Part shown: positions 1 to 64,000 of the stretch, piece by piece
Layout of the letters: every line of letters starts with the position of its first letter
Numbering within the stretch: position 1 is the stretch's first letter
DNA from: Escherichia phage EcS1
DNA length: 64,000 nt
Sequence record: NC_055721.1
Reading direction: 5' to 3' (one strand)
Position numbers and translations under genes: made by a program
Notes under the pieces: model-generated
Told to the model about the DNA's origin: nothing
The model's database searches: none
What the model saw: the letters and a program-made list of their open reading frames with translations, nothing else

Positions 1-599
1 CTGGTGAAACAGATAAAGGCATTCTTGATTTAACTACTGTTGAAGACCCGTTAGCTGGACGTAAATTGTATCGTATGGTATGTGAAATCAATTCGCATAT
101 TCAAAGAACAACTTCTTATTCAGGAACTTATGTCGTTGCATCAACTCGTGTCGCTGCTGTATTAGCTTCTTCAGGTTGGTTAAAACATAAGCCAGAAGAT
201 GACCAATATCTGTCACCGGCTGCATATGGATTCTTGGCTAATGGTCTGCCACTTTATTGTGATGCAAGTTCACCATTAGATTATGTTATTGTTGGTGTTA
301 AAGAGGACTTTGGTGAACTAGAAATGGTTGGCTCATTGTTCTATGCGCCGTATACTGAAGGATTGGATTTAGAAGACCCTGAACACGTAGGTGCGTTTAA
401 GGTAATTGTTGACCCGGAATCTTTGCAACCATCTGTTGCATTACTGGTTAGATATGCTCTGTCAGCGAACCCTTATACAGTAGCTAAAAACGAGGCTGAT
501 GCTCGTATTATTGATGCTACTGATATGGATAAAATGGCAGGTCAAAGTGATATGTCTGTATTGCTTGGTGTTAAGTTACCGAAGTTAATTGCAGGCTAA
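1..599 (+). CDS. 24: Capsid protein of gp23/gp24 family, C-terminal fragment (5' end outside window); likely prohead vertex protein gp24
   Basis: Frame is open from window start; stop at 597-599; followed by convergent rnlB as in T4 (24 then rnlB). Cannot distinguish gp23 from gp24 by eye. Confidence 0.55.
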   Translation, partial: GETDKGILDLTTVEDPLAGRKLYRMVCEINSHIQRTTSYSGTYVVASTRVAAVLASSGWLKHKPEDDQYLSPAAYGFLANGLPLYCDASSPLDYVIVGVKEDFGELEMVGSLFYAPYTEGLDLEDPEHVGAFKVIVDPESLQPSVALLVRYALSANPYTVAKNEADARIIDATDMDKMAGQSDMSVLLGVKLPKLIAG

Positions 600-633
600 A
601 AAAAAAAGGGAACCATATGGTTCCCTTTTTTTG
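598..633. terminator. Bidirectional intrinsic terminator (A-run, GGGAACC-ATAT-GGTTCCC, T-run)
   Basis: Perfect 7-bp stem with 4-nt loop flanked by A10 and T8, between convergent genes 24-like and rnlB. Confidence 0.8.
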
Positions 634-636
634 TTT

Positions 637-1641
637 TTATACTACTTCATGCCATTTTTCACGAATGGTAGCCATTACTATTTGCTGAAGTTCTTTCTTA
701 ACTAAGTTCGGTTGGTCAGCATCGATAAGTACGATACCTTCACGTTCTGCTTCGACAAAAATATCTTGCATAGTAAGACCCATTACCTTACCGAAGTCTT
801 TAGCTGTCACTTCACCAATATGACTCAAAACGTTGGACACACGGTTCCAGGTACTATATTCAGCTAATGTAGACAGTGCAACCTTATCTTGGTCGCTTAA
901 TACCGCAGCCGGCTTAATAGGCTTATCAGATTTAGCCTTTTCACTGAACTTAGAGTTCTTACATTTAATAGCAACACGATTACCGTTAGCTAAAATCACT
1001 GGATAACAAGGCTTCAGAACATAGCCTTCTGCGATATTCTTTTCACCATGAGGCAAGAAACCAAAGTGAGCTATGTTAGCATATTCAATACCGTTGGCCA
1101 CAGCAAGTTCATTATAATGATTAACTACAGAATCAAAGTCATTAACTAACTGAGATAATTCTTCGAAAGAGCCACGAGCTATTAGTGGTGCTACTTTAAA
1201 ACCAAAGGTACAGCACATACGTTCAACCATGAAATCATCAGCATAAGTGCCTTCTTGGTCGTGTTCTGACTTAATTAAGATATCGAATACGTAGAAGTCT
1301 TTCTCACCGTAATCCATACCTTTTTGAATTCCACCACCTGCGAACTCGCCGAAAATTTGATACGAAGATGCTGTACCACAGATAGAGTCTTGAAGAAACT
1401 TAATAGACTTATCATATTTCTTCATAATAATTTCATGAGCAAAGAAACTTTCACCGGGCAGAATAGGTCCTGTCCGCTTACACGGAGTGACTGCGTCACG
1501 ACTAATAATTAGAGAGAAGTTTGTACCATGAATCTTTTCACGTGCTACCCATACGCCAGTGTCATTACCAGAGAAACGAATCTTCTCGATGAACTTACCG
1601 TTGTAATGATTCTCTAAAGAGGAGTACTTTTCAAATGTCAT
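637..1641 (-). CDS. rnlB: RNA ligase 2 (Rnl2)
   Basis: 334 aa, same length as T4 Rnl2; N-terminus and KIHGTNFS lysine-adenylation motif closely match T4 gp24.1 as recalled; position after gene 24. Confidence 0.9.
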
Positions 1642-1739
1642 AAATCACCATATTAAAATAATTAATCTTCTAGCCCCAGGCTTATAAATAGGCCTCTGAA
1701 CCATTATATCGAATATATCACATATATTCTTAAAGCATA

Positions 1740-2012
1740 TTAGAACTTAATTTCAACCCATTCGCCATCACGTTGACAACTACGCCATTTGGCTTCAATA
1801 CCTTCATCTTCGAGCCATTTAAGGAAAACGTCTTTATATTTCGAGAATTTTGAAACATTCTTCAAAGGATAATAATGGAATTCTCTGCGTCCTTGTTTAG
1901 CAACATCAGTGATACACTTTTCAAAGTCTTTTTTAAGTTCAGTGTATTCTGAACTTGAAATAGAATCGGCAATAGCACCATAGTAAGTAGCTAATTTAGT
2001 AGTACGTGTCAT
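1740..2012 (-). CDS. Hypothetical small protein (24.2/24.3-like position)
   Basis: ORF in track; probable start at internal Met (MTRTTKL); no recognisable motif. Confidence 0.4.
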   Translation of the reverse strand: MTRTTKLATYYGAIADSISSSEYTELKKDFEKCITDVAKQGRREFHYYPLKNVSKFSKYKDVFLKWLEDEGIEAKWRSCQRDGEWVEIKF

Positions 2013-2013
2013 T

Positions 2014-2265
2014 TTAGGCCTCGGTTTTGGATAAGGTAGCGTGTGCATTGATATTTTTAACCAATTTTTTGTGATGCAAAGTTGATGTAGTCATTCGCTT
2101 GCGATAAACAACTTTCTCGCGTGATTTGAATTTGATTTTAAGCTTTTCACCTTCAGCCCAATGTTTAGCAGCTTCTCGAGCTGAAATACCTAATTTTTCA
2201 GCTACATCACCAAATGTCATTTTTAAATCTTCAATCATTGTATAAATTTGAACAGCAATATTCAT
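2014..2265 (-). CDS. Hypothetical small protein
   Basis: ORF with GAGGTG RBS before internal ATG (MNIAVQ...). Confidence 0.4.
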   Translation of the reverse strand: MNIAVQIYTMIEDLKMTFGDVAEKLGISAREAAKHWAEGEKLKIKFKSREKVVYRKRMTTSTLHHKKLVKNINAHATLSKTEA

Positions 2266-2349
2266 AGTCACCTCATGTTTGTAGGTCAATTATACTCAAT
2301 ATTCTTATAGCATAAATACACTATATTTCATAATAAGAGGACACATCTT

Positions 2350-3687
2350 ATGGCTATTCCTTCAGTAACGATTACCCCAGTTAATGCCTCACCACAACTT
2401 GGTCAGACATTAACTATCAATTCAGTAGTTGAATTCGACCCAACAGATGTTTATACATCGTATAAATGGGAACTTTCTGGCGCAGATACAGGCGTTACTA
2501 CTGCAACATACACTAAAGCCAATATCACAAGTGCTGATGCTGGTTCTTACGTATTAAAAGTTATGCATGGTGTTGATGCAGGTTCTGCAACTGAAACCGC
2601 TTCAAGTCCTGCCGTTATTACTACTTTACCGGCAACAACTGTTTCTATTGTTTCAACCACTACTGACATTTATGTCGGTGATACATTAACTATTACTGCT
2701 ACCCCAACTGGTGTTCCTTCTGGCGCAACAGTAGGCGCATATGAATGGTCTAAAGGTGGTACTGTAGTTTCGGGCCAAACTACTTCTACATTGACTAAAA
2801 CAGTTGCGGCTGGCGATGCCGGTTCTTATACTGCTAAAGTATCTTATACTGTAACAGGCCAAGCACCAATTAAAACTGCTGCATCTAATGCTATCTCTGT
2901 TACTGTTGGACCTGCATTAGCATTTGCTACTAACCTTAATGCAACAGCTTCTGTATCAACAGGCCAAGCTCTTACCCTAACTGTAGCAGCATCCGGTGGT
3001 AAATCTCCATATACATATCAATGGAAGAAAGGAAGTGCTAACATAGGAACTAATTTAAATACATTTATAGTTCCTTCTGCGGATTCAACAACTGCAGGAA
3101 CTTATACTGTTGAAGTGACAGATGCTGCAAGTCATAAAATCACATCAGCTTCTTGTGTTGTTACAGTGGTGCCTGCTTTATCTTTGAGCACCGATTTGTC
3201 TGCGACTAAATCAGTTGTTTCAGGTAAAACTCTTACTCTAACTATTGTTGCAGCTAATGGCAAAACGCCTTATACATATCAATGGAAAAGAGCTGGCGTT
3301 GAAATCCCAAGTGAAACAGCTGCTACATTTACTAAATCTGCGTCACCAGCGGACGCAGGTACGTATACATGTGAAGTGACAGATGATAATAACGATAAAA
3401 TCACATCTAATACATGTGTTGTAACTGTTAGTTTATTGCCTGATTTAGAAGTTCTTTGGACTGTACATCCTATCCCATGGCGAGATACAAGTTTCACTCC
3501 GTTAGGTTATTGGGTATTAGATGAAATCTTACTTCAAAAAGCTGATGGCAAAGACTGGAAAACTGATTACGCTACTTATCATTACACAGAAGAAGTTCAA
3601 ACTATTTTAGAAGCATTTAATGCTATGGGTGAAGTTGAAATTCAAGACTCGCGTAATGGGTATATCCACAAAATGAGTTTAATTTAA
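2350..3687 (+). CDS. hoc: Hoc-like outer capsid decoration protein: four Ig-like repeats plus C-terminal capsid-binding domain
   Basis: Four ~90-aa repeats, the last two ending in AGTYTVEVTD / AGTYTCEVTD with internal YTYQWK (Ig-like signature); C-terminal ~80 aa (HPIPWRDTSF...) non-Ig domain; T4 hoc position. Confidence 0.7.
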   Translation: MAIPSVTITPVNASPQLGQTLTINSVVEFDPTDVYTSYKWELSGADTGVTTATYTKANITSADAGSYVLKVMHGVDAGSATETASSPAVITTLPATTVSIVSTTTDIYVGDTLTITATPTGVPSGATVGAYEWSKGGTVVSGQTTSTLTKTVAAGDAGSYTAKVSYTVTGQAPIKTAASNAISVTVGPALAFATNLNATASVSTGQALTLTVAASGGKSPYTYQWKKGSANIGTNLNTFIVPSADSTTAGTYTVEVTDAASHKITSASCVVTVVPALSLSTDLSATKSVVSGKTLTLTIVAANGKTPYTYQWKRAGVEIPSETAATFTKSASPADAGTYTCEVTDDNNDKITSNTCVVTVSLLPDLEVLWTVHPIPWRDTSFTPLGYWVLDEILLQKADGKDWKTDYATYHYTEEVQTILEAFNAMGEVEIQDSRNGYIHKMSLI

Positions 3688-3696
3688 GAAGGTTTT

Positions 3697-4194
3697 ATGG
3701 CTGATAAATGGACAACAGTTAACCCAATCCCGTGGCGAGATACAAGTTTTACGTATCTCCCTTACTGGCTTTACGATATTATAGTTAAAGCCTTTAAAGA
3801 CGGTAATGATTGGCGTGATTATTCTGAAACGAAATACAAATTAGAATTTGATACCTTGATTCAAGCATTCGAAGACTACGATGACATTTCAGTTATTGAA
3901 TCACGTAATGGTAATCTACATGATTTATCTAATTTTACACCAGTAACAATCACAGCTAAATCACCTGTGCCAGCTTTTAAAGTTGGTGACCCAGATTTAG
4001 TTATCAGCGCATTGTTCACAATTGATCCAGTTAAATTAGGGCAGCATGCAGTGTTATCTGTTGATGCTTCTGGACATGCTGTATTAAGCAGCAGTGCTGT
4101 ACCATCCGTTAAGGCTGTTTCGGCTGGGACAACTGTGGTGACATGTACTATTGGTGATGTATCAGAAACAATTAGTTTAGTTGTAACTGTATAG
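3697..4194 (+). CDS. Hoc-related protein with inverted architecture: N-terminal capsid-binding-like domain plus C-terminal Big_2-like Ig domain
   Basis: N-terminal 80 aa (NPIPWRDTSFTYLPYW...ESRNGNLH) paralogous to Hoc C-terminal domain (HPIPWRDTSFTPLGYW...DSRNGYIH); C-terminal part resembles a bacterial Ig-like group 2 domain. Confidence 0.6.
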   Translation: MADKWTTVNPIPWRDTSFTYLPYWLYDIIVKAFKDGNDWRDYSETKYKLEFDTLIQAFEDYDDISVIESRNGNLHDLSNFTPVTITAKSPVPAFKVGDPDLVISALFTIDPVKLGQHAVLSVDASGHAVLSSSAVPSVKAVSAGTTVVTCTIGDVSETISLVVTV

Positions 4195-4231
4195 CAAAAA
4201 GGGAGAGCTTACGCTCTCCCTTTTTTATTTT
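4195..4231. terminator. Bidirectional intrinsic terminator (GGGAGAGC-TTAC-GCTCTCCC with A/T runs)
   Basis: 8-bp GC-rich stem flanked by A5 and T-run between convergent hoc-related gene and inh-like gene. Confidence 0.8.
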
Positions 4232-4938
4232 ATAACTTGGAAACTTGAATTACGCGTTTCACGAACGCGAACTAACCCATCACGCTTAATGTAATATAAA
4301 AGACTTAATATCGTATCAATACCGTAGTGGTGTGGGAACGAATGCGGATTCACTTTCCATTCTGGGTTCTTTGTAATCCATTCATAAATCCACCAAGGTA
4401 GAGTTACATAAGTTAATCCACGTCCAATTTGAGCTAATGTAGGACTGAAATCTTTTGGAAGCTCAAATACCTTTTCAGATTCAATAATCTGTTCAATAGC
4501 TTTTTCAAGAGCAGGGAGATCTTCTTCAGTCATAGGCTTGGTTGGGATAGTTTCAATGCCTTCGCTATGAATAACTGTAACAACTTCACCAATTGGAGCT
4601 TGAATAGAGTTAATGATTTTAGCTTCAACGGAAGGAGCTCCGATAGAATCGATCAAAAGTGTCTTGGCTTCATCTTTAGCTTCATCTTTAAAAACAGAAG
4701 TGCCAGTGAGTTCATCATCAGCTTGAATCAAATCAGAGATACTCATTCCGCCAATATCTTCAGGCATTGGTTCAGAAGCAAGTTTTTTCATTTCTTCTGA
4801 CAAGTCAGCAACCATGTTATCAAATGACTTAGTTTTCTTTAAAGTTATGTTGAAAGTAAGAGCGTAGTCGGCCAGTTTTTCTTTGGCTTCTTTTTTGTCT
4901 AGCTCACGAAGTTCGTCAATATAAATTTTATCAATCAT
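4225..4938 (-). CDS. Hypothetical protein, possibly Inh (prohead protease inhibitor) by synteny
   Basis: 237 aa acidic protein at the T4 inh position (hoc-inh-uvsW); no motif verified. Confidence 0.4.
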   Translation of the reverse strand: MIDKIYIDELRELDKKEAKEKLADYALTFNITLKKTKSFDNMVADLSEEMKKLASEPMPEDIGGMSISDLIQADDELTGTSVFKDEAKDEAKTLLIDSIGAPSVEAKIINSIQAPIGEVVTVIHSEGIETIPTKPMTEEDLPALEKAIEQIIESEKVFELPKDFSPTLAQIGRGLTYVTLPWWIYEWITKNPEWKVNPHSFPHHYGIDTILSLLYYIKRDGLVRVRETRNSSFQVIK

Positions 4939-4953
4939 AGTATAGCCTCAGTG

Positions 4954-4961
4954 TATAAATA
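4954..4961 (+). promoter_or_regulatory. T4-type late promoter box TATAAATA upstream of uvsW
   Basis: Exact TATAAATA about 30 nt upstream of uvsW start; random matches are expected in AT-rich DNA, so the call rests on position. Confidence 0.5.
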
Positions 4962-4990
4962 TATCTATATTTATTACTTAGGAATCTCTC

Positions 4991-6490
4991 GTGGATATCA
5001 ATGTACATTTTGAAGATTATAGTCATGTTCTGATTGAATGCTCAGAGAGCATCTTCTTTGAACTAAGAGACTACTTTTCATTTGAAGCTGATGGCTTCAA
5101 ATTTAACCCACAATACAAATATGGTCATTGGGATGGACGAATTCGCCTTTTAGGTTATGACCGTCGTTTGCCATTTGGACTAGTTGGATTCATCGATAAA
5201 TTTGCTTCCAATATGGATTACAAAGTAGCAATTGACCCTAAAATCAATGAGAAAGAAGATATCGCTCGTGTTGATTTTGATAATTGGTTGAATGCTCTTG
5301 AAATTTATTCTGGGTCTACCAAGATTGAGCCACATTGGTACCAGAAGGACGCCGTGTACACTGGCCTGATGAATCGTAGAAACATTCTTAATTTACCTAC
5401 TTCCGCAGGTAAGTCATTGATTCAGGCGCTCCTGGCACGTTATTATGTTGAGAACTATGTTGGTAAGATTTTAATCATTGTTCCAACAACAGCTTTAGTT
5501 GATCAAATGATTGACGATTTTGTTGATTATCGTTTGTTCAATCGTAAGAATATGCTAGGCATTCGTGGTGGTACAGCTCGTGATTCTGACGCAGAGATTT
5601 ATGTTGCTACTTGGCAAACTGCTGTTAAACAACCTAAAGAATGGTTCAGTCAGTTTGGTATGATGATGAACGACGAATGTCATCTTGCTACAGGCAAAAG
5701 TATTTCATCTATTATTGCAGGCTTAAATAATTGTGCTTTCAAATATGGTCTTTCTGGTTCTTTAAAAGATGGTAAAGCCAATTTGATGCAATATGTAGGT
5801 ATGTTTGGTAATGTTTTTAAGCCTGTGTCAACATCACAGCTTATGGAAGATGGTCAAGTAACTGATTTGAAAATCAACTCTATTTTCTTACGTTACCCTG
5901 ATGAATTCTGTGCTCAAATGAAAGGCAAAGATTATCAGACAGAAATTAAGGTTATCCAAAAAGCTAAGAAACGAAATCTTTGGGTCTCTAAGCTTGCTGT
6001 TAAATTAGCTAAAAAAGAAGAGAACGTTTTCTTGATGTTCAAGAATGCCGAACATGGTAAAGAACTTTTCCAAATGGTTAAAGACCTTGAGCATAAAGAA
6101 GTATTCTTCGTAAATGGTGAAGTTGATACTGATACTCGTAATGCATTGAAAGTAATGGCTGAAAATGGCAAGGGTATTATTGTTGTCGCTTCATACGGCG
6201 TATTCTCTACCGGCATCAGTGTTAAAAACTTACATCATATTATTTTTGCACACCCGGTAAAATCAAAGATCATTGTGCTTCAGACTATTGGTCGTGTACT
6301 TCGTAAACACGTAAGTAAAACAACGGCTCAAGTCTGGGACATTATAGATGATATGGGTGTTAAACCTAAGTCTGCTAATGCTAAAAAGAAATATGTTCAT
6401 TTGAATTATGCATTAAAACATGCTCTTGAACGTATTCAACGTTATGCAGAAGAAAAATTCAATTATGTAATGAAACAGGTAGACTTATGA
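4991..6490 (+). CDS. uvsW: UvsW RNA-DNA and DNA-DNA helicase
   Basis: Close colinear match to T4 UvsW as recalled, including Walker A LNLPTSAGKS and DECH box; GTG start (VDINVHF vs T4 MDIKVHF). Confidence 0.9.
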   Translation: MDINVHFEDYSHVLIECSESIFFELRDYFSFEADGFKFNPQYKYGHWDGRIRLLGYDRRLPFGLVGFIDKFASNMDYKVAIDPKINEKEDIARVDFDNWLNALEIYSGSTKIEPHWYQKDAVYTGLMNRRNILNLPTSAGKSLIQALLARYYVENYVGKILIIVPTTALVDQMIDDFVDYRLFNRKNMLGIRGGTARDSDAEIYVATWQTAVKQPKEWFSQFGMMMNDECHLATGKSISSIIAGLNNCAFKYGLSGSLKDGKANLMQYVGMFGNVFKPVSTSQLMEDGQVTDLKINSIFLRYPDEFCAQMKGKDYQTEIKVIQKAKKRNLWVSKLAVKLAKKEENVFLMFKNAEHGKELFQMVKDLEHKEVFFVNGEVDTDTRNALKVMAENGKGIIVVASYGVFSTGISVKNLHHIIFAHPVKSKIIVLQTIGRVLRKHVSKTTAQVWDIIDDMGVKPKSANAKKKYVHLNYALKHALERIQRYAEEKFNYVMKQVDL

Positions 6491-6714
6491 TTGACTTCAA
6501 ACAATTTGTTCATGAAGCAGCAATCGAAACCTTTATGTCTAAAATAGGGTCTTGTATGACCCTTGATGGACTTAAAGAACTCGAAGGCTATTACAAGAAA
6601 CGTTCAGGTGAAACTGAATTAGGTGATTCAGACGACATCAGTATTCGTGATGCATTGGCAGGCAAGCGTACAGAGCTTGAGTCGATGGATGATGAAGAAG
6701 ATGAAGATTTTTAA
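6487..6714 (+). CDS. uvsW.1: UvsW.1 small acidic protein
   Basis: 75 aa, overlaps uvsW stop, same size and position as T4 UvsW.1. Confidence 0.7.
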   Translation: MIDFKQFVHEAAIETFMSKIGSCMTLDGLKELEGYYKKRSGETELGDSDDISIRDALAGKRTELESMDDEEDEDF

Positions 6715-6748
6715 TACAAAAAAGCCCCGACCATAAGGAAGGGGCAAA
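6715..6748 (-). terminator. Intrinsic terminator for minus strand (GCCCC...GGGGC stem followed by U-run on minus-strand RNA)
   Basis: 5-bp GC stem with 12-nt loop; T-run on minus strand; downstream of small minus-strand ORF. Confidence 0.5.
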
Positions 6749-6775
6749 ACCAACAAAGTGGCTATCAACACTAGA

Positions 6776-6940
6776 CTAAATTAAAAGTTGCGTTTCGTTC
6801 AATTGCTCTTGTGTGTCTTCAGTGACAGGCAATTCACACGCATAATTATAGCAAGGACCTGGATGAACCAGACCTTTGTCTGATTGAACAACCAATGCCG
6901 AATCGATTGGTGTTTTACAGACGACACAAATCTCAGACAT
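6776..6940 (-). CDS. Small Cys-containing protein (54 aa), not in ORF track
   Basis: ATG with GGAG RBS; MSEICVVCKT...PGPCYNYAC (CxxC...C....C); late promoter box upstream. Confidence 0.4.
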   Translation of the reverse strand: MSEICVVCKTPIDSALVVQSDKGLVHPGPCYNYACELPVTEDTQEQLNETQLLI

Positions 6941-6969
6941 AATTGTCTCCTTGGTTGTCGTTACATATC

Positions 6970-6977
6970 TATTTATA
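6970..6977 (-). promoter_or_regulatory. Late promoter box TATAAATA (minus strand)
   Basis: Plus-strand TATTTATA about 30 nt upstream of the 6940 start. Confidence 0.4.
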
Positions 6978-7188
6978 TTTGCTTTCTGGCTTTAGCTTTA
7001 AAGTCTCGCATATGCATGTCTATGCCCATTTGTGTTTCGTAGAAATACTCATCTATATACCCAGCAAACTTGCCTTTAATATAAAGAACATCTTCACCAC
7101 ACGGATGATCAGGTACAATACGGATATCTGAATCGGAAATTCCATGCTTTTTCTTTAAGAACTTTATCTCTTCTTCAAACTCTTCCAT
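6973..7188 (-). CDS. Hypothetical small protein (uvsY.-2-like position)
   Basis: 71-aa ORF immediately downstream of uvsY. Confidence 0.4.
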   Translation of the reverse strand: MEEFEEEIKFLKKKHGISDSDIRIVPDHPCGEDVLYIKGKFAGYIDEYFYETQMGIDMHMRDFKAKARKQI

Positions 7189-7622
7189 TACTTACCACCA
7201 GCTTCAAATACTCTGATATCAAGAATATGTTTAATGCTGAAACCACGAGCCTTTACAGCGTCCATAGCACTTGAACAGAATTCAAGCAGAATAGCCCAAT
7301 ATTGCAATTGAGTTTCTACTTTCAACACATTGCTGTCTGCCGACAGAACCATTTTCATTTCTGACTTCTCATATTGGTCCATACTCACAGCTTCACCTGG
7401 CTCACCACGACCGGTATAAAAATCCAATCGCTTCTTAAGCGCAGTCTTTTTCTGCGCTTCAATTCTTAATATCTCTTTTCGACAAGTCGAATGCAGACGC
7501 AACCACTTCCCGTATAAAACAGGATTATTAGCAGCTTCATACTGTAACTTGGTTGAATCTATCTTTAAATCCTTATCTAACTCATCTTGAAACGACTCTA
7601 ATTTAAACTCTAATCCACTCAT
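7188..7622 (-). CDS. uvsY: UvsY recombination mediator
   Basis: Strong match to T4 UvsY as recalled (IDSTKLQYEAANN, LRIEAQKK, YEKSEMK, SIKHI). Confidence 0.9.
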   Translation of the reverse strand: MSGLEFKLESFQDELDKDLKIDSTKLQYEAANNPVLYGKWLRLHSTCRKEILRIEAQKKTALKKRLDFYTGRGEPGEAVSMDQYEKSEMKMVLSADSNVLKVETQLQYWAILLEFCSSAMDAVKARGFSIKHILDIRVFEAGGK

Positions 7623-7679
7623 TAATGTTCCTTAGCAATAAACCCGTAACCCATTATACACACCTTCAAAAGAAAGCGT

Positions 7680-8078
7680 TTAACGAGCTGAATTACTAAG
7701 TTGAAGCTTGATTTGTTCAACGGTATCCGGGTTGTCTATAATACTAAATTGAACTGTCACAATAAGCGTATAACTATCATACAACGGTGTAACATCAACT
7801 AATAGTTTATCAATACGAGGTTCAAAGTTACGAATAGCAGATATGATATTACGCTGAGTTGTATCTGCTGTAAGTGGTGTCATGTTTTCAAAAAGCTGAT
7901 CAGACAACTCACATCCAAATTCTGGATTAAAGGGTCGAGACCCTTTACGAGTCGTAATAATGCCTAACAAACTGTTTTTAACTGCACGAGACCCAGTGGC
8001 TTTAGAAATATCGCGATCCCAAGCCATATTCATCTCGGGATCGATATCAGAGTATAATTGATTTATGTTTTTGATCAT
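7680..8078 (-). CDS. 25: Baseplate wedge protein gp25
   Basis: 132 aa, same length as T4 gp25; conserved LYSDIDPEM, LLGIITTRKGSRPF, PEFGC, DQLFENMTPLTAD. Confidence 0.9.
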   Translation of the reverse strand: MIKNINQLYSDIDPEMNMAWDRDISKATGSRAVKNSLLGIITTRKGSRPFNPEFGCELSDQLFENMTPLTADTTQRNIISAIRNFEPRIDKLLVDVTPLYDSYTLIVTVQFSIIDNPDTVEQIKLQLSNSAR

Positions 8079-8707
8079 TATAGTAGCTTAAAGAATTCTT
8101 TAAGTCCTTTAATTACATGAACACTGGTTTCGCCACATTCACATGAAATAGGCACTGCTAATACTACTTGTGGTTTTAATAGCATAGCGGTAATGTCTTT
8201 TAGTGCTTCACTAGAGATAGCAGCATAAAGATCATCTAATTCTAAATCTGAAAGATCATCTACTTTAATGACTGAACCATCAACATCAATGAACTCAATA
8301 CACTTAGCAACCATCATAGCCATATTAGAGTCATCAAAAAGTTTAGGGTATTTGAACTTGACCTTAAAGTTAGTGAATTCCCACACCAGGGGCTCAGAGG
8401 GAGCATCAATTTGTGCATGTGTAAAGTTAAGTGGCACCTCTTGTTCCCGCTTACAGGCACACACCCACGTATGCTCATGATTAACTTCACCTAATGAATG
8501 AGCCCAAAGTTTAATGACAAGCAATTCAGATTCTTGGCGATTAAGGTTATCAGCATCAGTACAGTTTTTAATCAGTTCTACGATGGCTAAGTCTAATGTT
8601 CCCTTAAGCTTTGCATGCATAAGGTCTTTATATTCTCTAAGAGTAAATGCTCGGCAATTAACCACTTTACCTGAGACATGTACTGTAAATTTATATTCAA
8701 AGTTCAT
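8078..8707 (-). CDS. 26: Baseplate hub protein gp26
   Basis: 209 aa at the T4 gene 26 position and size; start codon overlaps gp25 stop. Confidence 0.65.
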   Translation of the reverse strand: MNFEYKFTVHVSGKVVNCRAFTLREYKDLMHAKLKGTLDLAIVELIKNCTDADNLNRQESELLVIKLWAHSLGEVNHEHTWVCACKREQEVPLNFTHAQIDAPSEPLVWEFTNFKVKFKYPKLFDDSNMAMMVAKCIEFIDVDGSVIKVDDLSDLELDDLYAAISSEALKDITAMLLKPQVVLAVPISCECGETSVHVIKGLKEFFKLL

Positions 8708-8729
8708 AAAATAGTTCCTCTTATATGTG

Positions 8730-8741
8730 TATTTATAAATA
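8730..8741. promoter_or_regulatory. Overlapping divergent late promoter boxes (TATTTATAAATA) for gene 26 (minus) and gene 51 (plus)
   Basis: TATAAATA on plus at 8734-8741 and on minus at 8730-8737, in the 50-bp divergent intergenic region. Confidence 0.55.
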
Positions 8742-8757
8742 GATGAAAGGAGATACT

Positions 8758-9510
8758 ATGGCTAATATCGTACGTTGCAATTTGCCTGATGGTACTCATC
8801 GTTTCAAGCCGTTCACAGTCGCAGATTATCGAGATTTCTTGTTAGTTCGAAATGACATGAACACTAAATCAAAAGAAGAACAAATCGAATTGCTTGACGA
8901 TCTCTTAGATGATTATTTCGATGAATATCCTAAATCATGGCGCCCTTACATTTTTATTTCAGTTTTTACTTCATCTATCGGTAAAACAAAAATACCTGTA
9001 GCATATGAATGTTCTAAATGTGGTAACACAAAACGATTCATGATTAACCTGGCCCAACCGCCATTAACAGCTCCAACCATTGAATGCTCAGGTGTCAAAA
9101 TCAAATTCAAATACCCAAATGAATTCACTGATGACTTAGTCCAATTAGTCGCTGACAATATCGATTCAGTCGAAGACAGTGAAGCTGTTTATAAGTGGGA
9201 TGAACTTGATAATGAAACTAAAGTTCAAGTGATTGATTCTATTGATTACAAATCATTTGAAGCTCTTATCAAGAAAATGAAACCACTTTATATAGAAGTT
9301 AATTACGGCTGCTGTACAAAACACCAATATGTTTATGATTCATTAGTAGATGTATTTAAATTATTATTGAACCCAGATGAAGTCTTTTCTTTTTATCAAG
9401 TGAATCATCTTTTAGTTAAAAGTCATTATGACTTAAATTCTGTTATGAGTATGATTCCAATTGAAAGAAGTATTGCTTTATCATTAGTCGAAAAGGACCT
9501 TAAGAAATGA
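8758..9510 (+). CDS. 51: Baseplate hub assembly protein gp51
   Basis: Second ATG with AAAGGAG RBS; ~250 aa as in T4 gp51; synteny. Confidence 0.65.
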   Translation: MANIVRCNLPDGTHRFKPFTVADYRDFLLVRNDMNTKSKEEQIELLDDLLDDYFDEYPKSWRPYIFISVFTSSIGKTKIPVAYECSKCGNTKRFMINLAQPPLTAPTIECSGVKIKFKYPNEFTDDLVQLVADNIDSVEDSEAVYKWDELDNETKVQVIDSIDYKSFEALIKKMKPLYIEVNYGCCTKHQYVYDSLVDVFKLLLNPDEVFSFYQVNHLLVKSHYDLNSVMSMIPIERSIALSLVEKDLKK

Positions 9511-10715
9511 CCAAAACAGTCCAGATGGCTGGGTATCCTAATATTAGTATCAAGCTATATGAAAACTATGATGCTTGGCTTGAAAATAGATTTGTTGAAC
9601 TTGCTGCTACATTCACTACACTCACAATGAGAGATGGACTTTATGGAAACAATGAAGGCCTTCTTCAGTTCTATGATAACAAGAATCTCCATACTAAAAT
9701 GGATGGTGAACAAGTCATTCAGATTTCTGTAGCTAATGCTAACACTCAAAGAACATTATCTCGTATCTATGGATGTAAACACTTTGCTGTAGGTGTTGAC
9801 TCTAAAAGTGATAACATCATTACGATTCAATTAGCACCAATTCATATTTTAGAAGACTTGAAATTCTCAAGAACATTTTTTGCTAATGCCTCACAAAGTA
9901 TTAACGAAATGATTAACGTCATCTATCAAGACCGACCGTTAATTGCACCACCCGTTGAATCACTTAACATATATGTTCCTAAGGTTCCATGGTGTGGCAA
10001 TGTTCCTAAATACTATGACTTCGTTCGCGATACTGGGTTAGCTGTTGATTCTGACCAATTCGTTTTTGTTTGGGAAGATATCCAAGGCATCAGGTTCATG
10101 GATTATCAACAAATGACTGCTCAAGAAGCTAAAACATTTGTTGTTGGTGAACCAAGACTAATTGGACAATATGTTAATCAATTAGAAACACCTATCGCAT
10201 TTGACTTTGAATGGCTAACTAAAGCTAACCAACACACACGTAAGCCAATGACTAACGTTACGATATATGCTCATTCATTTATGGATAAAGAGGTTACTCG
10301 TATTGTTGTTGGTGAAGGACAAAATAGTGTATTAGTTTCACGTTCAGGTGCTTATGCTGAACAGATTTATCGTAACGGTTATGAAGAAGCATTGCGATTA
10401 GGAACAATGGCTCAATACGATGGTTATGCTCACGTGAAGGTATACGGTGACTTTGAATTATGCCCAGGTCAAAAATTAAACTTTGCTGATATTAAGAACC
10501 AATTCGTATCTGATTTTTATATTGATGAAGTGATTCATGAAATAAGCAATAATCAATCAATCACTAACATCTATGCATTTACAAATGGTAAGCCGATTAC
10601 ACCGGTAGAACCAATTAAGGTGAAAAATGAACTTAAAACTTATAATCCCGATGAAGACATTGAAACTGAATGGGAAGGACCTCAAGATCCCGAAACTGGG
10701 ACTGAAACACCATAA
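9507..10715 (+). CDS. 27: Baseplate hub protein gp27
   Basis: 402 aa; position and size as T4 gp27 (391 aa). Confidence 0.7.
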   Translation: MTKTVQMAGYPNISIKLYENYDAWLENRFVELAATFTTLTMRDGLYGNNEGLLQFYDNKNLHTKMDGEQVIQISVANANTQRTLSRIYGCKHFAVGVDSKSDNIITIQLAPIHILEDLKFSRTFFANASQSINEMINVIYQDRPLIAPPVESLNIYVPKVPWCGNVPKYYDFVRDTGLAVDSDQFVFVWEDIQGIRFMDYQQMTAQEAKTFVVGEPRLIGQYVNQLETPIAFDFEWLTKANQHTRKPMTNVTIYAHSFMDKEVTRIVVGEGQNSVLVSRSGAYAEQIYRNGYEEALRLGTMAQYDGYAHVKVYGDFELCPGQKLNFADIKNQFVSDFYIDEVIHEISNNQSITNIYAFTNGKPITPVEPIKVKNELKTYNPDEDIETEWEGPQDPETGTETP

Positions 10716-11169
10716 ACTAGTTCGTGATGTCCGCGGCCCAGATGAGAATCTTAAAATACTAATGGATTCTATATGTCCTGGTTTAACGGCTGCTGAAACA
10801 GATTTCGTTGCTCTTCATGTATTAGCATTTAATAATCGTTTGAAAGATGAAGTCACAATAGATGGCTTCACTTATAAATTGAATGACATTTATATTTGTC
10901 AACGATTAGAACAACAATTTGCTGGTCATACATTCTATTTCAGGTCTAATAAGCCATTTGAACAGTTCGGACCAGTCGATGATGTATTAGAGAAATGTTT
11001 CTTAAAAGTAGATAATTCTACCGAATGCCCTGATTTCATGGGTATGCCTGCATTTGTTTCTAAATGGGCTGATGATATTACTTCGACTGTAGCTATTCCT
11101 GGTCCTAATGGCCCTATCAAAGGAATAATACCTATTATGGACATTTTAAATGATTCAACCAAACAGTGA
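10627..11169 (+). CDS. 28: Baseplate hub distal subunit gp28 (start uncertain; overlaps gp27 3' end in another frame)
   Basis: 180-aa ORF at T4 gene 28 position; 89-nt overlap with gene 27. Confidence 0.55.
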   Translation: MNLKLIIPMKTLKLNGKDLKIPKLGLKHHKLVRDVRGPDENLKILMDSICPGLTAAETDFVALHVLAFNNRLKDEVTIDGFTYKLNDIYICQRLEQQFAGHTFYFRSNKPFEQFGPVDDVLEKCFLKVDNSTECPDFMGMPAFVSKWADDITSTVAIPGPNGPIKGIIPIMDILNDSTKQ

Positions 11170-12916
11170 TAAAACTACATTACGTCGTAAGAAAAAAATA
11201 GAAGATGGCGAACCTGAGCGTAAAGCTCAGGGGGCAGCATCAGATCAAACTGTTGTCCTTAATGATATATCTGCTAAATTAACCGACGTACAAGCAGCAA
11301 CTGAACTAATTTCAGATACGGTTGAAGCTAAAGGTAATCAAATATTAGGAAGCATTGATGGGCTTTCTAAAGGTCTAGAAAATGTAGAAGCGGCCTCAGA
11401 ATTAGCGGCTGAAGCTTCAGAGAAAACAACTGAACAAGTTTCTAAACTCAATGATGTTGCTTCAGCTATTTCAGATAAATTAGCTAAGCTTTCAGAGATG
11501 TTCGAGCATAAGCTTTTTGGTGCATCTGATTTTGTTGGCCCACAACCTTCAGCATCTCCTGATTCATCTTTACTTGAAGCAATTAAAGCTGCAATGCCTC
11601 TTGAAGTAATTCAGCCATCGTTGAATGAATTACTTGAAAAACTATTACCAGGAGGACAACCGCCAGAACCGCCAACTCCTCCACCTGAAGACCCTCCTGC
11701 AGAAGAGAAACCTTCTAAAGAAAAACCAGGTAAGAGTGAAGATTCTAAATTAGATGATTTGATTAAAATCACTAAAGGAGGATTCAAAGCTTCAGTAGGT
11801 GTGTCTGACAAAATTGCTGGTATGTTGTTCAAATATACATTGACAGCAGCAGCCGAAGCAGCTAAATTAGCCGGGATGATGTTTGCACTTATTTTAGGTA
11901 TTGATCTTATTAGAATTCATTTCAAATATTGGAGCGATTTGTTTAATAAGAGTTTTGAAGAGTTCTTTGCTAAAGCTGAAGAATGGGGACCTTTAATTCA
12001 ATCAGTTGTTGAGATGGCTAAAAATATTTCTACAATGTGGGACGAAAAGAATTGGTCTGGTCTTGCAGGTGCTATTATTAAAGGCATCGGTGATATTACT
12101 ATTGCATTAGCTGATTTAATGTTCTTAGGCATCACTAAAATTACGGCTGCAATGCTTCGTGCAATGGGTATGGATGATAAAGCCTTAACTGTAGAAGGTT
12201 ATGGTTTAGAACAATTCCAAAAATCAGGTGCAGTTCTTGATGAACAAGACCAAGATACTTTGGCTCGTTATCAAGATCGTAATATGCAAAAAGATACTAA
12301 GAAAAAAACTGAAACAGCTGAAAGGTACAAAAATAGCAAAGCGGCTCGTGAACAAGCAGTTAATTATGGGTCTCTGACAAAAGAAGAAGCTGCTCAAATC
12401 GAAGCTGGTACTTATGGCAAAGAGAATGAAATTGCTAATCTTCCTGAAGATCAACGTATTAAAGCTATCAAGGCTCGTAATGAAACTCAAGCTGCATTAA
12501 AACGTACTAATGATTTAACAGCGACAACTCGAAGCAGTGATACTTCGCGCATCGAAAATCTCGATAAATCTATTGACTCAATTGGTAAGCGTTTAGCTGA
12601 TCCTGCATTAGCTAAAACACCTAAGCTTCGTAAAGACATGGAAGGCGAATTAGGTAAATTAACGGCTGCAGTAGATAAGCTTAAAGCAGATGCTAAGGTA
12701 GCTCCAGCTCCGGTTGAAGAACAAGAAGATACTCAAAAATCTAATCGTATTGAACAACAGAAACGAGCTAATGAAGCAGCTAAAAATGCTCCAGCATCAA
12801 ATGCTCAAGTCACTAACAATACTGTTGTAAATAAGACTAGTAAAACCAATGTTACTGTGCCACCTACAAGTTCAACTCCTGCTCCAGGCATGGGTGGCTC
12901 ACGAAGGGTTAATTAA
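11150..12916 (+). CDS. 29: Tail tube tape-measure / baseplate hub protein gp29
   Basis: 588 aa (T4 gp29 ~590), Ala/Lys-rich coiled-coil-like composition; synteny. Confidence 0.7.
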   Translation: MIQPNSDKTTLRRKKKIEDGEPERKAQGAASDQTVVLNDISAKLTDVQAATELISDTVEAKGNQILGSIDGLSKGLENVEAASELAAEASEKTTEQVSKLNDVASAISDKLAKLSEMFEHKLFGASDFVGPQPSASPDSSLLEAIKAAMPLEVIQPSLNELLEKLLPGGQPPEPPTPPPEDPPAEEKPSKEKPGKSEDSKLDDLIKITKGGFKASVGVSDKIAGMLFKYTLTAAAEAAKLAGMMFALILGIDLIRIHFKYWSDLFNKSFEEFFAKAEEWGPLIQSVVEMAKNISTMWDEKNWSGLAGAIIKGIGDITIALADLMFLGITKITAAMLRAMGMDDKALTVEGYGLEQFQKSGAVLDEQDQDTLARYQDRNMQKDTKKKTETAERYKNSKAAREQAVNYGSLTKEEAAQIEAGTYGKENEIANLPEDQRIKAIKARNETQAALKRTNDLTATTRSSDTSRIENLDKSIDSIGKRLADPALAKTPKLRKDMEGELGKLTAAVDKLKADAKVAPAPVEEQEDTQKSNRIEQQKRANEAAKNAPASNAQVTNNTVVNKTSKTNVTVPPTSSTPAPGMGGSRRVN

Positions 12917-12924
12917 GGAATATT

Positions 12925-13983
12925 ATGGACATCAAAATTTTAGATGATTTCAAAGATAAGTTTGATTCACTTATTGGCGAAAAAACATCTGCCGGACAAA
13001 GTAAAGTTCAACCAATGAGAAAAACCATTAGCGCTCAATATCCGGCTGAGCGCGCCTCAGGCAATGATGGTATAGACGATTTACGCATTAACGATCTTTA
13101 TAAAAATGGGCTGTTATTTACAGCCTATGATTATAAATCAAGAACAACTCCTGATTTACGTTCAATGCGTTCATCTGTTATTGAAAGTGTTCGTAATAGT
13201 TTTGACCCTGTGAAAGGCACCACTGTTGGTGCCGGAACTCAATTCGATAAGAATCCTATTGCTAATATATTGTTACCACGTTCTAAATCTGACACCGATT
13301 CTATTTCGCATAAGTTCAATGATGTGGGTGAATCACTTATTACTCGTGGTGCAGGGACGGCCACTGGTGTTTTAAGTAATGTCGCTTCTACCACAGTATT
13401 TGGTGCCATTGAATCAATTACTCAAGGTTGGATGTCAGACCATGGTGAACAGATTTATAACACAGCACGTTCAATGTATGCTGGCCCTGATAATAGAAGC
13501 AAAGTATTCACGTGGGACTTAACCCCACGAAATGTTCAAGACTTAATTCAAATCATTAACATCTATGAGACCTTTAACTATTTCTCATATGGTGAAACAG
13601 GCAATAGTAATTTTGCTGCTGATTTGAAAGAACAGATTGACTCATGGTACAAAACCACATTCATTAATAATCTGACACCAACAGGAGCTGACACTTCAAA
13701 TACGATGATGGAACAAGTTACTTCGTTCTTGAGTAATGTCATTGTTGTGAGTAATCCAACAGTTTGGTTTATTCGTAACTTTGGTAAAACATCATCGTTT
13801 GACGGTCGCCCAGATGTGTTTGGGCCTTGTCAAATACAAAGTATAAGATTTGATAAGTCACCAAATGGTAATTTTAATGGATTGGCTATTGCTCCTAACT
13901 TACCAAGTTCATTCGTATTGGAAATCACTTTCCGTGAAATCTTGACATTGAACCGTGGAACTCTTTATAATGGAGCTCTATAA
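12925..13983 (+). CDS. 48: Baseplate tail-tube junction protein gp48
   Basis: 352 aa; synteny 29-48-54. Confidence 0.7.
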   Translation: MDIKILDDFKDKFDSLIGEKTSAGQSKVQPMRKTISAQYPAERASGNDGIDDLRINDLYKNGLLFTAYDYKSRTTPDLRSMRSSVIESVRNSFDPVKGTTVGAGTQFDKNPIANILLPRSKSDTDSISHKFNDVGESLITRGAGTATGVLSNVASTTVFGAIESITQGWMSDHGEQIYNTARSMYAGPDNRSKVFTWDLTPRNVQDLIQIINIYETFNYFSYGETGNSNFAADLKEQIDSWYKTTFINNLTPTGADTSNTMMEQVTSFLSNVIVVSNPTVWFIRNFGKTSSFDGRPDVFGPCQIQSIRFDKSPNGNFNGLAIAPNLPSSFVLEITFREILTLNRGTLYNGAL

Positions 13984-14948
13984 TGTTTACATTAGAAGAA
14001 TTTAAAAACCAAGCTGGGAATATAGATTTTCAGCGTACCAACCTTTTTAGTGTAGTCTTCGCGACTACACCATCAAGTAAATCACAACAACTGCTCGATC
14101 AATTTGGCGGCATGATATTCAACAACATTGCATTAGATTCTGATTGGTTAGGGTTAAAGCCTGGAGATATTACTCAGGCAGTAACGTCTATAGCCGTCGC
14201 TGGCGGTCAGCAATTGATTCGTAAGTCAGGTATAAGTAAATATCTGATTGGTGCGATGTCCAACAGGGTTGTGCAGAGCTTACTAGGTGAGTTCCAAGTA
14301 GGAACTTATCTTTTGGACTTCTTCAATATGGCATTCCCTACTTCAGGTTTAATGGTATCAGCAGTCAAATTGCCTGAGAACCAATTACAACATGAAATGG
14401 ATTTGAATCATAATGCGCCAAACATTAGAATCACTGGTCGTGATTATACTCCTTTGATTCTTACATTCCGTATGGACCCTGAAGCAAGTAACTTTCGTGC
14501 AATGCATGATTGGGTGAATGCAGTCCAAGACCCAGTAACAGGTTTACGAGCTTTACCTGAAGATGTTGAAGCTGATATTCAAGTTAACTTACACGCACGT
14601 AATGGTTTACCACATACCGTAGTAATGATGCAAGGGTGTGTGCCTGTGGGCGTAGGAGCCCCTGAATTAACTTATGATGGTGATAATCAGATAGCTATTT
14701 TCGATGTGACCTTCGCATACAGAGTGATGTCTGTTGGTGCTGTAGGACGTCAAGCCGCATACGATTGGTTAGAAGATAAAGCCATAAACGTTATAACTGG
14801 TATCAATGGCGATATGAGTATGAATTCATTACTTCCAAGATTAAGTCGCTTAGGCGGAGCAGGAGGTGGTATAAGTCAGATAGTTACTGGCGCAGGACGA
14901 GCTACAGGAGCATGGAATACTCAGTCGAGGATTTTAGGCGGGATATAA
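13983..14948 (+). CDS. 54: Baseplate tail-tube initiator gp54
   Basis: 321 aa (T4 gp54 320 aa); synteny. Confidence 0.7.
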   Translation: MFTLEEFKNQAGNIDFQRTNLFSVVFATTPSSKSQQLLDQFGGMIFNNIALDSDWLGLKPGDITQAVTSIAVAGGQQLIRKSGISKYLIGAMSNRVVQSLLGEFQVGTYLLDFFNMAFPTSGLMVSAVKLPENQLQHEMDLNHNAPNIRITGRDYTPLILTFRMDPEASNFRAMHDWVNAVQDPVTGLRALPEDVEADIQVNLHARNGLPHTVVMMQGCVPVGVGAPELTYDGDNQIAIFDVTFAYRVMSVGAVGRQAAYDWLEDKAINVITGINGDMSMNSLLPRLSRLGGAGGGISQIVTGAGRATGAWNTQSRILGGI

Positions 14949-14972
14949 AAAAAGGGAGAGCTAAGCTCTCCC
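14947..14972. terminator. Intrinsic terminator hairpin GGGAGAGC-TAA-GCTCTCCC preceded by A-run
   Basis: 8-bp stem; U-run on minus-strand RNA; between convergent gene 54 and minus-strand gene. Confidence 0.7.
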
Positions 14973-14980
14973 TTCAGGGT

Positions 14981-15292
14981 TTAGTTACGGAAACCAATGA
15001 AAGCTGGAATTTCAAGGAACAAACTTGTGAATTGCTCTTTACCTTCAAGAGATTTATGGAAGAACTTCACTGATACTGGGAATTCACCTTCAATTTTGCC
15101 ATGAAGGATACCGTCAACAATTGTTTCAGATTGTTCTTCTTTACCAAAGATTTCTTGAGGAATCATTAGAACATCATATTGCTCAGGTGATTTAAAAATC
15201 TGAGATGAGGCTTTTAATGCAAACTCATCAGAAATAGGAGTAACATTTTCAACAACGATTTCAGTTTGGTTAATACGTAAGATAGATTTCAT
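14981..15292 (-). CDS. Hypothetical protein (alt-downstream gene)
   Basis: 103-aa ORF with GAGGA RBS; own early-type promoter upstream. Confidence 0.45.
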   Translation of the reverse strand: MKSILRINQTEIVVENVTPISDEFALKASSQIFKSPEQYDVLMIPQEIFGKEEQSETIVDGILHGKIEGEFPVSVKFFHKSLEGKEQFTSLFLEIPAFIGFRN

Positions 15293-15320
15293 AATAAGTT
15301 CCTCATGTGATTGAGGTTCT

Positions 15321-15349
15321 ATAGTACCACATCCTTGTGGTGTTGTAAA
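15321..15349 (-). promoter_or_regulatory. Early sigma70-type promoter (-35 TTTACA, 17 bp, -10 TACTAT)
   Basis: Read on minus strand; matches T4 early promoter pattern; immediately upstream of 14981-15292 gene. Confidence 0.5.
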
Positions 15350-17413
15350 CTACCCTTGAATAAAACGTTCTGGGATTTCTTGGATGTCTATTAAAGAAGC
15401 TAAAAGAGCTAGTCCTTCTTTGTTAGGATTAGGCTTTGAAGCCTTCACAAATGAGGTAAAGTTCAATGGTTCAGAAGTGTCCATAGCAACAAGTTCACCA
15501 TTCTCAAACAATGCATCACCATCATACACTATAGTAGATTCTTCAATTTGTTCTGAAGTCATGATTTCAGCTTGAATGAACTTTTGGTTACTATATTGAA
15601 TACCGTCATTATAAGAAGCATCAGTTATAGAATTAATGGATACCATTGTTCCACGAGGTAAAATGATTTCCATTTCAGAAGGCATATTACTCAAATCACC
15701 AGGGAAGATGACGTTAATTTTATGACCACCATCAATAGCCCAACCAACTGTAACTCTGATATCATTTTCAAATTGGCCTGGCATATCTTTTGCTTCTTCG
15801 GAACCTGCATCAATGTTAAGTTCACTACGAACTTCTTCAGGAGCTAAACCAATAGCCGAATTTCCTTTCCAACCACCAAAGATGATAGGAGCTAATGAAG
15901 TAGAAACATAATTACGGAAATAGAATACACGGTTTTTAATCAATGATTCCCAAATAGGCTTACGTATAGTTTGAGAACGCCATAACGTAATATTTTCTGG
16001 GATGCGGTCACCACGTTCAAAAGCAGCATCAATTCCATCAATAGCTTCTAAGACTTCATAGCGATTCATTATATTGCTACTTTGCTCAGACCAACGGCCA
16101 AGCAAATAATCATTAATATCATGATAACCAGAACCAACATATTCTCTGATACCACGTTGCTCTTTTACTGGATATTGTAAAGGAGTACGAGAGCCAGCTA
16201 TACCATTAATATTATCTGATACGTTTTTGGCATAGTTTTGAAGTGATTCTTTGATGAACTTAGTTCTTAACATAGTCCATTCAGCTTGAGCACGTTCTTT
16301 TGACATGCCATAATTATCATCCAATTGTTTATCTATAAAATCTTCTTTAAAATCTTCAGTCATATCCATGCATAATTTAGCATATTCTTGCATACTTTTA
16401 ACAGAAGTTAAAGGAGCTTGACCTATATTTTTAATTAAAACTTCAGTCATTCGATCTGACATTCTAGCAATAGTATCTTCATCAATAAATCTTAAATTTT
16501 TTAATCTATAACCAATACCGTTGACGGCTCTTTCTGCTGATCTTGTTCTAGCAGCCTTAGAAGTTAGCACCAATTCTAATTCGCGTGCTTCTGGGACTAA
16601 ATTAGCAGTTGCCGGCTTATTAAACTTAGAAGCTCTGGCTTCAATTTCATCCCATTTAGGGTCACTAAATGAATCCGTAGCCATTGATTGGGATGCAGCT
16701 ACTTGTCGGCGCGAAACCTTAGTACGATTAATTACTGAACGATCTGAACGATCTTTTTCAATTTCAGCAATAGAACCAGCAAAAGCTTCATCTTTAGTTA
16801 CATTTTCGCCTGTTTTCTTAGAAACATACACATCGCCGACCTTAGATTCAACCTTAGTGTATAGCTCAGAATTGATTTCAGGGATGCCAGAGATATCCTC
16901 TAGACCACGAGACTTACGATAGATAAGAATATATGCGTGCTTTGAAGTAAATGTATAGAGCGCATCCAGGACTTTAAATTGACCACCTGTACGAGCCATT
17001 ACCAGACGTTGCATGATGCGTTGAACAGTTCGTTCTTGGCCTTTCATTTTCTTGGCCGGGAAACGGAACATCACAGCATCCATACGGTTCTTTTTAACTA
17101 CTGAATACACAGTGTCGAAGATAGTATTCAATGCACCTACAGGATCGGAACCTAATCCACCTTTAAGTTCAGCAGGTGTTCCTTTATCACTTAGTGACAT
17201 CAGAATAACGTGTGCGTATTTGTCGCCTTGTTTAATCTGTTTAGTCGCATCACCTTGAGACAAATATGAAACCATACGAGCAACTAGCTTATCATTACCT
17301 GGAACTTTAATAGACCAGAGTTGTGGAACTTTTGCTTTTGGGTTCAAATCAATGACTGGATATCCATTTTCGGATTCGCTGTCAAAAACTTCAACCAATA
17401 AATTATCAGTCAT
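15350..17413 (-). CDS. alt: Alt ADP-ribosyltransferase (packaged, modifies host RNA polymerase)
   Basis: 687 aa (T4 Alt 682); position between 54 and 30; ART-like STS (YVSTSL) and ExE (SEMEI) motifs. Confidence 0.75.
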   Translation of the reverse strand: MTDNLLVEVFDSESENGYPVIDLNPKAKVPQLWSIKVPGNDKLVARMVSYLSQGDATKQIKQGDKYAHVILMSLSDKGTPAELKGGLGSDPVGALNTIFDTVYSVVKKNRMDAVMFRFPAKKMKGQERTVQRIMQRLVMARTGGQFKVLDALYTFTSKHAYILIYRKSRGLEDISGIPEINSELYTKVESKVGDVYVSKKTGENVTKDEAFAGSIAEIEKDRSDRSVINRTKVSRRQVAASQSMATDSFSDPKWDEIEARASKFNKPATANLVPEARELELVLTSKAARTRSAERAVNGIGYRLKNLRFIDEDTIARMSDRMTEVLIKNIGQAPLTSVKSMQEYAKLCMDMTEDFKEDFIDKQLDDNYGMSKERAQAEWTMLRTKFIKESLQNYAKNVSDNINGIAGSRTPLQYPVKEQRGIREYVGSGYHDINDYLLGRWSEQSSNIMNRYEVLEAIDGIDAAFERGDRIPENITLWRSQTIRKPIWESLIKNRVFYFRNYVSTSLAPIIFGGWKGNSAIGLAPEEVRSELNIDAGSEEAKDMPGQFENDIRVTVGWAIDGGHKINVIFPGDLSNMPSEMEIILPRGTMVSINSITDASYNDGIQYSNQKFIQAEIMTSEQIEESTIVYDGDALFENGELVAMDTSEPLNFTSFVKASKPNPNKEGLALLASLIDIQEIPERFIQG

Positions 17414-17456
17414 AGTGTTACCTTTAGCAGTTTATTATATTCTAGTATTTATGCCC

Positions 17457-17476
17457 AAAAGGAGCCCGAAGGCTCC
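17457..17476 (-). terminator. UUCG-tetraloop hairpin (GGAGCC-UUCG-GGCUCC on minus RNA) with U-run
   Basis: Plus strand GGAGCCCGAAGGCTCC preceded by AAAA. Confidence 0.6.
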
Positions 17477-17671
17477 TTAAGCTGCAGATATTGGCAATAA
17501 CGTACGATAGACTTCAAAATACGGTGCTTTTTCATATGAGTCTAAAGTGTTATCTCTGAATTCACGATAAGCAGTCATATCAAAAAAATCAAGAATAATT
17601 TGAGAACAAGAGGTGGAAACATCTCCACCTTCTTTACGAGCGATAACAACTGTTTCTAAGTAAGCTTTCAT
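17477..17671 (-). CDS. Hypothetical small protein
   Basis: 64-aa ORF between ligase and alt. Confidence 0.35.
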   Translation of the reverse strand: MKAYLETVVIARKEGGDVSTSCSQIILDFFDMTAYREFRDNTLDSYEKAPYFEVYRTLLPISAA

Positions 17672-19182
17672 TTTATACCTGTTGTTTCAGTGAAATTACC
17701 AAACACTTCGTCAAAGGTATCAGCTTTAGTTTTATCAAAACGGAAGCCTTTAATAATCGGTAAGAAGATACCAACAGTACCATCTTTACGACCTTCAGAC
17801 GTTACCCAACCATTACATTCGCAGTCAGCAATACGTCCTACTAATTTACCTTCACGAGCCAGTTTCATTAGATATTCACGGTCCATCTCGTTACGAGCTT
17901 CGATTGGAATATCTACCCAGTCTTTTGTCTTCTTATCACGAACTCTTGTTGTGTCAGTAAAACCAGAACCACAATCAGATGTAATACGTCCACACGCAGA
18001 ACGAAGACGAACACCACCTAATTTGTTAGGCTCTTTAGAGTGCTCATAGTAATCTACTATTTCAAGAGCAATATCAATTACTTCTTTGAACTTAACTAAG
18101 TTCTTAGAGCGCTTGTTTTCCCAATAAGAACCCATGTTCTTCAGGATAATACCTTCAAGCTTCATATCTACATAACGTTTGTAGATTTTAGCTGCTTCGT
18201 CAAGATTATTAACCCAATGGTTCTCAATCAGAATAACAGAATCAAAGCCATGTAATACTAGAGCTTCATTAATCATTAACTCAAGAGCTTTGAAACGTAC
18301 GTCGTATTTGAAGCCTTTAATCTGACCTTCAGAATAAACTTCATCAAGTGGAACAAGGTCCCAAACCTGGAACTTCATGCCAGCAGCTTCATCAGAAGTA
18401 ATAGAACCCTTTAGAGATTTATTTGCTAGCCCATTAGAAGTACTACGGTCGACAACGGCTTCATCTGTTTCTTCATCACCAAATAAGAAGTCAAGAGATG
18501 TGTCAGAAGATTTTTTAGCCGGAGCATGATAAACTAACTCACCATCTACCATTACGCCATTAGGATGTTTCAGGCGTTCGTCTTTAGTCATAATCATCAG
18601 CTCACGAGCAAGCTTATTAAGACCTTGATATTCATTACCTGCACGACTAAAGAAAGTGACACCTTCATCACGAACTTCAGCGAAACAACGCGCACCATCA
18701 GCTTTTAATTGAGCATAAGCAGGGAACTTGATATGCTTTTTAATGAGCTTTTCATCATAAGCTGAAGCCAACATTTGCGGCTGTTCTGGAATTAAATTCT
18801 TCCAGACTTTATTCGCAATAGTAGGACCAGCACCACATTCAAGGTCACGCATCATTACGCGCCGCAATACTTCTTCTTCGCCTGGTTCTTTAAATTGAAT
18901 ATCACTAATAAGCATACCCAATTGACGGATAGCTTCATGACCACTGAATACTCGAGTAGCTAATTTAGTTTCAATGAAATCTAATGCGTCTGCTAAACTA
19001 CGCGAGCCACGACATTCAATAACGTCAGGCCACTTTTTGATACCATAGTTGAATCGTTTAGAATAAGCCATCAAGAATACACGACGCAAGAGGTCATTAT
19101 CTTTATTTGCTTCAATGATAGCTTGTTTTTCTTTAGTTGAATCAGTTGCTTTAACTTTATTGAGGATTGCTAAAATACTCAT
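17668..19182 (-). CDS. 30: ATP-dependent DNA ligase gp30
   Basis: 504 aa; KADGARC adenylation motif I (KxDG); T4 gene 30 position. Confidence 0.9.
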   Translation of the reverse strand: MSILAILNKVKATDSTKEKQAIIEANKDNDLLRRVFLMAYSKRFNYGIKKWPDVIECRGSRSLADALDFIETKLATRVFSGHEAIRQLGMLISDIQFKEPGEEEVLRRVMMRDLECGAGPTIANKVWKNLIPEQPQMLASAYDEKLIKKHIKFPAYAQLKADGARCFAEVRDEGVTFFSRAGNEYQGLNKLARELMIMTKDERLKHPNGVMVDGELVYHAPAKKSSDTSLDFLFGDEETDEAVVDRSTSNGLANKSLKGSITSDEAAGMKFQVWDLVPLDEVYSEGQIKGFKYDVRFKALELMINEALVLHGFDSVILIENHWVNNLDEAAKIYKRYVDMKLEGIILKNMGSYWENKRSKNLVKFKEVIDIALEIVDYYEHSKEPNKLGGVRLRSACGRITSDCGSGFTDTTRVRDKKTKDWVDIPIEARNEMDREYLMKLAREGKLVGRIADCECNGWVTSEGRKDGTVGIFLPIIKGFRFDKTKADTFDEVFGNFTETTGIK

Positions 19183-19402
19183 TAAATTCGTCCATCAGTT
19201 CGTTGAAGGTTTTGTGATATCTTACCATACCATCGATACTGCAAAGCCATAATTCATTCTGAGCTACACAGTCTTTGAATATTGGATTCGCCGAATTCGA
19301 GAATACATGGCTACCTGTTGCTCTTAAAAACTTAATAGGCGTTTGATAATATTCAGTTTCAAGAGTATCTTTTTGTAGACAATAATTATGAACGTTAAAC
19401 AT
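19157..19402 (-). CDS. Hypothetical protein (30.1-like)
   Basis: Small ORF downstream of ligase, start adjusted to avoid overlap. Confidence 0.35.
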   Translation of the reverse strand: MFNVHNYCLQKDTLETEYYQTPIKFLRATGSHVFSNSANPIFKDCVAQNELWLCSIDGMVRYHKTFNELMDEFNEYFSNPQ

Positions 19403-20241
19403 TACCAACGGTCCTTATCAAAAGTATAATGACATTTAAAGGGTCCAATTAATGGTTGAGCAAAGTCATGATCAACTATTTTAGGATGATTATTCATCCA
19501 TTCAGCTCGGAGTATAGAATCACCTTTACCAACATAAGACTTTCTTGCTTCTTCCATGATACCCATTCTCAACATGGCATCTTCCATAGAACTCATGATA
19601 TCCTTTACGGATTTAGAATTAAGTTCTTTAGCTAGATGTTCCCAATCATTAACAGCGTCATAAGATTTAAGATTAGGAGCAGTACGTTGACCACGTGGCA
19701 TGTGATACGAAACAACATCAGTTCCTTCAAATACTTTAACTGCAGATTCGATATGTGAACCAAGATCGTCTACATAGCAAACAACACGATCACCATATTT
19801 TTCTTTTACTTTTTCAAGCAGAACATCTTTTGATTCGTTGAAGTCGCAAACCATGATGTCTTTAAATGCACCTGGGAACAATGCGTTCAAATTGAATTGT
19901 CTATTCAAATGAGCGTCAACACTATTGCCTAATGCAGTCACGGCCACAAAGTCGTATTCTTTCTTAAGTTCATTAACCCATTTCACAGCATCATCATATG
20001 GCGCCAAATAACGAATGAAATCTGAGTTGTTATATTTCAAAAGAAGTTTAACGGCAAACTCTTCATCACATCCGAAGATTTCACCAGGCGGAACAAACTT
20101 ATCATCCACTAAAAAGTCTAAAATACCTTCAATAGGCAATTGATACTTCTGAGCGAAATAAGGCAGACCAGATTGCCATTTAACTAAGATGCCATCAACA
20201 TCTGTAGCAATTACTTTACGTTCTTTTTTCTGAGTCAGCAC
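19402..20241 (-). CDS. HAD-superfamily hydrolase-like protein (30.2-like)
   Basis: N-terminal VIATDVDGIL resembles HAD motif I (DxDG). Confidence 0.45.
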   Translation of the reverse strand: MLTQKKERKVIATDVDGILVKWQSGLPYFAQKYQLPIEGILDFLVDDKFVPPGEIFGCDEEFAVKLLLKYNNSDFIRYLAPYDDAVKWVNELKKEYDFVAVTALGNSVDAHLNRQFNLNALFPGAFKDIMVCDFNESKDVLLEKVKEKYGDRVVCYVDDLGSHIESAVKVFEGTDVVSYHMPRGQRTAPNLKSYDAVNDWEHLAKELNSKSVKDIMSSMEDAMLRMGIMEEARKSYVGKGDSILRAEWMNNHPKIVDHDFAQPLIGPFKCHYTFDKDRW

Positions 20242-20384
20242 GTTTTTGAGCCTCTAAAAAATAAATAGCGAAATTTGTTTTAGGGAAAGGATTGTTAGGA
20301 GCCGCAATCAATGATATCTCACCAAGAGCAAATCCACCTTTAATAGGCATAGTTACTTTTGGCCACACTAATGATGGCCAAGGA

Positions 20385-20585
20385 TTAGGCATCATATTGC
20401 ACCTCAAATACACCATAATTTGAAATGGCAACATTGACATGACAATACTCACCTTCATCAGTAAGAACTAAAGCCATAGCACCATTCGGTGAAACCTTCT
20501 CAATTTGATAAAGCTTCCCTTCAGTGAAAAGTTCATCATATGGAGGGAACACACGTTTAGCAAGCAGGTTCGTAGCAATCATCAT
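20385..20585 (-). CDS. Hypothetical small protein (30.3-like region)
   Basis: ORF only; overlapping alternative ORFs make gene structure uncertain. Confidence 0.3.
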   Translation of the reverse strand: MMIATNLLAKRVFPPYDELFTEGKLYQIEKVSPNGAMALVLTDEGEYCHVNVAISNYGVFEVQYDA

Positions 20586-20781
20586 TTGCAGCCTTTAAAA
20601 GGGTTAATTCTGATTCCATGTGAACAGATTCAGTACCATCTGACCATGAAACTTCATATGCTGGTTCAACCTTGTATTTCAGGATTCCAGGTGTATACAT
20701 TATAACCACACCCGGGATAAATCCTGAAATATGCTGAACTGGGGTTCCTAGTTCAAATTTCACTTTATAACCTTGACCCAT
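20557..20781 (-). CDS. Hypothetical small protein
   Basis: ORF only. Confidence 0.3.
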   Translation of the reverse strand: MGQGYKVKFELGTPVQHISGFIPGVVIMYTPGILKYKVEPAYEVSWSDGTESVHMESELTLLKAANDDCYEPAC

Positions 20782-20926
20782 TCTGGGAATTCGATGAAAT
20801 CAGGAGCGTCAATTTCACAAATCATCATACCTGCATTCACAGTAATATTACCTACTTCAATCATAGGATTTGATTGAAGGCTTTGTGATAAGCGTTTTGC
20901 ATCAGAAACTTGCACGAAAAGAATCA

Positions 20927-21376
20927 TTATTTCACCCCATAAGAAACGAAAGCTTCGCCAGTCTTTTTGACCACAATAACTCGTACACCATCAGAAGCAT
21001 TTCTGAGTTGACTTACCGCAAAGTCTTTAGCTTCTTGTTCAGTAAAAGGACCATTTGGTAGAGGCAGATTGCTTTTGCTTGTAGGAATAGTGATAGTCCA
21101 GAAATCTTGTTCAGTATCAACACGAATAAACTTCTTAGATATTTCATTCTGTAAGAACATACACCAAACGTTGTCGAACTCGCCTTCATTTGCTTTGAAG
21201 GTGCCTTTATCAGTACGAACTGCAATGATGTTTCCATCCTTATCTAGTTCAGCAACTTCAAACTCACCGAAACCTATTAAACGTTTCCATGCAGAAGCAA
21301 AGCCTGCACTACGGTCTTCCATGAATTGTTTACCAGCTTCAGTCCATTTGTAAACGATTTTTTCAGACGTCAACAT
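20927..21376 (-). CDS. Hypothetical protein
   Basis: Start at internal ATG (MLTSEK) preceded by GAGGAAATTG RBS and a UUCG hairpin. Confidence 0.45.
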   Translation of the reverse strand: MLTSEKIVYKWTEAGKQFMEDRSAGFASAWKRLIGFGEFEVAELDKDGNIIAVRTDKGTFKANEGEFDNVWCMFLQNEISKKFIRVDTEQDFWTITIPTSKSNLPLPNGPFTEQEAKDFAVSQLRNASDGVRVIVVKKTGEAFVSYGVK

Positions 21377-21394
21377 AACAATTTCCTCAGAGTA

Positions 21395-21408
21395 GGGCCC
21401 GAAGGCCC
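21395..21408 (-). promoter_or_regulatory. Intercistronic UUCG-tetraloop hairpin (GGGCC-UUCG-GGCCC)
   Basis: Plus strand GGGCCCGAAGGCCC between stop at 21417 and start at 21376. Confidence 0.6.
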
Positions 21409-21416
21409 ATTTTAGA

Positions 21417-21779
21417 TTAGATAGTGAATTCAGATGAAACGATATCCCATAATGCTTCACGCTGCTCATCAGTAGTTTTCATACTTAACACATGACGCAA
21501 CCATAACTTAACTAACATTTTGCGATTAGAACCGTTCCAAGATGGATGAGTACCTAAATCTCGAGTACGAACATCATCATGAAAACCAACTTTAATTACT
21601 GAACCTTTCAAAGAAACATCCAGCGTAATCCCGTTTTCGAAAGCAACATGAACATAGTTATCTTCCCAATACATGTTGATATCACACACTGTACCGTTTT
21701 CATGTTTCCATAAACATACAGTAGAAACATCCCATGCATTAGCTTTAACATATTTACGTTCGAAGTTTAAGTAGTTCAT
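21417..21779 (-). CDS. Hypothetical protein
   Basis: ORF; start placed at Met downstream of the promoter at 21811-21839. Confidence 0.4.
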   Translation of the reverse strand: MNYLNFERKYVKANAWDVSTVCLWKHENGTVCDINMYWEDNYVHVAFENGITLDVSLKGSVIKVGFHDDVRTRDLGTHPSWNGSNRKMLVKLWLRHVLSMKTTDEQREALWDIVSSEFTI

Positions 21780-21810
21780 TTTGTTATCCAAGTTTGCTGA
21801 TTGAGTGTAC

Positions 21811-21839
21811 ATAATACCACACTCAATCAGCGTTGTAAA
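21811..21839 (-). promoter_or_regulatory. Early promoter (-35 TTTACA, 17 bp, -10 TATTAT) embedded in 13-bp inverted repeat
   Basis: Arms GCTGATTGAGTGT (21796-21808) and ACACTCAATCAGC (21819-21831) flank the -10. Confidence 0.5.
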
Positions 21840-21842
21840 CAC

Positions 21843-22346
21843 TTAGAACGAACTTTTTACTACTTGTGGTTCTTTAACGAGTTTGAAACGAGAAATGCCT
21901 TTAAAAACAATAACTTCATCATAAGTATTTTCATGAAGCCATGCTGCAGCCCACTCTTCTGCTTGTTTTTCGCTCAAGTTTTTCGCACGAATCAAGAAAT
22001 CGGTATCTTCTTCTCTAGCAACAAGACAACCATAGTCTAAATCTTCTAGAACTGGTTCAACTTCTTTTTCTGGCTCGTAGTCTTTAACTTCTGTGAAGTA
22101 CTGGTATTCGTTTCCATAAATCCAGCAATCACCATACCCTTGTCTTGAGAACTGTCCAAGTTCATCTAAACGATAAAGCTCTTTCTTACCATCAAAGCTG
22201 ATTTTTAGAACATCAGTGTTATTAACTAGTTCAGTAATCATAAACGGTTTATTGCTGAGATAGTTTGCAACTGCAGTATTGATAGTAGGCGCTTCTTCAA
22301 CAAATTCAGCCGCGTCAGCTAGTTTGTACCAGTGGTTTAATTCCAT
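21843..22346 (-). CDS. Hypothetical protein
   Basis: 167-aa ORF preceded by UUCG hairpin and GAGGAAATT RBS. Confidence 0.45.
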   Translation of the reverse strand: MELNHWYKLADAAEFVEEAPTINTAVANYLSNKPFMITELVNNTDVLKISFDGKKELYRLDELGQFSRQGYGDCWIYGNEYQYFTEVKDYEPEKEVEPVLEDLDYGCLVAREEDTDFLIRAKNLSEKQAEEWAAAWLHENTYDEVIVFKGISRFKLVKEPQVVKSSF

Positions 22347-22361
22347 AATTTCCTCAAAGTA

Positions 22362-22375
22362 GGGCCCGAAGGCCT
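22362..22375 (-). promoter_or_regulatory. Intercistronic UUCG-tetraloop hairpin
   Basis: Plus strand GGGCCCGAAGGCC between adjacent minus-strand genes. Confidence 0.55.
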
Positions 22376-22380
22376 AGTTA

Positions 22381-22746
22381 TTAAGCGATTGTGGTCCAGT
22401 TATCTAAATTGATAACACCTTTATCTTTCATTTGTTGAATCAATGCTTCAGCACGAGTACGACCATTTTCATACCATGTGCAATCTTCATCATCATAAGT
22501 CTCAGAACGAATGCGACCTAAGATGACAGTTTTCAGAACATATTCTTCACCAGTAAACCAGTTAGTCAAACGAATTTTCCAAGAGAAATCATCTGACTGA
22601 CCATCAGGAGTCATGCAATAAACCAGTTCAAATTGCTCCATAGATAATCCCCACTGAAGTTCTTTAACTGATTGAGCTTTGTAGCCATCATGATCTTTGC
22701 ATTTGATGAAAGCGTTCAGATTAATAGTTTTCATTTTATTCTCCAT
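22381..22746 (-). CDS. Hypothetical protein
   Basis: ORF; start at ATG 22746 or 22734 (GGAG RBS); promoter upstream. Confidence 0.4.
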   Translation of the reverse strand: MENKMKTINLNAFIKCKDHDGYKAQSVKELQWGLSMEQFELVYCMTPDGQSDDFSWKIRLTNWFTGEEYVLKTVILGRIRSETYDDEDCTWYENGRTRAEALIQQMKDKGVINLDNWTTIA

Positions 22747-22763
22747 TTGTTGATTGAGTGTAC

Positions 22764-22791
22764 ATCTTAACACAATCCTAGGAGAAGTAAA
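22764..22791 (-). promoter_or_regulatory. Early promoter (-35 TTTACT, 16 bp, -10 TAAGAT)
   Basis: Minus-strand reading; initial transcribed sequence shares TGATTGAGTGTACA with promoter at 21811. Confidence 0.45.
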
Positions 22792-22795
22792 CACC

Positions 22796-22990
22796 TTATT
22801 TTACATGACTGAATTCTACATCAGACCAGATGCCGAAAGGCGGAAGATTAGGTTCTTCTTTAAAGGCTAACTTTTTGACATCAGTCCAAGGCCAACAGCA
22901 AACTTCGTGCTCGTATAACCAGCATGTTCCTTGCAAAGGACTCTCAGGATGCATTTCTATAATTTTATAAACCAAAGTTTTCTTGAACAT
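22796..22990 (-). CDS. Hypothetical small protein
   Basis: Start moved to internal ATG with GAGGTG RBS; the track start lies inside the terminator hairpin. Confidence 0.35.
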   Translation of the reverse strand: MFKKTLVYKIIEMHPESPLQGTCWLYEHEVCCWPWTDVKKLAFKEEPNLPPFGIWSDVEFSHVK

Positions 22991-23015
22991 ATTCACCTCA
23001 TACAGATACAAAAAT

Positions 23016-23033
23016 GGGAGACCGAAGTCTCCC
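23016..23033 (-). terminator. UUCG-tetraloop terminator (GGGAGAC-UUCG-GUCUCCC then AUUUUUGU)
   Basis: Plus GGGAGACCGAAGTCTCCC; member of a dispersed repeat family. Confidence 0.7.
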
Positions 23034-23038
23034 ATAAC

Positions 23039-23218
23039 TTATGCTACAGCTCGCGGCTTTCCAAAACGAGAAGCATCGTCGCGTAACACGGCTCGTGCAC
23101 GACGCATAATCTTCTCAACTGTCTGATTAATACGCTTGTTCGACCCACGCTTATATTTCGCGCGTTTAGAGGTACCAACTACTTCTTTAACTGCTTGTTT
23201 CTTAGCTTGCTTAGCCAT
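23039..23218 (-). CDS. Small highly basic protein (59 aa; MAKQAKKQAVKEVVGTSKRAKYKRGSNKR...), not in ORF track
   Basis: ATG to TAA ORF verified by manual translation; Lys/Arg-rich; followed by terminator. Confidence 0.4.
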   Translation of the reverse strand: MAKQAKKQAVKEVVGTSKRAKYKRGSNKRINQTVEKIMRRARAVLRDDASRFGKPRAVA

Positions 23219-23539
23219 TTTATTCTTCCAATCTTGGAGTAAAGTTAGCTCTATGACTTACGGTTTCCCTGCATAGAGCCGTTTTCTGTTTGGTCATTTC
23301 ATGGCAGACCTACCAGAAGGTTTCGTTTATTTTACGTCTAGATAACCTACAACTACGACATCATACTACTTCTATCTGTTGCACACCGTTAGCTGGCCAT
23401 AGGCTGGGTCCGGGTCAGATTTCTCTGGGATAGAATATACATCAATGACTGTATAGGCCATGAGGTCACTCGGATTGTGAATCATTGTCCATCCGGTAAC
23501 ATGCCCTTGCCGTAATATGAACAAGTCCTCAAGGGGTAC

Positions 23540-23788
23540 TTATTTCAAAGTCACGATGAAGTGACGGACTGCTTTACGAGCTGCAGAACACAATGGCTTA
23601 GCATATTTCAGTTCATCTTGAATAGCCAGTTCAGTAGCCAAAGCTTTCTGAGAAGGATTCAGATGTTTGAAATATTCCAGGATGTCGAGAGCTTCAGCTT
23701 TAACATCAATGGAAGCACCATAGTTATCATGGCCTGCATTCCAGGATTTACGTTGGATGTCGAGAATAGATTTGATTAGTTCTTGCAT
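23540..23788 (-). CDS. Hypothetical 82-aa protein, possibly RIII (lysis inhibition accessory) by size and position next to gene 31
   Basis: 82 aa as T4 RIII; adjacent to 31; sequence identity not verified. Confidence 0.4.
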   Translation of the reverse strand: MQELIKSILDIQRKSWNAGHDNYGASIDVKAEALDILEYFKHLNPSQKALATELAIQDELKYAKPLCSAARKAVRHFIVTLK

Positions 23789-23901
23789 TATAGAGCCTCA
23801 ATATGAGGTAAAAATTAGGAGACAATCATCGGTTAACTAAGGTCCGACTGCCATTATCTCCACATAGAAGTGATCCTGTTAATGGTCACCACTTCATAAA
23901 T

Positions 23902-24255
23902 TTATTTATACACTACGCCTAACGACTTATAATGCGCAGCTACAAATTTTTGTTTTACTTCTTTAGGTTGTTTAATACCTAAAGCAACAAGTGGATGAAT
24001 CACGTTTTTAAACGTTGGGTTACTTGCAAGATAAGGAACCAAATCACCTACTTCAATGAAACCAGTTGGAACTTCATCGCCAATGGAATGAACTTCCATT
24101 ACTTCTGGTAATTGACCTTGTGTTTCTTTGCCTAAAAAGATTCCAGATTCAGATGTTTTATCATCACCTGCTTGGGACGGTTCAGAGACAAAAATAATGT
24201 GCTCACCTAGAGCTTTAATTGGGAGTTCCATTTTATTACCTGTTTGGTAGACCAT
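23902..24255 (-). CDS. 31: Co-chaperonin gp31 (GroES-like, capsid folding)
   Basis: Matches T4 gp31 as recalled (LPIKALGE, VSEPSQAGD, HPLVALGIKQPKEVKQKFV, HYK). Confidence 0.85.
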   Translation of the reverse strand: MVYQTGNKMELPIKALGEHIIFVSEPSQAGDDKTSESGIFLGKETQGQLPEVMEVHSIGDEVPTGFIEVGDLVPYLASNPTFKNVIHPLVALGIKQPKEVKQKFVAAHYKSLGVVYK

Positions 24256-24287
24256 GAGTAAATAATATCACTCATGGTCTAAAGCAT

Positions 24288-24611
24288 TTAACCAACAAAC
24301 TTAACCAGATGTTCCATCTTCATTCCATTAAAGGAAACCAGTTTGTCGATGCTAAAGCCACGCCATTGTTTGATTTCAGTATCAAATGCTGGAACCATAT
24401 CTACAGCTTCTTTACGAGGCTTACTAGGATTCACATAGCTTTCATAGATTGCAGGGTCAACCAGTTTACCAATTACATCTTTATCACGAGAAGCTTTCAT
24501 TACACGCATGGTGCCATCAGCTTTTTCAAAGACTACTTCAGAAGTACCCATTGCCAGTTTAGTTTTCAAGACTTCACGCAGAGCTACTTTTTGATCTTCA
24601 GTTAATTTCAT
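24288..24611 (-). CDS. Hypothetical protein (31.1-like)
   Basis: 107-aa ORF between cd and 31. Confidence 0.4.
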   Translation of the reverse strand: MKLTEDQKVALREVLKTKLAMGTSEVVFEKADGTMRVMKASRDKDVIGKLVDPAIYESYVNPSKPRKEAVDMVPAFDTEIKQWRGFSIDKLVSFNGMKMEHLVKFVG

Positions 24612-25163
24612 TTATTCGATTCCACAAAAGTTTTCAATTCGATTCCAGTCAAGAGACTTCAAATTAGTACGAGAATATTCGATGACTTCAAGACCTGAAT
24701 CACGTAAGATGTCATCCCAATTATCAGGAGAACGATCATATTTTTCAGCATAAACAACTTTCTTAATACCTGACTGAGCAATAGCTTTAGAACAATCAGG
24801 ACAAGGAGAAGCTGTTACGTACATCGTGGCGCCATCAATAGACGAGCCATTACGAGCAGCAAACAAAATAGCATTCAATTCAGCATGGATTTCATTACGA
24901 GCAGACCAAGAACTATGGGCTACTCGATGTTCTGCTTTAAGACCTACTCGATGATGGCGTTCACCTGGAATAAGTTTACCTTTACCTAACCAACCTTGTT
25001 CTGCAGCATGGTCACAACAGTTTACACCACCAGATGGAGTGCCATTATAGCCAGTAGAAATGATGCGACCATTCTTTTCAATGACCGCACCTACCTTCCA
25101 AGAACAACATTTAGATTCTTGAGAAATCAGATATGCAATCTGAAGATAAGTGCTAGATTTCAT
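24612..25163 (-). CDS. cd: dCMP deaminase
   Basis: Zinc-binding cytidine/dCMP deaminase motifs HAE (VHAELNAI) and PCPDC. Confidence 0.85.
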   Translation of the reverse strand: MKSSTYLQIAYLISQESKCCSWKVGAVIEKNGRIISTGYNGTPSGGVNCCDHAAEQGWLGKGKLIPGERHHRVGLKAEHRVAHSSWSARNEIHAELNAILFAARNGSSIDGATMYVTASPCPDCSKAIAQSGIKKVVYAEKYDRSPDNWDDILRDSGLEVIEYSRTNLKSLDWNRIENFCGIE

Positions 25164-25507
25164 TAAATCACCAAGTAAGTTGAGCGTTTAGTAGAAACCA
25201 ATTTTAGTCCTTCAATTGGTTCGACAATATTCTTTACAGTACCAATTGTGATGAATTCTGCATCTTTAAAACGATTCTTTTTATCGTTAAAGACTGTACC
25301 CATGTATTGGTAACCTAATTCTACGCCATGATTGTTTACAGCAATCAATACTGCATCATATTCTTCATCAGGGACCATTGAGACTGCGTGGTCCATACGC
25401 AGTTCGGTTAACACTTCATCGATGCCTTTTTGAGATACTTCACCACGTATACCAATCAAGTTCGCACGAAGAATTTTATCAATCTTTTCTTTTAGCATAT
25501 TGATCAA
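25163..25507 (-). CDS. Hypothetical protein downstream of and overlapping DAHP synthase gene
   Basis: 114-aa ORF overlapping the DAHPS 3' end by 29 nt; no confident motif. Confidence 0.4.
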   Translation of the reverse strand: MINMLKEKIDKILRANLIGIRGEVSQKGIDEVLTELRMDHAVSMVPDEEYDAVLIAVNNHGVELGYQYMGTVFNDKKNRFKDAEFITIGTVKNIVEPIEGLKLVSTKRSTYLVI

Positions 25508-26489
25508 TCTCTGTTAGAGTTTTAACTGTTTGTTCCCAGCCGATGCAAGCATCAGTCACTGAAACACCATACTTCATGTCACGAGAAATTTTCTGAGAAC
25601 CTTCGTTCAGATGAGATTCTATCATAAAACCTTTAACTAATTGGAAACCTGCTTTCAATACTTCTTTAGCTACGCCTGGTTGACGCGTGAAGTCTTTTTC
25701 ACTGTTCGAGTGTGAGCAGTCAACCATAACTGATTGGTTCACACCTGCGTGATACAGGTCGTCTAAGACATCAACAATATCGTCTTCATGATAGTTAGGA
25801 CCCTTATCACCGCCACGTAGAACGATGTGAGTGTTCTTATTGCCTACGGCATGAACGATACCTACGTTTCCGTTGTTATCCATACCTAAGTAACGGTGTG
25901 GGAACGCAGCAGATTTCATAGCATCAATAGCTACTTGAGCAGAACCATTTGTTCCATTCTTGAAGCCAACACACATAGGCAGACCTGAAGCGATTTCACG
26001 GTGTGTCTGTGATTCAGTCGTACGAGCGCCGATAGCAACCCATGAGAAAATACCACTAAGATACTTAATCGTGAATGGGTCAAGCACTTCAGTCGCTAAT
26101 GGAAGGCCAATATCTAAAAGGTCTAAACATAAACGACGAGCACAATGAAGACCATAGTTCAAGTCAAATGTGTCGTTCAAATGTGGGTCATTTACATAAC
26201 CTTTCCAACCTACAGTCGTACGAGGCTTTTCAAAATAAACACGCATAACTAACAATACGTCAGGCAATTGTTTTTGCAATTCAGCCAGACGTTGGCCATA
26301 TTCTAAAGCAGCTTTAGGGTCATGAATAGAACATGGACCCACTACAACAAGCTTACGATGGTTTTCGCCACACATAATGCGATTAACTTCTTCGCGATGT
26401 TTTTCTACTTGTTCTTTATGTCCTGCATGAAATGGAAGTTCACGAGCAAGTTCATTAGGCGAATACAACTGTTCTACAACCAAATTCAT
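25479..26489 (-). CDS. 3-deoxy-D-arabino-heptulosonate-7-phosphate (DAHP) synthase, class I (AroG/AroF/AroH-like)
   Basis: Colinear with E. coli AroG as recalled: GPCSIHD, MRVYFEKPRTTVGWKG, GARTTESQTHRE, GFKNGT, ILRGG, ESHLNEG, TDACIGWE. Confidence 0.9.
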   Translation of the reverse strand: MNLVVEQLYSPNELARELPFHAGHKEQVEKHREEVNRIMCGENHRKLVVVGPCSIHDPKAALEYGQRLAELQKQLPDVLLVMRVYFEKPRTTVGWKGYVNDPHLNDTFDLNYGLHCARRLCLDLLDIGLPLATEVLDPFTIKYLSGIFSWVAIGARTTESQTHREIASGLPMCVGFKNGTNGSAQVAIDAMKSAAFPHRYLGMDNNGNVGIVHAVGNKNTHIVLRGGDKGPNYHEDDIVDVLDDLYHAGVNQSVMVDCSHSNSEKDFTRQPGVAKEVLKAGFQLVKGFMIESHLNEGSQKISRDMKYGVSVTDACIGWEQTVKTLTEIDQYAKRKD

Positions 26490-26719
26490 TAAATTTCCCC
26501 AAAGATATTATGCATTTCTACAAGCCCGTCACGAGCATGTAATAATTGTGTGTGTTTAGACTTATGACCTTGCTGAACAGAAATAATTACAGCACTAGGC
26601 ACTAATGGGTCCTGGCGAAGAACTACTTCTGCACCAGGGATACGATTCGCAATTTCTTGAGCAAAGTTCTGAACTTTAGTCATGAACTCTTCACGAGTAA
26701 TAGGAGTATCTGAAATCAT
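26489..26719 (-). CDS. Hypothetical small protein
   Basis: ORF, start adjusted to internal Met. Confidence 0.35.
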   Translation of the reverse strand: MISDTPITREEFMTKVQNFAQEIANRIPGAEVVLRQDPLVPSAVIISVQQGHKSKHTQLLHARDGLVEMHNIFGEI

Positions 26720-26720
26720 T

Positions 26721-27182
26721 TTAACCCCAGTAGAACGAATAGCGTACAAAGAGCTTTTCACTTAAATCAAGTTCAAGATCAAAGTCTACTTTAAAGGAGG
26801 AATAAGTAACATCTAATTTAAAGTTAGTATCTTTAAGCAGAATATTCAGTACACCTGCAACTTCACCATGAATTTGTGCCTGAGTTCCAGGCTCATTAAT
26901 GTTTTCATAGAGATGATTAGAAATAACCTGTTTAACAACCAGTTCTAAGACTTCAGTGTAACGTGGGAACTGAGAAGACTTATCTTCATCCATAAAGCTA
27001 TTAATGAATTCCAGAGCTTGGTTTAAATTCACATGACCTGAATAAAAGCGTTCACGTGTTGTACGGTTAATAGCTACAATATAAGCTTTATCAACTGATG
27101 CTGTTTCATCAATATTAAAAGCAAATTTATTTTGCTTTTCTACAAGTGATTTAGCACCATATAAGGTTTCAAAGGTAATCAT
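26721..27182 (-). CDS. Hypothetical protein
   Basis: 153-aa ORF in the cd.x-like variable region. Confidence 0.4.
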   Translation of the reverse strand: MITFETLYGAKSLVEKQNKFAFNIDETASVDKAYIVAINRTTRERFYSGHVNLNQALEFINSFMDEDKSSQFPRYTEVLELVVKQVISNHLYENINEPGTQAQIHGEVAGVLNILLKDTNFKLDVTYSSFKVDFDLELDLSEKLFVRYSFYWG

Positions 27183-27382
27183 AGGTAATTTTCCTCTACG
27201 TATTTGAATACGCTTTTGTGTGTAAAGTGTCCACCATCAACAGTCTCTTCAGTATCGTAATCACGAATATCTAAAGCAACACCGTCTTCATTATGATGGA
27301 CAACAAAGATGAAACATTTACGTTCTTCGATTTCTTCAATCAAATCGTAGAGCTCACTAATATCTTCTAAATAGTCACACAT
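27179..27382 (-). CDS. Hypothetical acidic small protein
   Basis: 67-aa ORF overlapping pseT stop. Confidence 0.35.
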   Translation of the reverse strand: MCDYLEDISELYDLIEEIEERKCFIFVVHHNEDGVALDIRDYDTEETVDGGHFTHKSVFKYVEENYL

Positions 27383-28281
27383 TAAAAGTCACCATGAGCC
27401 ACTTGCCAACATTCAACACCGATACGACGCCACATTTCTACTACCTGTGCACGGTCATCGACAGCCAGAACTACATCATAATCTTGGACAATATCGTTCC
27501 AGAAGATTTCTTCTTTCACAACGTCATCTTTACGTGGGTCGCCTTGCTTGCGCTGGAAATGCTTTTCAGTCTGAATCATGTTTTCGTTTAGCCAATTGAT
27601 AGTAGCCACACGATGTTTCAGAGGCTCATCTTTGTTACCTGATTCACGTCCAGAGACGGTAAGGATTTTAAACCCTTGTTGTTGCAGCAATTTAAGAAGC
27701 AGTACAACCATCTCACGAGGAGTATCGTCACAGAGCTTATCAAGGTCGTAAGGAGAGCGGTGTTCGTTATCGGCTAATGTTCCATCAAGGTCAAAGATAA
27801 CCGCTTGAGGGCGCCCTTCAGGATAATCAGCGGATACATATTTCATTGGAACAGACATCTTAGCGTACATAGAACGTAAGACATCAATTGGAACAGCCTT
27901 TTCACCACGATACTGGTTACGTTTCAGAAGCTCGGTCCATGGAATATCAAAACGTTCGATTTCAAGCTTAGTTTCATGTTTAACAGAGAATTCTTGCCAC
28001 ACTTTCAGAGTAGTAGGGTTCAAGTTCGTATCGGCAATGATTACGCCTTTACATCCATCAAGAGCTAACAATGTTTGAGCTGAAGAGAATTGTACTTTAG
28101 AGACAGCTTTCTCTTTTTGCTTTGTATATTTGTATTGGTTACGATATTCGAGCCCAAACAACTTTTCACGGAAGTCATCACGTGACAGGATATAGAAGCC
28201 AGGGTTCTTAGCAACATATTCATTAGCCCAAGTAGTTTTACCTGAACCTGGAGCACCTTGAGTCAAAATAATCTTTTTCAT
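27382..28281 (-). CDS. pseT: Polynucleotide kinase / 3'-phosphatase
   Basis: Near-colinear with T4 Pnk as recalled: P-loop GAPGSGKTT, phosphatase DLDGTLA, C-terminal VVEMWRRIGVECWQVA. Confidence 0.9.
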   Translation of the reverse strand: MKKIILTQGAPGSGKTTWANEYVAKNPGFYILSRDDFREKLFGLEYRNQYKYTKQKEKAVSKVQFSSAQTLLALDGCKGVIIADTNLNPTTLKVWQEFSVKHETKLEIERFDIPWTELLKRNQYRGEKAVPIDVLRSMYAKMSVPMKYVSADYPEGRPQAVIFDLDGTLADNEHRSPYDLDKLCDDTPREMVVLLLKLLQQQGFKILTVSGRESGNKDEPLKHRVATINWLNENMIQTEKHFQRKQGDPRKDDVVKEEIFWNDIVQDYDVVLAVDDRAQVVEMWRRIGVECWQVAHGDF

Positions 28282-28490
28282 TCTTTCACCAATGATTTAA
28301 TAAAGTCTTGGAGTTCTTTAGAAGCACGACCCCAGTTTTCATGATATCTTAAAGTATGCGCTTCTAAAATAGAAGCCATTTTATGAGAATCACATGATTG
28401 CTGTCGTTCTAGGTGCCGGCCATAAATTGTTGCTCTGACTTCTGATTCATAAATCAGCCCACGAAGTTGCTCTAGATGTTCAAGAGTCAT
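28278..28490 (-). CDS. Small protein, member of a tandem paralogous family (P3)
   Basis: Shares MTLE.., GL(F/I).(A/E), G.H.., MAS with 28480-28662 ORF. Confidence 0.4.
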   Translation of the reverse strand: MTLEHLEQLRGLIYESEVRATIYGRHLERQQSCDSHKMASILEAHTLRYHENWGRASKELQDFIKSLVKE

Positions 28491-28662
28491 TAGTCACCTG
28501 TAGCTCTACAAAAGTCATTAAGGCGGTTCTAGCCGAGCTTGCCATGCCGTATAGCTCTTGAACACGTGAGCTACGCATATGCAAACCTAAATTCAAAGCG
28601 CGTTGTGCCTGTTCATAAGCTTCAAACAGCCCTTTCCATACGTTATATTGTTCAAGAGTCAT
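28480..28662 (-). CDS. Small protein, tandem paralog (P2)
   Basis: See P3; overlapping start/stop arrangement. Confidence 0.4.
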   Translation of the reverse strand: MTLEQYNVWKGLFEAYEQAQRALNLGLHMRSSRVQELYGMASSARTALMTFVELQVTNDS

Positions 28663-28898
28663 AGTTTGTCAATCTCATTGAATATATTAAGCAAAGTTTT
28701 GTTAAGTTCGTATTCACTTAAATCGATTTCTTCAATTCCGTCTTTACGGCTAATAGACCCAGACCGAATACGATTAGTGGTTATCTGATTAACCCCGCCT
28801 GTGCATTTTGCACTTTCACATAAAGAGTACATCTTTGCTTTTAATTGAGTTTTTAGGTCCGGCGAATTAATCATATGTACAAAATCAAGACCAGTCAT
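28659..28898 (-). CDS. Hypothetical small protein
   Basis: 79-aa ORF. Confidence 0.35.
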   Translation of the reverse strand: MTGLDFVHMINSPDLKTQLKAKMYSLCESAKCTGGVNQITTNRIRSGSISRKDGIEEIDLSEYELNKTLLNIFNEIDKL

Positions 28899-29064
28899 AA
28901 CTTAATTCCTTATACAAAGCTTCGCGAGCAGCCTTAAGTTCTTTGGCTGATTCATATGCACATTTATCGTCGATTAATGACATTGCAACTTGTGTCTGAC
29001 GTTGACCATGTAGTTTGGCTTTGAGTTCATAAGCTGCAAACAAATCTTTCAATTTATCATTCAT
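28885..29064 (-). CDS. Small protein, tandem paralog (P1; 59 aa, not in ORF track)
   Basis: Manually translated: MNDKLKDLFAAYELKAKLHGQRQTQVAMSLIDDKCAYESAKELKAAREALYKELSYDWS; resembles P2/P3. Confidence 0.4.
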   Translation of the reverse strand: MNDKLKDLFAAYELKAKLHGQRQTQVAMSLIDDKCAYESAKELKAAREALYKELSYDWS

Positions 29065-29558
29065 ACGTCAAGTTCCTTATACAAGTCTTCACGAGCTTCT
29101 TTCAGAATTTTACCTGTTTCGCGTAAGAATGGTTCTACTTTTTCACCAGTAACGCGTCCAGAATTAACTAATGATAAATGACGACCATGACGTAAAGCAG
29201 CTTGTTCAAAGGCATGAACAATACTACGCTTACGGTCTCGTTCAAGGACTTCTTCTTCGAAGATAGGATAGTCATTAACAGAAGACATAATGGAGTACCA
29301 ATCGCGTAAAGGAATCTGAGTTTCTTCGTTCAGTTCAAATGTACGATCTACTGTATCACTATTAGGCGAATAGTATTCTACACGATGGACCATATCGCCA
29401 CCGTCTGTGAGATGCCAGATATAACAAAATGTTGCTTTCTTTTCAAGAGGTGTACGAATACAAGAACCAAGCTGCATAAGCTTACGAAGCTCAGCATTTT
29501 TGATTTTGGTAAGACGTTCAGGTGAAGAGACAAAACTGTTATAACGTGGAGCAGCCAT
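29061..29558 (-). CDS. Hypothetical protein (pseT.1-like position)
   Basis: 165-aa ORF; GAGGA RBS; preceded by UUCG hairpin. Confidence 0.4.
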   Translation of the reverse strand: MAAPRYNSFVSSPERLTKIKNAELRKLMQLGSCIRTPLEKKATFCYIWHLTDGGDMVHRVEYYSPNSDTVDRTFELNEETQIPLRDWYSIMSSVNDYPIFEEEVLERDRKRSIVHAFEQAALRHGRHLSLVNSGRVTGEKVEPFLRETGKILKEAREDLYKELDV

Positions 29559-29587
29559 AATAATATCCTCAAATTTAATTATCCCAT

Positions 29588-29603
29588 AGAGCCCGAAGGC
29601 TCT
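29588..29603 (-). promoter_or_regulatory. Intercistronic UUCG-tetraloop hairpin (AGAGCC-UUCG-GGCUCU)
   Basis: Plus AGAGCCCGAAGGCTCT. Confidence 0.55.
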
Positions 29604-29760
29604 AAGATTTTAAAATCAGTTTAATAGCTTTATATGCAAAGATTAATATCATACCAAATGCTATTAAGCCAGTCATACCACTAGCACAACCAACGCTGCA
29701 ACGCATGCAAGCAGAGCAACAACCAATCCTGCACAAAACAATGTAGCGCCTAAAGTCATT

Positions 29761-30057
29761 TTACTTTTCACACTTCACTTCCTTCAAAGGAGCTCGATAA
29801 TAACAAATGACACCGTTAGCATCTTTTACATAACGATTAACGTCATTCAACCATACTCTAAATTCCTGTGATTCATTATATGGCATTCCTACGAAAGCAA
29901 CACCATCAATCACTTTAACTTGCCATTGACCTGTCCAAGGTTTAATCGGGTCAGGCCAACTTGGGTCAACACGTTGCACAGGTTGTAGCTCAGGGACACT
30001 CTGGGAGCATCCAACCAAAAAGATAGATAAACATATGGCTAGAGATTTAAGTTTCAT
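29761..30057 (-). CDS. Outer-membrane spanin lipoprotein (o-spanin; T4 pseT.3 equivalent)
   Basis: Signal peptide with lipobox LVGC; overlaps the upstream i-spanin gene; position next to pseT. Confidence 0.7.
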   Translation of the reverse strand: MKLKSLAICLSIFLVGCSQSVPELQPVQRVDPSWPDPIKPWTGQWQVKVIDGVAFVGMPYNESQEFRVWLNDVNRYVKDANGVICYYRAPLKEVKCEK

Positions 30058-30410
30058 CTGGTCGCCTCCTGCATATCCTGAGCGAACTTATTGAAGCTGT
30101 CATTGATTTGTTTCTCAACCAATTTAGGCTTCTTAGCTACTGTATCACTTCTTTTTGCGTCTGTAAACATCTTAGCATCAGACGTATCTCTTGCTAGACG
30201 ATTTGCCTTACGTTCATCATCTAAAGCACTAAGACGAGTGAATCCATCTTTCAAATCTGTTATCTGCTTATCTTGTTCTTTAACAGTTTGTTCAACATGA
30301 GTTAAAGATTCTTTTAAGTTATCGATACGGGCTTCTTGAATCTTTACAAAAGCAAAGACACTAAGAACACCTAGTATCAACAACATGTATCCACCATTTA
30401 TAGTAGGCAT
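30054..30410 (-). CDS. Inner-membrane spanin (i-spanin; T4 pseT.2 equivalent)
   Basis: N-terminal TM helix followed by charged coiled-coil-like region; 4-nt overlap with the o-spanin gene. Confidence 0.7.
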   Translation of the reverse strand: MPTINGGYMLLILGVLSVFAFVKIQEARIDNLKESLTHVEQTVKEQDKQITDLKDGFTRLSALDDERKANRLARDTSDAKMFTDAKRSDTVAKKPKLVEKQINDSFNKFAQDMQEATR

Positions 30411-30904
30411 AATTTAACGATTGTCTCAAAGATATCGTCTTGAGTCATATTGTTGATAAGAATATGATGGGGTGAATCAGAAGCTGAAATCTTAAAGCAA
30501 GTTTCAACCATTGAAGCCATTTCGTCAGCAGTTAAACGAGAATGCTGGATTCCAAGACGATGATTACCATAGATTGGGTCAACAATAATGTAACATTTGT
30601 TGCCACTCAGATGGACATTAGGCTGGCTGATGTTAATGAACACTTCAGCGCCATATTTACCCAACTGGTTTTCAAGGAAGCTCTTCATTTCTTCTACTGC
30701 GTCAGGCATAGCATCACGACGAGCTTCAGTGACTTTGTTGTTGTATTCTTTTTGCTTTTTACGTTTAGAAAGATTACGTGCCATGGCAATACGAAGATCG
30801 GTGATGTAACCAATAGTCTTAGAACCTTTAAAGATACTGATTCCATCATGACGATCACCGTATTGAGCCATAACCATTTCATTTGTAATAAGTTGCATAT
30901 TCAT
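30398..30904 (-). CDS. alc: Probable Alc (host transcription shutoff protein) by synteny and size
   Basis: 168 aa from ATG 30904 (T4 Alc 167 aa); between rnlA and spanins as in T4; sequence not verified. Confidence 0.45.
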   Translation of the reverse strand: MNMQLITNEMVMAQYGDRHDGISIFKGSKTIGYITDLRIAMARNLSKRKKQKEYNNKVTEARRDAMPDAVEEMKSFLENQLGKYGAEVFINISQPNVHLSGNKCYIIVDPIYGNHRLGIQHSRLTADEMASMVETCFKISASDSPHHILINNMTQDDIFETIVKLCLL

Positions 30905-30933
30905 TTTAATATCCTCATTTTGTTGGTAGGAGA

Positions 30934-30962
30934 ATCTTATCACAACAAAATGAGGATGTAAA
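30934..30962 (-). promoter_or_regulatory. Early promoter (-35 TTTACA, 17 bp, -10 TAAGAT) inside 13-bp inverted repeat
   Basis: Arms CCTCATTTTGTTG (30913-30925) and CAACAAAATGAGG (30943-30955); the downstream arm contains the alc SD (GAGG). Confidence 0.55.
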
Positions 30963-32135
30963 CTACTCTTGTTCGATTACAATTTCTTTCTTATATTCGT
31001 CTGGAACGAAGAACTTGTGATTCTTGTTAAAAGCTTCGTTAAGCTGTGGAATTAACTTATCTAGGTCTAAACCACCTGTGAACGCTTTCATCAGAATTGG
31101 GAACAGATAAGAACGGTCTGCATCTTTAAAGATTGTTTGAGCAGAGATAGCGAAGTCTTTACGGTCACGACCAGCTAGTTGCTTATAAGTTGTTTGAACT
31201 AAGTCTAATGCATGACGCAAGAACTCTAAATGAATAGTTTCAAACTTATCAATCTTAGTGATAGCCCATTCATCGCCTGCGAACATAGAACGAAGGTCAT
31301 CAGAACCACCAGACACGACAGATTCGAAGAGAGCTTCGTTTTTAGTGATGGAATCTTTAGTACGATGCAAAGCAACATACCAATCAGTTTTGAGCTTAAA
31401 GTTCAAACCGTTTTCCATTACAAAAACATAACCTTCTACACCTTCTTTGGCGCGAATGCCAGGCACAAATCGTTCATCGGCAGGAACATTAAATGCTTCT
31501 ACCAAATGAGGACGAAGCATTGCATCTTTAAACAATTCTTCATATGGAACATATTCACCAGTCTTATTTTCACGAACATTCAGAAGAATCAGGTCACGTT
31601 TACTATAAGCCAGAACGATACGGTTATCTGGTGCAACGTATTCCATGTTACAAGTGAAGCCATCTTTAGTAAGTTGAGTCACACGTTTCAAGAATTTTTC
31701 ATAACGTGGACCATTGATAACTTGTAGTGCTGCATAAGCTTGTTCAGAAGAAATAGAAGCCTTAGACTTCAAGAACAGTTGGTCGTTATCTACAAAGCTA
31801 GAGATTAGAGAACCATCAGCCTTATCCATCATCAATTTGATTTTAGTAAGGTCCAAGTTCATGGTAAATGGAGTTTCATCTAAGTTAAAGAATTTTTCCA
31901 TCGGACGAGCTGCAATACGAGTAGGCTTACCATCGACCATTTCAAACATAATGCCGCGGCACTCTAGAGCGTCAGGCAGAAGCCAATCAGAGTAAGATGC
32001 ATAGTTATAACTGAAGATACGATACTCACCACCAAACGGCGTCTGGTAGTCACGGAAATAGAATTTAGACTGGTCTTTTGGGTCAGTCAATTTCATCAGG
32101 TTTTTGTACAAATCATGTTCTTGTTTAGTAATCAT
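30963..32135 (-). CDS. rnlA: RNA ligase 1 (tRNA repair)
   Basis: Matches T4 gp63 as recalled: YRIFSYNYASYSDWLLPDALECRGIMFEM, RPMEKFFNL, adenylation motif KADGSL. Confidence 0.9.
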   Translation of the reverse strand: MITKQEHDLYKNLMKLTDPKDQSKFYFRDYQTPFGGEYRIFSYNYASYSDWLLPDALECRGIMFEMVDGKPTRIAARPMEKFFNLDETPFTMNLDLTKIKLMMDKADGSLISSFVDNDQLFLKSKASISSEQAYAALQVINGPRYEKFLKRVTQLTKDGFTCNMEYVAPDNRIVLAYSKRDLILLNVRENKTGEYVPYEELFKDAMLRPHLVEAFNVPADERFVPGIRAKEGVEGYVFVMENGLNFKLKTDWYVALHRTKDSITKNEALFESVVSGGSDDLRSMFAGDEWAITKIDKFETIHLEFLRHALDLVQTTYKQLAGRDRKDFAISAQTIFKDADRSYLFPILMKAFTGGLDLDKLIPQLNEAFNKNHKFFVPDEYKKEIVIEQE

Positions 32136-32545
32136 TTCTTAACCTTGTGCTGGACATTCCAGGGTGGATTGAATAGTTTAATGAACATCGGTTCTTCAAG
32201 GTCCATAGTGGCAACGGACATTGTGCCTAATTCGTTTGTCATGCTCAAATTAAAACATTGACGTGCGTAGAAGTCTACTTTCTTGTTATCCATCAAAGCT
32301 TCATGAATAAACACTGATTTAGTAGAATCACTAGTTGGATTGCTTCGATTTATAGCTGTACGATAATAATTGATTCGTTTACGTAAGTTTTTTGTCTTAC
32401 CAATATACACTAATTCATCATCTACAGCAATTGCATAGATTACGTTTGATTTATTTGGAACTGAAAGTAGTTCAATTTCTCCATTATTATTCATTTCGAG
32501 TGAAGCATATTTTATAAAAGAAAATTCATCTGCGAATGGTTTCAT
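32132..32545 (-). CDS. denA: Endonuclease II
   Basis: Near-colinear with T4 DenA as recalled (VIYAIA..DELVYIGKTKNLRKRINYYRTAINR, YARQCFNLSMTNELGT, FIKLFNPPWN). Confidence 0.85.
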   Translation of the reverse strand: MKPFADEFSFIKYASLEMNNNGEIELLSVPNKSNVIYAIAVDDELVYIGKTKNLRKRINYYRTAINRSNPTSDSTKSVFIHEALMDNKKVDFYARQCFNLSMTNELGTMSVATMDLEEPMFIKLFNPPWNVQHKVKK

Positions 32546-32554
32546 TACGATAAA

Positions 32555-32568
32555 GGGGCCGAAGCCCC
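32555..32568 (-). promoter_or_regulatory. Intercistronic UUCG-tetraloop hairpin (GGGGC-UUCG-GCCCC) between nrdB and denA
   Basis: Plus GGGGCCGAAGCCCC. Confidence 0.55.
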
Positions 32569-32573
32569 ATCCT

Positions 32574-33752
32574 TTAGAGATATTTACGGAAGTCGGTTAG
32601 AACGCTCTCGTCTACGTCGTTATCAATCTGTGCTACAAGATAAGAAGACAAATCGACTTCTTGTGGAGCAGACTGAACCATATCACTATTTAAGTATTCG
32701 CGAATCCAAGATAATGGATGACGTACAGGAGCATCCTTAATTGGACAAGGGAGTCCACAAGAATTCATACGTGATACTGTGAGGTAGTCAATAAAGTCGC
32801 TCAGGATTTTAACGTTTAACCCAGGCATACCACCATTACGGAACAAGTGGACGGCCCACTCTTTTTCCTGGCGGTTGACTTCCATGAAAATATCTACTGC
32901 TTCTTGTTCACACTCTTTAGCAATTTCTACCCATTCATCACCGTCAGTACCCATCTGCCATTGACGAATAATGAATTGGGTCCCTTTAAGGTGAAGCTGT
33001 TCATCACGGGCAATGAACTTCATAATCTTACTGTTGCCTTCCATGATTTCCATATTCTTATGGAAGTTGAAAGTACAAGCGAAAGATACATAAAAACGTA
33101 TTGCTTCAAGGGCATTGATAACATGCATGCACAAATAGAGCGCTTTCATCAAGTTGTGTTTAGCAATTTCTTCAGATTGTTCAGCAACACAGTATGAATC
33201 ATAATCGTTACCTTGGACTTTATACCACTTTGTTTCTTCTTTAGCATTTTCCCACAAGCGGGTTTTAGTCAGAACATCATCATAATAAACACCAATAGAT
33301 TCTGCACGTTTCATGATGGCTTCATCAAGAACGATTTCATCAAAAATCTTAGTTGGATCATTAAACAGGTTACGCATTATGTGTGTATATGAACGAGAGT
33401 GAATTGTTTCACTGAACGTCCAGGTCTGGTTCCAAGTATCAAGACTTGGGTCAGAAATCAGAGCAGATAATACTGCTGCTGGTGCACGACCTTGGATGGT
33501 ATCAAGCAATGATTGATACTTCAGGTTGTTGATGAATATTTCTTTTTGGTGTTCTGGGAGCTTTTCATATTGAGCACGGTCCATCATCAGGTTAACTTCT
33601 TCAGGCCGCCAAAAAAACGATAACTGCTTTTCAATTAGGTCTTCAAATGTTTTATGATGCTGGATGTCATAACGGGCAATACTTAGTCCTGAACCCAAGA
33701 ACATTGGTTCATTCAAGACATCTACTTGTTCTTTATTAAAAACTGTACTCAT
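32574..33752 (-). CDS. nrdB: Ribonucleotide reductase small subunit (class Ia), uninterrupted
   Basis: 392 aa (T4 NrdB 388); ferritin-like composition; adjacent to nrdA; no intron gap. Confidence 0.85.
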   Translation of the reverse strand: MSTVFNKEQVDVLNEPMFLGSGLSIARYDIQHHKTFEDLIEKQLSFFWRPEEVNLMMDRAQYEKLPEHQKEIFINNLKYQSLLDTIQGRAPAAVLSALISDPSLDTWNQTWTFSETIHSRSYTHIMRNLFNDPTKIFDEIVLDEAIMKRAESIGVYYDDVLTKTRLWENAKEETKWYKVQGNDYDSYCVAEQSEEIAKHNLMKALYLCMHVINALEAIRFYVSFACTFNFHKNMEIMEGNSKIMKFIARDEQLHLKGTQFIIRQWQMGTDGDEWVEIAKECEQEAVDIFMEVNRQEKEWAVHLFRNGGMPGLNVKILSDFIDYLTVSRMNSCGLPCPIKDAPVRHPLSWIREYLNSDMVQSAPQEVDLSSYLVAQIDNDVDESVLTDFRKYL

Positions 33753-33937
33753 AAGGTGTAAGTCCTGTTTAGCATTTCAGGTGTCATTATTTGGGCTTTG
33801 CGTTCTTGTTCCATCTTTTCAGACAATTTAGCAAACGAGCGTTTTAATCGTTTAGTATATTCAGCTTTAAATTCAGGGTCTTTTAAAAGAAGATGATATG
33901 CTTCAATATCATAGTCAATCATTTTTAACTTCCTCAT
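33749..33937 (-). CDS. Hypothetical small protein between nrdA and nrdB
   Basis: 62-aa ORF. Confidence 0.35.
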   Translation of the reverse strand: MRKLKMIDYDIEAYHLLLKDPEFKAEYTKRLKRSFAKLSEKMEQERKAQIMTPEMLNRTYTL

Positions 33938-34118
33938 ATCTGAAATCTACGCTAGTGTATTCTTTAGGTGCAAAGGCTGTACCAATCCTGATACCTTCTA
34001 GCATATTGTATAATGCAGAATGTTCGTTACGTTTGATTGGTACAGATTTTAATTTTGCTATGGTAAATAAACGCTCATTTTGTCGTGAAAATTTGATATA
34101 GATTTTGTATTCTTTCAT
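33915..34118 (-). CDS. Hypothetical small protein between nrdA and nrdB
   Basis: 67-aa ORF. Confidence 0.35.
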   Translation of the reverse strand: MKEYKIYIKFSRQNERLFTIAKLKSVPIKRNEHSALYNMLEGIRIGTAFAPKEYTSVDFRYEEVKND

Positions 34119-34156
34119 TTTGTTTTTCTCAGAAGGACATCCGTGTCCTCATTATA

Positions 34157-36418
34157 TCAAAGTTTACAAGAAGAGCAATCTTCTTCTTTTGGAACTTCGA
34201 TTTCATAATCATCAGTACCAGAACCATCACGAGTATTATGATAGTAAGCTGTCTTACCACCGAAGTACCACAGATGAAGCATATCATCCATCATGACTGA
34301 CATCGGAACCTTACCTTTAGGGTAGTTCTGTGGGTCATAGTACATGTTAGTAGAAATAGACTGACATACGAATTTCTGCATAATTGCTACTTGATTCAAG
34401 TAACCTTTATTACCAGATTTCGCTAACTTCCAAGCATAATCATAAAGATCAACATTAGTATCAACATTAGGCACAACTTGGTTAAAGGAACCTTCTTTCG
34501 ATTCTTTAACACTTACAGGCCCACGTGGCGGCTCGATACCATTAGTGCTATTTGATACCTGGCTCGAAGATTCACAAGGCATGAGCGCGGATAAGGTACT
34601 GTTACGGATACCGTAACTTCTGAGGTCTTCCCGCAACTGTTCCCAGTCACAAACGTACGATGGGGCTGCGAGTTGGTCAATCTTTTTATTGTACCAGTCG
34701 ATAGGTAACTCGCCTCTAGACCAACGAGTGTCTGAATAATACTCGCAATGGCCTTTTTCTTTCGCTAATTTGACTGATGCTCTGATGAGTGCATATTGAA
34801 GTCTTTCCATCATTTCGTGAGTTAAATCGTTTGCATCATTATATGATGCAAAGTTATCAGCTAACCAAGCAGCATAGTTCGTGATACCAACACCGAGTGC
34901 ACGACGTTTTTTAGCTTTCAAAGCTTCCGGGACAGGATAACCTTGATAGTCTAATAAATTATCTAAAGCACGAACTTGTACTTCGGCTAATTCGTTAATT
35001 TCGTCTTGGTTCTGCCAATCGAAGTTACCGAGTACATAAGCAGATAAAGTGCAAAGTGCGATTTCTGGGTCTTCACCACCAACGTCTTTAGTAGGAAGCG
35101 CGATTTCACAGCACAAGTTTGATTGCTTAACCGTAGCCACATCACGAATAAAAGGACCATACTCACCGACGTTATCTACAAAGTAAGGGTAAATACGAGC
35201 CGTACCTGAACGTTCAGTAAAGAACAATTCGAAGAGCTCGCGAGCTTTAATTCGTTTCTTACGAACCGTAGGATCTTTTTCTAAAGCTTCATAGAAATTA
35301 CGGAACTTCAGAGGGTCAGCAAAATACGCTTCGTAAAGTTCGCCTTTCATGATGTCAGGACTGAACAACGTGATGTAATCATTTTTAACCAAACGTTCAA
35401 ACATCAGGTCATTAATCTGAACACCATAGTCTAGATGACGAATACGGTTTTCATCTACACCTTTGTTGTTCTTCAGAACTAACAGGTTTTCCACTTCAAG
35501 ATGCCATATCGGATAATACAACGTTGCTGCACCACCACGTACGCCACCTTGTGAACAACTCTTCACTGCGGTTTGGAAATGTTTCCAGAATGGAATCACC
35601 CCAGTATGTTTGACTTCACCATGACCAATCTTAGAACCTTCAGCACGAATCATACCACCATTAATACCAATACCAGCACGTTTACTGATATAACGAATAA
35701 TAGCTTCTGCACCTTTGTTAATTGATGTCAGTGAATCACCACTTTCAATAACAACACAAGAACTAAACTGACGAGTTGGAGTACGAACACCTGCCATAAT
35801 AGGAGTAGGCAACGAAACCTTACGAGTTGAAACAGCATCATAAAAACGAACTACGTTCTTAATACGATGTTCACCATCATCTTGGTGCAAACACATACCG
35901 ATAAGCATGAATGCAAATTGAGGCGTTTCATAAATCTTGCCAGTTGAACGATCTTTGACTAGGTATTTTTCGATTAACTGCATCGTACCAGCATAAGTGA
36001 ATTCAAAGTCACGGTCGTGTTTGATTTGAGATTCAAACAACTGGATTTCTTCTGCAGACCATTTGCTTAGGATTTCGGTGTCATAAAGACCTGCGTTAAC
36101 TACTGAAGAGATGTGGTCGATAAACCGAGGTGGTTCGAATTGATTGAAAACATCTTTACGAAGACCAAACATAGCTAGATTACTTGCTACATATTGATAA
36201 TCTGGTTCGTCAACTGTAATACGGTTAGCAGCAACTTTAATAACTGCTTTATGAATTTCTTTAGTGGTCATTCCATCACGCAGATGACTTTTAACTTCTT
36301 CATAAAGGTCATAAGGGTTAACGGCTATAGATGTACTTGCGCACGACCATTCAAGGACTTGGATGATTTTACTTGGTGTAAAATCTTGACTAACGCCTGA
36401 ACTTTTTATTACTTGCAT
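34157..36418 (-). CDS. nrdA: Ribonucleotide reductase large subunit (class Ia)
   Basis: Start at MQVIKSSGVSQ (T4 NrdA starts MQLINVIKSSG); active-site NLCCEI; ~753 aa. Confidence 0.9.
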   Translation of the reverse strand: MQVIKSSGVSQDFTPSKIIQVLEWSCASTSIAVNPYDLYEEVKSHLRDGMTTKEIHKAVIKVAANRITVDEPDYQYVASNLAMFGLRKDVFNQFEPPRFIDHISSVVNAGLYDTEILSKWSAEEIQLFESQIKHDRDFEFTYAGTMQLIEKYLVKDRSTGKIYETPQFAFMLIGMCLHQDDGEHRIKNVVRFYDAVSTRKVSLPTPIMAGVRTPTRQFSSCVVIESGDSLTSINKGAEAIIRYISKRAGIGINGGMIRAEGSKIGHGEVKHTGVIPFWKHFQTAVKSCSQGGVRGGAATLYYPIWHLEVENLLVLKNNKGVDENRIRHLDYGVQINDLMFERLVKNDYITLFSPDIMKGELYEAYFADPLKFRNFYEALEKDPTVRKKRIKARELFELFFTERSGTARIYPYFVDNVGEYGPFIRDVATVKQSNLCCEIALPTKDVGGEDPEIALCTLSAYVLGNFDWQNQDEINELAEVQVRALDNLLDYQGYPVPEALKAKKRRALGVGITNYAAWLADNFASYNDANDLTHEMMERLQYALIRASVKLAKEKGHCEYYSDTRWSRGELPIDWYNKKIDQLAAPSYVCDWEQLREDLRSYGIRNSTLSALMPCESSSQVSNSTNGIEPPRGPVSVKESKEGSFNQVVPNVDTNVDLYDYAWKLAKSGNKGYLNQVAIMQKFVCQSISTNMYYDPQNYPKGKVPMSVMMDDMLHLWYFGGKTAYYHNTRDGSGTDDYEIEVPKEEDCSSCKL

Positions 36419-36437
36419 TTTTGTCCCATATTGTGAA

Positions 36438-36445
36438 TATAAATA
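36438..36445 (+). promoter_or_regulatory. Late promoter box TATAAATA upstream of GIY-YIG endonuclease gene
   Basis: Exact box 26 nt upstream of ATG 36471, followed by GAGGAG RBS. Confidence 0.5.
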
Positions 36446-36470
36446 CCAAAATATAGAGGAGTTACCCCAC

Positions 36471-37229
36471 ATGAAATCAGGCATTTATAGAATAATTAAC
36501 ATTAATAATAACAAATCTTACGTTGGCAGCACTATAGACTTCCAAGCAAGATGGAAACGACATTTTTCGGATTTGAAGAACGGGTGTCATTCTTCAATCA
36601 AACTCCAACGTTCATACGATAAACATGGTAAAGATTCATTCGTTTGTGAAATAGTTGAGCAGACTCCATATGATGAATCTATAATTTCATTAGAAGATTA
36701 TTATATCATCTATTTTGATTCAAAACAAAACGGATATAATATTGCTAACGCAGCATTTGGCGACACTTTATCGCACCACCCTAACAAAGAAGAAATATTT
36801 AAGAAAATAAGCATTTCTCTTAGAGAAAACAATGAAAAACTTTCTGAAGAAGAAAGGAAAAATAAATTTGGAAGTAAAAGTTGTAAGAAAGGTAAAAGCT
36901 ACGAAGAATTTTACGGAGCTAAAAAGGCTCAAGAAATAGGTCTTAAACTTTCAGAAAGCAATTATAATAGACAAATGTCTGGAACTAATAATCCATTCTT
37001 TGGTAAGACACATAGTGACGAAGTTAGAAAGAGAATTTCTGCCACACAGAAAGGACGTAAGAAACCTCATGTTAAATTAAGTATAGAAGGAACTATTTAT
37101 CAATCAGTGGCAGAAGCAATGAAAGCCACAAATCTTTCTCGTAAAGTTATAGAAAGACGTTGTGGCTCTGAATTATTCATAGATTGGTTTAGACTTCATA
37201 TAGCCATTTTACCTTTAATTGGAGGGTGA
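36471..37229 (+). CDS. Free-standing GIY-YIG homing endonuclease (I-TevI/Seg-like)
   Basis: N-terminal GIYRIININNNKSYVGST...RWKRH GIY-YIG module; repeated basic NUMOD-like linker (GKTHSDEVRKRIS); opposite strand to flanking td and nrdA; 3' end overlaps td 3' end. Confidence 0.85.
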   Translation: MKSGIYRIININNNKSYVGSTIDFQARWKRHFSDLKNGCHSSIKLQRSYDKHGKDSFVCEIVEQTPYDESIISLEDYYIIYFDSKQNGYNIANAAFGDTLSHHPNKEEIFKKISISLRENNEKLSEEERKNKFGSKSCKKGKSYEEFYGAKKAQEIGLKLSESNYNRQMSGTNNPFFGKTHSDEVRKRISATQKGRKKPHVKLSIEGTIYQSVAEAMKATNLSRKVIERRCGSELFIDWFRLHIAILPLIGG

Positions 37230-38059
37230 CTTTCATAATTTTTCAAAACAAAGTCTTCATGCATTGTCATTTCAGTTACCCAAGTCAATTGAGCATGAGT
37301 TGTAGACACGTCAAAGTTAGAAGGTAGACCTTTGATTTCTAACTGACACAGCTCTTTAGGTTCACGTCGTAGAATTTCTTTACACTGTTCTACATGGTTC
37401 AAATAGATGTGTGTATTGCCGCCTGAGAACACTAAGTCACCTGGAATAAGATTACACATCTTCGCTACGATATGCACAAGAGCGGCGTATGACGCAATAT
37501 TAAATGGCAATCCTAAGAACACGTCAACACTTCGTTGATACCATTGCAAGTCTAGGTGGCCTTCACGCACGTTGAACTGATAGAACATATGACAAGGTGG
37601 AAGAGCCATCTTATCAATTTCAGCTGGGTTCCATGCTGAAACAATTTGACGACGATCATTAGGCATAGCCTTGATACGCTCAATTGTTTTAATTACCTGG
37701 TCGACGCCACCGAAATCTCGCCATTGCTTCCCATAAACAGGACCAAGTTCGCCACCAGAATAGCCAAGGTCTTTTGCTTGGTTTTCATAGTTATCGTCCC
37801 AAATAGTGTTACCGTCAAGATAAGAACCATGTGTACGGAATCGAAGGTCATTGACATTTGTAGAACCAGACAAGAACCACAGAAGCTCAGAGATACAGGC
37901 TTTCCATGCTAATTTCTTAGTCGTTACAGCTGGAAAACCTTTAGTCAGGTCCCAGCGTAGTTTAGTACCGAACAATGCTATCGTACCAGTTCCAGTACGA
38001 TCATCAGTTTCATAACCATTAGTCAAAATGTGTTGAATCAGATGTTGATATTGCTTCAT
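37196..38059 (-). CDS. td: Thymidylate synthase, uninterrupted
   Basis: 287 aa (T4 Td 286); conserved active-site region LPPCHMFYQF; no intron. Confidence 0.9.
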   Translation of the reverse strand: MKQYQHLIQHILTNGYETDDRTGTGTIALFGTKLRWDLTKGFPAVTTKKLAWKACISELLWFLSGSTNVNDLRFRTHGSYLDGNTIWDDNYENQAKDLGYSGGELGPVYGKQWRDFGGVDQVIKTIERIKAMPNDRRQIVSAWNPAEIDKMALPPCHMFYQFNVREGHLDLQWYQRSVDVFLGLPFNIASYAALVHIVAKMCNLIPGDLVFSGGNTHIYLNHVEQCKEILRREPKELCQLEIKGLPSNFDVSTTHAQLTWVTEMTMHEDFVLKNYESHPPIKGKMAI

Positions 38060-38469
38060 TAATAATTCTCTTGTAAAGGATAAAAGAGGATTTCACGTCC
38101 ATTCTTTTCGAATCGACCAATCATGATAACAGAATCAGAAGTATACTCTATATTTCCTAAAGCAGAGGCCTTTACAAGTTGTCCGTAATGAGGACAAACT
38201 TTCATACGTCCTTGGTCGAATACACCTGGACCACCTGCATAACAATAGAAATAGTCAGAACCACCACGAATAGCTTCTACGGCTACTTCTATTTTGTAGA
38301 TTCCATGTTCAAAAATATCAGCGGCATATCGTTGTGGGTCTTTTTTATATTCAGCAATTGTTGGTGCTGAAATCAAAGGACATAATGGCCAGTTCTTTTG
38401 TTCTTCACGTTTAAGTAATGTTAGGAGCATAATGTTCTTCCAGTGGATTGATATAAACTTCTGAGCCAA
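38059..38469 (-). CDS. Hypothetical protein, tandem paralog of 38411-38758 (frd.x-like); start uncertain
   Basis: C-terminal 80 aa align with upstream paralog (HGIYKIEV...IGRFEKNGREILFYPLQENY vs HGIYRVEI...TGRFYKIGSEVYINPLEEHY). Confidence 0.45.
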   Translation of the reverse strand: MAQKFISIHWKNIMLLTLLKREEQKNWPLCPLISAPTIAEYKKDPQRYAADIFEHGIYKIEVAVEAIRGGSDYFYCYAGGPGVFDQGRMKVCPHYGQLVKASALGNIEYTSDSVIMIGRFEKNGREILFYPLQENY

Positions 38470-38758
38470 TTTTGTAGAATCGACCAGTGATAACCATCAC
38501 AGGACCATTCTCTGAATCATTATAAGTCACATTACCTGCAGCATGACCTAAGAACCATGTTTTAGTAGAAGTGCCGATATAAACAGGCTCATTGCCTTTA
38601 TTGTTATACATGCAGCAGTCTTTAGACCATTGGTACAATTCATTGACTGGAATTTCTACACGATAGATTCCATGCTCGTGACGCCAATTCTTCCAGACTT
38701 TTTGTTTCTTGTCTGCTTCAAGAAGAGTTAAGTTATACCCCAGTTTTGACATATACAT
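38411..38758 (-). CDS. Hypothetical protein, tandem paralog (frd.x-like)
   Basis: See above. Confidence 0.45.
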   Translation of the reverse strand: MYMSKLGYNLTLLEADKKQKVWKNWRHEHGIYRVEIPVNELYQWSKDCCMYNNKGNEPVYIGTSTKTWFLGHAAGNVTYNDSENGPVMVITGRFYKIGSEVYINPLEEHYAPNIT

Positions 38759-39341
38759 CCTCGCTGATATTTGTTACTGCATCAATATGATAATAGTGAG
38801 ATTCTTTAAACAAGAAACCAGAGTCTTCGCGCGCTGGAGCAACAATAAAGCTCATTGGCAATTGAGTGTCAGAGTTCACCCTGTGACGTTTACGGATAGA
38901 GGTTTGTATTACCTTATCTGAGAATGGATAAGCTTGCTGAAGTAGTCCTGCACCACCTATCACTGAATATACACCTTCTTCACGACTAAAGATAGCATTG
39001 AAATCAGCATTAGGGCTAGAAACTTGAAGTTCATGACCGTTCAGGAATTTATCGAATTGATAGTCACTTATATAAAAGTGAGCCAATGAGCCATCTTGAG
39101 TTGTAGGATAGTCACGAGACAAATCGCAAACAACTACATGAGGGCGTCCTACTAGTGGCTTAGGGAAACTAGAAAACGTCTTAGCTCCCATAATTAAAGT
39201 AGTGCCTTCAGTACGAGCTTTAAAGTTTTTAAGGTCTTGAGGAATATGGCCCCATGGTAACCCACCATTTATTCCAAATGCAAATTCATTTTCGCCTGAA
39301 ACAGTTTTAGTCCCAGCATAAGCATAAATTAATTGAATCAT
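38733..39341 (-). CDS. frd: Dihydrofolate reductase
   Basis: DHFR signature GINGGLPW; start at MIQLIYAYA; position upstream of td. Confidence 0.85.
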   Translation of the reverse strand: MIQLIYAYAGTKTVSGENEFAFGINGGLPWGHIPQDLKNFKARTEGTTLIMGAKTFSSFPKPLVGRPHVVVCDLSRDYPTTQDGSLAHFYISDYQFDKFLNGHELQVSSPNADFNAIFSREEGVYSVIGGAGLLQQAYPFSDKVIQTSIRKRHRVNSDTQLPMSFIVAPAREDSGFLFKESHYYHIDAVTNISEDVYVKTGV

Positions 39342-39574
39342 TGATTTTCCCACCATTCAATAGCTTTTTTAACATCACAAAAATAATCAGAATTAATGCA
39401 ACCACCGAATTCATCGTATAGGCACACTTCAATGAAACTAAGGCGTAAATGACAATCTGATTCATGCATAGCTTGTTCTGCATGCATCTCAAAAATAGAT
39501 AAATCTGATGATGTGAATGCACAATGGAGAAGATAATTATGGTCTTCGCCTTTGTATGAAATTGTTGTAATCAT
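39338..39574 (-). CDS. Hypothetical small protein
   Basis: 78-aa ORF. Confidence 0.35.
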   Translation of the reverse strand: MITTISYKGEDHNYLLHCAFTSSDLSIFEMHAEQAMHESDCHLRLSFIEVCLYDEFGGCINSDYFCDVKKAIEWWENQ

Positions 39575-39774
39575 CGACGTACCTCTTCAGCCATTTCTTC
39601 GAGAGCAGGGATTAGTTTGCGGGAGAATTCAATATTAGGGCCGCGGCCTATACGAGAAAAGAAGCCTGAAGTCATTTCTTTATGAGCCTGACGCATTGCA
39701 TCGCGTACCAATAAGACTCCTTCAGCACGAGCATCTTTAAGCAGTTTATCAAGTTCTTCTTTACTAATTTCCAT
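39571..39774 (-). CDS. Hypothetical small protein
   Basis: 67-aa ORF. Confidence 0.35.
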   Translation of the reverse strand: MEISKEELDKLLKDARAEGVLLVRDAMRQAHKEMTSGFFSRIGRGPNIEFSRKLIPALEEMAEEVRR

Positions 39775-39868
39775 AGCCTTGCCTCATTCCACATTGAATA
39801 CACTTGCCACCAGCGAACATAAGTCCACACCCACAATACTTACATTCCCAATCAGTCAGAATTCTCAT
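39764..39868 (-). CDS. Candidate zinc-ribbon mini-protein (34 aa; CxxC-x10-CxxC), not in ORF track
   Basis: Manually translated MRILTDWECKYCGCGLMFAGGKCIQCGMRQGYGN; ATGA overlap with upstream stop and 11-nt overlap with downstream start. Confidence 0.3.
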   Translation of the reverse strand: MRILTDWECKYCGCGLMFAGGKCIQCGMRQGYGN

Positions 39869-40143
39869 TTTGTTTTCTTAGCAATTTTCCAGGCAGCTTT
39901 GAAAGCTTCGACTTCTTCAATTTCAATCCAAAAACCAGAACCAAAGCCATCGTCATAACAAGGACAGCCGTCGCAATAGTCTTCCCAAGTAAGATCACGA
40001 CCGCCAAGAGAAGAACCAGTTTCCATTGCACGCAGACGAATTTCAGCAGCTTCAATAGCTTCAGGGTCGTTACCTTCAATAGTGAAGTACCATTTTCCAC
40101 GATATTCATTACCTAAGTTGATTGAGTTACGTTTAAGTTTCAT
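39865..40143 (-). CDS. Hypothetical small protein
   Basis: Start at ATG 40143 with GGAG RBS downstream of promoter 40170-40198. Confidence 0.4.
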   Translation of the reverse strand: MKLKRNSINLGNEYRGKWYFTIEGNDPEAIEAAEIRLRAMETGSSLGGRDLTWEDYCDGCPCYDDGFGSGFWIEIEEVEAFKAAWKIAKKTK

Positions 40144-40169
40144 TTTATTCTCCTTGTTGGTGTAGAAGC

Positions 40170-40198
40170 ATAATACCATACCTCTACACCGTTGTACA
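40170..40198 (-). promoter_or_regulatory. Early-type promoter (-10 TATTAT, -35-like TGTACA) flanked by inverted repeat GGTGTAG/CTACACC
   Basis: Cassette nearly identical over ~45 bp to the one at 58003-58042. Confidence 0.45.
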
Positions 40199-40537
40199 CT
40201 ACTTATTGAAAGTCTTTTTGATCAATGCAATCATTTCTTCTGCATTGCCTTCGTAGACAGTCAAAGTTATCGACTCATCTTTTATTTTTTCAAAGTATTT
40301 GAATTCACCTTGTGCTAGTTCAAAGTAAGGGACAAAACCACCTGAACCTGCAACTTGCCCATTGGCAAACTCGATTTCATCTACATAAAGGTCATAATCA
40401 CATTTACTAACATTTCGAACAGTGAACCAACCACCATTCTTATCGATCAAACGAACCATTTCATTGTTACAATGAGCATTTTCCATGAAAGCTGAGGTGC
40501 ACTCTTCTTTCAAGCGATATTTTTTATCAACTTGCAT
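40199..40537 (-). CDS. Hypothetical protein
   Basis: 112-aa ORF. Confidence 0.4.
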   Translation of the reverse strand: MQVDKKYRLKEECTSAFMENAHCNNEMVRLIDKNGGWFTVRNVSKCDYDLYVDEIEFANGQVAGSGGFVPYFELAQGEFKYFEKIKDESITLTVYEGNAEEMIALIKKTFNK

Positions 40538-40539
40538 TT

Positions 40540-40770
40540 TTATTCACCTGATTCAACAATTGTATCAAAAAGTTCTTCAATCATTTCTGGGTACATGCCA
40601 ACACAGTACTCACGGTTTAGATAAAGATTGATAGTACGACGGTCACCTTCAATAGTGATTTCCATACTGTAACCATTAGTAACACATTCAACTTCTTTAA
40701 GATTGTACTTATCAAGACAAGTCTCTTTGAAATAAGCATAATCGTAGATATCAATAGTTACTTTAGCCAT
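40540..40770 (-). CDS. Hypothetical small protein
   Basis: 76-aa ORF with GAGGAAAAC RBS; early promoter upstream. Confidence 0.4.
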   Translation of the reverse strand: MAKVTIDIYDYAYFKETCLDKYNLKEVECVTNGYSMEITIEGDRRTINLYLNREYCVGMYPEMIEELFDTIVESGE

Positions 40771-40800
40771 TTTGTTTTCCTCACTTGTTTGTAGGAAAAC

Positions 40801-40829
40801 ATCTTACCACATCTAAATGAGGTTGTAAA
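40801..40829 (-). promoter_or_regulatory. Early promoter (-35 TTTACA, 17 bp, -10 TAAGAT)
   Basis: Immediately downstream of gene 32 terminator. Confidence 0.5.
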
Positions 40830-40842
40830 CAGATACAAAAAT

Positions 40843-40860
40843 GGGAGACCGAAGTCTCCC
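40843..40860 (-). terminator. UUCG-tetraloop terminator after gene 32 (GGGAGAC-UUCG-GUCUCCC then AUUUUUGU)
   Basis: 34-bp sequence identical to the element at 23002-23035. Confidence 0.7.
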
Positions 40861-40867
40861 ATCATTA

Positions 40868-41773
40868 TTACATACCTGCTAACAGAGCATCTAAGTCGTC
40901 TTCATCAGCACCACTTGGTGTGGTATCACGAGATTGGACATTAGTACGAGCTGTATCAGTAAAGTCTTTCATATCTTGGTCGAAGGCATCAAGTGAATCA
41001 CCGATTGCATCAGCCTGAGCAGAAGCTTTAGCGGCAGCACCACCAAGTGCAGCGATACCAAATACTTGTTCAAATTTCTTCTGGTTTACATCCAGAGTTT
41101 TGAACTTATCTTTAGAAGTCAGTTCGCTCAAATCAGACATATTGTCATTGAGGAATGTCTGGAACGTTTCGTCGTTGATATTAGGGATTTCAGATTGACC
41201 TAAGAATTTAGAGTCATCATAGTTCTTGAAATCACCGACTTTCTTAGTTTTCAGTACGAAGTTCGCACCATCGAAAGGACATGTCACATCGACTGGAGTT
41301 TCACCGATAGAGGTATCAACTTCAACCATTGCTGTGATTTTGTCGTATACTTTCTGACCAAAACGGAACTTGAATACTTTACCTTCTGTTTCTGGGTTAG
41401 CTTTATCTTGAACAACCAAGATGTTAGCCCAGTATGAAGTCTTACGCTTCAGGAGTTGGTATTCAGGCTTATTCGTATTGTACGAATCATTTTTAGACAG
41501 ATATTGGCAAACTGGACAGTTATCAAAGTCACCATGAGTAGAAGTACAGTTTTCGATGTACCATTTACCATTTTTCTTGAAACCGTGATTCACCAGCTTA
41601 GCAAACGGAAGACCTTCATCACCTTTACCTGGAAGGAAACGAATAACAGCCATGCCATTACCGTTGTCGTCTTTCAATTTCCATTCATTCTTATCGTCAG
41701 AAGAGAAACCTTGACCACCTTTCAGAGAAGCCAGTTGTGCTTGAAGAGCTGCAGGATCTTTACGCTTGAACAT
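40868..41773 (-). CDS. 32: Single-stranded DNA-binding protein gp32
   Basis: 301 aa as T4 gp32; near-colinear ([45 protein letters not shown]). Confidence 0.9.
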
Positions 41774-41849
41774 ATTTTATTACCTTATTTAAATTAACAG
41801 TTTATTTTATTAGTTGATGTGACATAATGCCTCACATCTGGCATACTGA

Positions 41850-41857
41850 TATTTATA
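41850..41857 (-). promoter_or_regulatory. Possible late promoter box TATAAATA (minus) upstream of gene 32
   Basis: Exact 8-mer ~77 nt upstream of start; could be chance. Confidence 0.3.
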
Positions 41858-41858
41858 A

Positions 41859-42512
41859 TCAGATTTTGCAACTCTTGATAGTTTGTATAAAGAGCGTTTT
41901 AGCTTCCAAGGGATTAATATTCAAAATCTTCTTGTAAGCTTTCAATTTAATCGAATAATTCGACCAAACTAAATCAGTAGACAGTTCGTCATGTTTATCT
42001 ATTATATCCAAAAAAGAATCAAGCAAAATAAACGTTTCAAAACTGATAACGTTTGATTGGAGAAGCTTGAAGATATAACTCGAGCTGACGTTCTTATTAT
42101 ACACAAATAATTCGTTAAGCGAATTGGTTTCAACTTTCTGAGCGAAGTAATACATGTTCTTAATATCATCTTCGAACACGGTTTTAACTCGTTTCAGTTT
42201 ACCAATATATTCACGATAAAATACTAACGCGTCAGCATCACTGATGTCGCCAATCCATGCATCTTGGTTAGCAACCAAGTTACTCATGAATATTAATGTT
42301 AGTTCTTTAAGAGTGTATTTGTCAGCTAGTTTTTCAAAGAAATACTTGTCACGACGTTTGTTATAGGCTGCGTCAGAAATTCGCATGGTCCAATTATACT
42401 TTATAACGTCGTAACGACCATTAAAGTGCTGTTTGAGCATCAAATACAACATATAAACTGATTTACCATTTATATGTCGTGTATTATTAGGAGGCATGCG
42501 AATTTGAATCAT
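41859..42512 (-). CDS. 59: Helicase loader gp59
   Basis: 217 aa as T4 gp59; strong match (GKSVY.LYLM.KQH.NG.YDVIKYNW, ANQDAWIGDISDADALVFYREYIG). Confidence 0.9.
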   Translation of the reverse strand: MIQIRMPPNNTRHINGKSVYMLYLMLKQHFNGRYDVIKYNWTMRISDAAYNKRRDKYFFEKLADKYTLKELTLIFMSNLVANQDAWIGDISDADALVFYREYIGKLKRVKTVFEDDIKNMYYFAQKVETNSLNELFVYNKNVSSSYIFKLLQSNVISFETFILLDSFLDIIDKHDELSTDLVWSNYSIKLKAYKKILNINPLEAKTLFIQTIKSCKI

Positions 42513-42817
42513 AGCAAGAAATCCAGGGTATTTGTTCGTTGAGTACGAGCCATAGATGGACGAAGAAGATTATCGTCAATGGCTTCGCTCATAATTTTAT
42601 CAATTATACCAGTCGGAATGAATCGAGCAAATTGACCTTCTGGAACAGAGTTTTCTTCAAGCCAGGCAGTCGTTACTTCAAGATAAGAAGAACCGGTTTT
42701 AGCAACCAGTTTTTCAATATCGAAGCCATTTTGTTGTTTATCTAAAGAAGTATTGATATCATCTTTAGTAATAGGGGCGCCAGCCCCATCATCATTTAGC
42801 AGGGAAAATTGAGTCAT
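42509..42817 (-). CDS. 33: Late transcription co-activator gp33
   Basis: Start at MTQFSL as in T4 gp33; conserved C-terminus (LEENS.PE.QFA.FIP.GII.KI.SEAID.NLLRPS...TNTLDFLL). Confidence 0.8.
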   Translation of the reverse strand: MTQFSLLNDDGAGAPITKDDINTSLDKQQNGFDIEKLVAKTGSSYLEVTTAWLEENSVPEGQFARFIPTGIIDKIMSEAIDDNLLRPSMARTQRTNTLDFLL

Positions 42818-43082
42818 ACAGTTCAACAACCTCTTCTTTCTCAGATTCAAAACGATCACGTGTACCTTTGTGATGCAGAGAGAACACTTGGCCAAACATT
42901 TTACCGTCTACACCAAGTTCTTTCTTAGCTCGAGTTTTGATTTCTTTAATTTGGTCGCCATAAGCTTCCATTTTCAATTTAATATCAGAAGCTTCTTTAA
43001 CCATTTTAGCCAAGTCAGCACCATGGACAGCTTCGTCAAATTCAACTTTAAATTCTTTCTTTTCTTTAACTTCTTTAGACAT
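42792..43082 (-). CDS. dsbA: Double-stranded DNA-binding protein DsbA
   Basis: Matches T4 DsbA as recalled (EFDEA.HG.DLAK..KEASD.KLK, ELGVDGKMF, EEVVELYD). Confidence 0.8.
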   Translation of the reverse strand: MSKEVKEKKEFKVEFDEAVHGADLAKMVKEASDIKLKMEAYGDQIKEIKTRAKKELGVDGKMFGQVFSLHHKGTRDRFESEKEEVVELYDSIFPAK

Positions 43083-43090
43083 TATTCACC

Positions 43091-44032
43091 TCAAAAATCA
43101 TTCAGATTATTCATTAATTTAGATAGACCAGATTTCACGAAGTAAGAATAAATTCGTGAACGTGGTGGGACCTTGTAGCTATTATAACGTTCCATAATTA
43201 AAGCTTTAATGTCAGGACGAATGAAATCCATATCGATAAGAATACGGTTTTCTTTAAATCGTTCGAACTGAACAGGAGTCAATAGAGATTCAATTTTTTC
43301 TAAGTCATAATAATGTTCAGCGATATCTTCAAGTTCTTTTTGCTTAGTAGGAGGAGTACGTTCACCTTCCACTTTAGTCAACCAGAAATCACCACGAACT
43401 TTGATACTTGCGACGTTATCTTTCTTATCGCCTTTAACTACTTTAGTTACACAATCGAGTAATGGAGAACCAGTTTTAGATTTTACCCATTTCTTGAACA
43501 TTGGTGCCCATTGCTTCAGATTAGGCAATTTATGTAACTGAGTGAAGTCACCATCTGATGAACAAACTACAACTGGATGGCCAAGGAAAGTCAAATATTG
43601 AGACAAGATAGCAATATGATCATCAGCCTCTATTGTGTCAATATTCATGACAATATAAGGCATATATTTTTCAAGTTCATCAACTACTATATGTAGAGCT
43701 TCAAATAAACCAGCCCAATCAAACATGGACTCTTCACGGTCCAATGCGCGGTTTTTCTTATAGTAGTGAGCTTCTTGACGGCGCCAATACCCTGATTTAG
43801 AGTTATCAACACACACAATAAGATGTTCATAGCCTTGTTTACGGAACATCATTTTATTCTTACGCATAGATTGCAGAACTAAATGACGTAACATAGGAAC
43901 AGTTACTTTTGGAAATTTATTAGCTTCACCAAATTCAGTGAATGCAGCAGCCATAATAATCTGACTGAAGTCCATAAGGACAAAACCTTCTTTAGGACGA
44001 TCTTCTTCAGGAAGTAAAAAATCTAAACTCAT
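43091..44032 (-). CDS. rnh: RNase H / 5'-3' flap exonuclease
   Basis: 313 aa (T4 Rnh 305); position between dsbA and 34. Confidence 0.75.
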   Translation of the reverse strand: MSLDFLLPEEDRPKEGFVLMDFSQIIMAAAFTEFGEANKFPKVTVPMLRHLVLQSMRKNKMMFRKQGYEHLIVCVDNSKSGYWRRQEAHYYKKNRALDREESMFDWAGLFEALHIVVDELEKYMPYIVMNIDTIEADDHIAILSQYLTFLGHPVVVCSSDGDFTQLHKLPNLKQWAPMFKKWVKSKTGSPLLDCVTKVVKGDKKDNVASIKVRGDFWLTKVEGERTPPTKQKELEDIAEHYYDLEKIESLLTPVQFERFKENRILIDMDFIRPDIKALIMERYNSYKVPPRSRIYSYFVKSGLSKLMNNLNDF

Positions 44033-44093
44033 TTCAATGAACCCTGTTCAATTAGTCAACTCAGTTATTCTAACATGTCATATGGACAGCGTT

Positions 44094-44101
44094 TATAAAT
44101 A
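44094..44101 (+). promoter_or_regulatory. Late promoter box TATAAATA for gene 34
   Basis: Exact box ~32 nt upstream of ATG 44133. Confidence 0.55.
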
Positions 44102-44132
44102 ACTCTATACTCTAGACCTAAGGAAAATTAAT

Positions 44133-47100
44133 ATGGCCGATATTTTAAAACCTGCTTTCCGTGCCACATCCGGCCTTGATGCAGGTGGCGATAAAGTTAT
44201 CAACGTTGCGAAAGCTGATTTCGACGTTTTAAGTGATGGTGTTAACGTTGATTTCTTCATTGAAGAAAACACCATCCAAGAATATATTGAAACACGTGCA
44301 TACCGTCAAAACTTTGCTGTTATGTTTGATGGACGTATCTGGACTGCTAAAGCTGATATTGCTTCACCTTCAGGGCCATTCCAAGAAGCACGTTGGACTG
44401 CATTACGTACTGACCCAAAATGGAAATATGTTACTTCAGGGGCGAACAATGCTCTTAATTCAGGCGATACCATTTCTGTTACTACTGAATTAGGCGATGT
44501 TGGATTCATTTTACCAAATGATCCACAAGATGGCGACACCATTGTAATTAAAGATGTCGGTGCGAAGGTTGGTTACAATTCACTTAAAGTAAAAGTATCA
44601 AACCAACAGATCGTTAATTTAGGTAACAAAGTAAATGAACTTCTGATTACCAAACCACGTTCAGAAAACGTGTTTATTTTTAGTAATCGTTTATGGTATT
44701 TTTATGCTGCTGAAGAAAGTATTCATGCAACTCAAATCACTGTAGCAAATAACGAATATCGTGCATCGGCTAGTGAACGTATCTTCCGTACTCACTCAGC
44801 GCCAGGTGCAATCATTGTTGTTCTGCCTAAATACGCAAACAATGGTGATATCATTTATTTCACTGACCTTGATGGGTTAGCTCCGTTACAACATTTAATT
44901 GTTAAGACATTTGATAACACTTCAAGTATTGGTAAAGCTGGACAATATCAGATTGAATCACGTACTTCGGCCGATGGCTTAGTTATCTACGATGCATCTA
45001 CTAAAGTATGGAAGATTTGGGACGGCGATATCAGACAACGTCTTCGTATTATTCGTGATGACGTAAATCTGTTAGCCAATGAAAGTGTCATGGTTTTTGG
45101 TGTTAATAACTCAGTTCAAAAAACAATTAACATTAAATTACCTGCTGGCGTTGCGATCGGTGATAAAGAACGTATCGCAATGAACTATATGCGTAAAGGT
45201 CAGAAAGTAATTATTACCGCTGCAACTGGCGATAAAATTGCTACTTCTAAAACTTTGCTTCAGTTCCCTAAACGTTCTCAGTATCCACCTGATGTTGAAT
45301 GGGTTAAAGTCGATTCATTAGAATTTGATGGTACCATTGATTATGTTCCTATTATGGAATTATCTTATGTGGAAGATGGTGCTGAAAAGTATTGGGTTGT
45401 TTCTACTAATGATCCGACAGTAGAACGTGTTGATGCAACTAGTGATGCTAATAGACAACGTTTAGGTGTTATTGCTCTGGCAAGCCAGGCGCAAGCTAAT
45501 GCGAACCATGAACAGACTCCTGAAAAAGAATTAGCTATTACTCCAGAGACTTTAGCTAACAGAACAGCTACTGAAACTCGTCGTGGTATAGCACGTGTAG
45601 CAACAACAGCTGAAGTTAATAAATTAACGACTGACACTTATGCTGATGATACTATTATTACACCTAGAAAGTTAAATGAACGTTCAGCTACTGAAACTCG
45701 TCGTGGACTTGCTGAAATTGCAACTCAGCCTGAAACTAATGCCGGAACAGATGATACAGTCATTATAACGCCGAAAAAACTAGAAGCACGTCGTGCAACT
45801 GAAACTATGGCTGGTATTGCGCCTTTAGTTGTTTCAGGTGGTATTCCAGGTATTGACCGTGATACTGTAGGAACTGGCATTTACGAACGTACTGAACATA
45901 CTCGTCAAGTAACGCCTAAGACCTTGTTTGAAAATAAGGCTACTCAGACGGCGCAAGGTGGTGTTTGGATGGCAACTGGCAATGAAACTATTGCTGGGGT
46001 AGTTGATACTCCTGCGATGCCTCTAGCTGTGTCTCCTGAACAACTACATAAAAAGACTGCTACTGAAACTCGTATTGGTTTTACCGAAATTGCTACACAA
46101 CCGGAAACTGATGCTGGGACTGATGACTTCAGATTCATTACGCCTAAGAAATTAAATAACCGTAATGCTACCGAAACTTTGACAGGTATATCGCGTGTCG
46201 CGACACAAGTGGAATTTGATGCTGGTACTTTAGATAATGTTATTTCAACTCCGTTGAAAATTAAAACTAGATTTAATGATACCGCTCGTACTTCTGTTAT
46301 CCCAGCCAGTGGTTTAACTGAATCAGGAACTCTCTGGAACCATTATACACTGGATATTCGAGAAGCATCTGAAACACAACGTGGTACAGCTCGTTTAGCG
46401 ACTCAACTTGAAGTAAATACTGGTACAGATGATAAAACAATTGTTACTCCTTTAAAACTTCATAGCAAAAAAGCTACTGAATCTTCTGAAGGTATTATCC
46501 AAGTAGCAACTCAGGCTGAAACAGTTACAGGCACATCTCCAACTAAAGCAATATCGCCTAAGAACTTCAAATATGTTGTTCAACAAGAAACGACTTGGGA
46601 AGCAAGTCCAACCACTCGTGGTTTTGTTAAGATTTCTGAAAATGCTATTACTTGGGTAGGTAATAATACAGCTGGGTCTACTAAACCATTAGACCAATAT
46701 GTGAAATCTGGGTATGCTATTTCTCCATATGAGTTGAATAAAACTCTGGCTAATTATTTGCCATTAATGGCTCAAGCTGAAGATTCACGTAATTTAGATG
46801 GACTTGATTCACTTCAATTCATCCGTCGTGATATCGACCAAACTGTGAATGGCAAATTAACTCTGACCAAAGAGTTAGTGACTTCTGCTGCTATTACTTC
46901 AACTGCCGCTGCAACATTTGATTCAGTATTAAGTATCAAAACAGTGACAATTGGTAATAATACAGGTAATGCTATTTTCAATATGGCTGGGACCACGAAC
47001 CCATGGGCTATTTCTGCATTATCATCTAAAGATACTATTGAATTCAAGTCTGGTACTTCAGCTAATGCTTTAGTATTGAATAAGAATGGTGATACAACAA

Positions 47101-47909
47101 TTGCTGGACAAATTACTGCACCGAATATCAATATAACTTCAGCATATAAAATGAATGGTGTTAACATCATTGCTGCTGAAACAATTGGTTCAACTCCAGT
47201 AGTTGCAATTGGTTCGACTACCCAAAAGATGGCTGTTAAAAGTGTTGATGCTGCTAATATCGATGTATACGATAAAGACTCACCATCTGCGCCGTATAAG
47301 ATATTAACATCTAAAAATGCTGTGGATATTGTAGGTCAAAACTTCGTTAAGAAGATTGGCGATACAATGTCTGGACGTTTAACTATTAATGCCGCGATGT
47401 CTGTTATCATGGACCAAGACAAAGCTATGGGTGCATTGACTGCCGAAACAATAGGTACTTGGTCAACCGAAATAACTAAACAAGCATTGTATAACACTTT
47501 GCCTGGTTATGTCGTTCCAGTATTTGTTAAAGATGACCAAGGACAAAGCACTCCTATTGTAGAAAGTTATACCGAAGTTAAGTCAATCGGTACAATGTCT
47601 CAATTTGGTGTATCGTCAGCTTACACGTATCGTATTTGGACTCCTCGTCCTCAAACGGTTCAAGCTAACCATAGTCCAGTTTCAATGTATACTCAGATTT
47701 GGGATTCAGCTCGTAACGTATGGGGTCAATGGTCTCGTATGTTCACCTCTGAAGCGCCTCCAACGGCTGCTGACATTGGTGCTGTTTCTACTGCTGGTTC
47801 TGCATTCGATAACCTGACAATACATAAGTGGCTTCAGATTGGCAATGTTCGTATTGAGCCAGATGATGTTACTCGTACAGTTAAATTCACTTGGATTGAT
47901 ACTCCATAA
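44133..47909 (+). CDS. 34: Long tail fibre proximal subunit gp34
   Basis: 1258 aa; N-terminus (RATSGLDAGGDKVINVAKAD) and repeated RxATETxxG(I/V)A motifs match T4 gp34. Confidence 0.9.
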   Translation: MADILKPAFRATSGLDAGGDKVINVAKADFDVLSDGVNVDFFIEENTIQEYIETRAYRQNFAVMFDGRIWTAKADIASPSGPFQEARWTALRTDPKWKYVTSGANNALNSGDTISVTTELGDVGFILPNDPQDGDTIVIKDVGAKVGYNSLKVKVSNQQIVNLGNKVNELLITKPRSENVFIFSNRLWYFYAAEESIHATQITVANNEYRASASERIFRTHSAPGAIIVVLPKYANNGDIIYFTDLDGLAPLQHLIVKTFDNTSSIGKAGQYQIESRTSADGLVIYDASTKVWKIWDGDIRQRLRIIRDDVNLLANESVMVFGVNNSVQKTINIKLPAGVAIGDKERIAMNYMRKGQKVIITAATGDKIATSKTLLQFPKRSQYPPDVEWVKVDSLEFDGTIDYVPIMELSYVEDGAEKYWVVSTNDPTVERVDATSDANRQRLGVIALASQAQANANHEQTPEKELAITPETLANRTATETRRGIARVATTAEVNKLTTDTYADDTIITPRKLNERSATETRRGLAEIATQPETNAGTDDTVIITPKKLEARRATETMAGIAPLVVSGGIPGIDRDTVGTGIYERTEHTRQVTPKTLFENKATQTAQGGVWMATGNETIAGVVDTPAMPLAVSPEQLHKKTATETRIGFTEIATQPETDAGTDDFRFITPKKLNNRNATETLTGISRVATQVEFDAGTLDNVISTPLKIKTRFNDTARTSVIPASGLTESGTLWNHYTLDIREASETQRGTARLATQLEVNTGTDDKTIVTPLKLHSKKATESSEGIIQVATQAETVTGTSPTKAISPKNFKYVVQQETTWEASPTTRGFVKISENAITWVGNNTAGSTKPLDQYVKSGYAISPYELNKTLANYLPLMAQAEDSRNLDGLDSLQFIRRDIDQTVNGKLTLTKELVTSAAITSTAAATFDSVLSIKTVTIGNNTGNAIFNMAGTTNPWAISALSSKDTIEFKSGTSANALVLNKNGDTTIAGQITAPNINITSAYKMNGVNIIAAETIGSTPVVAIGSTTQKMAVKSVDAANIDVYDKDSPSAPYKILTSKNAVDIVGQNFVKKIGDTMSGRLTINAAMSVIMDQDKAMGALTAETIGTWSTEITKQALYNTLPGYVVPVFVKDDQGQSTPIVESYTEVKSIGTMSQFGVSSAYTYRIWTPRPQTVQANHSPVSMYTQIWDSARNVWGQWSRMFTSEAPPTAADIGAVSTAGSAFDNLTIHKWLQIGNVRIEPDDVTRTVKFTWIDTP

Positions 47910-47917
47910 GAGGTATT

Positions 47918-49066
47918 ATGTCTAATATTATGGCTGGTTTCGGTAATGGATTTGTCGAAACCCAAATCATATCAGAAAATAATGCTGTAAGATATAAACT
48001 GTCAATAGCGGCCGGACTTAAAAAGTCCGTGCCTGCTATAGGTTATGTTTTATTGCAAGATAAACCGTTAGGCCCGCAAGAGAGTCCTCCTGGATTAACC
48101 GTTAGAGAATTTAATGTTGCAACAAATACAATTGCATCATCTAAATTATTTGAATTTAAAAATGGTGAAGCAGGCGGAGCTTCTCAAGCATTTGTGGATT
48201 ATATTACGGCCTTATCTTCTAAACCTAATGTAATTGTTATTCTTACATCAGGTGATAGATTATATTCTAATGCGGCAATTGATACATGGTTTTTAAATGC
48301 ATCAGCAACAAGTTGGCCAGGCACATGGAGGTGTTCTAAATTCCCATGCTCTTACGTTGCTTTTTATTCTCCACTTTATAAAAAGATAGTTCAAGAACAT
48401 GCTACTTATAGCGATGATATTTTAAGACAGGAAGATGTCAGAGCTCAATTAGAAATTGTTTATGATAAGTTCAATGATATAGGCGCTACTGGATTTTCTA
48501 AACGTTCTATAGAAGACCCTACTGAATATTCAAGTAGCACTGAGTTTGACTTTGTACGATATCCTATCGGTGCGCCTATTATCGCACCAATGGCTGACTA
48601 TTCATTGAGAGCTGGTTCAAAGGTAAAGGTATCGTTTGAATTATATGCTTCAGCCGATTTATTAGCTACAGGTCAAACAGTCCGTATTAGTTTTCGTTGG
48701 TTTAAAGATACCGCTATTCTTACGTCTCAGACGAATGAGGTGGCACTCGGACAAGCCGATAGATGGATAAAGTACGAACGGGTTCTAGATGTCCCTGCCA
48801 CCGCTGACGGCTTCACAATCATTGTTTCTAGATATCCTCGACAACCTGAACCTGGGCTTGGAGCTATCAAGAATTTAATTATGACAGAAGTCTCAAGACA
48901 AGATGAAGCATTAACTCGTCCTGCTGAATTTGGTGTCAATGGTATAAGAATGAACAAAGCTATAGATGGAACTGTGTCTGAATTGTTGATTCTTGCTGAT
49001 ACTAGCGATGATCCGTCAGGACAAGTTGAATCAGTTGAGTTCAGAGAACTTAAGAAAGATGTATAA
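47918..49066 (+). CDS. 35: Long tail fibre hinge protein gp35
   Basis: 382 aa; synteny 34-35-36-37. Confidence 0.7.
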   Translation: MSNIMAGFGNGFVETQIISENNAVRYKLSIAAGLKKSVPAIGYVLLQDKPLGPQESPPGLTVREFNVATNTIASSKLFEFKNGEAGGASQAFVDYITALSSKPNVIVILTSGDRLYSNAAIDTWFLNASATSWPGTWRCSKFPCSYVAFYSPLYKKIVQEHATYSDDILRQEDVRAQLEIVYDKFNDIGATGFSKRSIEDPTEYSSSTEFDFVRYPIGAPIIAPMADYSLRAGSKVKVSFELYASADLLATGQTVRISFRWFKDTAILTSQTNEVALGQADRWIKYERVLDVPATADGFTIIVSRYPRQPEPGLGAIKNLIMTEVSRQDEALTRPAEFGVNGIRMNKAIDGTVSELLILADTSDDPSGQVESVEFRELKKDV

Positions 49067-49070
49067 TATT

Positions 49071-49088
49071 GGGAGACTTCGGTCTCCC
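49071..49088 (+). terminator. UUCG-tetraloop hairpin (GGGAGAC-UUCG-GUCUCCC then AUUUUAG) after gene 35
   Basis: Same repeat family as 54632; directly followed by late promoter box. Confidence 0.6.
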
Positions 49089-49095
49089 ATTTTAG

Positions 49096-49103
49096 TATAA
49101 ATA
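49096..49103 (+). promoter_or_regulatory. Late promoter box TATAAATA for gene 36
   Basis: Exact box ~25 nt upstream of ATG 49128. Confidence 0.55.
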
Positions 49104-49127
49104 CGCTTATTAATAAGGGGACCCAAT

Positions 49128-49775
49128 ATGGCCGATTTAAAAGCTAGTTCTACAGTTGGAGGAGCCGTTATTTGGCACCAAGGAAACTTCCCGTTGTTCC
49201 CAACTGGTGACTCTCTTCTCTACAAAACATATAAAGTTTATTCTGAAAAGGATAAGCCGCAAGCAGTAGATAATGACTTTGTTTCAAAAGCAAACGGAGG
49301 CGATTATCTTAAAAGTGTTAACTACACTGAAGGTTTAACATTAAATGATTCTGCTGGGTATAAAGTTAAATTTGGCAAGCCTATTTCTACAGACCCAAAT
49401 ATAATCTATACAGCTTCACTTCAAATCCAATCTCCATTTGGGTTAGAAACCGCGGCTGGGCAGCCATTCATTATATTTGACCCAACAACTGAACCGACTA
49501 CACCTCGTTTAACTGTAATGGGTAAAGTAATTGCTGGGCAATTGTGGGATACTAATACACGTGTATACTCACCTATAAACCCGCCAAAACCAGTTGATGT
49601 TGGATTAGGCAATGTAACTAATGATGCTCAAGTTAAAAAAGCTGGTGATACAATGACAGGTCTTTTAACTGCACCCAATTTTATTTCATCAAATATTGCA
49701 TCTCGTTCTGATCATGTGCCTCAATATGGACAAGTAATTGCTAAAAACACTGAAATAGATTTTGGCACTTATTGA
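49128..49775 (+). CDS. 36: Long tail fibre distal subunit gp36
   Basis: 215 aa (T4 gp36 221); synteny. Confidence 0.7.
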   Translation: MADLKASSTVGGAVIWHQGNFPLFPTGDSLLYKTYKVYSEKDKPQAVDNDFVSKANGGDYLKSVNYTEGLTLNDSAGYKVKFGKPISTDPNIIYTASLQIQSPFGLETAAGQPFIIFDPTTEPTTPRLTVMGKVIAGQLWDTNTRVYSPINPPKPVDVGLGNVTNDAQVKKAGDTMTGLLTAPNFISSNIASRSDHVPQYGQVIAKNTEIDFGTY

Positions 49776-49807
49776 TCATAAATAAAGATATCGAATAAGG
49801 AAAAACT

Positions 49808-52741
49808 ATGGCCGATTTATCAAGAATTAAATTTAAACGCTCTTCTGTCGCAGGTAAACGTCCATTACCTGCCGATATCGCTGAAGGCGAATTAGCGATT
49901 AACTTAAAAGATCGTATGATCTTTACAAAAGATGACCAGAATATGATTGTCGATTTAGGCTTTGCTAAAGGCGGCAATGTTGATGGCAATATTAACCAAG
50001 TTTCTGGTAACTTTAAAACAGCAGGTAATGTTGAAGGTAAAAACTTTGATATCACAGATACTGCTAAATTTAATAATTCGACAAAAACAAAATATCTTAC
50101 TATTGGAACAGAAAGTGAACCTGTTTTAAATGGTGTATATCGTTATTGGGGTTCAGCTACCCGTGGTTCTGTCCATGAATTTGGCTTCGCTGATTCCACA
50201 TATGGTATGTATGTTCAGAAGTCTCCTACAGGTGATGTAGATGCTGCTATAAATGGTAAACTTAATGTTGCAAGTACTATAACAGGTAAATGGGACCTTA
50301 AATTAGAAGGTCCAACACAACATGTAGTTCATACCAACTGGGGCGACATGACATCTAGATCGATGTTTATTGATGCTCGTGGTACAGTTGCTGATAATGT
50401 GAATTATTCATTTTCTACAGGAACTTCTGCAGGTGCCTCTAAGAATGTTATTCTTACAATGCGTGAAGTTAAAACAACTGGTGCCTTGAGAACACAAATC
50501 AATGGTCAAACATACATCAATGGTAATGGTACCCAAGATTTTAACCCATTAATTTTTGTGGGACCAAATAATAAATCAATCATTAACCGAATTGCCGACG
50601 GTAAATATTATATGTTGGCTGGCGAAGGTGATGCCTTCGGTGCAGACCGCCCATTTGTTTACGATTATGCGACTGGTTTAGTTTCAAGTGGAACTAATTT
50701 CTCTATTAATAAAACAGGGACTAGAATAACAGTTGGGACCATTGATACAACTGCCATAGGAACTGGTATTTCAATAGGTGACGGCGGTACAGGTATCACA
50801 TATAATGGCACCGGTAATATGGCATTAATGTCTGCTGGTAATGAATTTTTAAATATTGGTTTCAGTAATAGAATAACATCATTACGCCAATTCCGTTTAG
50901 TCGTTCCTTTAGATAATATCCCTACAAATAATTCTATTTTAACTGTTGATACTTCTCTTGATGGTAATGCTAATCAAGGTGATGGTATGACTCATATCGG
51001 ATATCTTGATGTAGACAAAAAGTTTAGTCATTTTTTCAGAGGAACTGGTACAACATATGTTAGTTCTGATGGTGGTCTTTATGTCCAGAAATTAACTACA
51101 TTAGCAGGTGCATTAAATGTTTCAGGCATAACTAATATTGGTGTTGCAGGAAATGCAAATTTAAACATTGGTGATAATGATACTGGATTCACTTCAGGTG
51201 GCGATGGTATCTTGAATTTAAGAGCCAATAGTGTGAATACAATGCAATTCCAGTATAATGTTATTACAGCTCACCAACAATTTAGACTTAATCAAGGTAG
51301 CGAAACTTCATATAAAGCTTATGGAGTTTACGATTCTACAAGTTTAGCCCAGTGGGCTGCTACTCCTGAAACAGCTAATGGTGTAAACCATTTACGTAAA
51401 ATGCGTGGACATAGTGCAGCAACTATTTTCCATGAAATTGCTGCTGGTAATGAAATATCTTGGTGGCATGGTAATGGACCTGAAAATAAAATATTTTCAT
51501 TTAATGGTGCTAATGGCGGTACTCTTTATGTGGGTGGAGAAAGTAGCTTTTCTCAATATCGTGCTGATGGTAATATCTTAGGTCCTACTTGGACCAATGG
51601 AAATCTGAAAGTTCATATTGATACCTTTGTGCCTAAATCTGGCGCTATAATGATCGGGGACTTAGCTTCTCCTTCATTTATTTCTATGAATGGTTCTTTA
51701 ATTACTAAAGGAGCTAATACTGCTAGTAATTGTCATGTTTGGTTCCAAAATTCAGATGGTACTGAACGCGGTGTTCTTTGGGGATCCCCTGATGGCATGA
51801 TGAATCTTAGAGCTAACAATGTAAGCCAGACCACATGGAAAATTGGTGCTGGCATGATTCTGATGCAAGATACTGTTACCGGTTCTGAACGTGCTTTGAT
51901 TCGTGGTACTGTTGATGGTGGTGGTCATGTAGATTGGAGAAACCGCTCTTCAGGACTTCAATTAGATTGCCCTAATTCAGATACATCAGCATATAACGTT
52001 TGGAAAGCTACTAAATGGGGTGCAAACCATTTAGCCGCAATGGATGTTCATGCAGCTAATGGTGACATGAATGGTGTTACTACTCGTTTAATAAATGGTA
52101 ATCATGTATTCACTTTTGGTGGACCTTCATTTACAGCCCCAGGAACTATATCAGCACCTAATGTTACTTCAACAGGCAGCCTTTATGCAGCTGATCATGT
52201 TTACGCAGGCAACACATCATCTTATCTTCGTAATGATGGCATGATTGCTGGTCCTGTATGGGGTGGGCAGATAGATAATTGGATTTCTAGTAACTTTGCT
52301 CGTAAAAACCAGGCAGAAACATTCCAAGGTAATGTAAACGTAAATGGTGACTTGAACCAGGCTTCAGATTCGTTCTCATTATATTGTCGTGACCTTTATG
52401 TACGTTCTGATATAAGAGTTAAAAAAGACCTGAAACGTTTTATCAAACCTTCTGAAACCTTATCTAAACTTGGTGGATACTTGTATCTCCAGAAGAAAGG
52501 ACAAAATGAAGATGGTTCTGATAAATATATCCAGTCAGCTGGTTTAATTGCTCAGGAAGTTCAAGACGTATTACCTGAATTAATTTCAGTAGATGATACA
52601 GATGAAGCTCTTCTTCGTTTGAACTATAATGGTATCATTGCTTTAAATACAGCAACCATTAATGAACATACTGAAACAATAGCTACTCTGACAGCATTAG
52701 TTGAAAAACTAACAGCTCGTTTAGAAAAATTGGAAAAATAA
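49808..52741 (+). CDS. 37: Long tail fibre distal subunit gp37 with C-terminal intramolecular chaperone (peptidase S74-like) domain
   Basis: N-terminus matches T4 gp37 (KRS.AG.RP....AEGELAINLKDR.IFTKDD...I.DLGFAKGG); C-terminal ~111 aa begin with SDIRVKKD autoprocessing-like motif. Confidence 0.85.
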   Translation: MADLSRIKFKRSSVAGKRPLPADIAEGELAINLKDRMIFTKDDQNMIVDLGFAKGGNVDGNINQVSGNFKTAGNVEGKNFDITDTAKFNNSTKTKYLTIGTESEPVLNGVYRYWGSATRGSVHEFGFADSTYGMYVQKSPTGDVDAAINGKLNVASTITGKWDLKLEGPTQHVVHTNWGDMTSRSMFIDARGTVADNVNYSFSTGTSAGASKNVILTMREVKTTGALRTQINGQTYINGNGTQDFNPLIFVGPNNKSIINRIADGKYYMLAGEGDAFGADRPFVYDYATGLVSSGTNFSINKTGTRITVGTIDTTAIGTGISIGDGGTGITYNGTGNMALMSAGNEFLNIGFSNRITSLRQFRLVVPLDNIPTNNSILTVDTSLDGNANQGDGMTHIGYLDVDKKFSHFFRGTGTTYVSSDGGLYVQKLTTLAGALNVSGITNIGVAGNANLNIGDNDTGFTSGGDGILNLRANSVNTMQFQYNVITAHQQFRLNQGSETSYKAYGVYDSTSLAQWAATPETANGVNHLRKMRGHSAATIFHEIAAGNEISWWHGNGPENKIFSFNGANGGTLYVGGESSFSQYRADGNILGPTWTNGNLKVHIDTFVPKSGAIMIGDLASPSFISMNGSLITKGANTASNCHVWFQNSDGTERGVLWGSPDGMMNLRANNVSQTTWKIGAGMILMQDTVTGSERALIRGTVDGGGHVDWRNRSSGLQLDCPNSDTSAYNVWKATKWGANHLAAMDVHAANGDMNGVTTRLINGNHVFTFGGPSFTAPGTISAPNVTSTGSLYAADHVYAGNTSSYLRNDGMIAGPVWGGQIDNWISSNFARKNQAETFQGNVNVNGDLNQASDSFSLYCRDLYVRSDIRVKKDLKRFIKPSETLSKLGGYLYLQKKGQNEDGSDKYIQSAGLIAQEVQDVLPELISVDDTDEALLRLNYNGIIALNTATINEHTETIATLTALVEKLTARLEKLEK

Positions 52742-52746
52742 GAGAA

Positions 52747-52760
52747 GGGGCTTCGGCCCC
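52747..52760 (+). promoter_or_regulatory. UUCG-tetraloop hairpin (GGGGC-UUCG-GCCCC) between gene 37 and first gp38-like gene
   Basis: Plus GGGGCTTCGGCCCC. Confidence 0.55.
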
Positions 52761-52772
52761 TTAAGGATTAAT

Positions 52773-53273
52773 ATGGCAGTAACAGGTCCTTGGATAGGTA
52801 GTTCAGCCGTAGCTGAAACAGGCCAAAGATGGTTAATTAATGCAGCAACAGCATTAAGATTAGGAACTCCGTTTTGGGCTTCTTCATTATCTGGAAGATC
52901 ACGATCATTCTTTATAACAGTAGGTCAATATACAGCTTATGCTATATTAGCTGGTGAACCTGATTATAGAGGTGCCGGTGGTGTCATGTATAATAACAAA
53001 AACACTAGCCTACAAAATAGCCCTTTTGGTGCTCTTGATGCAAATGGTATATGGGGTGGTGCGACTCGAATAGAAGTAGTAAGAAGTAGAGTTTCAACGT
53101 TTGGACAAATCATTGGTAATCTTGAACAAAGAAATCTCATTTTAAATATAGGCGGAACTAATTTTCAATTCAATTATACAAATGGGTATTGGGAATGTAC
53201 AGACCCTAATGGATTATATGATTTTTTAGGAGCAAGAATTGGTTGGCGATTAGAATGTATTCCTCAAAACTAA
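52773..53273 (+). CDS. 38: gp38-like tail fibre adhesin (T2-type), paralog A
   Basis: N-terminus MAVTGPWIGSSAVAETGQRW resembles the conserved gp37-attachment N-terminus of T2-type gp38 as recalled; immediately downstream of 37. Confidence 0.6.
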   Translation: MAVTGPWIGSSAVAETGQRWLINAATALRLGTPFWASSLSGRSRSFFITVGQYTAYAILAGEPDYRGAGGVMYNNKNTSLQNSPFGALDANGIWGGATRIEVVRSRVSTFGQIIGNLEQRNLILNIGGTNFQFNYTNGYWECTDPNGLYDFLGARIGWRLECIPQN

Positions 53274-53415
53274 GTTATTAATTTATCCTTTTAATAAATA
53301 AACCTATACCACATTTTGGGTTTCATCAAAATGGGACAATTTTTTATTTATTACGCCGCGCGCAACGATGCTCACACATCGCCGCTACCGTGGCCTTTTA
53401 AAAGAGGCTAAATCA

Positions 53416-53934
53416 ATGGCAATTGCAGGTCCGTGGATAGGAAGCTCTGGTGTCGCAGAGACTGGTAAAAGATGGATGCAAGAAATTGGTGCTGCAGTAA
53501 GAATGCCGGCTCCATTCTGGGCATCTAATTTAGGTGGTAGAAGTGTTTATAATATATCATTTGGTGTCTATGAACGTATGTATAATAATGTGCGTTATAG
53601 AGGTCAATGGGGCGTTGGTTGGAGTTATCCTTTTTCTAAACCTTCTGGGTATGGTAATGTCGGGGGTAGTTTTGAAGGTAATGCATTTGGGACACTTGTT
53701 GCAATAGGCTCATCACTAGCTGATAACAGGGGTGGTAACGTATTATCTATCCAAAATGGGCCTGTAACTAATTTAACCCTTACTACAGATGACGGCGCTG
53801 TGTTTTATTTTAATAACACAGAGCGTTTTGATAGTGGTTATCGACAATATGATTGTACTGACAGGGCTGCATTATATAATTATCTAAATGCTCGTGTAGG
53901 ACAAACCCGACAAGGATTAGTTACTAGACGATAA
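53416..53934 (+). CDS. gp38-like tail fibre adhesin, paralog B
   Basis: Start at MAIAGPWIGSSGVAETGKRW with AAGAGG RBS; shares N-terminal ~45 aa and C-terminal CTD...LY.(F/Y)L.AR(I/V)G with paralog A; central region divergent. Confidence 0.55.
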   Translation: MAIAGPWIGSSGVAETGKRWMQEIGAAVRMPAPFWASNLGGRSVYNISFGVYERMYNNVRYRGQWGVGWSYPFSKPSGYGNVGGSFEGNAFGTLVAIGSSLADNRGGNVLSIQNGPVTNLTLTTDDGAVFYFNNTERFDSGYRQYDCTDRAALYNYLNARVGQTRQGLVTRR

Positions 53935-53966
53935 GCATAAATACCTCAGTAAAAAGAGGAATTTAT

Positions 53967-54626
53967 ATGGCCACTCCAAGAACACCAATCCCAATAGCAG
54001 ATATTCTATTTGGTGTTCTGGACAGACTCTTCAAAGACAACGCCACAGGACGAGTTCTAGCTTCTAGAGTTCTAACTGTGATTATCTTATTCATTTTATG
54101 CCTAATTTGGTACAGAGGCGATGCGTTCATGCAGACTTATAAAGAGTCTCGTTATGATACGTATTCTGAAGTACTTCAAAAGGATCGTGATGTTAAATTT
54201 GAGACTTCTGCTCTAGAACAACTTCAAATAGTGCATGTATCAAGCGGTGCTGATTTTTCAGCGATATATTCATTTAGACCTAAAAATTTAAATTACTTTG
54301 TGGATTTAATAGCGTACGAAGGGAGACTTCCATCTACAGTTAATGAAAAAAACTTAGGTGGATATCCAGTAGATAAGACTTCAGGGGAGTATTCAGCTCA
54401 TTTGAATGGTGCGTATTTTACATCATCAATAGAGTATGTTTTCTTGCCAACGAAGAAGAAAAATGAAGAATTAAAATATATGTTTTCTTGCCCATATTTT
54501 AATTTAGATAACGTTTATTCAGGAACTGTTTCAATGTACTGGTATTCTGGTAAACCACACATCGTTGATTCAAGATTAAACGCTATCTGTCAACAGGCTG
54601 CTCGTACTTTAGGCAGAGCTAGATAA
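53967..54626 (+). CDS. t: Holin T
   Basis: 219 aa; near-colinear with T4 holin T as recalled (DILFGVLDRLFKDNATG.VLASRV, LEQLQIVH.SS.ADFSA.YSFRPKNLNYFVD.IAYEG.LPST, CPYFNLDN.Y.GT..MYWY). Confidence 0.9.
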   Translation: MATPRTPIPIADILFGVLDRLFKDNATGRVLASRVLTVIILFILCLIWYRGDAFMQTYKESRYDTYSEVLQKDRDVKFETSALEQLQIVHVSSGADFSAIYSFRPKNLNYFVDLIAYEGRLPSTVNEKNLGGYPVDKTSGEYSAHLNGAYFTSSIEYVFLPTKKKNEELKYMFSCPYFNLDNVYSGTVSMYWYSGKPHIVDSRLNAICQQAARTLGRAR

Positions 54627-54631
54627 TATTT

Positions 54632-54649
54632 GGGAGACTTCGGTCTCCC
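54632..54649. terminator. UUCG-tetraloop terminator between convergent t and asiA
   Basis: GGGAGACTTCGGTCTCCC followed by ATTTTAG. Confidence 0.65.
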
Positions 54650-54652
54650 ATT

Positions 54653-54925
54653 TTAGTTTGCATTATGCATCGCTAGATGGCGATAAATGTCTTCGAAACC
54701 TTCATTAAACTCTTCAACTAGACTCAAACGTTCTTCATCAGTGAGTCCATCAATCATCTTCTTAAAGTTAGCAAGATTCAATTCACGTCCATGCTCATTA
54801 CGCAACCCAAGTTCATTCAAAAATGCAATAAATGTTTCACGTTTCTCGAGAATGTCTTCACAAGAAGTTTTAATCAGAATAGAAGCAACAGTAATAATTT
54901 CACGAACGATTTCAATTTTCAACAT
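54653..54925 (-). CDS. asiA: Anti-sigma70 factor AsiA
   Basis: 90 aa as T4 AsiA; matches (VREIITVASILIK, FIAFLNE.G, L..EFNEGFE..YR.L). Confidence 0.9.
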   Translation of the reverse strand: MLKIEIVREIITVASILIKTSCEDILEKRETFIAFLNELGLRNEHGRELNLANFKKMIDGLTDEERLSLVEEFNEGFEDIYRHLAMHNAN

Positions 54926-54965
54926 TATTTTTCCTACGACTTAAATGGAGTATTTCAATAGAACT

Positions 54966-54994
54966 ATTCTATCATGTTATAATTGGATTGTAAA
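54966..54994 (-). promoter_or_regulatory. Early promoter for asiA (-35 TTTACA, 17 bp, -10 TAGAAT)
   Basis: Minus-strand reading upstream of asiA start. Confidence 0.5.
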
Positions 54995-55315
54995 CCCGTT
55001 ATCTTGAACTACCGCTTCAATGAATCGCATCGCGTTCAGAAGTTCCGATGCTGTTTCTGATTTAATTTCAAAGTCAGTGTTAATCTTGCCTAGAAGAACA
55101 TTTTTGTATTCACCAATAGACTTCATACAATTAAACCGATTGATGACATCATTAGCTGCTACGTACGCAGGAACGTTGGCTGCGACAGTTTTCTTTAGAC
55201 TGAATACAATACTATATGTCGTCTTAATAGCTTCAAAGGTGCGGCAATAGTGCTCGTAGACATTACGTTCTAATTCGAGTTTAGACTCGAGGACATTCTC
55301 AAGATTATGACTCAT
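54977..55315 (-). CDS. Hypothetical protein (arn region of T4 map)
   Basis: 112-aa ORF. Confidence 0.35.
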   Translation of the reverse strand: MSHNLENVLESKLELERNVYEHYCRTFEAIKTTYSIVFSLKKTVAANVPAYVAANDVINRFNCMKSIGEYKNVLLGKINTDFEIKSETASELLNAMRFIEAVVQDNGFTIQL

Positions 55316-55590
55316 AGATAATCCTCAAAATCGCAGACTTGAATTTCATGTTCAATCATAGCAACAACTTCAGCTTCACTTATTGTTGATGTGGTTATCA
55401 CGACAGTAATTGTGCCATTATCCCACAAGTAGACTAACCAATCAGGTCCAGCAGAATCTTTTAAACGCGCATCGAGTTCATCCATTAAACCAGACATAGT
55501 ATAACTATTAATGTCGTTTTTCTCAATGACTTTCTTTATAAGTTCACATTCATAAATGAATGCTTGTGCTTGATATCGTTGTTTAATCAT
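55312..55590 (-). CDS. Hypothetical small protein
   Basis: 92-aa ORF, overlapping start/stop with neighbours. Confidence 0.35.
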   Translation of the reverse strand: MIKQRYQAQAFIYECELIKKVIEKNDINSYTMSGLMDELDARLKDSAGPDWLVYLWDNGTITVVITTSTISEAEVVAMIEHEIQVCDFEDYL

Positions 55591-55853
55591 TTCAAGTTAT
55601 CCTTCAAGTATTGGTTAAATTCGTTAAACGCTACTTCAAGTGAAGATGAATCACGAGAAATGAAACGAAAACCACCTGCTGTAAACTCTAGTTCTTCAAT
55701 AAAGACATGATGGTCATCCCAGACCTTTTTGCGAGCATTAGCAACAACACTTGTGTTATGGAAGATGCTAGAGCGAGCATAGCCAGCAATAACTTCTTTA
55801 GATGTAAAATTGTAGACATATTCTACTTTAACTTCTTCAGGATTAAATTTCAT
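55587..55853 (-). CDS. Hypothetical small protein
   Basis: 88-aa ORF. Confidence 0.35.
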   Translation of the reverse strand: MKFNPEEVKVEYVYNFTSKEVIAGYARSSIFHNTSVVANARKKVWDDHHVFIEELEFTAGGFRFISRDSSSLEVAFNEFNQYLKDNLK

Positions 55854-55960
55854 TTAATTTACCTTTGTGCTTCTGTTTACGTTTAGATTCTTCTTGTGTT
55901 TTCTTTTTATTTTTATGAACAGAAGCACGATTAAAATCATTTTTAGCAACCCAGTTTCTT

Positions 55961-56248
55961 TCATTCATTTTCAATTTTCTCAAGTTTTTGTTCAAGGCGT
56001 TTAATCATATCAGCAGTCATTTGGATATAAAGTTCCATAAGCAAAGGCTTTAACTGACCGTTAATAGGTGGAGTAAATGGACAAACATAATCAGTTTCTA
56101 ATAATTGTTTAGCTAAGCTCGAATCACAGAATTGGAACCCAGCTTGATTAGCATATTCACCCCAACCTTCTTTCATCATTTCAATAGCTCGTTTCAGAGC
56201 ATTGATTTGATTGTTCAGAGCATCGATTTGAAGAAGTTTAATGTTCAT
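55961..56248 (-). CDS. Hypothetical small protein
   Basis: 95-aa ORF. Confidence 0.35.
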   Translation of the reverse strand: MNIKLLQIDALNNQINALKRAIEMMKEGWGEYANQAGFQFCDSSLAKQLLETDYVCPFTPPINGQLKPLLMELYIQMTADMIKRLEQKLEKIENE

Positions 56249-56589
56249 TAGTAAAGGTCCTCGCTGAATAACATTGTTTCAGGTCCGCATCGATCAATTT
56301 TAACCTGACCTGCGTGTGTAGCAATAACCATAGCTTCTTCACGAGTCCAATAGTTTGAATATTGGTCAATGAAACCTTGATTAGGTTCAACAACATGACG
56401 TGTCTTGATAATACCTTTCAAAGCAGTCAAAATAGGATGATGTTCTTTAGAGTAATGTCTGACACATGGTATAACTAAAGGCTCACCATTTTGAAGTTCA
56501 TAACGGTTTGCAGCGCTTACAATACGACGTTGATATTTCTCATCATTGTTCCAATGAGCTACTTGCCAACAGATTTCAGGGATACTCAT
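56248..56589 (-). CDS. Hypothetical protein
   Basis: 113-aa ORF. Confidence 0.35.
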
Positions 56590-56945
56590 TTAAACCAACC
56601 TTTAATTTTCTGCCACATAGACTTAGGTTCGCGAATACCAATCTGCTTAATGTCAGGAGTATTGTTCAATGCTTCACGCATCACAATAGTAAGTTTCTCA
56701 TTATGAATTTTTATAGCACCTGAAACGAATGAAGAAATAGCAGCCATGAAGTTATCACGTCGCCCAATTAATGAATCGCATTTAGTACTACGAATACAAG
56801 CATAAGAATTGTCTAAGTTCTTCATACGAGTAATTTCACCAAGATATTCACCTTTATACCAAATATCCCAGACTTTATCACCCCATTTATCGATACGAGT
56901 TTCAGCACAGCGACGAAGTTCGTTAATGATTTCAAGTTTATTCAT
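56586..56945 (-). CDS. Hypothetical protein
   Basis: 119-aa ORF. Confidence 0.35.
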
Positions 56946-56959
56946 GATATTTTCCTCAA

Positions 56960-57595
56960 TTAAGCCAGAACTTTAAGCATAGTTTGAACTTCAACCAATG
57001 AAGCAGTAGAAGTTGTGTCGATGTAAACGTTTTTGCCACCAATTTTAGTTGCAAAACCTGCATCAGAGAAAGCTTTAACCAGAGCTTCATCCATATTGTA
57101 ACCAAAGATACGAACCTTACCATCACGACGAACTTCGATCTGACGAATACCTTTAGTACGTTTGACCAAGCGAACTTCTAAGTTACTACGGTTTTCAGCG
57201 ATTTCTTTAACTTCAAATTCAGCGGCTTCCATTGCAACTTTAACTTCATCAGCCATTTTAGTCATTTCTGAAGTCACACCACGAGCACTACGTGTTTTAC
57301 GTACTTTAGTTAACTCAGGTTTTTCTTCGGCTGCATAGATGTCAGCAGCTTTGTTGATGATATCCATACCATCTTCAGTTACCATCAAACCATCAGCCGA
57401 TTTTTCGATGAAACCTTTTTTAATCAGAACACCAATGTTAGAGTTCACTGAAGAAGCATTAATTGTTTCAGCCAGGTTTTCACGGATTTCAGCTGAAGTG
57501 ATGAAGTTCTGCTTAACAACTTGAGTCAAGATTGCAGCAGTTTTTTCGTTCAGAGAATCTTCGGAAGCTTTGATGATATAAGTAATTTTAGACAT
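56960..57595 (-). CDS. motA: Middle-transcription activator MotA
   Basis: Start MSKITYIIKAS (T4 MSKVTYIIKAS); conserved NSNIGVLIKKG and C-terminal IFGY.M region. Confidence 0.9.
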   Translation of the reverse strand: MSKITYIIKASEDSLNEKTAAILTQVVKQNFITSAEIRENLAETINASSVNSNIGVLIKKGFIEKSADGLMVTEDGMDIINKAADIYAAEEKPELTKVRKTRSARGVTSEMTKMADEVKVAMEAAEFEVKEIAENRSNLEVRLVKRTKGIRQIEVRRDGKVRIFGYNMDEALVKAFSDAGFATKIGGKNVYIDTTSTASLVEVQTMLKVLA

Positions 57596-57638
57596 TTGAA
57601 ACTCCATTATGTTTTAATCAATTTGTTGGTGTAGGAGT

Positions 57639-57667
57639 ACTATACCATGTTTTGATGCTGTTGTAAA
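57639..57667 (-). promoter_or_regulatory. Early promoter for motA (-35 TTTACA, 17 bp, -10 TATAGT)
   Basis: Minus-strand reading; preceded by GAGCTCTT/AAGAGCTC hairpin at 57679-57698. Confidence 0.55.
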
Positions 57668-57709
57668 CACTTTATTTTGAGCTCTTTTTCAAGAGCTCTG
57701 GTAAAATGC

Positions 57710-57973
57710 TTATGCGTTATACTGTTTTGTTACTTCGTTTTGAATCGCTTTATGGTTTACTCTGAATTGTTCAGCTGTATTAACTGCAAAACCTGCAAGT
57801 GATGAAATGTTAGAACGAAGACCGGTTACTTCAAGAGAAATCATATCTTTTGAAACTGATTTGCTTTCACCAAATGTAAGTGTGAAGTTTTCAGCAGTGT
57901 CTGAATTAATTTTTTTGCAAAGAACCAGTAAAGTAACAGTGATTTCGTTTACGTTATCGTTAAAAGTATTCAT
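57710..57973 (-). CDS. Hypothetical small protein
   Basis: Start at internal ATG with GGAG RBS downstream of promoter. Confidence 0.35.
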   Translation of the reverse strand: MNTFNDNVNEITVTLLVLCKKINSDTAENFTLTFGESKSVSKDMISLEVTGLRSNISSLAGFAVNTAEQFRVNHKAIQNEVTKQYNA

Positions 57974-58013
57974 TTTGTATCTCCAGTTTGTTTCATTTTG
58001 TTGGTGTAGAAGC

Positions 58014-58042
58014 ATAATACCATGTTCCTACACCGTTGTACA
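58014..58042 (-). promoter_or_regulatory. Early-type promoter cassette (duplicate of 40170-40198) with GGTGTAG/CTACACC inverted repeat
   Basis: ~45 bp near-identical to 40151-40198. Confidence 0.45.
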
Positions 58043-58044
58043 TA

Positions 58045-58698
58045 CTAAAGTGAAAAAGATTTGCAAAGTTTCCACTGAATTTCTGCATAAGCATATTTGT
58101 AGCCTAAATCCATCATTTCACTGATGAAGTAAGACTTGTTATCACGATTCAATGTATAAAGTCCTACAGCCAATTTAGTAGGCTTAGCAACACGTTTCAC
58201 TTCACCGCCAAAGTTAGGTGAAGAAGGCTTTTGAGAACGTGGTAGTTCTTGGTTAGTGAAAGCAGCTACATCGAATTCTGATTCTTGACGAGTATGGCCA
58301 GCATTAATCATCCAAGATTCATTGAACCCAAAACGACCTTTTATTGGCAGTTTAGCACGAGCATGTTTGTCACCAAGCTCAAGAGCTTTAGCACGCCATA
58401 CTTTATCGTGTCCATGACCTTCAGTTAATGCATGAGCTAGTTCATGAAGAATAATTTCTTCAACACATTCAGCTGGGATAGCAAAGAACCAATGCGCTTG
58501 AAAAGCAATTAGCTTTTTGCGATAGCTGCAATGAGCAATTTCATGTTTACGAGTAGAAGAAACTATTTTGAAGTCCCATCCATCTAAACCGTGTTGCTTA
58601 CACTTGGCTTCAAAGAAACCTTTAGCTGAATCCACTGAGTGGAATAAAACTCCATTGTGATAAAAAGCTTTGGAAGCGATACGTTCGATAAGATTCAT
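58045..58698 (-). CDS. Putative zinc metallopeptidase-like protein (HExxH motif; SprT/Wss1-like)
   Basis: ILHELAHALTEGHGHD contains HExxH plus downstream His; family assignment tentative. Confidence 0.4.
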   Translation of the reverse strand: MNLIERIASKAFYHNGVLFHSVDSAKGFFEAKCKQHGLDGWDFKIVSSTRKHEIAHCSYRKKLIAFQAHWFFAIPAECVEEIILHELAHALTEGHGHDKVWRAKALELGDKHARAKLPIKGRFGFNESWMINAGHTRQESEFDVAAFTNQELPRSQKPSSPNFGGEVKRVAKPTKLAVGLYTLNRDNKSYFISEMMDLGYKYAYAEIQWKLCKSFSL

Positions 58699-58726
58699 TT
58701 TGTTTCTCCATGTTGGTAGGATTGCT

Positions 58727-58754
58727 ATCTTATCATGTCTAGAGCAAAAGTAAA
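58727..58754 (-). promoter_or_regulatory. Early promoter (-35 TTTACT, 16 bp, -10 TAAGAT)
   Basis: Upstream of ATG 58698 (GGAG RBS). Confidence 0.45.
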
Positions 58755-58869
58755 CAGCCAATAAAAATATTTTTGGATGCGTAGGACAACGCCAGGGAGA
58801 TTTAATTTGAGAGGATGTAGAAACATAAAAGGGGCCCCTTTCGGAGTCCCTGCGCGTATCTGGCTAACC

Positions 58870-60243
58870 TTATTTGATTTCTTTAAGGTCTTTGGTGTAT
58901 TCAGTAACGACATCAGTCGTCTTCCAATACTCATGTTCTTCTTTTTTAGCTTTAGCTTCAAGTGCAAGCTTCTTGGCTTCATCAGAAGTAATATGATAGA
59001 TGTTCATTGCAACAAGTTTATCAGCATAATCAGGCCAAGTCTGAGAGACTTCTTCTAACAACTCTTTACGAGTCTTGCCTTGTAATACGATCTTACCATC
59101 AATAACTGTTTTAATGAATTGAGCCTTAGCCAAAGCTAATTTAAAGGCTTCTTCAGTTTCACAGATTTTAAGGTCAATACGTTTTTGAATATAAACTTTA
59201 CGAACATCGACGAATCGACGAATCAAATCAGAAGCACATGTGAATTCTTCTAATTTACCCTTCTCATTAATTACTGTAATGTTCTGGGTACGTCGTTCAA
59301 CAAGCCCAAAGTCTTTCATGATTTTTTCATGTCGTTGTTCTTCATCTTCACTAAGAATATATTCTTTACGAAGTTTAACCTTGAAGCCAAAACCGGTTTT
59401 AGAACAATCATCATCATATGTAATGAAACCAGCATCTTCAAGTGGGTCAAGAATCTTGGTTACATATTTTTCACGGTCCCACTTATATGGAACTTCACTG
59501 ATATAAAGCTGAGTTCGTGAAGTGAATTTATACTTACCACGAATTTCATATTTACCTGGCTCAGTTGTAATAACTTCACCTTCGAATCGTGGGAAAACCA
59601 CATCAGGTTCTTTATTCAACTTACCTTTAAGAGCTAGTTTAGTACACTCAACAACAGATGCTAAACCATGCGGCATGATGTTAGTAGCATACCCTGTAGC
59701 GATACCAGACACACCATTCAAAAGAACAGTTGGAATCACAGGCAAATAAAAACGTGGTGGGATATGTTCTTTATCTTCGTGTTCAGGAGCATATTCAGAG
59801 TCTTTATAAATGTGATAGAAGTTCTCTGAAACTCGCCCGAAAATATAACGTGATGCTGCCGCTTCTTGAACTAATCGAGAACCAAAGTTACCTTCGCCAT
59901 CTAGCATTGGAAGATTATTGTTCCAATCGTTCGCCATTAATGCGCCTGCATCTTGGGCTGAACCTTCGCCATGGTGATAACCCAAGTCGGCTACGCCACC
60001 TGCAATAGAAGCAAGTTTATGGAACTTAGTTTTATTACCACGAGCTAAATCTAATGCACGATGGACCACAAATCGTTGGACTGGTTTAAAGCCATCAATC
60101 ATATTAGGAATGGCCCGGTTTTCAACCGTATACATTGCATAAGCTAAGGCTTCGTTATCGATAATACTTTTTAGACCACGAATATTCAATGAATCTAAAG
60201 TATCTGTTGTTTGCTTAAAAACAATATCTAAAATATCTGCCAT
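58870..60243 (-). CDS. 52: DNA topoisomerase II medium subunit gp52
   Basis: 457 aa (T4 gp52 442); GyrA/ParC-like N-terminal region; position after motA. Confidence 0.8.
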   Translation of the reverse strand: MADILDIVFKQTTDTLDSLNIRGLKSIIDNEALAYAMYTVENRAIPNMIDGFKPVQRFVVHRALDLARGNKTKFHKLASIAGGVADLGYHHGEGSAQDAGALMANDWNNNLPMLDGEGNFGSRLVQEAAASRYIFGRVSENFYHIYKDSEYAPEHEDKEHIPPRFYLPVIPTVLLNGVSGIATGYATNIMPHGLASVVECTKLALKGKLNKEPDVVFPRFEGEVITTEPGKYEIRGKYKFTSRTQLYISEVPYKWDREKYVTKILDPLEDAGFITYDDDCSKTGFGFKVKLRKEYILSEDEEQRHEKIMKDFGLVERRTQNITVINEKGKLEEFTCASDLIRRFVDVRKVYIQKRIDLKICETEEAFKLALAKAQFIKTVIDGKIVLQGKTRKELLEEVSQTWPDYADKLVAMNIYHITSDEAKKLALEAKAKKEEHEYWKTTDVVTEYTKDLKEIK

Positions 60244-60378
60244 TTTAAAATCCTAGTAATGAACCGATGTTTAGTATAACATCAAATAAGAATAGCATAA
60301 TAGAAATAACTCCATAAGATATCCCTATACATATTGCCAAAAAGAGCACCACAAGGGTGTCCATAATAGTTGTTAGTT

Positions 60379-60537
60379 TCATGAATTAGCGTGTCTAATC
60401 CAACCACAGAAAGAAGAAATAACCCAAACGATTAAGAATCCACCAATTGCAAAGGCCGAAGGAACCCATGCACCAGCGAAATACATTGTTGTCATAATGA
60501 TAGCTAAAATAAATTCAAGAAAATAAATTAAGACCAT
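60379..60537 (-). CDS. Small hydrophobic membrane peptide (52 aa), one of four tandem tiny ORFs (ac-like region)
   Basis: Manually translated MVLIYFLEFILAIIMTTMYFAGAWVPSAFAIGGFLIVWVISSFCGWIRHANS; not in ORF track. Confidence 0.3.
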   Translation of the reverse strand: MVLIYFLEFILAIIMTTMYFAGAWVPSAFAIGGFLIVWVISSFCGWIRHANS

Positions 60538-60661
60538 GATTAATCCTTGATACTTAGTAAGAGAATCAATGCCAAAGAACCTTGAGCTACACTTTGCGAA
60601 ATTACAGTAGCTTCACCAGTATGAAGAGTCCAGAAACATAGACCAGCCCAAATGCAAGCAC

Positions 60662-60825
60662 AAATACCTTTTACCATTTAATCACCCCACAGAGAATAGC
60701 TAGACGTTCGAAGCCGATAAATGCAACACTAAAACAAATAACGGCAACAACGGTAGAAGTAACTGGGAGACCTGCCCATAAGAAGGTTCCCATACAAGTC
60801 ATAACGGCTGTCATAAAAAGATAGC
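60662..60825 (-). CDS. Small hydrophobic membrane peptide (~54 aa)
   Basis: Manually translated MLLGYLFMTAVMTCMGTFLWAGLPVTSTVVAVICFSVAFIGFERLAILCGVIKW; coordinates approximate. Confidence 0.3.
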
Positions 60826-60848
60826 CTAATAGCATTATATCTCGCATA

Positions 60849-61310
60849 TTAACTCTGCAGAATAAAGTTAAAATTATCGCCTAACATCAAGTTCATTTCT
60901 GTGATGTTCTGATATTCTTCATTATGGCGACGAGTGAAAGCTAAAGCCAATTGACCTTTGCCAAAACCAGTAGTCAATGGTTTCATTTTTTCGATTGGTA
61001 GATAAAGCACTTCATACAGAACACCATTGTAGTGCATGGTACGGTTTGCTTGGCTACGGTCAGAACGAATGTTACTAAGTACACCACGGAAGCCATGACC
61101 AGAACGTTGACGACCAATTGCAAAACGAGCAGCAACTTGACGATAACCCATAGCGCCTTTAACAACAAAATAAAAACCAGGCTGAGCTAGCACTTCATTA
61201 TCTACATAACCAACTGTTTCGCCATTACGGATAAAACAAACAGTAGTAGCGCCAACATCTTTCAGAATATCACGGGTCATATTTGTACGGGTCATATTTG
61301 TACGGGTCAT
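60849..61310 (-). CDS. ndd: Nucleoid disruption protein Ndd
   Basis: Matches T4 Ndd as recalled (PGFYF, KMKPLTTGFGKGQLALAFTR identical, NFKF.LQ); start at first ATG after GAGGAA RBS, inside a 15-bp tandem repeat. Confidence 0.85.
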   Translation of the reverse strand: MTRTNMTRTNMTRDILKDVGATTVCFIRNGETVGYVDNEVLAQPGFYFVVKGAMGYRQVAARFAIGRQRSGHGFRGVLSNIRSDRSQANRTMHYNGVLYEVLYLPIEKMKPLTTGFGKGQLALAFTRRHNEEYQNITEMNLMLGDNFNFILQS

Positions 61311-61313
61311 ATT
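61272..61313 (-). repeat. In-frame 15-bp tandem repeat (ACGGGTCATATTTGT x2.8) encoding MTRTN-MTRTN-MTRD at the ndd 5' end
   Basis: Two perfect copies plus 12-bp partial copy; each unit carries an ATG on the coding strand. Confidence 0.85.
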
Positions 61314-61452
61314 AATTTCCTCAATAAGTTTAAGTTTTATACTCCACGGACATTTTAACATGTCCGGTTTAAAGCTTACCACCATCCAAAGTACTGTGGA
61401 GCCATTAGTCCAATTAAAAAGAAACCAATCATCATTAAAATACGGTCATAAT

Positions 61453-61641
61453 TCATTTGTTAGCCCCATTCCAGATAACTTCTACGACTGATTTTAAACC
61501 TTCTTTTTGAACAGCATCAACAAGATTGTATGCAACCCAACCTTGGAAAGCCCATGAAGCCAAAATCGCTACAAGTACAAAACCAAAGAACCACGGGAAC
61601 ACTTTAGAAATCCATGAACCTTGACGATTAAGTTTACGCAT
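61453..61641 (-). CDS. Small membrane protein (ndd.x-like)
   Basis: 62-aa ORF with central hydrophobic helix (WFFGFVLVAILASWAF). Confidence 0.35.
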   Translation of the reverse strand: MRKLNRQGSWISKVFPWFFGFVLVAILASWAFQGWVAYNLVDAVQKEGLKSVVEVIWNGANK

Positions 61642-61791
61642 ATTTTCCTCAGAAATAGTAATTAAAAGTTATCCAGAATAAATCCCAACACAACACTGTA
61701 ACAGCAGTTAAAGATAGTGCTAAGCAAACTAAGATGTTTCGAAGCCAAATCTTTAAAGTTTTCATAAGTACTCCCATGTTTGTGTAGGAGT

Positions 61792-61820
61792 ACTATACCA
61801 TGTTAATCAGACGTTGTAAA
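61792..61820 (-). promoter_or_regulatory. Early promoter (-35 TTTACA, 17 bp, -10 TATAGT) overlapping 3' end of denB-like gene
   Basis: Cassette similar to motA promoter; drives tiny TM ORF at ~61649-61765. Confidence 0.45.
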
Positions 61821-62444
61821 CACCTTACATGCACATGAGTCTTCCCAGCCCCAATCAACACGTCCTGAGATATACCAACCAGTGAAATTACTCTTTGCAA
61901 CTAATCCGGCTTCCTTTTTGAATGCCATCTTGTCTGCAAGTACGTAAGGGATAAGCCTGTACGCGCCAGGACCCATCTTCTCAACACGGAATATAATTAT
62001 AACGTCTGATACAGAGAATTCAATGAACGGCCCCAGGTTAATCCCATAACCACCTGGATATCGTCCGAACTGACCAGTTGTACATCCTACCCACTGTTTC
62101 TGACCTATACGTTCAGGGTTCAACATACTTGTCTTAACTTCAACTCGCAATCCAGAATACTTAGGATGAGCCAGCACATCGTATGCATACGTGTAAGGGT
62201 CTTTGAGATTTTCGCCACCATGATTAATGTAGCCATCAAGATGGTCAGCTACATAACGTTCGGCAATGATAGCTGGGATACAACGATCAGTAACTTCTTC
62301 GAGGTCTTGTTCAGGGTCTTGAGACATCGAATAACGAACAGTGTCTTTAATCTTTACTTTATCTTCAGGACTCAAATCCTTGACCGTGAAAGTCTGTGTC
62401 TTCAATTCGCTCAATCGGACCCAGCCCGGATTCGTCAGTTCCAT
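61803..62444 (-). CDS. Hypothetical protein, possibly endonuclease IV (DenB) by synteny; start uncertain
   Basis: Position between ndd and rIIB as T4 denB; N-terminal 80 nt overlap with upstream ORF. Confidence 0.35.
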   Translation of the reverse strand: MELTNPGWVRLSELKTQTFTVKDLSPEDKVKIKDTVRYSMSQDPEQDLEEVTDRCIPAIIAERYVADHLDGYINHGGENLKDPYTYAYDVLAHPKYSGLRVEVKTSMLNPERIGQKQWVGCTTGQFGRYPGGYGINLGPFIEFSVSDVIIIFRVEKMGPGAYRLIPYVLADKMAFKKEAGLVAKSNFTGWYISGRVDWGWEDSCACKVFTTSD

Positions 62445-62706
62445 AAGTTACTTCACCTGTATCAAGTTTAACACATTTAACATAGATAACGCCGTAATAG
62501 ATTCGGTCGTCATGATTTAGTTTGTTACGATCTAATGCATCGATTTCTTCATCAGTTAAACCAACAAATAAATCTTTAACTACAAGAATACCATCATACT
62601 TCTCATCAAAAATCACATCTTTACAATATACGATATCTGCTTTATGATTACCATGAAGGAAAATCTTATTGATTTTCTTATCGCCTTCATTCATATAATT
62701 AATCAT
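62365..62706 (-). CDS. Hypothetical protein
   Basis: 113-aa ORF. Confidence 0.35.
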   Translation of the reverse strand: MINYMNEGDKKINKIFLHGNHKADIVYCKDVIFDEKYDGILVVKDLFVGLTDEEIDALDRNKLNHDDRIYYGVIYVKCVKLDTGEVTYGTDESGLGPIERIEDTDFHGQGFES

Positions 62707-62736
62707 TTGACCTCAATAAGGGCCGAAGCCCTTTAT

Positions 62737-62937
62737 TTAGAAATTTGCAATACGATCATCAAGACAATTTTCGTAAGCTTGCATTGCATCAAGCTGTAGC
62801 TGCATACGAATTCGTTCTTGTGGATTAACATTATCAAATGCAGCTGAAGCTACAAAGGTCATCAGTGCACGAACTTTAATATTAAGTTCATCACGTTCTT
62901 CTACTACACGCTGTTGATATGGAGCAAACATAAACAC
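62737..62937 (-). CDS. Hypothetical small protein
   Basis: 66-aa ORF flanked by UUCG hairpins. Confidence 0.3.
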   Translation of the reverse strand: MFMFAPYQQRVVEERDELNIKVRALMTFVASAAFDNVNPQERIRMQLQLDAMQAYENCLDDRIANF

Positions 62938-62974
62938 CTCTAAATGAAGAAGGAGACCGAAGTCTCCTTATGAA

Positions 62975-63976
62975 TTATAATGAACCAGCTTTGAAAGCTT
63001 CTGTTTTATCTTCAAGAACCAGATAACCCGTGGTACGCATTTTAGCATTGTGGTAATCAATGGGGATACTTACAACATCACGTGGGTGGACTTTAACAGA
63101 CACGACTTTGTTATTCGCACAGCCACCATAACTACCAAGGTAAGATTTAGAACAAACATGCAGACCATGAGAACAAGTACGGTTATCGTCTTCATCAACT
63201 TGGTTACGTGGAACGCTCAGAGTTTTACCTGGGCTATTGTCCATCTTACCGGTGTAGATATCTTTATAGTCTTCAGCTACTTTCTTCCAAGCGATGAAGT
63301 AACCATCAGCAGTGATTTGAATATCATTAGCTTCTAGGAAATCGTACAGACGATAAACAGCTTTACGGCTTGGGTTCAACATCAAGTTTTCAAGGAATGG
63401 CAACAAGAAGGTGAATTCTTTGCCTTCTTCCATCAGAGTCAGAATACGCTTAGTCAGACCAGAATCGATAGCTAGATCTTTATAAGTCAGTTCACCATCT
63501 TCAATTTTAACGTTACCTTTAACGAAGGCCTTTACAGCGCGTTCAACGTTAATCAGGTCAAGTGCAGCTTGAATATCACCATCAACCAGTTTCTGTAGAG
63601 CTTGTTTGAAATTAGGATGATCTTTATCTGCGTTCCAAGTTTCACGACCCTGAGAGATAGAGATGAACTTAGAGTTAGCATTCCAGATGAATTCAGGAGC
63701 ACGAGTAGCTAGATGATTTTTAAGTTTAGTTATGTCAACAGAACCATTCAAATAAACTGTGGTTGAAGCCGCTTTAGTCAAGGCTTCTTTAATCAAAGTT
63801 TTACCCGATTTGATTTCTACTTTAGTCAGAGTAGGTTCAACTTCTTTAATAACACGACGAATAGTGTCAGGCGATACACCATAATCACGAGCCAATTCAG
63901 ATTTATTTTTCAGACCTGACTTAAAGGTCTTCACGATTTTTGCTTTTTCGGTTTTAGAAAGAATTGATACAGCCAT
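62975..63976 (-). CDS. rIIB: rIIB lysis-inhibition / rapid-lysis protein
   Basis: Matches T4 rIIB as recalled (VSPDTIRRV, FLENL..NPS.KAV.RL.DFL.ANDI.IT.DGYF.AWK, CS.GLHVCSKSY, VKVHPRDVVSIPIDY..AKMRT). Confidence 0.85.
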   Translation of the reverse strand: MAVSILSKTEKAKIVKTFKSGLKNKSELARDYGVSPDTIRRVIKEVEPTLTKVEIKSGKTLIKEALTKAASTTVYLNGSVDITKLKNHLATRAPEFIWNANSKFISISQGRETWNADKDHPNFKQALQKLVDGDIQAALDLINVERAVKAFVKGNVKIEDGELTYKDLAIDSGLTKRILTLMEEGKEFTFLLPFLENLMLNPSRKAVYRLYDFLEANDIQITADGYFIAWKKVAEDYKDIYTGKMDNSPGKTLSVPRNQVDEDDNRTCSHGLHVCSKSYLGSYGGCANNKVVSVKVHPRDVVSIPIDYHNAKMRTTGYLVLEDKTEAFKAGSL

Positions 63977-64000
63977 TATATTTACCTTTAGTAGGGGCTC

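Follow-up and report, generated by a model that had tools for sequence, protein, structure and literature searches.

A recurrent UUCG-loop hairpin at transcription-unit ends of Escherichia phage EcS1 is probably a Rho-independent terminator of a known T4 type

The long GGGAGAC-UUCG-GUCUCCC elements that recur behind genes of Escherichia phage EcS1 are probably Rho-independent terminator hairpins that also protect the 3' ends of messages, as judged from sequence comparison and predicted folding. The finding is real and ordinary, signals of this type having been known from T4 since 1988, and our results agree with what has been published on them (Tuerk 1988; Nolan 2006; Arbiol 2010; Comeau 2014). 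The sole point that goes beyond this literature, and a mildly new one, is an apparent lineage-specific homogenisation of the stems across paralogous sites.

RESULTS

Twelve C(UUCG)G hairpins in the final 64 kb of the genome

The stretch of DNA analyzed here, referred to as the window, comprises 64,000 nucleotides of sequence record NC_055721.1 and is the final 64 kb of a 175-kb T4-like phage. The nearest matches of the 6-kb region around the feature are T4-like myoviruses of the Winklervirus group, including Kosakonia phage Kc304 and Serratia phage CHI14, at approximately 77% nucleotide identity. Gene order in the window is as in T4 and CHI14, with the following blocks.

Left part of the window: gp24 and baseplate genes
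Minus strand: long block from alt to rnh
Plus strand: tail-fibre block from 34 to t
Minus strand: block from asiA to rIIB

The 18-mer core GGGAGACTTCGGTCTCCC (GGGAGAC-UUCG-GUCUCCC) is present in exactly four exact copies, and a fifth long copy is a variant.

23016-23033, minus strand: exact 18-mer
40843-40860, minus strand: exact 18-mer
49071-49088, plus strand: exact 18-mer
54632-54649, plus strand: exact 18-mer
62951-62968, minus strand: variant 18-mer, AGGAGAC...GTCTCCT, with the two outermost positions mismatched in a mutually compensating way

A preliminary description of this DNA had listed five copies of the core; four stand as exact, and the fifth, which had been placed at 62952, starts at 62951 and differs from the others by those two mismatches. 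Shuffled sequence gave no match to the exact 18-mer. The 34-bp identity that had been claimed between 23002-23035 and 40829-40862 was borne out to the base pair, extends no further on either side, and is not exceeded in length by any other exact repeat of the window. The resemblance of about 36 bp described for the plus-strand pair (49061-49095 and 54622-54656) likewise holds, with 28 bp exactly shared between 49069-49096 and 54630-54657 and approximately 35 of 36 positions shared when the upstream ATAATAT and a 1-nt indel are included.

Seven shorter relatives bring the number of C(UUCG)G hairpins to 12, each having a perfect stem of 4 to 9 bp and a C-G closing pair. Among perfect hairpins in the window, UUCG and CGAA are by far the commonest tetraloops (11 each, the runner-up loop occurring 5 times). 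Hairpins with a UUCG loop and a stem of at least 4 bp number 14, compared with 2.0 +/- 1.4 in 300 dinucleotide shuffles, and those with a stem of at least 5 bp number 11, compared with 0.53 +/- 0.78 and a maximum of 4, which rules out chance or base composition as the origin of the hairpins. Two further UUCG hairpins with A-U closing pairs, at 29451 and 59207, lie within coding sequence and are at chance level. A search of the window against Rfam 15 gave no family match at the gathering score.

Counting the motif and its orientation relative to genes, a check that the preliminary description had proposed, gave a uniform result across the window: all 12 hairpins are intergenic, start 0 to 11 nt past a stop codon, and carry UUCG, never CGAA, on the mRNA strand of the local genes. 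This strand bias of the loop (12/12) argues for a role at the level of RNA.

Long copies follow genes 30.9, 32, 35, t, and rIIB

The long hairpins and the promoter elements near them are as follows.

23014-23035, minus strand: hairpin AUGGGAGAC-UUCG-GUCUCCCAU, then a U-tract and the flank UUUUUGUAUCUGU (whole element 23002..23035)
22763..22792, minus strand: early-promoter-like GTTTAC-N17-TAAGAT, preceding a 30.8-like gene
40841-40862, minus strand: predicted gene 32 terminator hairpin, then a U-tract (whole element 40829..40862)
40801..40830, minus strand: early promoter GTTTACA-N17-TAAGAT of frd.3 (40540-40770) and frd.2, directly behind the gene 32 hairpin
49070..49093, plus strand: hairpin UGGGAGAC-UUCG-GUCUCCCA with UUUU, 3 nt past the gene 35 stop codon (49064-49066)
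49096..49103, plus strand: late promoter box TATAAATA for gene 36, whose start codon is at 49128
54631..54650, plus strand: hairpin at t/asiA, filling the 26-nt gap between convergent stop codons
62950..62969, minus strand: variant hairpin AAGGAGAC-UUCG-GUCUCCUU, 5 nt past the rIIB stop codon and identical in CHI14

The predicted RNA folds of the five long copies range from -13 to -19 kcal/mol, with z-scores of -2.6 to -4.6. The four exact copies (23016, 40843, 49071, and 54632) are followed by 6 or 7 T in the next 10 nt, and the U-tract at 62951 is weak, with 5 of 10. For the long copies, these U-tracts, the position behind stop codons, the strand, the fold energies, and the covariation described below all fit the terminator reading of the preliminary description, or a role in stability; the terminator reading suits the shorter hairpins less well. 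A literature search for Term-seq data on T4 returned nothing relevant.

At the first site, the hairpin starts 3 nt past the stop codon of a 30.9-like gene (23039-23218), and the element 23002-23035 folds at -16.4 kcal/mol (z = -3.3). A 44-nt block around 23016 is identical in CHI14, with diverged coding flanks. A 64-codon ORF (22796-22990) intervenes between this hairpin and the promoter at 22763..22792, and in CHI14 the promoter comes straight after the hairpin of the 30.9 site. The ORF has no promoter of its own and needs readthrough, so the 23016 hairpin cannot be a complete stop. The same ORF occupies the same place in CC31; a recent repeat-mediated insertion was rejected as its origin, given the 34%-identical homologue in the same slot of CC31 and other Karamvirus genomes.

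The gene 32 hairpin begins 5 nt past the stop codon (40868-40870) and folds at -18.7 kcal/mol (z = -4.4). The frd.3 and frd.2 genes downstream were identified from Pfam, and the -10 box TAAGAT of their promoter is found again in other early promoters of the window. The succession of hairpin, promoter, SD, and ATG at 40843 is a PeSL-type composite, and a hairpin followed by an early promoter is the layout in T4 and at most gp32 loci. Behind gene 35, the hairpin (-16.2 kcal/mol, z = -4.6) is succeeded by the late promoter of gene 36, the same arrangement as in T4 and CHI14.

The copy at 54631 stands between the stop codons of the holin gene t (54624-54626) and asiA (54653-54655). Its U-tract, UUUUAGUUU, is on the t side, and the tail on the asiA side, AAUAUUAUCU, is a weak U-tract. 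The variant copy behind rIIB has the weak U-tract CUUCAUUU, after which come the SD and start codon of a denB.1-like gene; with so poor a U-tract and an SD and AUG at once after it, this hairpin may permit readthrough. For annotation, hairpins of this kind can be used to flag transcription-unit ends in an unannotated T4-like genome, here after 30.9, 32, 35, t, and rIIB and before alt, and to locate terminator-promoter composites.

Shorter hairpins between cistrons

Members of a shorter GGGCC/GGCCC family had been listed in the preliminary description and are indeed present. Three of them start elsewhere than given (exactly at 22363, 29587, and 52745), and one, at 17459-17478 on the minus strand, had been overlooked.

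17459-17478, minus strand: AAGGAGCC-UUCG-GGCUCCUU, overlapping an alt.1-like stop codon
17446-17453, minus strand: late-promoter-like box CATAAATA, after the 17459 hairpin and upstream of alt
21395..21408, minus strand: GGGCC-UUCG-GGCCC, intercistronic, without a U-tract, then SD GAGGAA
22363..22374, minus strand: GGCC-UUCG-GGCC, a 4-bp perfect stem with an imperfect extension, then an SD
29587..29604, minus strand: UAGAGCC-UUCG-GGCUCUA, intercistronic, without a U-tract, identical in CHI14
32555..32568, minus strand: GGGGC-UUCG-GCCCC, between nrdB and denA
52745..52762, plus strand: AAGGGGC-UUCG-GCCCCUU, between gene 37 and a gene 38-like gene, SD AAGGA directly after
62718..62733, minus strand: AAGGGC-UUCG-GCCCUU, after a denB.1-like gene, then SD GAGG

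Five of these seven hairpins (21395, 22363, 29587, 52745, and 62718) have no U-tract and an SD directly downstream. At least five of the seven have no more than 4 T in the next 10 nt, and only 32555 reaches 5 of 10. Intercistronic hairpins therefore fit most of the short family better than the terminator reading does, and its members are probably for the most part stability or translation-initiation hairpins, not terminators. The alt-upstream position has a counterpart in T4, where a UUCG hairpin is accompanied by TATAAATA.

The hairpin at the 37/38 junction of T4 is the classic example of a hairpin that brings SD and AUG together. Its sequence is AGGGGC-UUCG-GCCCUUCU, in the layout AAGGAG, hairpin, AAAUAUG. 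The 52745 hairpin at the corresponding junction of the window is unlike it in being followed by a normal SD. The T4 layout resembles instead the one at 32555, where an SD-like AAGGA lies on the 5' side of the hairpin and the denA AUG is 9 nt away on the 3' side, and it is possible that this hairpin belongs to a split translation-initiation region.

Orthologous sites keep the helix while the stem sequence changes

The preliminary description had likened these elements to the stable C(UUCG)G hairpins of T4 mRNA, and the comparison is sound with regard to position, strand, fold energies, and covariation across genera. In T4, CUUCGG hairpins are especially plentiful between genes (Tuerk 1988, PNAS 85:1364, as summarised in PMC8948821), and the roles listed for them include the stopping of reverse transcriptase and mRNA stabilisation (PMC8948821). 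The T4 hairpins share with those of the window the UUCG loop, the C-G closing pair, a short G+C-rich stem, the intergenic location, and the mRNA strand, and T4 has them after 23, 35, 30.9, 37, and rIIB and upstream of alt. Their stems are GGGAACC, GGACUCC, or GGGGC, as opposed to GGGAGAC here; the T4 gene 32 terminator has the loop CUAGA, and T4 lacks a hairpin at t/asiA. A comparison of six T4-like genomes predicted conserved terminators after 23, at 35/36, after 32, and upstream of alt (Nolan 2006, PMC1524935). That work resembles ours in the junctions concerned and in its bidirectional terminators at convergent junctions, and differs in that its positions come from TransTerm and that identical stems within one genome are not described there.

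In other genera, hairpins are found at the same sites (after 23, 32, 35, and 30.9) with stems that differ by compensatory changes. In T4, the sequence is GGGAACC-UUCG-GGUUCCC after gene 23, GGGACCC-UUCG-GGUUCCC after gene 35, and AGGACUCC-UUCG-GGAGUCCU with a GGACUCC stem after gene 30.9, each with a U-tract, and GGGGACC-CUAGA-GGUCCCC followed by U6 after gene 32. The 35/36 junction was compared by way of T4, CHI14, and CIP9, a gp35 anchor having yielded 2 loci. All of the 24 gp32 loci from IMG/VR have a hairpin and a T-run past the stop codon, most of them followed by a GTTTAC-type promoter. When 11 distinct gene 32 sequences were anchored on the loop and their pairs counted, both partners had changed in 6 of 8 pairs and 96.6% of cells were paired; none of 500 shuffles matched this, and slid controls were 35 to 63% paired. 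The same pattern was seen at the 30.9 site in 26 genomes, most of which have GGGACUCC with a UUCG, UACG, or UAUG loop. Covariation of this kind bears the mark of selection on an RNA helix and, together with the uniform strand of the loop (12/12), speaks against an element that acts purely at the DNA level.

In CHI14, 6 of the 12 hairpins are the same as in the window or are changed at the stem ends alone (17459, 23014, 29587, 40841, 49070, and 62950), and at 52745 the outermost pair alone differs. Different stems that still pair are found at three sites, where CHI14 has AGGGC/GCCCU (21395), GGGCUC-UAAA-GAGCCC (22363), and AAGGCC-UGAA-GGCCUU (62718). At 32555 and 54631, the type of stem has been switched.

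The exact 18-mer itself was found in at least 120 IMG/VR stretches with at least 91 different flank contexts, and 102 of 121 among the matches listed have at least 5 T in the following 8 nt, which marks it as a generic terminator design. Two permuted-stem controls, GAGGGAC and GGAGAGC, each occurred in at least 120 IMG/VR stretches as well, so the GGGAGAC stem is not demonstrably special. The idea that the exact 18-mer might be a lineage marker or a mobile sequence was discarded in view of the 91 or more unrelated contexts and of the permuted stems, each likewise present in at least 120 stretches.

DISCUSSION

Proposed mechanism and competing explanations

In the mechanism that we propose, RNA polymerase would pass the stop codon of 30.9, 32, 35, t, or rIIB, and the nascent RNA would then fold into a G+C-rich stem of 7 to 9 bp, closed off by C(UUCG)G, a tetraloop of unusual stability. 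Tetraloop and G+C stem together should fold fast and very stably, and the downstream U-tract would let the transcript go. The hairpin remaining at the 3' end could then block 3'-to-5' exonucleases and so protect the upstream message. Published work fits this picture: among T4 mRNAs that of gene 32 is the most stable (PMC3014915), and analogous PeSL stem-loops, discussed below, terminated transcription in lacZ reporter fusions (Arbiol 2010, PMC2839356). At 54632, the hairpin would separate the convergent t and asiA transcripts, and composite signals would be formed at 40843 with the early promoter for frd.3 and frd.2 and at 49071 with the late promoter of gene 36. The seven shorter hairpins, of the same tetraloop design, would more likely be barriers that stabilise the message or would help to organise translation-initiation regions. 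The near-identity of the long copies may reflect both strong purifying selection, the stem tolerating few single changes, and occasional copying of one terminator over another by gene conversion through the very active recombination of the phage. We infer termination, stabilisation, and conversion in EcS1 from what the comparisons show of the sequences, their positions and strand, fold stability, covariation, and conservation or replacement among genomes.

The preliminary description had also suggested that the longer identical copies could be sites of recombinational shuffling, which is the already published PeSL hypothesis. A PeSL is defined as a stem-loop, an AT-rich tract, an early promoter, an SD, and an ATG (Comeau 2014, PMC4122927); for RB49 and phi1, the existence of PeSL mini-circles has been demonstrated (PMC2839356). 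The hairpins would on this account be DNA-level linkers, terminator-promoter cassettes where homologous recombination swaps, inserts, or deletes neighbouring genes, and we consider it unlikely as the explanation of the family. The likeness lies in a stem-loop terminator set straight before an early promoter of the TTTAC type with its SD and ATG, in a lineage-specific stem-loop consensus, and in variable gene content alongside. It fits the 40843 copy, which has the full layout (stem-loop, AT-rich tract, GTTTAC-N17-TAAGAT, SD, and ATG), and the 30.9 site in CHI14. Homology to CHI14 stops within 8 nt of the 40841 hairpin, beside which there are approximately 590 bp here and approximately 1,270 bp of unrelated genes in CHI14; the two phages differ by the 64-codon ORF at just the point between the 23016 hairpin and its promoter; and stem subtypes appear to have been exchanged between sites. 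However, a break in homology past the terminator of a conserved gene is expected anyway, and the occurrence of the ORF in the same slot of CC31 makes its absence from CHI14 a simple deletion. The full layout is found in one of five copies, 49071 having a late promoter and 54632 and 62951 none. Five further early promoters of the window stand without an upstream hairpin. Most copies, unlike PeSLs, have no early promoter attached and are found in conserved late or core regions instead of hyperplastic ones, and those other than 40841 and 23014 are in sequence collinear with CHI14. Recombination between direct copies would cost the phage essential genes (32 to 30.9, or 36 to t), and the shared homology of 28 to 34 bp falls short of the length cited for efficient recombination in T4, roughly 50 bp (PMC2839356). 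The sense-strand loop in 12 of 12 cases and the covarying stems indicate RNA. A role in recombination is plausible as a side effect of the elements, not as their main function, the case for it being circumstantial and unproven.

Also unlikely, and somewhat less probable still, though compatible with ours, is the account that the hairpins are purely post-transcriptional and cause no termination, acting as 3' exonuclease barriers after endonucleolytic processing, as spacers between SD and AUG, or in the uncoupling of cistrons. It suits the five of seven short members that lack a U-tract and stand straight before an SD, and also the 32555 hairpin, set between an SD-like AAGGA and an AUG as at the T4 37/38 junction. 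CUUCGG hairpins have been credited with several roles (PMC8948821), and gene 32 mRNA is processed by RNase E (PMC3014915). For the long copies, in contrast, a U-rich tail follows four of four exact copies, something that a mere stability barrier does not need, and follows the same 18-mer in approximately 84% of unrelated phage contexts among the matches listed. The long copies are located at unit ends, with a new promoter next to them or with transcription arriving from the other side, and termination and post-transcriptional roles are not mutually exclusive. If the stem sequence were specifically bound or cut by a phage or host protein, such as the GGAG-specific RegB endoribonuclease or a hairpin-binding factor, this would account for sequence identity beyond structural need; we regard the idea as highly improbable. 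The stem is identical at four to seven sites per genome, the 44-nt block has stayed the same in genomes whose overall identity is approximately 77%, GGAG occurs in the 5' arm, RegB is encoded by the relative CHI14, and the PeSL authors speculated about a protein that recognises G-rich stems (PMC2839356). Against this, other genera have quite different, compensated stems at the same sites, which points to constraint on structure and not on sequence; the GGAG is buried within a very stable helix; and the permuted stems are as common in viral contigs as the native one, with at least 120 stretches each. Cleavage by RegB at the GGAG of the stem was judged unlikely on the same grounds, the motif being base-paired and other genera lacking GGAG at these sites.

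One stem type at several junctions of a lineage

With the long copies read as terminators, the identity of orthologous copies, for example the 44-nt block at 23016, can be put down to purifying selection, but identity between paralogous sites within a genome needs more than that. CHI14 has seven copies of (G/A)GGAGAC-UUCG-GUCUCC(C/U), after 23, 30.9, 32, 35, t, and rIIB and between nrdB and denA. At the last of these, the GGGGC-UUCG-GCCCC of the window is replaced by GGGAGAC-UUCG-GUCUCCC, a difference of four symmetric insertions. A hairpin at t/asiA was seen only in EcS1 and CHI14 of the 22 T4-like t loci examined, the other 20 having none there. The flanks of the t/asiA copy in the window are those of its gene 35 copy (ATAATAT...CCCATTTTAGT), and the t/asiA copy in CHI14 is of the rIIB subtype (AAGGAGAC...CUCCUU). 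Similar sharing is seen elsewhere: in Kanagawavirus CIP9 the 30.9 site has AUGGGAACC stems and so does the gene 32 site, and in T4 a GGGA(A/C)CC stem is common to the gene 23 and gene 35 sites. Within the window, GGGAGAGC/GCUCUCCC arms are used again around other loops at two convergent junctions (4201 and 14954). These patterns suggest, tentatively, that stems have been homogenised within lineages, probably by short-patch gene conversion; the suggestion is a tentative one because the flanks that speak for conversion are short (7 to 13 nt) and partly constrained in any case by the stop codon and the U-tract.

More broadly, T4-like terminator hairpins may evolve in concert, one stem type being repeatedly copied over others and even to new junctions, although we put this forward as a conjecture that we think somewhat less likely to be true than false. 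If it is true, each genus would have a house terminator, GGGAGAC here, GGGAACC in Kanagawavirus, and GGGA(A/C)CC at the 23 and 35 sites of T4. For the Winklervirus-like lineage such a new junction would be t/asiA, and for CHI14 it would be nrdB/denA. The hairpin would then be a small portable module and not one of a set of independently maintained signals. One stem per lineage across paralogous sites would make a highly recombinogenic virus a simple case in which the concerted evolution of regulatory RNA signals can be tested. Homogenisation of the stems bears on the PeSL hypothesis of modular shuffling and leaves the known mechanism of the hairpins unchanged.

Related arms with other loops at convergent junctions

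The uvsW.1 junction of the window has a different hairpin, without UUCG. Two other hairpins, at 4201 and 14954, lie at convergent junctions and have GGGAGAGC/GCUCUCCC arms with loops other than UUCG.

4196..4225, convergent junction: bidirectional terminator-like hairpin AAAAAGGGAGAGC-UUAC/GUAA-GCUCUCCCUUUUU
14951..14975, convergent gp54/alt.-3 junction: bidirectional terminator-like hairpin with GGGAGAGC/GCUCUCCC arms

The hairpin at 4196..4225 has the GGGAGA/UCUCCC arms of the long copies around its different loop.

Dispersed segments and composite elements

Six dispersed segments of the window, each 60 to 80 bp long, match several unrelated places in the genome of the Serratia phage CHI14.

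15281-15351: dispersed segment matching CHI14
30897-30965: dispersed segment matching CHI14
40122-40205: dispersed segment matching CHI14
57618-57678: dispersed segment matching CHI14
57964-58027: dispersed segment matching CHI14
61777-61836: dispersed segment matching CHI14

Early-promoter-like sites of the form GTTTAC-N17-TA(A/T)(G/T)AT overlap two of the segments, those at 15281-15351 and 30897-30965. Exact repeats of 23 to 26 bp connect position 40154 with 57998 and 57629 with 61782. The dispersed segments may be T4-type early promoters together with their conserved surroundings. Elsewhere in the window, gene 34 contains a 22-bp exact internal repeat whose copies lie 120 bp apart (45565-45586 and 45685), and a tandem duplication with a 15-bp period is found at 61272-61298.

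CHI14 has three copies, and the window one, of a recurring composite that consists of a UUCG hairpin and then (U)UCGGGCAUAAAUA. It combines a terminator with a late-promoter-like box, and this box starts with C, not T.

CHI14 51776: hairpin-(U)UCGGGCAUAAAUA composite
CHI14 95191: hairpin-(U)UCGGGCAUAAAUA composite
CHI14 126188: hairpin-(U)UCGGGCAUAAAUA composite
Window 17446-17478: hairpin-(U)UCGGGCAUAAAUA composite

Differences in gene content next to hairpins and gene junctions

In CHI14, and likewise in a Kanagawavirus-like contig, the gene 32 terminator is directly followed by an inverted repeat that is long and perfect. The window phage does not have it, and the frd.3 promoter stands in its place. 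CHI14 also has the homing-endonuclease gene segD between genes 59 and 33, which is absent from the window phage; nucleotide identity between the two genomes is approximately 87% on the side of genes 32 and 59 and approximately 77% beyond this site.

CHI14, ~26900-26960 region: inverted repeat GGCACATATATGTTACATTA...TAATGTAACATATATGTGC, also in the compared phage loci L010 (downstream of gene 32) and L013
Window 42503-42507 versus CHI14 150044-150631: segD site

After the hairpin at 23016 lies a short ORF that has no promoter of its own and is absent from CHI14. In CC31 and other Karamvirus phages the corresponding position holds a homologue with 34% identity; a Pfam search with the product gave no match.

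22796-22990, minus strand: 64-codon ORF (MFKKTLVYKIIEMHPESPLQGTCWLYEHEV...), between this terminator hairpin and the early promoter that follows

A minus-strand block is interrupted by two plus-strand genes for which CHI14 has no matching DNA. One encodes a protein of 445 aa with Ig and PKD domains, conceivably a Hoc-like head decoration, and the other a protein of 165 aa with no family match.

2350-4194, plus strand: gene pair
4196-4225: putative bidirectional terminator at the end of the gene pair

At the convergent uvsW.1/uvsY.-2 junction, where a conserved bidirectional terminator has been reported (Nolan et al. 2006, PMC1524935), the window has a hairpin with a long loop that lacks UUCG.

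6714-6776: junction hairpin, AAAAAGCCCC-GACCATAAGGAA-GGGGCAAAA

Follow-up and report, generated by a model that had tools for sequence, protein, structure and literature searches.

What occupies the ORF-free interval at positions 23219-23539 of the 64,000-nucleotide stretch of the Escherichia phage EcS1 genome (NC_055721.1) analysed here (hereafter the window)? The initial annotation offered a small non-coding RNA, a long structured 5′ leader of the downstream gene, a replication origin or a decayed gene. The ORF listing agrees with it that neither strand holds an ORF of 60 aa or more. Its upper limit of about 37 codons for any open frame stands for ATG starts only; with table-11 starts the longest frame is one of 50 aa on the minus strand (23372-23524, TTG start), and the plus strand has one of 47 aa. 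G+C content is raised as had been remarked (0.43-0.46 vs about 0.34-0.40 nearby), but modestly, and less than in the adjacent 30.9 gene, where it is as high as 0.48.

The rIII-gp30.9 transcription unit

The neighbours, already read as an rIII-like gene and a gene for a small basic protein, were confirmed by PHROG matches. Both are on the minus strand, rIII upstream of the interval and the gp30.9-family gene downstream.

23903-23910: late-promoter motif TATAAATA, upstream of rIII
23540-23788, minus strand: rIII gene, first cistron of the unit (PHROG 1457, 'lysis inhibition accessory')
23039-23218, minus strand: gp30.9-family gene (PHROG 1427), encoding a 59-aa basic protein; start codon 23216-23218
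23014-23035, minus strand: intrinsic terminator, C(UUCG)G hairpin with U tract, after the gp30.9 gene and the first of the unit

On the minus strand, rIII and gp30.9 form a bicistronic transcription unit (rIII→gp30.9), and the interval is its untranslated spacer, made up of RNA structure modules end to end. No intrinsic terminator, taken as a G+C-rich hairpin with a U tract behind it, was found inside 23219-23539; the sole gene-strand terminator in 22700-24300 is that at 23014-23035, 3′ of the gp30.9 gene, and in the related loci L004 and L018, as in the window, the first terminator sits after 30.9. Sigma-70, MotA-type and late-promoter motifs were not matched within the spacer, and no MotA-type TGCTT...TAnnnT was present on the sense strand of 23201-23800. 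We infer that the large RNA element described below is transcribed within the rIII-30.9 mRNA, from promoters 5′ of rIII. In Tequatrovirus and Dhakavirus a weak TTTACG-N16/17-TATTYT motif, below the scan threshold, was seen by eye just 5′ of the element. A promoter of the element's own was set aside, as this motif is sub-threshold and the window spacer has neither an early-type nor a MotA-type motif. Among the relatives compared, the spacer is structured throughout and is conserved more strongly than the flanking genes. A search for gp30.9 as a recognisable RNA-binding protein gave no PDB, Pfam or NCBIfam relative.

A 160-nt RNA domain in the spacer

The dominant module is a domain whose parts, in the order of transcription, are as follows.

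23361-23520, minus strand: whole RNA domain, 160 nt, closed by P0 (covariance model and MFE)
23512-23520, minus strand: P0 5′ strand UCAUAUUAC, partner 23361-23369
23501-23511, minus strand: P1 5′ strand GGC (23509-23511) and internal-loop strand J1/2 AAGGGCAU (family AAGNGCAU, invariant)
23465-23500, minus strand: P2 arm, GUUAC/GUGAC, CGGAU/AUCCG, bulge ACA (3 nt), GGA/UUC and the 6-nt loop L2
23482-23487, minus strand: L2, CAAUGA, which kisses L3
23456-23464, minus strand: J2/1 CUCAUG and P1 3′ strand GCC; holds the second copy of a direct repeat
23436-23455, minus strand: P3 hairpin UAUACA/UGUAUA, its loop holding UCAUUG (23443-23448), the partner of L2
23429-23435, minus strand: P4 5′ strand UUCUAUC, paired with GAUAGAA at 23370-23376
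23416-23427, minus strand: P5 hairpin CAGA-GAAA-UCUG, with a GNRA-type loop in most members
23383-23415, minus strand: P6 (ACCCG/CGG-U-GU) and the 22-nt loop L6; blocks GGACCC and GCUAA conserved
23370-23382, minus strand: J6/4 GCAACA (invariant) and P4 3′ strand GAUAGAA
23361-23369, minus strand: P0 3′ strand GUAGUAUGA, partner 23512-23520

The covariance model matched 23368-23514 (120.7 bits, E 6e-24), its only match in the 64 kb, and the MFE structure of the window copy folded alone is the family fold. P0, P1, P3 and P4 form a linker-free four-way junction. The 6-bp L2-L3 kiss is predicted to lock the short P3 arm alongside the long P1-P2 arm. P4 bears a three-way junction that carries the GNRA-capped hairpin P5 and the P6 hairpin with its large conserved loop. 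Members of the family, which occurs in T-even-type phages of enterobacteria, are about 155-160 nt in size, and about 35 unpaired bases within the domain are near-invariant. The arm lengths (about 16 bp-equivalents per side) would fit an intramolecular kiss; the covariation alone fits an intermolecular one equally well. By eye, neither a canonical K-turn in the P1/P2 internal loop nor an 11-nt GAAA receptor was found, and an all-against-all column scan for extra tertiary pairs returned phylogenetic noise only.

Covariation supports the fold and identifies the RNA strand

As predicted by RNAalifold, eight sequences shared 38 pairs, 17 of them compensatory. A hand-drawn structure placed on MAFFT alignment A3 was paired in 98.8% of cells, with changes on both sides in 20 of 43 pairs. 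The folding with covariation across homologous regions that the initial annotation had suggested as a check gave strong support: in alignment A5, which includes P0 and 24 distinct homologues, 96.0% of cells were paired and 30 of 51 pairs had changed on both sides. The covarying-cell counts overstate the independent events, since the family covers a narrow phylogenetic range: one consensus type accounts for about 20 of the 24 sequences, and most of the independent variation stems from about six lineages (the window, L014, Cronus, COW86c, PS2 and the consensus group). When the structure was slid along A5, only 31-40% of cells were paired, and 0 of 500 shuffles, which ignore relatedness, reached the observed value.

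Compensatory support was present in all eight helices, the kissing helix included. P0 is an outer helix of 4-11 bp whose sequence is highly varied in the family, with changes on both sides in 7/8 pairs. P1 and P6 were 100% paired; in L014 a C-G pair of P1 is replaced by U-A and a G-C pair of P6 by A-U, and in Cronus an A-U pair of P6 is replaced by U-A. P2 showed changes on both sides in 8/12 pairs, its register in the window and L014 having been set by eye. The seven pairs of P4 were 99% paired, three of them covarying, and three of the four P5 pairs covary beneath loops of GAAA, GUAA or UAAA. The six pairs of the L2-L3 kiss were 100% paired over the 24 sequences and three covary; its variants are UGAUGG/CCAUCA, CGAUGG/CCAUCG, UAUGG/CCAUA and CAAUGA/UCAUUG. 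There were 37 G·U cells vs 8 A·C cells, and the RNA strand is therefore the gene-sense strand.

The interval is truly structured because the comparison with relatives shows it to be, and not on account of the stem and repeats that had first drawn attention. The 8-bp stem GCTCTATG/CATAGAGC is present (23248-23255/23272-23279), but it forms a small hairpin separate from the core of the element and is at chance level, a perfect 8-bp stem arising in 12% of shuffles. The direct repeats GGCCATAGG (23395-23403) and GGCCATGAGG (23456-23465) are likewise there, 61 bp apart, but do not exceed chance; direct 6-mers in the interval are at the shuffled mean. The repeat is the product of a window-specific insertion in one loop, 7 nt in the P6/L6 region private to the window, which creates its first copy, CCUAUGGCC. 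Folding energies of the whole interval were uninformative (z = -1.1 and +0.6 for the two strands), and the thermodynamic z-scores of the element were weak (-1.8 and -1.7). A lack of conserved structure, named at the outset as grounds for dropping the idea of a structured region, is the opposite of what the alignments show.

Smaller structured modules

Around the large domain the spacer carries further hairpins.

23522-23541, minus strand: hairpin A, AAGU-A-CC-CCUUGA-GG-ACUU, conserved; includes the final two bases of the rIII stop codon
23319-23359, minus strand: module B, hairpin GUCGUAG-UUGUAGGUUAU-CUAGAC with tail GUAAAAUAAACGAAACC
23292-23310, minus strand: module S, hairpin GGUC-UGCCAUGAAAU-GACC, identified by eye
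23248-23279, minus strand: hairpin D, 8-bp stem GCUCUAUG/CAUAGAGC, present in the MFE structure
23224-23239, minus strand: hairpin CUCCAA-GA-UUGGAAG, present in the MFE structure, near the gp30.9 Shine-Dalgarno sequence GGAAGA

Hairpin A has no U tract and was not called as a terminator; it occurs once in the 64-kb window and lies before or after the large RNA depending on the phage. Module B is found in all relatives, T4 included, and its loop is single-copy in the 64 kb. Its basal stem covaries (U-A/A-U and C-G/G-C in 11 sequences), and its folding energy is weak. A small ORF (ATGATG...) in module B was considered and rejected, since its frame stops at codon 4 in the window and is broken by frame-shifting indels in relatives. 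In module S, compared by eye among relatives, the stem varies (CAC/GUG, CGC/GCG, UGC/GCA, GGUC/GACC) and the loop is conserved. Hairpin D keeps 7/8 pairs in Winklervirus and TG1 and is replaced by unrelated hairpins in other genera. The CUCC...GGAAG arrangement of the last hairpin is conserved in most genera and could sequester the gp30.9 Shine-Dalgarno sequence. The suggestion of a long structured 5′ leader for the basic-protein gene was thus essentially right, given this hairpin and the failure to match a promoter or terminator within the spacer. The T4 spacer has a different covarying module of its own.

Distribution and cassette behaviour

The element was found in about 380-400 Tevenvirinae genomes (381-399 phage records), always between rIII and 30.9, and at one place per record except in one record with two; the window has one copy in 64 kb. 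T4, Winklervirus and TG1 are without it, and all three keep the rIII-30.9 unit. Its presence or absence between close relatives is that of a clean cassette, as seen between T4 and ACG-C40, where a clean indel of about 170 bp removes it. The point in T4 at which the cassette would be placed lies between CTCTTGAATGT and ATGATGACG. T4 is also the sole phage with deep transcript data.

Over 27 loci, 9-135 nt separate the rIII stop codon from the element, and 74-203 nt the element from the 30.9 match; in several genera P0 begins a few bases past the stop codon. Phages differ in how the element is ordered with respect to hairpin A and modules B and S. Identity of the element is 92-100% between genera that share only 67-82% in rIII.

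Metagenome contigs, scanned with a two-block pattern, yielded 93 stretches, of which 14 were true, all from T4-like phages with the consensus type. The 25 stretches that a pattern scan returned from bacterial genome contigs were all spurious, and a loosened scan of viral sequences added only phage Cronus. A host origin or target was sought by blastn against 5,426 E. coli genomes, and no match was obtained at E up to 10. Among the carriers are many phages of Klebsiella, Enterobacter and E. coli that were isolated with therapy in view.

An autonomous domain or a part of its mRNA

We consider it likely that the rIII→gp30.9 spacer is filled with RNA modules of which the dominant one is an undescribed family of autonomous RNA domain. 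That the element acts autonomously, and not as a spacing-dependent riboswitch or translational operator, is suggested because the domain is self-closed and its distances to the genes and the order of the modules vary freely.

Alternatively, the element may be a cis-acting part of the mRNA that protects or insulates the rIII-30.9 transcript, by blocking RNase E scanning or a 3′ exonuclease, by preventing Rho loading or by setting the relative stability of the cistrons, with no trans partner beyond the decay and termination machinery. The constant, sense-oriented site inside one transcription unit, at which no promoter or terminator of the element's own was found, agrees with such a role, as do the start of P0 so near the rIII stop codon in several genera and a spacer that is structured as a whole and conserved above its flanking genes; strict synteny with rIII and 30.9 is equally compatible with service to that mRNA. 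However, simple hairpins would be enough for these tasks, which leaves the four-way junction, the covarying kiss and the roughly 35 invariant bases unexplained, and the cassette-free T4, Winklervirus and TG1 retain the unit. We regard a purely cis-acting element as unlikely.

Comparison with known RNAs

As for an autonomous domain, the Rfam scan proposed in the initial annotation matched no family on it: cmscan in E-value mode with Rfam 15 (4227 models, E up to 10) gave nothing that overlaps the element, either in 22500-24500 of the window or in the relatives L004, L165 and L006. The PhrS and BTnc231 matches were rejected, being merely the 30.9 terminator hairpin. ARAGORN found 0 tRNA or tmRNA genes in 22000-25000. 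In the literature, searched by topic and by sequence string, the element is undescribed, and the string matches led to unrelated enterovirus and cytomegalovirus papers only.

The complexity of the fold, with its multi-helix junction, loop-loop contact and invariant junction bases, is typical of ligand-sensing aptamers and of self-cleaving ribozymes, and a riboswitch-like aptamer or a ribozyme of a new class might control or process the rIII-30.9 mRNA. The hairpin ribozyme and the Mn2+ riboswitch likewise set adjacent arms of a four-way junction side by side, and a loop-loop kiss like L2-L3 is known from the lysine and purine riboswitches. The lysine riboswitch (L-box, about 160-180 nt) resembles the element in its single closing helix, multi-helix junction, sense orientation in an mRNA leader, adjacent hairpins with a 6-bp L2-L3 kiss and bend in the longer P2 arm, an analogy of architecture only. 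In contrast, the element has a four-way and a three-way junction instead of a five-way one, no canonical K-turn by eye, no fixed expression platform and a variable spacing to the ORF, and it is phage-borne and not located at lysine genes; the covariance model of RF00168 did not match, and the five-way lysine-binding core is absent. A riboswitch platform of any kind at a fixed distance from the ORF was not found, the 74-203 nt to 30.9 being occupied by interposed and reordered modules, so that no expression platform is conserved. No consensus of the hammerhead, twister, twister-sister, hatchet, pistol, hairpin or HDV-like ribozymes was matched, and no conserved candidate cleavage site was found. 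The likeness of CCAGAGAAA plus AUAUUAC in the window to loop B of the hairpin ribozyme was discarded, as the family does not conserve it. With no Rfam riboswitch or ribozyme model matching at E up to 10, an aptamer or ribozyme seems improbable.

Phage RNAs were compared with the autonomous domain in the same way. The phi29 pRNA (about 120-170 nt) is likewise a phage RNA with paired 5′ and 3′ ends and a junction that presents two complementary loops. Its loops pair between molecules to form a ring on the portal, whereas the arm lengths of the element would fit an intramolecular kiss; the element is also dispensable, as T4 lacks it, and the covariance model of the phi29-family pRNA (RF00044) gave no match. 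T4-type packaging is not known to require RNA. Species 1 and 2 RNAs of T4 (rnaC and rnaD) are also small structured T-even RNAs and are cut from a longer transcript, as the element may be, but their genes are in the tRNA cluster and their 3′ parts resemble tRNA; cmsearch with filters off over the T4 tRNA region gave a best score of 3 bits, which is noise.

The PeSLs of T4-type phages consist of an early promoter and a terminator-like stem-loop, in many copies per genome (Arbiol 2010, PMC2839356; Comeau 2014, PMC4122927). They share with the element the nature of a short non-coding cassette in plastic T4-type regions, shuffled between phages by recombination. The element differs in having no promoter match, in being single-copy and three times longer, and in its complex tertiary fold; a sigma-70-type early promoter with a stem-loop in many copies was found neither for the element nor for hairpin A or the module B loop. 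ROOL and GOLLD, RNAs of 500-800 nt that are often carried by phages, form homo-oligomeric cages (bioRxiv 10.1101/2024.12.08.627333). Phage association, a complex fold, strong covariation and a central part for kissing loops are common to them and the element, but the latter is 160 nt and unrelated by covariance model.

DNA-level and protein-coding readings

A DNA-level element, whether replication origin, recombination signal or packaging signal, would suit a non-coding, slightly G+C-richer interval that behaves as a recombining cassette, but is highly improbable, as the excess of G·U marks constraint on one transcribed RNA strand, loop-loop covariation is meaningless in duplex DNA, and the MotA-type middle promoter that primes T4 oriF/oriG is absent. 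Known T4 origins are reportedly located elsewhere, as the 2003 review of Miller et al. is said to describe.

The idea of a small protein gene, or of its decayed remnant, is hardly credible, even though some GenBank records contain it: the 50-aa TTG frame of the window spans the element, and ACG-C40, UPEC01 and COW86c have 'hypothetical proteins' of 44-64 aa annotated there. These ORFs start with TTG or CTG and lie in different frames, and the 50-aa product has no Pfam match. Each of the six frames has at least one stop within the domain in every member, several members having multiple stops per sense frame, and none of the frames stays open throughout the family; the intact protein in relatives that would have spoken against a structured region was not found, nor was a codon-patterned open frame conserved among homologues. 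Element lengths of 131, 134, 135 and 143 nt differ by amounts that are not multiples of three. The substitutions are compensatory base-pair changes, and a decaying pseudogene would not remain 92-100% identical across genera. The small non-coding RNA first listed among the candidates was, like the structured leader, essentially right, since the comparison with relatives reveals a conserved, structured RNA that is non-coding.

A possible accessory RNA of T-even-type phages

From the architecture of the autonomous domain and its independence of position, we tentatively predict an accessory 'RNA gene' that binds a partner, our preferred guess at mechanism, at somewhat less than even odds. The folded domain could be trimmed out of the mRNA, and its invariant unpaired bases might contact a host or phage protein, which it would recruit or titrate as a sponge or decoy; phages that infect the same cell would exchange it as they do accessory ORFs. 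It is more doubtful, though conceivable, that the element represents a new functional class, a protein-free, horizontally exchanged accessory 'RNA gene' of T-even-type phages that acts in trans. It might do so by inhibiting or decoying a factor of host defence or RNA decay, or as a small-molecule sensor, a new ribozyme or a particle assembled through intermolecular L2-L3 pairing. On this reading the rIII-30.9 spacer would be a landing pad for RNA cassettes, as that of T4 carries its different covarying module.

No viruses have been studied more intensively than the T-even phages, yet a complex RNA of theirs seems to have escaped record, with no Rfam family and no paper found, an oversight probably due to T4's own lack of the element. 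Either no feature or, wrongly, a hypothetical protein is annotated at its site in the roughly 400 genomes that carry it, and the covariance model lets annotators drop the recurrent false ORF. The fold is compact and covarying and is defined without a protein gene, which makes it directly testable. If the element is an accessory RNA effector, the concept of the phage 'accessory genome' would extend from proteins to RNAs.

A probable rIII-30.9 transcription unit

The window belongs to a T4-like genome (Straboviridae, Tevenvirinae), and its closest sequenced relatives are Winklervirus phages, with ~82% nucleotide identity. The features of the locus, in listed order, are as follows.

24612-25163, minus: dCMP deaminase
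between dCMP deaminase and gp31, minus: gp31.1-like gene
23902-24255, minus: co-chaperonin gp31
23903-23910, minus: T4-type late-promoter motif TATAAATA, directly ahead of rIII and overlapping the stop codon of gp31
23540-23788, minus: rIII
between rIII and the gp30.9-family gene: 320-bp gap
23039-23218, minus: 59-aa very basic protein of the T4 gp30.9 family (PHROG 1427, function unknown)
after the gp30.9 gene, minus: gp30.8

On the gene strand, 22700-24300 contains a single intrinsic terminator, 3′ of gp30.9 (23014-23035), and the rIII-30.9 spacer of the window has no match to a sigma-70, early-type or MotA-type promoter. With a late motif upstream of rIII, a first terminator after gp30.9 and a promoter-free spacer between, rIII, spacer and 30.9 would form a single transcription unit. 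ACG-C40 and PEi20 have the same promoter and terminator layout, and a late-promoter motif is annotated at the equivalent place in phage SA21RB. Early, middle and late promoters are reported for T4 rIII (PMC9409239), so by analogy RNA from the spacer could be present throughout infection. T4 RIII binds ribosomal protein S1 (PMC9409239). No relative of gp30.9 was found in Pfam, NCBIfam or PDB; a nucleic-acid-binding role is plausible.

An optional cassette in the spacer

The initial annotation described the gap as free of ORFs of at least 60 aa, and this is correct (the longest frames are 50 aa on the minus strand, with a TTG start, and 47 aa on the plus strand). Both cues that it reported, the 8-bp stem and the pair of GGCCAT(A/G)(A/G)G copies, are present, though at chance level: 12% of shuffles contain a perfect 8-bp stem, and the count of direct 6-mers matches the shuffled mean. 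The local rise in G+C is small. Folding of the whole interval gave an unremarkable z-score. The case for the gap from sequence alone was therefore weak.

In Winklervirus phages and Yersinia phage TG1 the two ends of the gap align, but ~160 bp in the middle are missing; this middle piece has matches of roughly 70% identity in ~400 other phages of T-even type. The rIII-30.9 spacers of 20 extracted loci are mosaics of short modules in varying order, with one large block (the element; 23361-23520, minus, in the window) present in some and absent from others. The T4 spacer, 244 bp long, has no such block, and its comparison with ACG-C40 reveals a clean indel between CTCTTGAATGT and ATGATGACG. In 27 of 27 loci whose flanking genes were located, the element sits between these genes, rIII and 30.9, at 9-135 nt past the rIII stop codon; it is almost always unannotated in phage records. 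Since gp30.9 also occurs in T4, which is without the RNA, the two are not obligately linked.

Across genera, the entire non-coding spacer varies less than the genes on either side. Spacers of ACG-C40 and JS98 are 95.9% identical over 368 aligned nt; the element itself is 100% identical between them, rIII 81.7% and 30.9 71.4%. Between genera with rIII nucleotide identities of only 67-82%, consensus-type elements are still 92-100% identical. Either constraint is very strong or, the likelier case, the cassette has spread recently by recombination. Old divergent lineages (~70% identity) are represented by the copies of the window, of the divergent relative L014 and of Cronus, all of which keep every helix. 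The window RIII protein is 94% identical to that of two Winklervirus loci without the cassette (L001, L020), and the nearest relatives of the window cassette (~74%) are in Erwinia phages Cronus and COW86c, which makes the locus a mosaic.

Distribution of the element

A covariance model of the element (R1) found one copy in the 64-kb window (23368-23514, minus, 120.7 bits) and none in T4, Winklervirus or TG1 loci, nor in the T4 tRNA/rnaC/rnaD region. Pattern scans followed by covariance-model filtering recovered only T4-like phage contigs from IMG/VR and metagenomes, and no element from 100,044 bacterial and archaeal genomes; E. coli genomes gave no match. BLAST found the element in 381-399 phage records, at one place each except for two in one record. 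The carrier phages infect Klebsiella, Escherichia, Shigella, Enterobacter, Yersinia, Citrobacter, Salmonella, Raoultella, Edwardsiella, Serratia and Erwinia.

Fold of the element

RNAalifold on eight copies gave 38 pairs, 17 with compensatory changes. Loop L2, of 6 nt, is always the exact complement of L3 (UGAUGG/CCAUCA, CGAUGG/CCAUCG and UAUGG/CCAUA among copies; CAAUGA/UCAUUG in the window, L014 and Cronus). This pairing, added by eye, points to an L2-L3 kiss, intramolecular or intermolecular. When a hand-made structure of 43 pairs was applied to 18 distinct copies aligned with MAFFT, 98.8% of cells were paired and both sides had changed in 20 pairs. P0, which closes the domain, is an outer helix with a length of 4-11 bp and many unrelated sequences. 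With P0 included (24 distinct copies plus 8-nt flanks), 96.0% of cells in 51 pairs were paired, 30 of the 51 pairs had changed on both sides and all eight helices had compensatory support. None of 500 shuffles was as good, a control that ignores phylogeny, and partners slid by 1-3 columns were 31-40% paired; roughly six lineages account for the independent variation in the alignment. Folded alone, the 160 nt of the window give helices P0-P6 at minimum free energy.

P0, P1, P3 and P4 adjoin without linker bases, so the model is a perfect four-way junction. The rod of P3, kiss and P2c spans ~16 bp, as does that of P1, internal loop and P2a/b, which fits two parallel rods joined at an A-rich 2-3-nt bulge. 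About 35 unpaired bases are near-invariant, the three most divergent lineages included; they comprise AAGNGCAU, the joining strand J2/1, GGAMCC, GCUAA and GCAACA. Loop L6 of the window (23389-23410, minus) has a 7-nt insertion seen in this copy only. The resulting CCUAUGGCC nearly duplicates CUCAUGGCC, the J2/1-P1 strand, and these two are the direct repeat of the initial annotation; the P1 5′ strand could have an alternative partner in CCUAUGGCC.

Strand and coding

The pairs include 37 G·U cells against 8 A·C cells, which identifies the gene-sense strand (minus in the window) as the functional one. Stops occur in all six frames inside the domain of every member, and no sense frame open across the family was found. 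A decayed gene and a replication origin, both proposed initially, are therefore rejected, the first by these stops and the lack of a shared open frame, the second by the single functional strand. The proposal of a non-coding structured RNA is upheld by the covariation across 24 distinct copies together with the stops in every frame. GenBank 'hypothetical proteins' over the RNA have 44-64 aa, TTG or CTG first codons and differing frames; they are probably false ORF calls, recurring in many of roughly 400 genomes. Examples are:

L004 (ACG-C40), 1147-1341: ACG-C40_0208a
L007, 1160-1336: QQG30986.1
L006 (COW86c), 1236-1370: COW86c_228

Other modules of the spacer

The rest of the window spacer contains the following.

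23522-23541, minus: hairpin A, overlapping the rIII stop codon, without a U tract
23319-23359, minus: module B, a small hairpin whose loop is conserved, found in every relative, T4 included
23292-23310, minus: module S, judged by eye
23248-23279, minus: hairpin D, the 8-bp stem of the initial annotation
23224-23239, minus: CUCCAA/UUGGAAG hairpin, in which the gp30.9 Shine-Dalgarno GGAAGA can pair with upstream CUCCAA

The basal stem of module B covaries and is energetically weak. The window has one copy each of hairpin A and of the module B loop, which are therefore not genome-wide repeats of the PeSL type (PMC2839356, PMC4122927). Hairpin D is kept in Winklervirus and TG1, and unrelated hairpins replace it in other genera. 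Recurrence of a CUCC...GGAAG hairpin at the gp30.9 Shine-Dalgarno position in most genera suggests translational masking of 30.9.

The T4 spacer (L026, NC_000866, ~2167-2250, minus) contains a different structured module of ~90 nt, module E, which is also in L004, L007, L010, L011-13 and L019 but not in the window. In module E a long interrupted helix surrounds a UAAUGAUU-UGCG-AAUCAUUA hairpin (RNAalifold, six sequences: 25 pairs, 6 compensatory), and the module has no Rfam match. Its presence in T4 and relatives suggests that the rIII-30.9 spacer accommodates RNA cassettes in general.

Possible function and relation to known RNAs

The element would be co-transcribed with rIII and 30.9. Closure by P0 and tolerance of any spacing and neighbour order argue for an autonomous domain and not a spacing-dependent operator. 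Our tentative reading, held at somewhat under an even chance, is an accessory partner-binding RNA acting as a decoy, sponge or recruiter. A cis-acting stability, processing or anti-polarity element for the rIII-30.9 mRNA is unlikely, and a new aptamer or ribozyme still less probable; what likelihood is left falls to other or unknown roles, including self-assembly through intermolecular kissing.

The closest architecture is that of the lysine riboswitch, where an L2-L3 kiss likewise sits in a multi-helix junction, and the closest phage RNA with complementary loops is phi29 pRNA. The element nevertheless fails membership tests against both and against every family in Rfam, the scan proposed initially. 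Like the PeSL cassettes, mobile promoter/stem-loop units of T4-type phages, it is shuffled, but it is promoter-less and single-copy. That it represents a truly new functional class is rather doubtful. Given the likeness in motifs and the failed membership tests, it is a new RNA family made of known motifs. The comparisons of predicted structure show a conserved, complex RNA-level fold on the sense strand of the rIII-30.9 unit, optional and exchangeable among these phages.

What the first reader, a model, noticed from the sequence alone, without database searches (positions are those of the whole stretch)
25163..27382. Phage-encoded class I DAHP synthase in a small accessory island between cd and pseT
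A complete AroG-like DAHP synthase (first committed step of the shikimate / aromatic amino acid pathway) with all catalytic motifs I can recognise sits inside the nucleotide-metabolism block of a T4-like genome, where T4 has only small cd.x ORFs. It is flanked by four uncharacterised ORFs (114, 77, 153 and 67 aa), one overlapping its 3' end. Seen in sequence: the motifs and gene order. Inference: the phage rewires host aromatic precursor supply, possibly escaping Tyr/Phe/Trp feedback inhibition; the overlapping 114-aa ORF could be a regulatory or partner subunit. Whether this has been described for related phages I cannot determine without a search.
Basis: partly seen in the sequence, partly recalled or inferred. 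Interest (0 to 1): 0.75.

Follow-up and report, generated by a model that had tools for sequence, protein, structure and literature searches.

The report
Phage DAHP synthase, already annotated
This T4-like phage (Escherichia phage EcS1) really does carry an intact gene for the first enzyme of aromatic amino-acid synthesis, but the gene is already annotated in this phage and about 200 others; the one new point is that the phage versions have specifically rebuilt the site where the bacterial enzyme is switched off by its end products.

Summary
ORF 25479-26489(-) is a complete class I-alpha DAHP synthase (TIGR00034, 451 bits against a cut-off of 173). All metal-, PEP- and E4P-binding residues are intact.

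It is not new. The protein is 100% identical to the record named 'phospho-2-dehydro-3-deoxyheptonate aldolase [Escherichia phage EcS1]'. It belongs to PHROG 5045 and occurs in 211 deposited phage genomes, in the same cd-pseT slot in every locus examined.

The four 'uncharacterised' flanking ORFs are collinear orthologs of T4 Cd.1-Cd.4. The 'island' is therefore a single gene inserted between cd.1 and cd.2. The partner-subunit idea fails, because Cd.1 and DAHPS have largely disjoint distributions.

The feedback-escape inference is supported by sequence only:
- All 27 phage-clade proteins lack the N-terminal segment (AroF K3-I11).
- Only seven alignment columns separate the phage clade from cellular homologs: AroG P150I, Q151K, D155G, L156I, S180P, F209Y, T223A.
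- Five of the seven are documented feedback-resistance or inhibitor-site positions (P = 4e-7).
- The gene is under purifying selection (dN/dS about 0.2).

Best reading: an active, probably Tyr/Phe/Trp-insensitive DAHPS that keeps carbon entering the shikimate pathway during infection. No functional study was found, and an enzyme assay is needed.

The parts
25479..26489 (-). Phage class I-alpha DAHP synthase (3-deoxy-7-phosphoheptulonate synthase), 336 aa; the only inserted gene
   Evidence: PF00793 E=3.7e-80; TIGR00034 450.8 bits and PRK12755 466.7 bits, both above cut-off; phrog_5045 E=7e-163; AroF 6agm E=1e-108; 100% identical to the Escherichia phage EcS1 protein.
25551..26333 (-). Span holding the catalytic residues: C53, H260, E291, D313 (metal); R83, K88, R156, K177, R225 (PEP); K88-P89-R90-T91 (the KPRT E4P motif)
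   Evidence: Identical to AroG C61, H268, E302, D326, R92, K97, R165, K186, R234 and K97-T100, in all 127 aligned sequences but one (a T100S cellular variant).
25848..26081 (-). Remodelled regulatory pocket: I141, K142, G146, I147, P171, Y200, A214 (AroG P150, Q151, D155, L156, S180, F209, T223); G202 is the AroF/Tyr-type residue
   Evidence: These are the only seven columns fixed in both clades with different residues. Five of the seven are among 12 literature regulatory positions, P=4e-7. Residue map.
26460..26489 (-). Shortened N-terminus: only 10 residues precede the AroG P19 equivalent (17-38 in cellular homologs); AroG Y3-I10 and AroF K3-I11 are absent
   Evidence: Deleting AroF Ile11 alone gives a Tyr-insensitive enzyme (PMC5791370).
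25163..25498 (-). Context: T4 Cd.1 ortholog (111 aa from ATG 25498; the longest ORF starts at TTG 25507). It overlaps the DAHPS 3' end by 20 nt, and its stop overlaps the cd start (TAATG)
   Evidence: BLASTP against T4 Cd.1 E=3e-13; phrog_2063; sequence; distribution.
26489..26719 (-). Context: T4 Cd.2 ortholog (76 aa, DUF7320); its stop overlaps the DAHPS start codon (TAATG)
   Evidence: PF24005 E=7.5e-31; T4 Cd.2 E=2e-9; sequence.
26721..27182 (-). Context: T4 Cd.3 ortholog (DUF7355 in residues 71-152) with an orphan 70-aa N-terminal extension
   Evidence: PF24051 E=7e-21; T4 Cd.3 E=2e-11; the extension has no tblastn match.
27179..27382 (-). Context: T4 Cd.4 ortholog (67 aa)
   Evidence: T4 Cd.4 E=9e-13; phrog_2360.
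24612..25163 (-). Context: dCMP deaminase (cd), downstream boundary of the slot
   Evidence: PF00383 E=3e-26.
27382..28281 (-). Context: polynucleotide kinase/phosphatase (pseT), upstream boundary of the slot
   Evidence: PF25109 E=5.8e-54 and PF13671 E=7e-20.

Best explanation
The gene encodes a catalytically competent class I-alpha DAHP synthase, which condenses PEP and erythrose-4-phosphate into DAHP. An ancestor of a subset of T4-like phages captured it once from an AroF-like (Tyr-type) cellular gene, probably gammaproteobacterial. It was inserted between cd.1 and cd.2 and is translated within the tightly packed pseT-cd gene string.

After capture, the regulatory site was rebuilt. The N-terminal segment that closes the inhibitor site was deleted, and the residues that hold the inhibitor's main chain were replaced (P150I, Q151K, S180P, plus D155G, L156I, F209Y, T223A).

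The most likely consequence is an enzyme that tyrosine, phenylalanine and tryptophan can no longer switch off. In an infected cell the host's own AroF/G/H are feedback-inhibited and are no longer resynthesised. The phage enzyme would keep carbon flowing into the shikimate pathway, with host enzymes AroB to AroC doing the rest. This would sustain chorismate and aromatic amino-acid supply for the burst of phage protein synthesis.

Shown here: family membership, intact catalytic residues, single origin, conserved locus, purifying selection, and the specific remodelling of the regulatory site. Inferred: enzyme activity, insensitivity to aromatic amino acids, and the physiological benefit.
For: - Family and catalytic residues. 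C61, R92, K97, R99, T100, R165, K186, R234, H268, E302 and D326 are identical across the alignment.
- The KPRT motif typical of DAHPS is retained.
- AroF-type origin: the best PDB hit is AroF; it has G at AroG 211 and P at AroG 147, as AroF does; the nearest cellular hits are named AroF or come from gammaproteobacteria, at 53-56% identity.
- Single origin: all 27 short proteins form one NJ clade with no cellular sequence inside it.
- Same cd-pseT slot in Winklervirus, JK45/Mosigvirus-type, Marfavirus, Bragavirus and a metagenomic T4-like contig.
- Purifying selection: dN/dS 0.16-0.24. GC3 is 0.31, like its neighbours, so the acquisition is old.
- Regulatory remodelling: only seven discriminating columns, five of them among 12 documented regulatory positions (P=4e-7), and all seven within two residues of one.
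- AroG P150L, S180F, L175D and F209A/S are feedback-resistant. Q151/Q152 and S180/S181 bind the inhibitor main chain (PMC9529685).
- AroF becomes Tyr-insensitive when P148 or Q152 is replaced or Ile11 is deleted (PMC5791370). The phage deletion spans AroF K3-I11.
- TAATG stop/start overlaps on both sides place the gene in the cd/pseT translation string.
Against: - No enzyme assay exists, and none was found in the literature.
- The remodelled pocket is not decaying. It is the most conserved part of the phage proteins (entropy 0.11 for AroG columns 140-185, against 1.01 overall). A site that had simply lost its function would not be expected to look like this, so a new ligand or a structural role at the dimer interface remains possible.
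- The beta6a/beta6b insertion that builds the regulatory sheet is retained.
- The branch enzymes downstream (PheA, TyrA, TrpE) remain feedback-controlled by the host. A deregulated DAHPS alone may therefore raise chorismate rather than aromatic amino acids (established pathway knowledge).
- From memory and not verified here: N-terminal truncation of AroG has been reported to affect dimer formation, so the shortened N-terminus may have effects beyond regulation.
Confidence: 0.6

Rival explanations
1. The enzyme is still allosterically controlled, but by a different ligand. The pocket was re-purposed, not destroyed: a lysine replaces Q151 and the N-terminal lid is removed, opening the site. Shikimate-pathway entry would then respond to an infection-specific metabolite, for example an anionic nucleotide or sugar-phosphate, chorismate, or prephenate.
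For: The seven clade-specific substitutions are fixed at 94% or more across phage genera that are only 53-74% identical overall. The pocket-bearing segment is the most conserved part of the protein (entropy 0.11 against 1.01). The beta6a/beta6b regulatory insertion is kept. Q151K introduces a positive charge.
Against: No candidate ligand is known. The segment also carries active-site residues (G163-R165) and lies at the tight-dimer interface, so its conservation may be structural. The basal members P0025 and P0027 differ at positions 150, 151 and 155. S180P and loss of the lid both fit simple loss of binding equally well.
Confidence: 0.15
2. The enzyme's main role is as a sink for erythrose-4-phosphate and PEP. 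This would redirect the non-oxidative pentose-phosphate pathway toward pentose phosphates for nucleotides and for arabinosylation of phage DNA cytosines. Making aromatic compounds would be secondary.
For: Many DAHPS-positive lineages (Mosigvirus, Winklervirus, Edwardsiella phages PEi20/PEi26) also carry the arabinose-5-phosphate isomerase of the arabinosyl-5-hydroxycytosine pathway (PMC13326640). The gene sits in the nucleotide-metabolism block.
Against: The co-occurrence is not obligate. Klebsiella (25 records) and Proteus (7) phages carry DAHPS, but neither name reaches the listed top ten of isomerase hits (at most 3 records each). Yersinia (6) and most Acinetobacter (19) phages have the isomerase without DAHPS. 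The overlap is explained by shared ancestry (Mosigvirus dominates both lists). E4P is itself an intermediate on the route to ribose-5-P, so draining it is not clearly helpful (pathway knowledge). No isomerase lies in this window.
Confidence: 0.1
3. The enzyme has shifted substrate specificity. It would condense PEP with arabinose-5-P or another aldose phosphate (KDO8P-synthase-like chemistry), or feed a non-aromatic product.
For: From memory and not tested here: class I-alpha DAHPS is known to accept some five-carbon aldose phosphates poorly in vitro. Many carriers also encode an arabinose-5-P isomerase.
Against: Every substrate-binding residue, including the KPRT motif (KDO8P synthases have KANRS), is identical to AroF/G/H. 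The clade-specific changes are all at the regulatory site and none at the active site. Only DAHPS models score above cut-off.
Confidence: 0.04
4. It is a functionless passenger (a moron) carried in a hyperplastic region.
For: The cd-pseT interval is variable among T4-like phages, and T4 itself does without the gene.
Against: dN/dS is 0.16-0.24 across five genera. Catalytic residues are fully retained. Codon composition is ameliorated. The gene keeps the same locus through deep divergence.
Confidence: 0.02

Closest known systems
E. coli AroF (Tyr-sensitive class I-alpha DAHP synthase; PDB 6agm/6agl), with its paralogs AroG and AroH
   Same: Same family. Identity is 52% to AroF, 49% to AroG and 45% to AroH over 335 aligned residues. 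The metal, PEP and E4P residues are identical. It has Gly at AroG position 211 and Pro at position 147, as AroF does. The beta6a/beta6b insertion is retained.
   Different: It lacks AroF residues K3-I11. It has I, K, G, I, P, Y and A at AroG positions 150, 151, 155, 156, 180, 209 and 223, where the ~100 cellular homologs aligned nearly all have P, Q, D, L, S, F and T. It scores below the AroG equivalog cut-off (385 against 568) and the AroH cut-off (386 against 463). It is 336 aa, against 348-356.
PHROG 5045 / annotated phage 'phospho-2-dehydro-3-deoxyheptonate aldolase' of Mosigvirus, Winklervirus, Marfavirus, Bragavirus and Kanagawavirus
   Same: It is a member (E=7e-163). It is 58-74% identical to these proteins, sits in the same cd-pseT slot and has the same regulatory-site signature. 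The identical protein is already deposited for Escherichia phage EcS1.
   Different: Nothing of substance. EcS1 and Winklervirus keep cd.1 between DAHPS and cd, whereas JK45 and Marfa have DAHPS directly next to cd.
Engineered feedback-resistant alleles (AroG P150L, S180F, L175D, F209A; AroF P148L, Q152I, delta-Ile11)
   Same: The phage clade naturally carries changes at the same positions (150, 151/152, 175, 180, 209) and lacks the Ile11 region.
   Different: The engineered alleles are single laboratory mutations. The phage signature is a fixed combination of seven substitutions plus a deletion, and the residues differ (I, K, P, Y rather than L, I, F, A). Its phenotype is untested.
PhzC-type (type IIB) DAHP synthases of phenazine and other secondary-metabolite clusters
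   Same: This is a functional analogy. A dedicated extra DAHPS copy has lost the elements that form aromatic amino-acid allosteric sites, and so supplies chorismate regardless of amino-acid pools (PMC6435475).
   Different: It is a different family (type II, PF01474; less than 10% identity to type I). Regulation was lost there by omission of helices alpha2a/alpha2b. It is chromosomal and part of a biosynthetic operon, not a lone phage gene.
Cyanophage carbon-metabolism AMGs (e.g. transaldolase talC)
   Same: The concept is the same: a T4-like phage carries a single host-derived central-metabolism enzyme to redirect host flux during infection (from my own knowledge, not tested here).
   Different: Different enzyme, pathway and host group. 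Those genes have physiological and biochemical support; this one has none.

Membership tests
Class I-alpha DAHP synthase (AroF/G/H; PF00793, TIGR00034) | Profile score above the curated cut-off | tested here: met
   PF00793 269 bits (cut-off 25.5); TIGR00034 450.8 (173.2); PRK12755 466.7 (343).
Class I-alpha DAHP synthase (AroF/G/H; PF00793, TIGR00034) | Metal-binding tetrad Cys61/His268/Glu302/Asp326 (AroG numbering) | tested here: met
   C53, H260, E291, D313.
Class I-alpha DAHP synthase (AroF/G/H; PF00793, TIGR00034) | PEP-binding residues R92, K97, R165, K186, R234, and the KPR(S/T) E4P motif (KDO8P synthase has KANRS) | tested here: met
   R83, K88, R156, K177, R225; K88-P89-R90-T91.
Class I-alpha DAHP synthase (AroF/G/H; PF00793, TIGR00034) | I-alpha extra-barrel elements: the N-terminal extension and the beta6a/beta6b insertion | tested here: inconclusive
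   The beta6a/beta6b region aligns without a gap. The N-terminal extension is shortened by 8-9 residues (10 residues before the P19 equivalent, against 17-38 in cellular homologs).
Class I-alpha DAHP synthase (AroF/G/H; PF00793, TIGR00034) | DAHP synthase activity with PEP + E4P | not testable with these tools
   Needs an enzyme assay or complementation of an aroF aroG aroH mutant.
Feedback-regulated isozymes AroG (Phe), AroF (Tyr), AroH (Trp) in the strict (equivalog) sense | Equivalog or subfamily score above the cut-off | tested here: not met
   AroG equivalog NF006723 scores 385.2, below 568. AroH NF009396 scores 386, below 463.
Feedback-regulated isozymes AroG (Phe), AroF (Tyr), AroH (Trp) in the strict (equivalog) sense | Conserved inhibitor-site residues P150, Q151, D155, S180, F209 and the N-terminal lid (AroG D6/D7/I10; AroF N8/I11) | tested here: not met
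   I141, K142, G146, P171 and Y200 in their place, and the lid is deleted. Cellular homologs keep the canonical residues at 95-100%.
Feedback-regulated isozymes AroG (Phe), AroF (Tyr), AroH (Trp) in the strict (equivalog) sense | Inhibition by an aromatic amino acid | not testable with these tools
   Needs kinetics with and without Tyr, Phe and Trp.
Phage DAHPS family (PHROG 5045) | Profile match, and monophyly with the phage proteins | tested here: met
   E=7e-163 over 329 of 341 profile positions. It lies inside the 27-member phage-only NJ clade.
Phage DAHPS family (PHROG 5045) | Location in the cd-pseT interval of a T4-like genome | tested here: met
KDO8P synthase (considered as an alternative) | KDO8PS profile match and KANRS motif | tested here: not met
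   No KDO8PS model appears among the NCBIfam or Pfam hits. The motif is KPRT.
Type II / PhzC-like DAHP synthase (considered as a functional analogue) | PF01474 match | tested here: not met
   Only PF00793 was hit. The analogy is functional only.

The most novel reading that the evidence does not exclude
The phage proteins form a distinct, uncharacterised natural subtype of class I-alpha DAHP synthase. In it the aromatic amino-acid pocket has been converted, not lost, into a site for a different, infection-relevant effector, or into a constitutively 'on' conformation that selection maintains. This would give T4-like phages their own control point on shikimate and chorismate flux, possibly coordinated with the nucleotide and DNA-sugar metabolism encoded around it.
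Probability: 0.12. Interest if true: 0.6.

Novelty: already known. Interest (0 to 1): 0.3.

Why it matters
The finding as written (a phage carrying DAHP synthase) matters little. It is in GenBank for this phage and about 200 others, in PHROGs, and in passing remarks in genome papers.

What is worth keeping is a cheap, directly testable hypothesis. No searchable paper appears to have characterised the enzyme. The sequence comparison shows that the only fixed differences between the phage clade and the cellular homologs sampled (the 100 or so closest, plus E. coli AroF/G/H) lie at the feedback site.

If the enzyme is naturally insensitive to Tyr, Phe and Trp, two things follow:
- It would explain why a lytic phage bothers to carry the gate-keeping enzyme of an amino-acid pathway.
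- It would offer a ready-made, evolution-tested feedback-resistant DAHPS for aromatic-compound production strains.

Tried and rejected
- Partner-subunit idea for the 114-aa ORF. Rejected: it is T4 Cd.1, no ORF lies between DAHPS and cd in JK45 and Marfa, and its phage distribution is largely disjoint from that of DAHPS.
- 'Accessory island'. Rejected: Cd.2, Cd.3 and Cd.4 orthologs account for the other ORFs.
- Obligate link to DNA arabinosylation. I searched phages with E. coli KdsD. The overlap is partial and follows phylogeny. No isomerase was found among the ten large window ORFs scanned.
- Own promoter or terminator for the gene. The sigma-70 and terminator scans were not above shuffled expectation. 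MotA-box-like motifs were only weakly enriched (9 against 4.05 expected).
- tRNA and Rfam scans of the window found nothing.
- Fetching the EcS1 record (LC371242, an accession recalled from memory) failed; it is not in the phage collection. The closest DNA there is 78% identical (Winklervirus).
- Six literature searches aimed at phage DAHPS found only two passing mentions and no functional characterisation (mentions). Two DNA-modification papers on Tevenvirinae do not mention the gene.
- The first Python attempt failed because fetched loci are bundled into shared files.
- Not attempted: structure prediction of DAHPS, because 52% identity to solved structures makes it uninformative about regulation and no coordinates are returned; and of Cd.1 and Cd.3, because that needs another costly homolog search for a side question that comparative genomics already answered.


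Full report
**1. What is there**

The 336-aa ORF at 25479-26489 is a class I-alpha DAHP synthase:
- Pfam DAHP_synth_1, E=3.7e-80.
- NCBIfam TIGR00034 aroFGH, 450.8 bits (cut-off 173.2), and PRK12755, 466.7 bits (cut-off 343).
- Best solved relative: E. coli AroF (6agm, E=1e-108).

I aligned it with E. coli AroG, AroF and AroH and with 120 database homologs. Every residue that binds the metal (AroG C61, H268, E302, D326), PEP (R92, K97, R165, K186, R234) or the E4P phosphate (the KPRT motif) is present.

**2. Which genome, and is it new**

The protein is 100% identical over its full length to a public protein named 'phospho-2-dehydro-3-deoxyheptonate aldolase [Escherichia phage EcS1]', on a 175,437-bp contig. 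EcS1 is Kagamiyamavirus ecs1, in Tevenvirinae. The record is absent from the phage collection available here, where the closest DNA is Winklervirus at about 78% identity.

The family is already catalogued and annotated:
- It is PHROG 5045, filed under 'moron, auxiliary metabolic gene and host takeover' (E=7e-163).
- tblastn finds it in 211 deposited phage records, most of them annotated as this enzyme. They include Mosigvirus-type Escherichia and Shigella phages (about 68% identity), Winklervirus (73-74%), Klebsiella Marfavirus (63%), Proteus Bragavirus (58%) and Edwardsiella phages.
- A survey of Danish wastewater coliphages lists 'a DAHP synthase present in ... Mosigvirus' among putative AMGs of unknown function (bioRxiv 10.1101/2020.01.19.911818).
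- The phiC120 genome paper mentions the domain (PMC8022965).

I found no paper that characterises the enzyme. The searchable library does not cover subscription journals.

**3. The 'island' is one gene**

T4 has cd.1-cd.5 between cd and pseT. The four flanking ORFs here match T4 genes in T4 order:

| Window ORF | T4 ortholog | E-value |
|---|---|---|
| 114 aa | Cd.1 | 3e-13 |
| 90/76 aa (DUF7320) | Cd.2 | 2e-9 |
| 153 aa, C-terminal half (DUF7355) | Cd.3 | 2e-11 |
| 67 aa | Cd.4 | 9e-13 |

DAHPS is therefore a single-gene insertion between cd.1 and cd.2.

The junctions are typical of T4-like translational packing. The Cd.2 stop and DAHPS start overlap as TAATG. The Cd.1 stop and cd start overlap the same way. 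Cd.1 most likely starts at ATG 25498, 20 nt inside DAHPS, exactly as annotated in phage LC53. Nothing in the promoter or terminator scans suggests an independent transcription unit. Two MotA-box-like motifs lie upstream, but the motif is only weakly enriched in the window.

The idea that the overlapping ORF is a partner subunit fails on three counts:
- T4 has Cd.1 without DAHPS.
- JK45 and Marfa have no ORF between DAHPS and cd, where cd.1 sits in EcS1.
- Cd.1 homologs (244 records) are mostly in Klebsiella, Enterobacter and Salmonella phages, with only 15 in Escherichia phages. DAHPS is concentrated in Escherichia and Shigella phages.

**4. Origin and maintenance**

In a neighbour-joining tree of 127 sequences, all 27 short (319-343 aa) proteins form one clade with no cellular sequence inside it. 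EcS1 groups with the Winklervirus proteins, as the genomes do (PMC10132071).

The gene occupies the cd-pseT interval in Winklervirus, JK45, Marfavirus, Bragavirus and a 29-kb metagenomic T4-like contig. The most basal variant, P0025, is also on a T4-like contig.

The nearest cellular proteins are 53-56% identical. Those with names are enterobacterial AroF or homologs from Marinobacter and Haemophilus. The phage proteins also carry the AroF-type residues, P at AroG 147 and G at AroG 211.

Pairwise dN/dS among five genera is 0.16-0.24, with dS saturated. GC3 is 0.31, within the range of the neighbouring genes.

Together this indicates one old capture of an AroF-like gene, kept under purifying selection.

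**5. The regulatory site**

This is the part that goes beyond the annotation. I compared 17 non-redundant phage-clade sequences with 19 non-redundant cellular ones. Only seven alignment columns are fixed (90% or more) in both groups with different residues:

| AroG position | Cellular | Phage clade |
|---|---|---|
| 150 | P | I |
| 151 | Q | K |
| 155 | D | G |
| 156 | L | I |
| 180 | S | P |
| 209 | F | Y |
| 223 | T | A |

Five of these seven are among 12 positions that the literature ties to feedback inhibition (hypergeometric P=4e-7). All seven lie within two residues of such a position.

The review PMC9529685 states that AroG P150L, S180F, L175D, L179A, F209A/S and V221A are feedback-resistant. 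It also states that Q151 (AroF Q152) and S180 (AroF S181) bind the inhibitor's main chain, and that D155 forms a stabilising salt bridge in this region. PMC5791370 states that Tyr-insensitive AroF arises by replacing P148 or Q152 or by deleting Ile11.

All phage-clade proteins also have only 8-12 residues before the AroG P19 equivalent, against 17-38 in cellular homologs. In EcS1 the missing stretch corresponds to AroG Y3-I10 and AroF K3-I11. From my own knowledge of the AroG-Phe structure (Shumilin et al. 2002, not re-read here), D6 and D7 of the neighbouring subunit help close the inhibitor site.

It is not demonstrated.

**6. A caveat that keeps a rival alive**

The remodelled segment is not decaying. 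AroG columns 140-185 have an entropy of 0.11 in the phage clade, against 1.01 for the whole protein (cellular: 0.41 against 1.14). The beta6a/beta6b insertion of the regulatory sheet is retained.

This could reflect active-site and dimer-interface constraints. It could also mean the pocket now binds something else.

**7. Other rivals**

- *E4P/PEP sink for pentose-phosphate rewiring or DNA arabinosylation.* Many carriers (Mosigvirus, Winklervirus, Edwardsiella phages) also encode the arabinose-5-phosphate isomerase of the arabinosyl-5-hydroxycytosine pathway. However, Klebsiella and Proteus phages carry DAHPS while neither name reaches the top ten of isomerase hits. Yersinia and most Acinetobacter T4-like phages show the reverse pattern. 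The coupling is not obligate and largely tracks phylogeny.
- *Altered substrate specificity.* This is unlikely, because no clade-specific change touches the active site and the DAHPS-type KPRT motif is kept.
- *Passenger gene.* This is unlikely given the purifying selection.

**8. Comparison with known systems**

The gene is a member of the class I-alpha DAHPS family and of PHROG 5045. It is not an AroG or AroH equivalog by NCBIfam cut-offs, and it fails the conserved-inhibitor-site test.

Functionally it resembles two things. One is the set of engineered feedback-resistant aroG/aroF alleles. The other, by analogy only, is the PhzC-type type IIB DAHPS. Those have lost the structural elements for aromatic amino-acid allostery and serve secondary metabolism (PMC6435475).

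**9. Verdict**

The finding itself is already known: it is annotated in this very phage and in many relatives. Interest is modest (0.3). The useful residue is a sharp, inexpensive hypothesis, a naturally deregulated or re-regulated DAHPS, for an AMG whose role no searchable paper has tested.

Noticed in passing
window 26973-27182 (-): The Cd.3 ortholog (153 aa) has a 70-residue N-terminal extension that T4 Cd.3 (91 aa) lacks. LC53 has an 88-aa ORF at the corresponding position. The extension has no tblastn match in 50,697 phage records at E<=1e-3.
   Followed up: partly
L010 2517-3515 and L012 6001-7032 (metagenomic contigs): Two basal phage-clade DAHPS variants carry intermediate regulatory signatures. 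P0025 keeps P150 but has K151, G155, P180 and Y209. P0027 has I150, R151, N155 and P180. P0027 sits in the pseT-DAHPS-cd slot. P0025 (ENA metagenome assemblies, one labelled crustacean metagenome) lies beside a 394-aa protein with a faint Zeta_toxin hit and a Phage_T4_Y05Q gene. Together they may record the order in which the pocket was remodelled.
   Followed up: partly
window 22750-23750: There is a local GC bump (0.43-0.44, against a window mean of 0.377) around a Lys/Arg-rich 59-aa ORF (23039-23218, minus strand). It is followed by a stretch of about 320 nt (23219-23539) with only short ORFs, upstream of the rIII-like gene. No tRNA or Rfam family matched.
   Followed up: no
window 26815-26839 and 27254-27278 (-): Two matches to a T4 middle-promoter-like pattern (MotA box TGCTTNA, then 11-13 nt, then TANNNT) lie inside cd.3 and cd.4, upstream of DAHPS on the coding strand. 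The pattern is only weakly enriched in the window (9 matches against 4.05 expected; 4 of 100 shuffles reach 9).
   Followed up: partly
window 62975-63976 (-): A 333-aa ORF near the topoisomerase subunit gene (58870-60243) has only weak N-terminal helix-turn-helix Pfam hits, nearly all below their cut-offs, and nothing for the remaining 280 or so residues.
   Followed up: no
window 19402-20241 (-): A 279-aa ORF (GTG start) has no Pfam match at E<=0.001.
   Followed up: no
L003 (Shigella phage JK45, NC_054940.1): The record is classified as Tequatrovirus jaykay. It nevertheless carries both the DAHPS shared with the Mosigvirus-type Escherichia and Shigella phages and an arabinose-5-phosphate isomerase, neither of which T4 has. 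Its genus label or its mosaic history may deserve a look.
   Followed up: no
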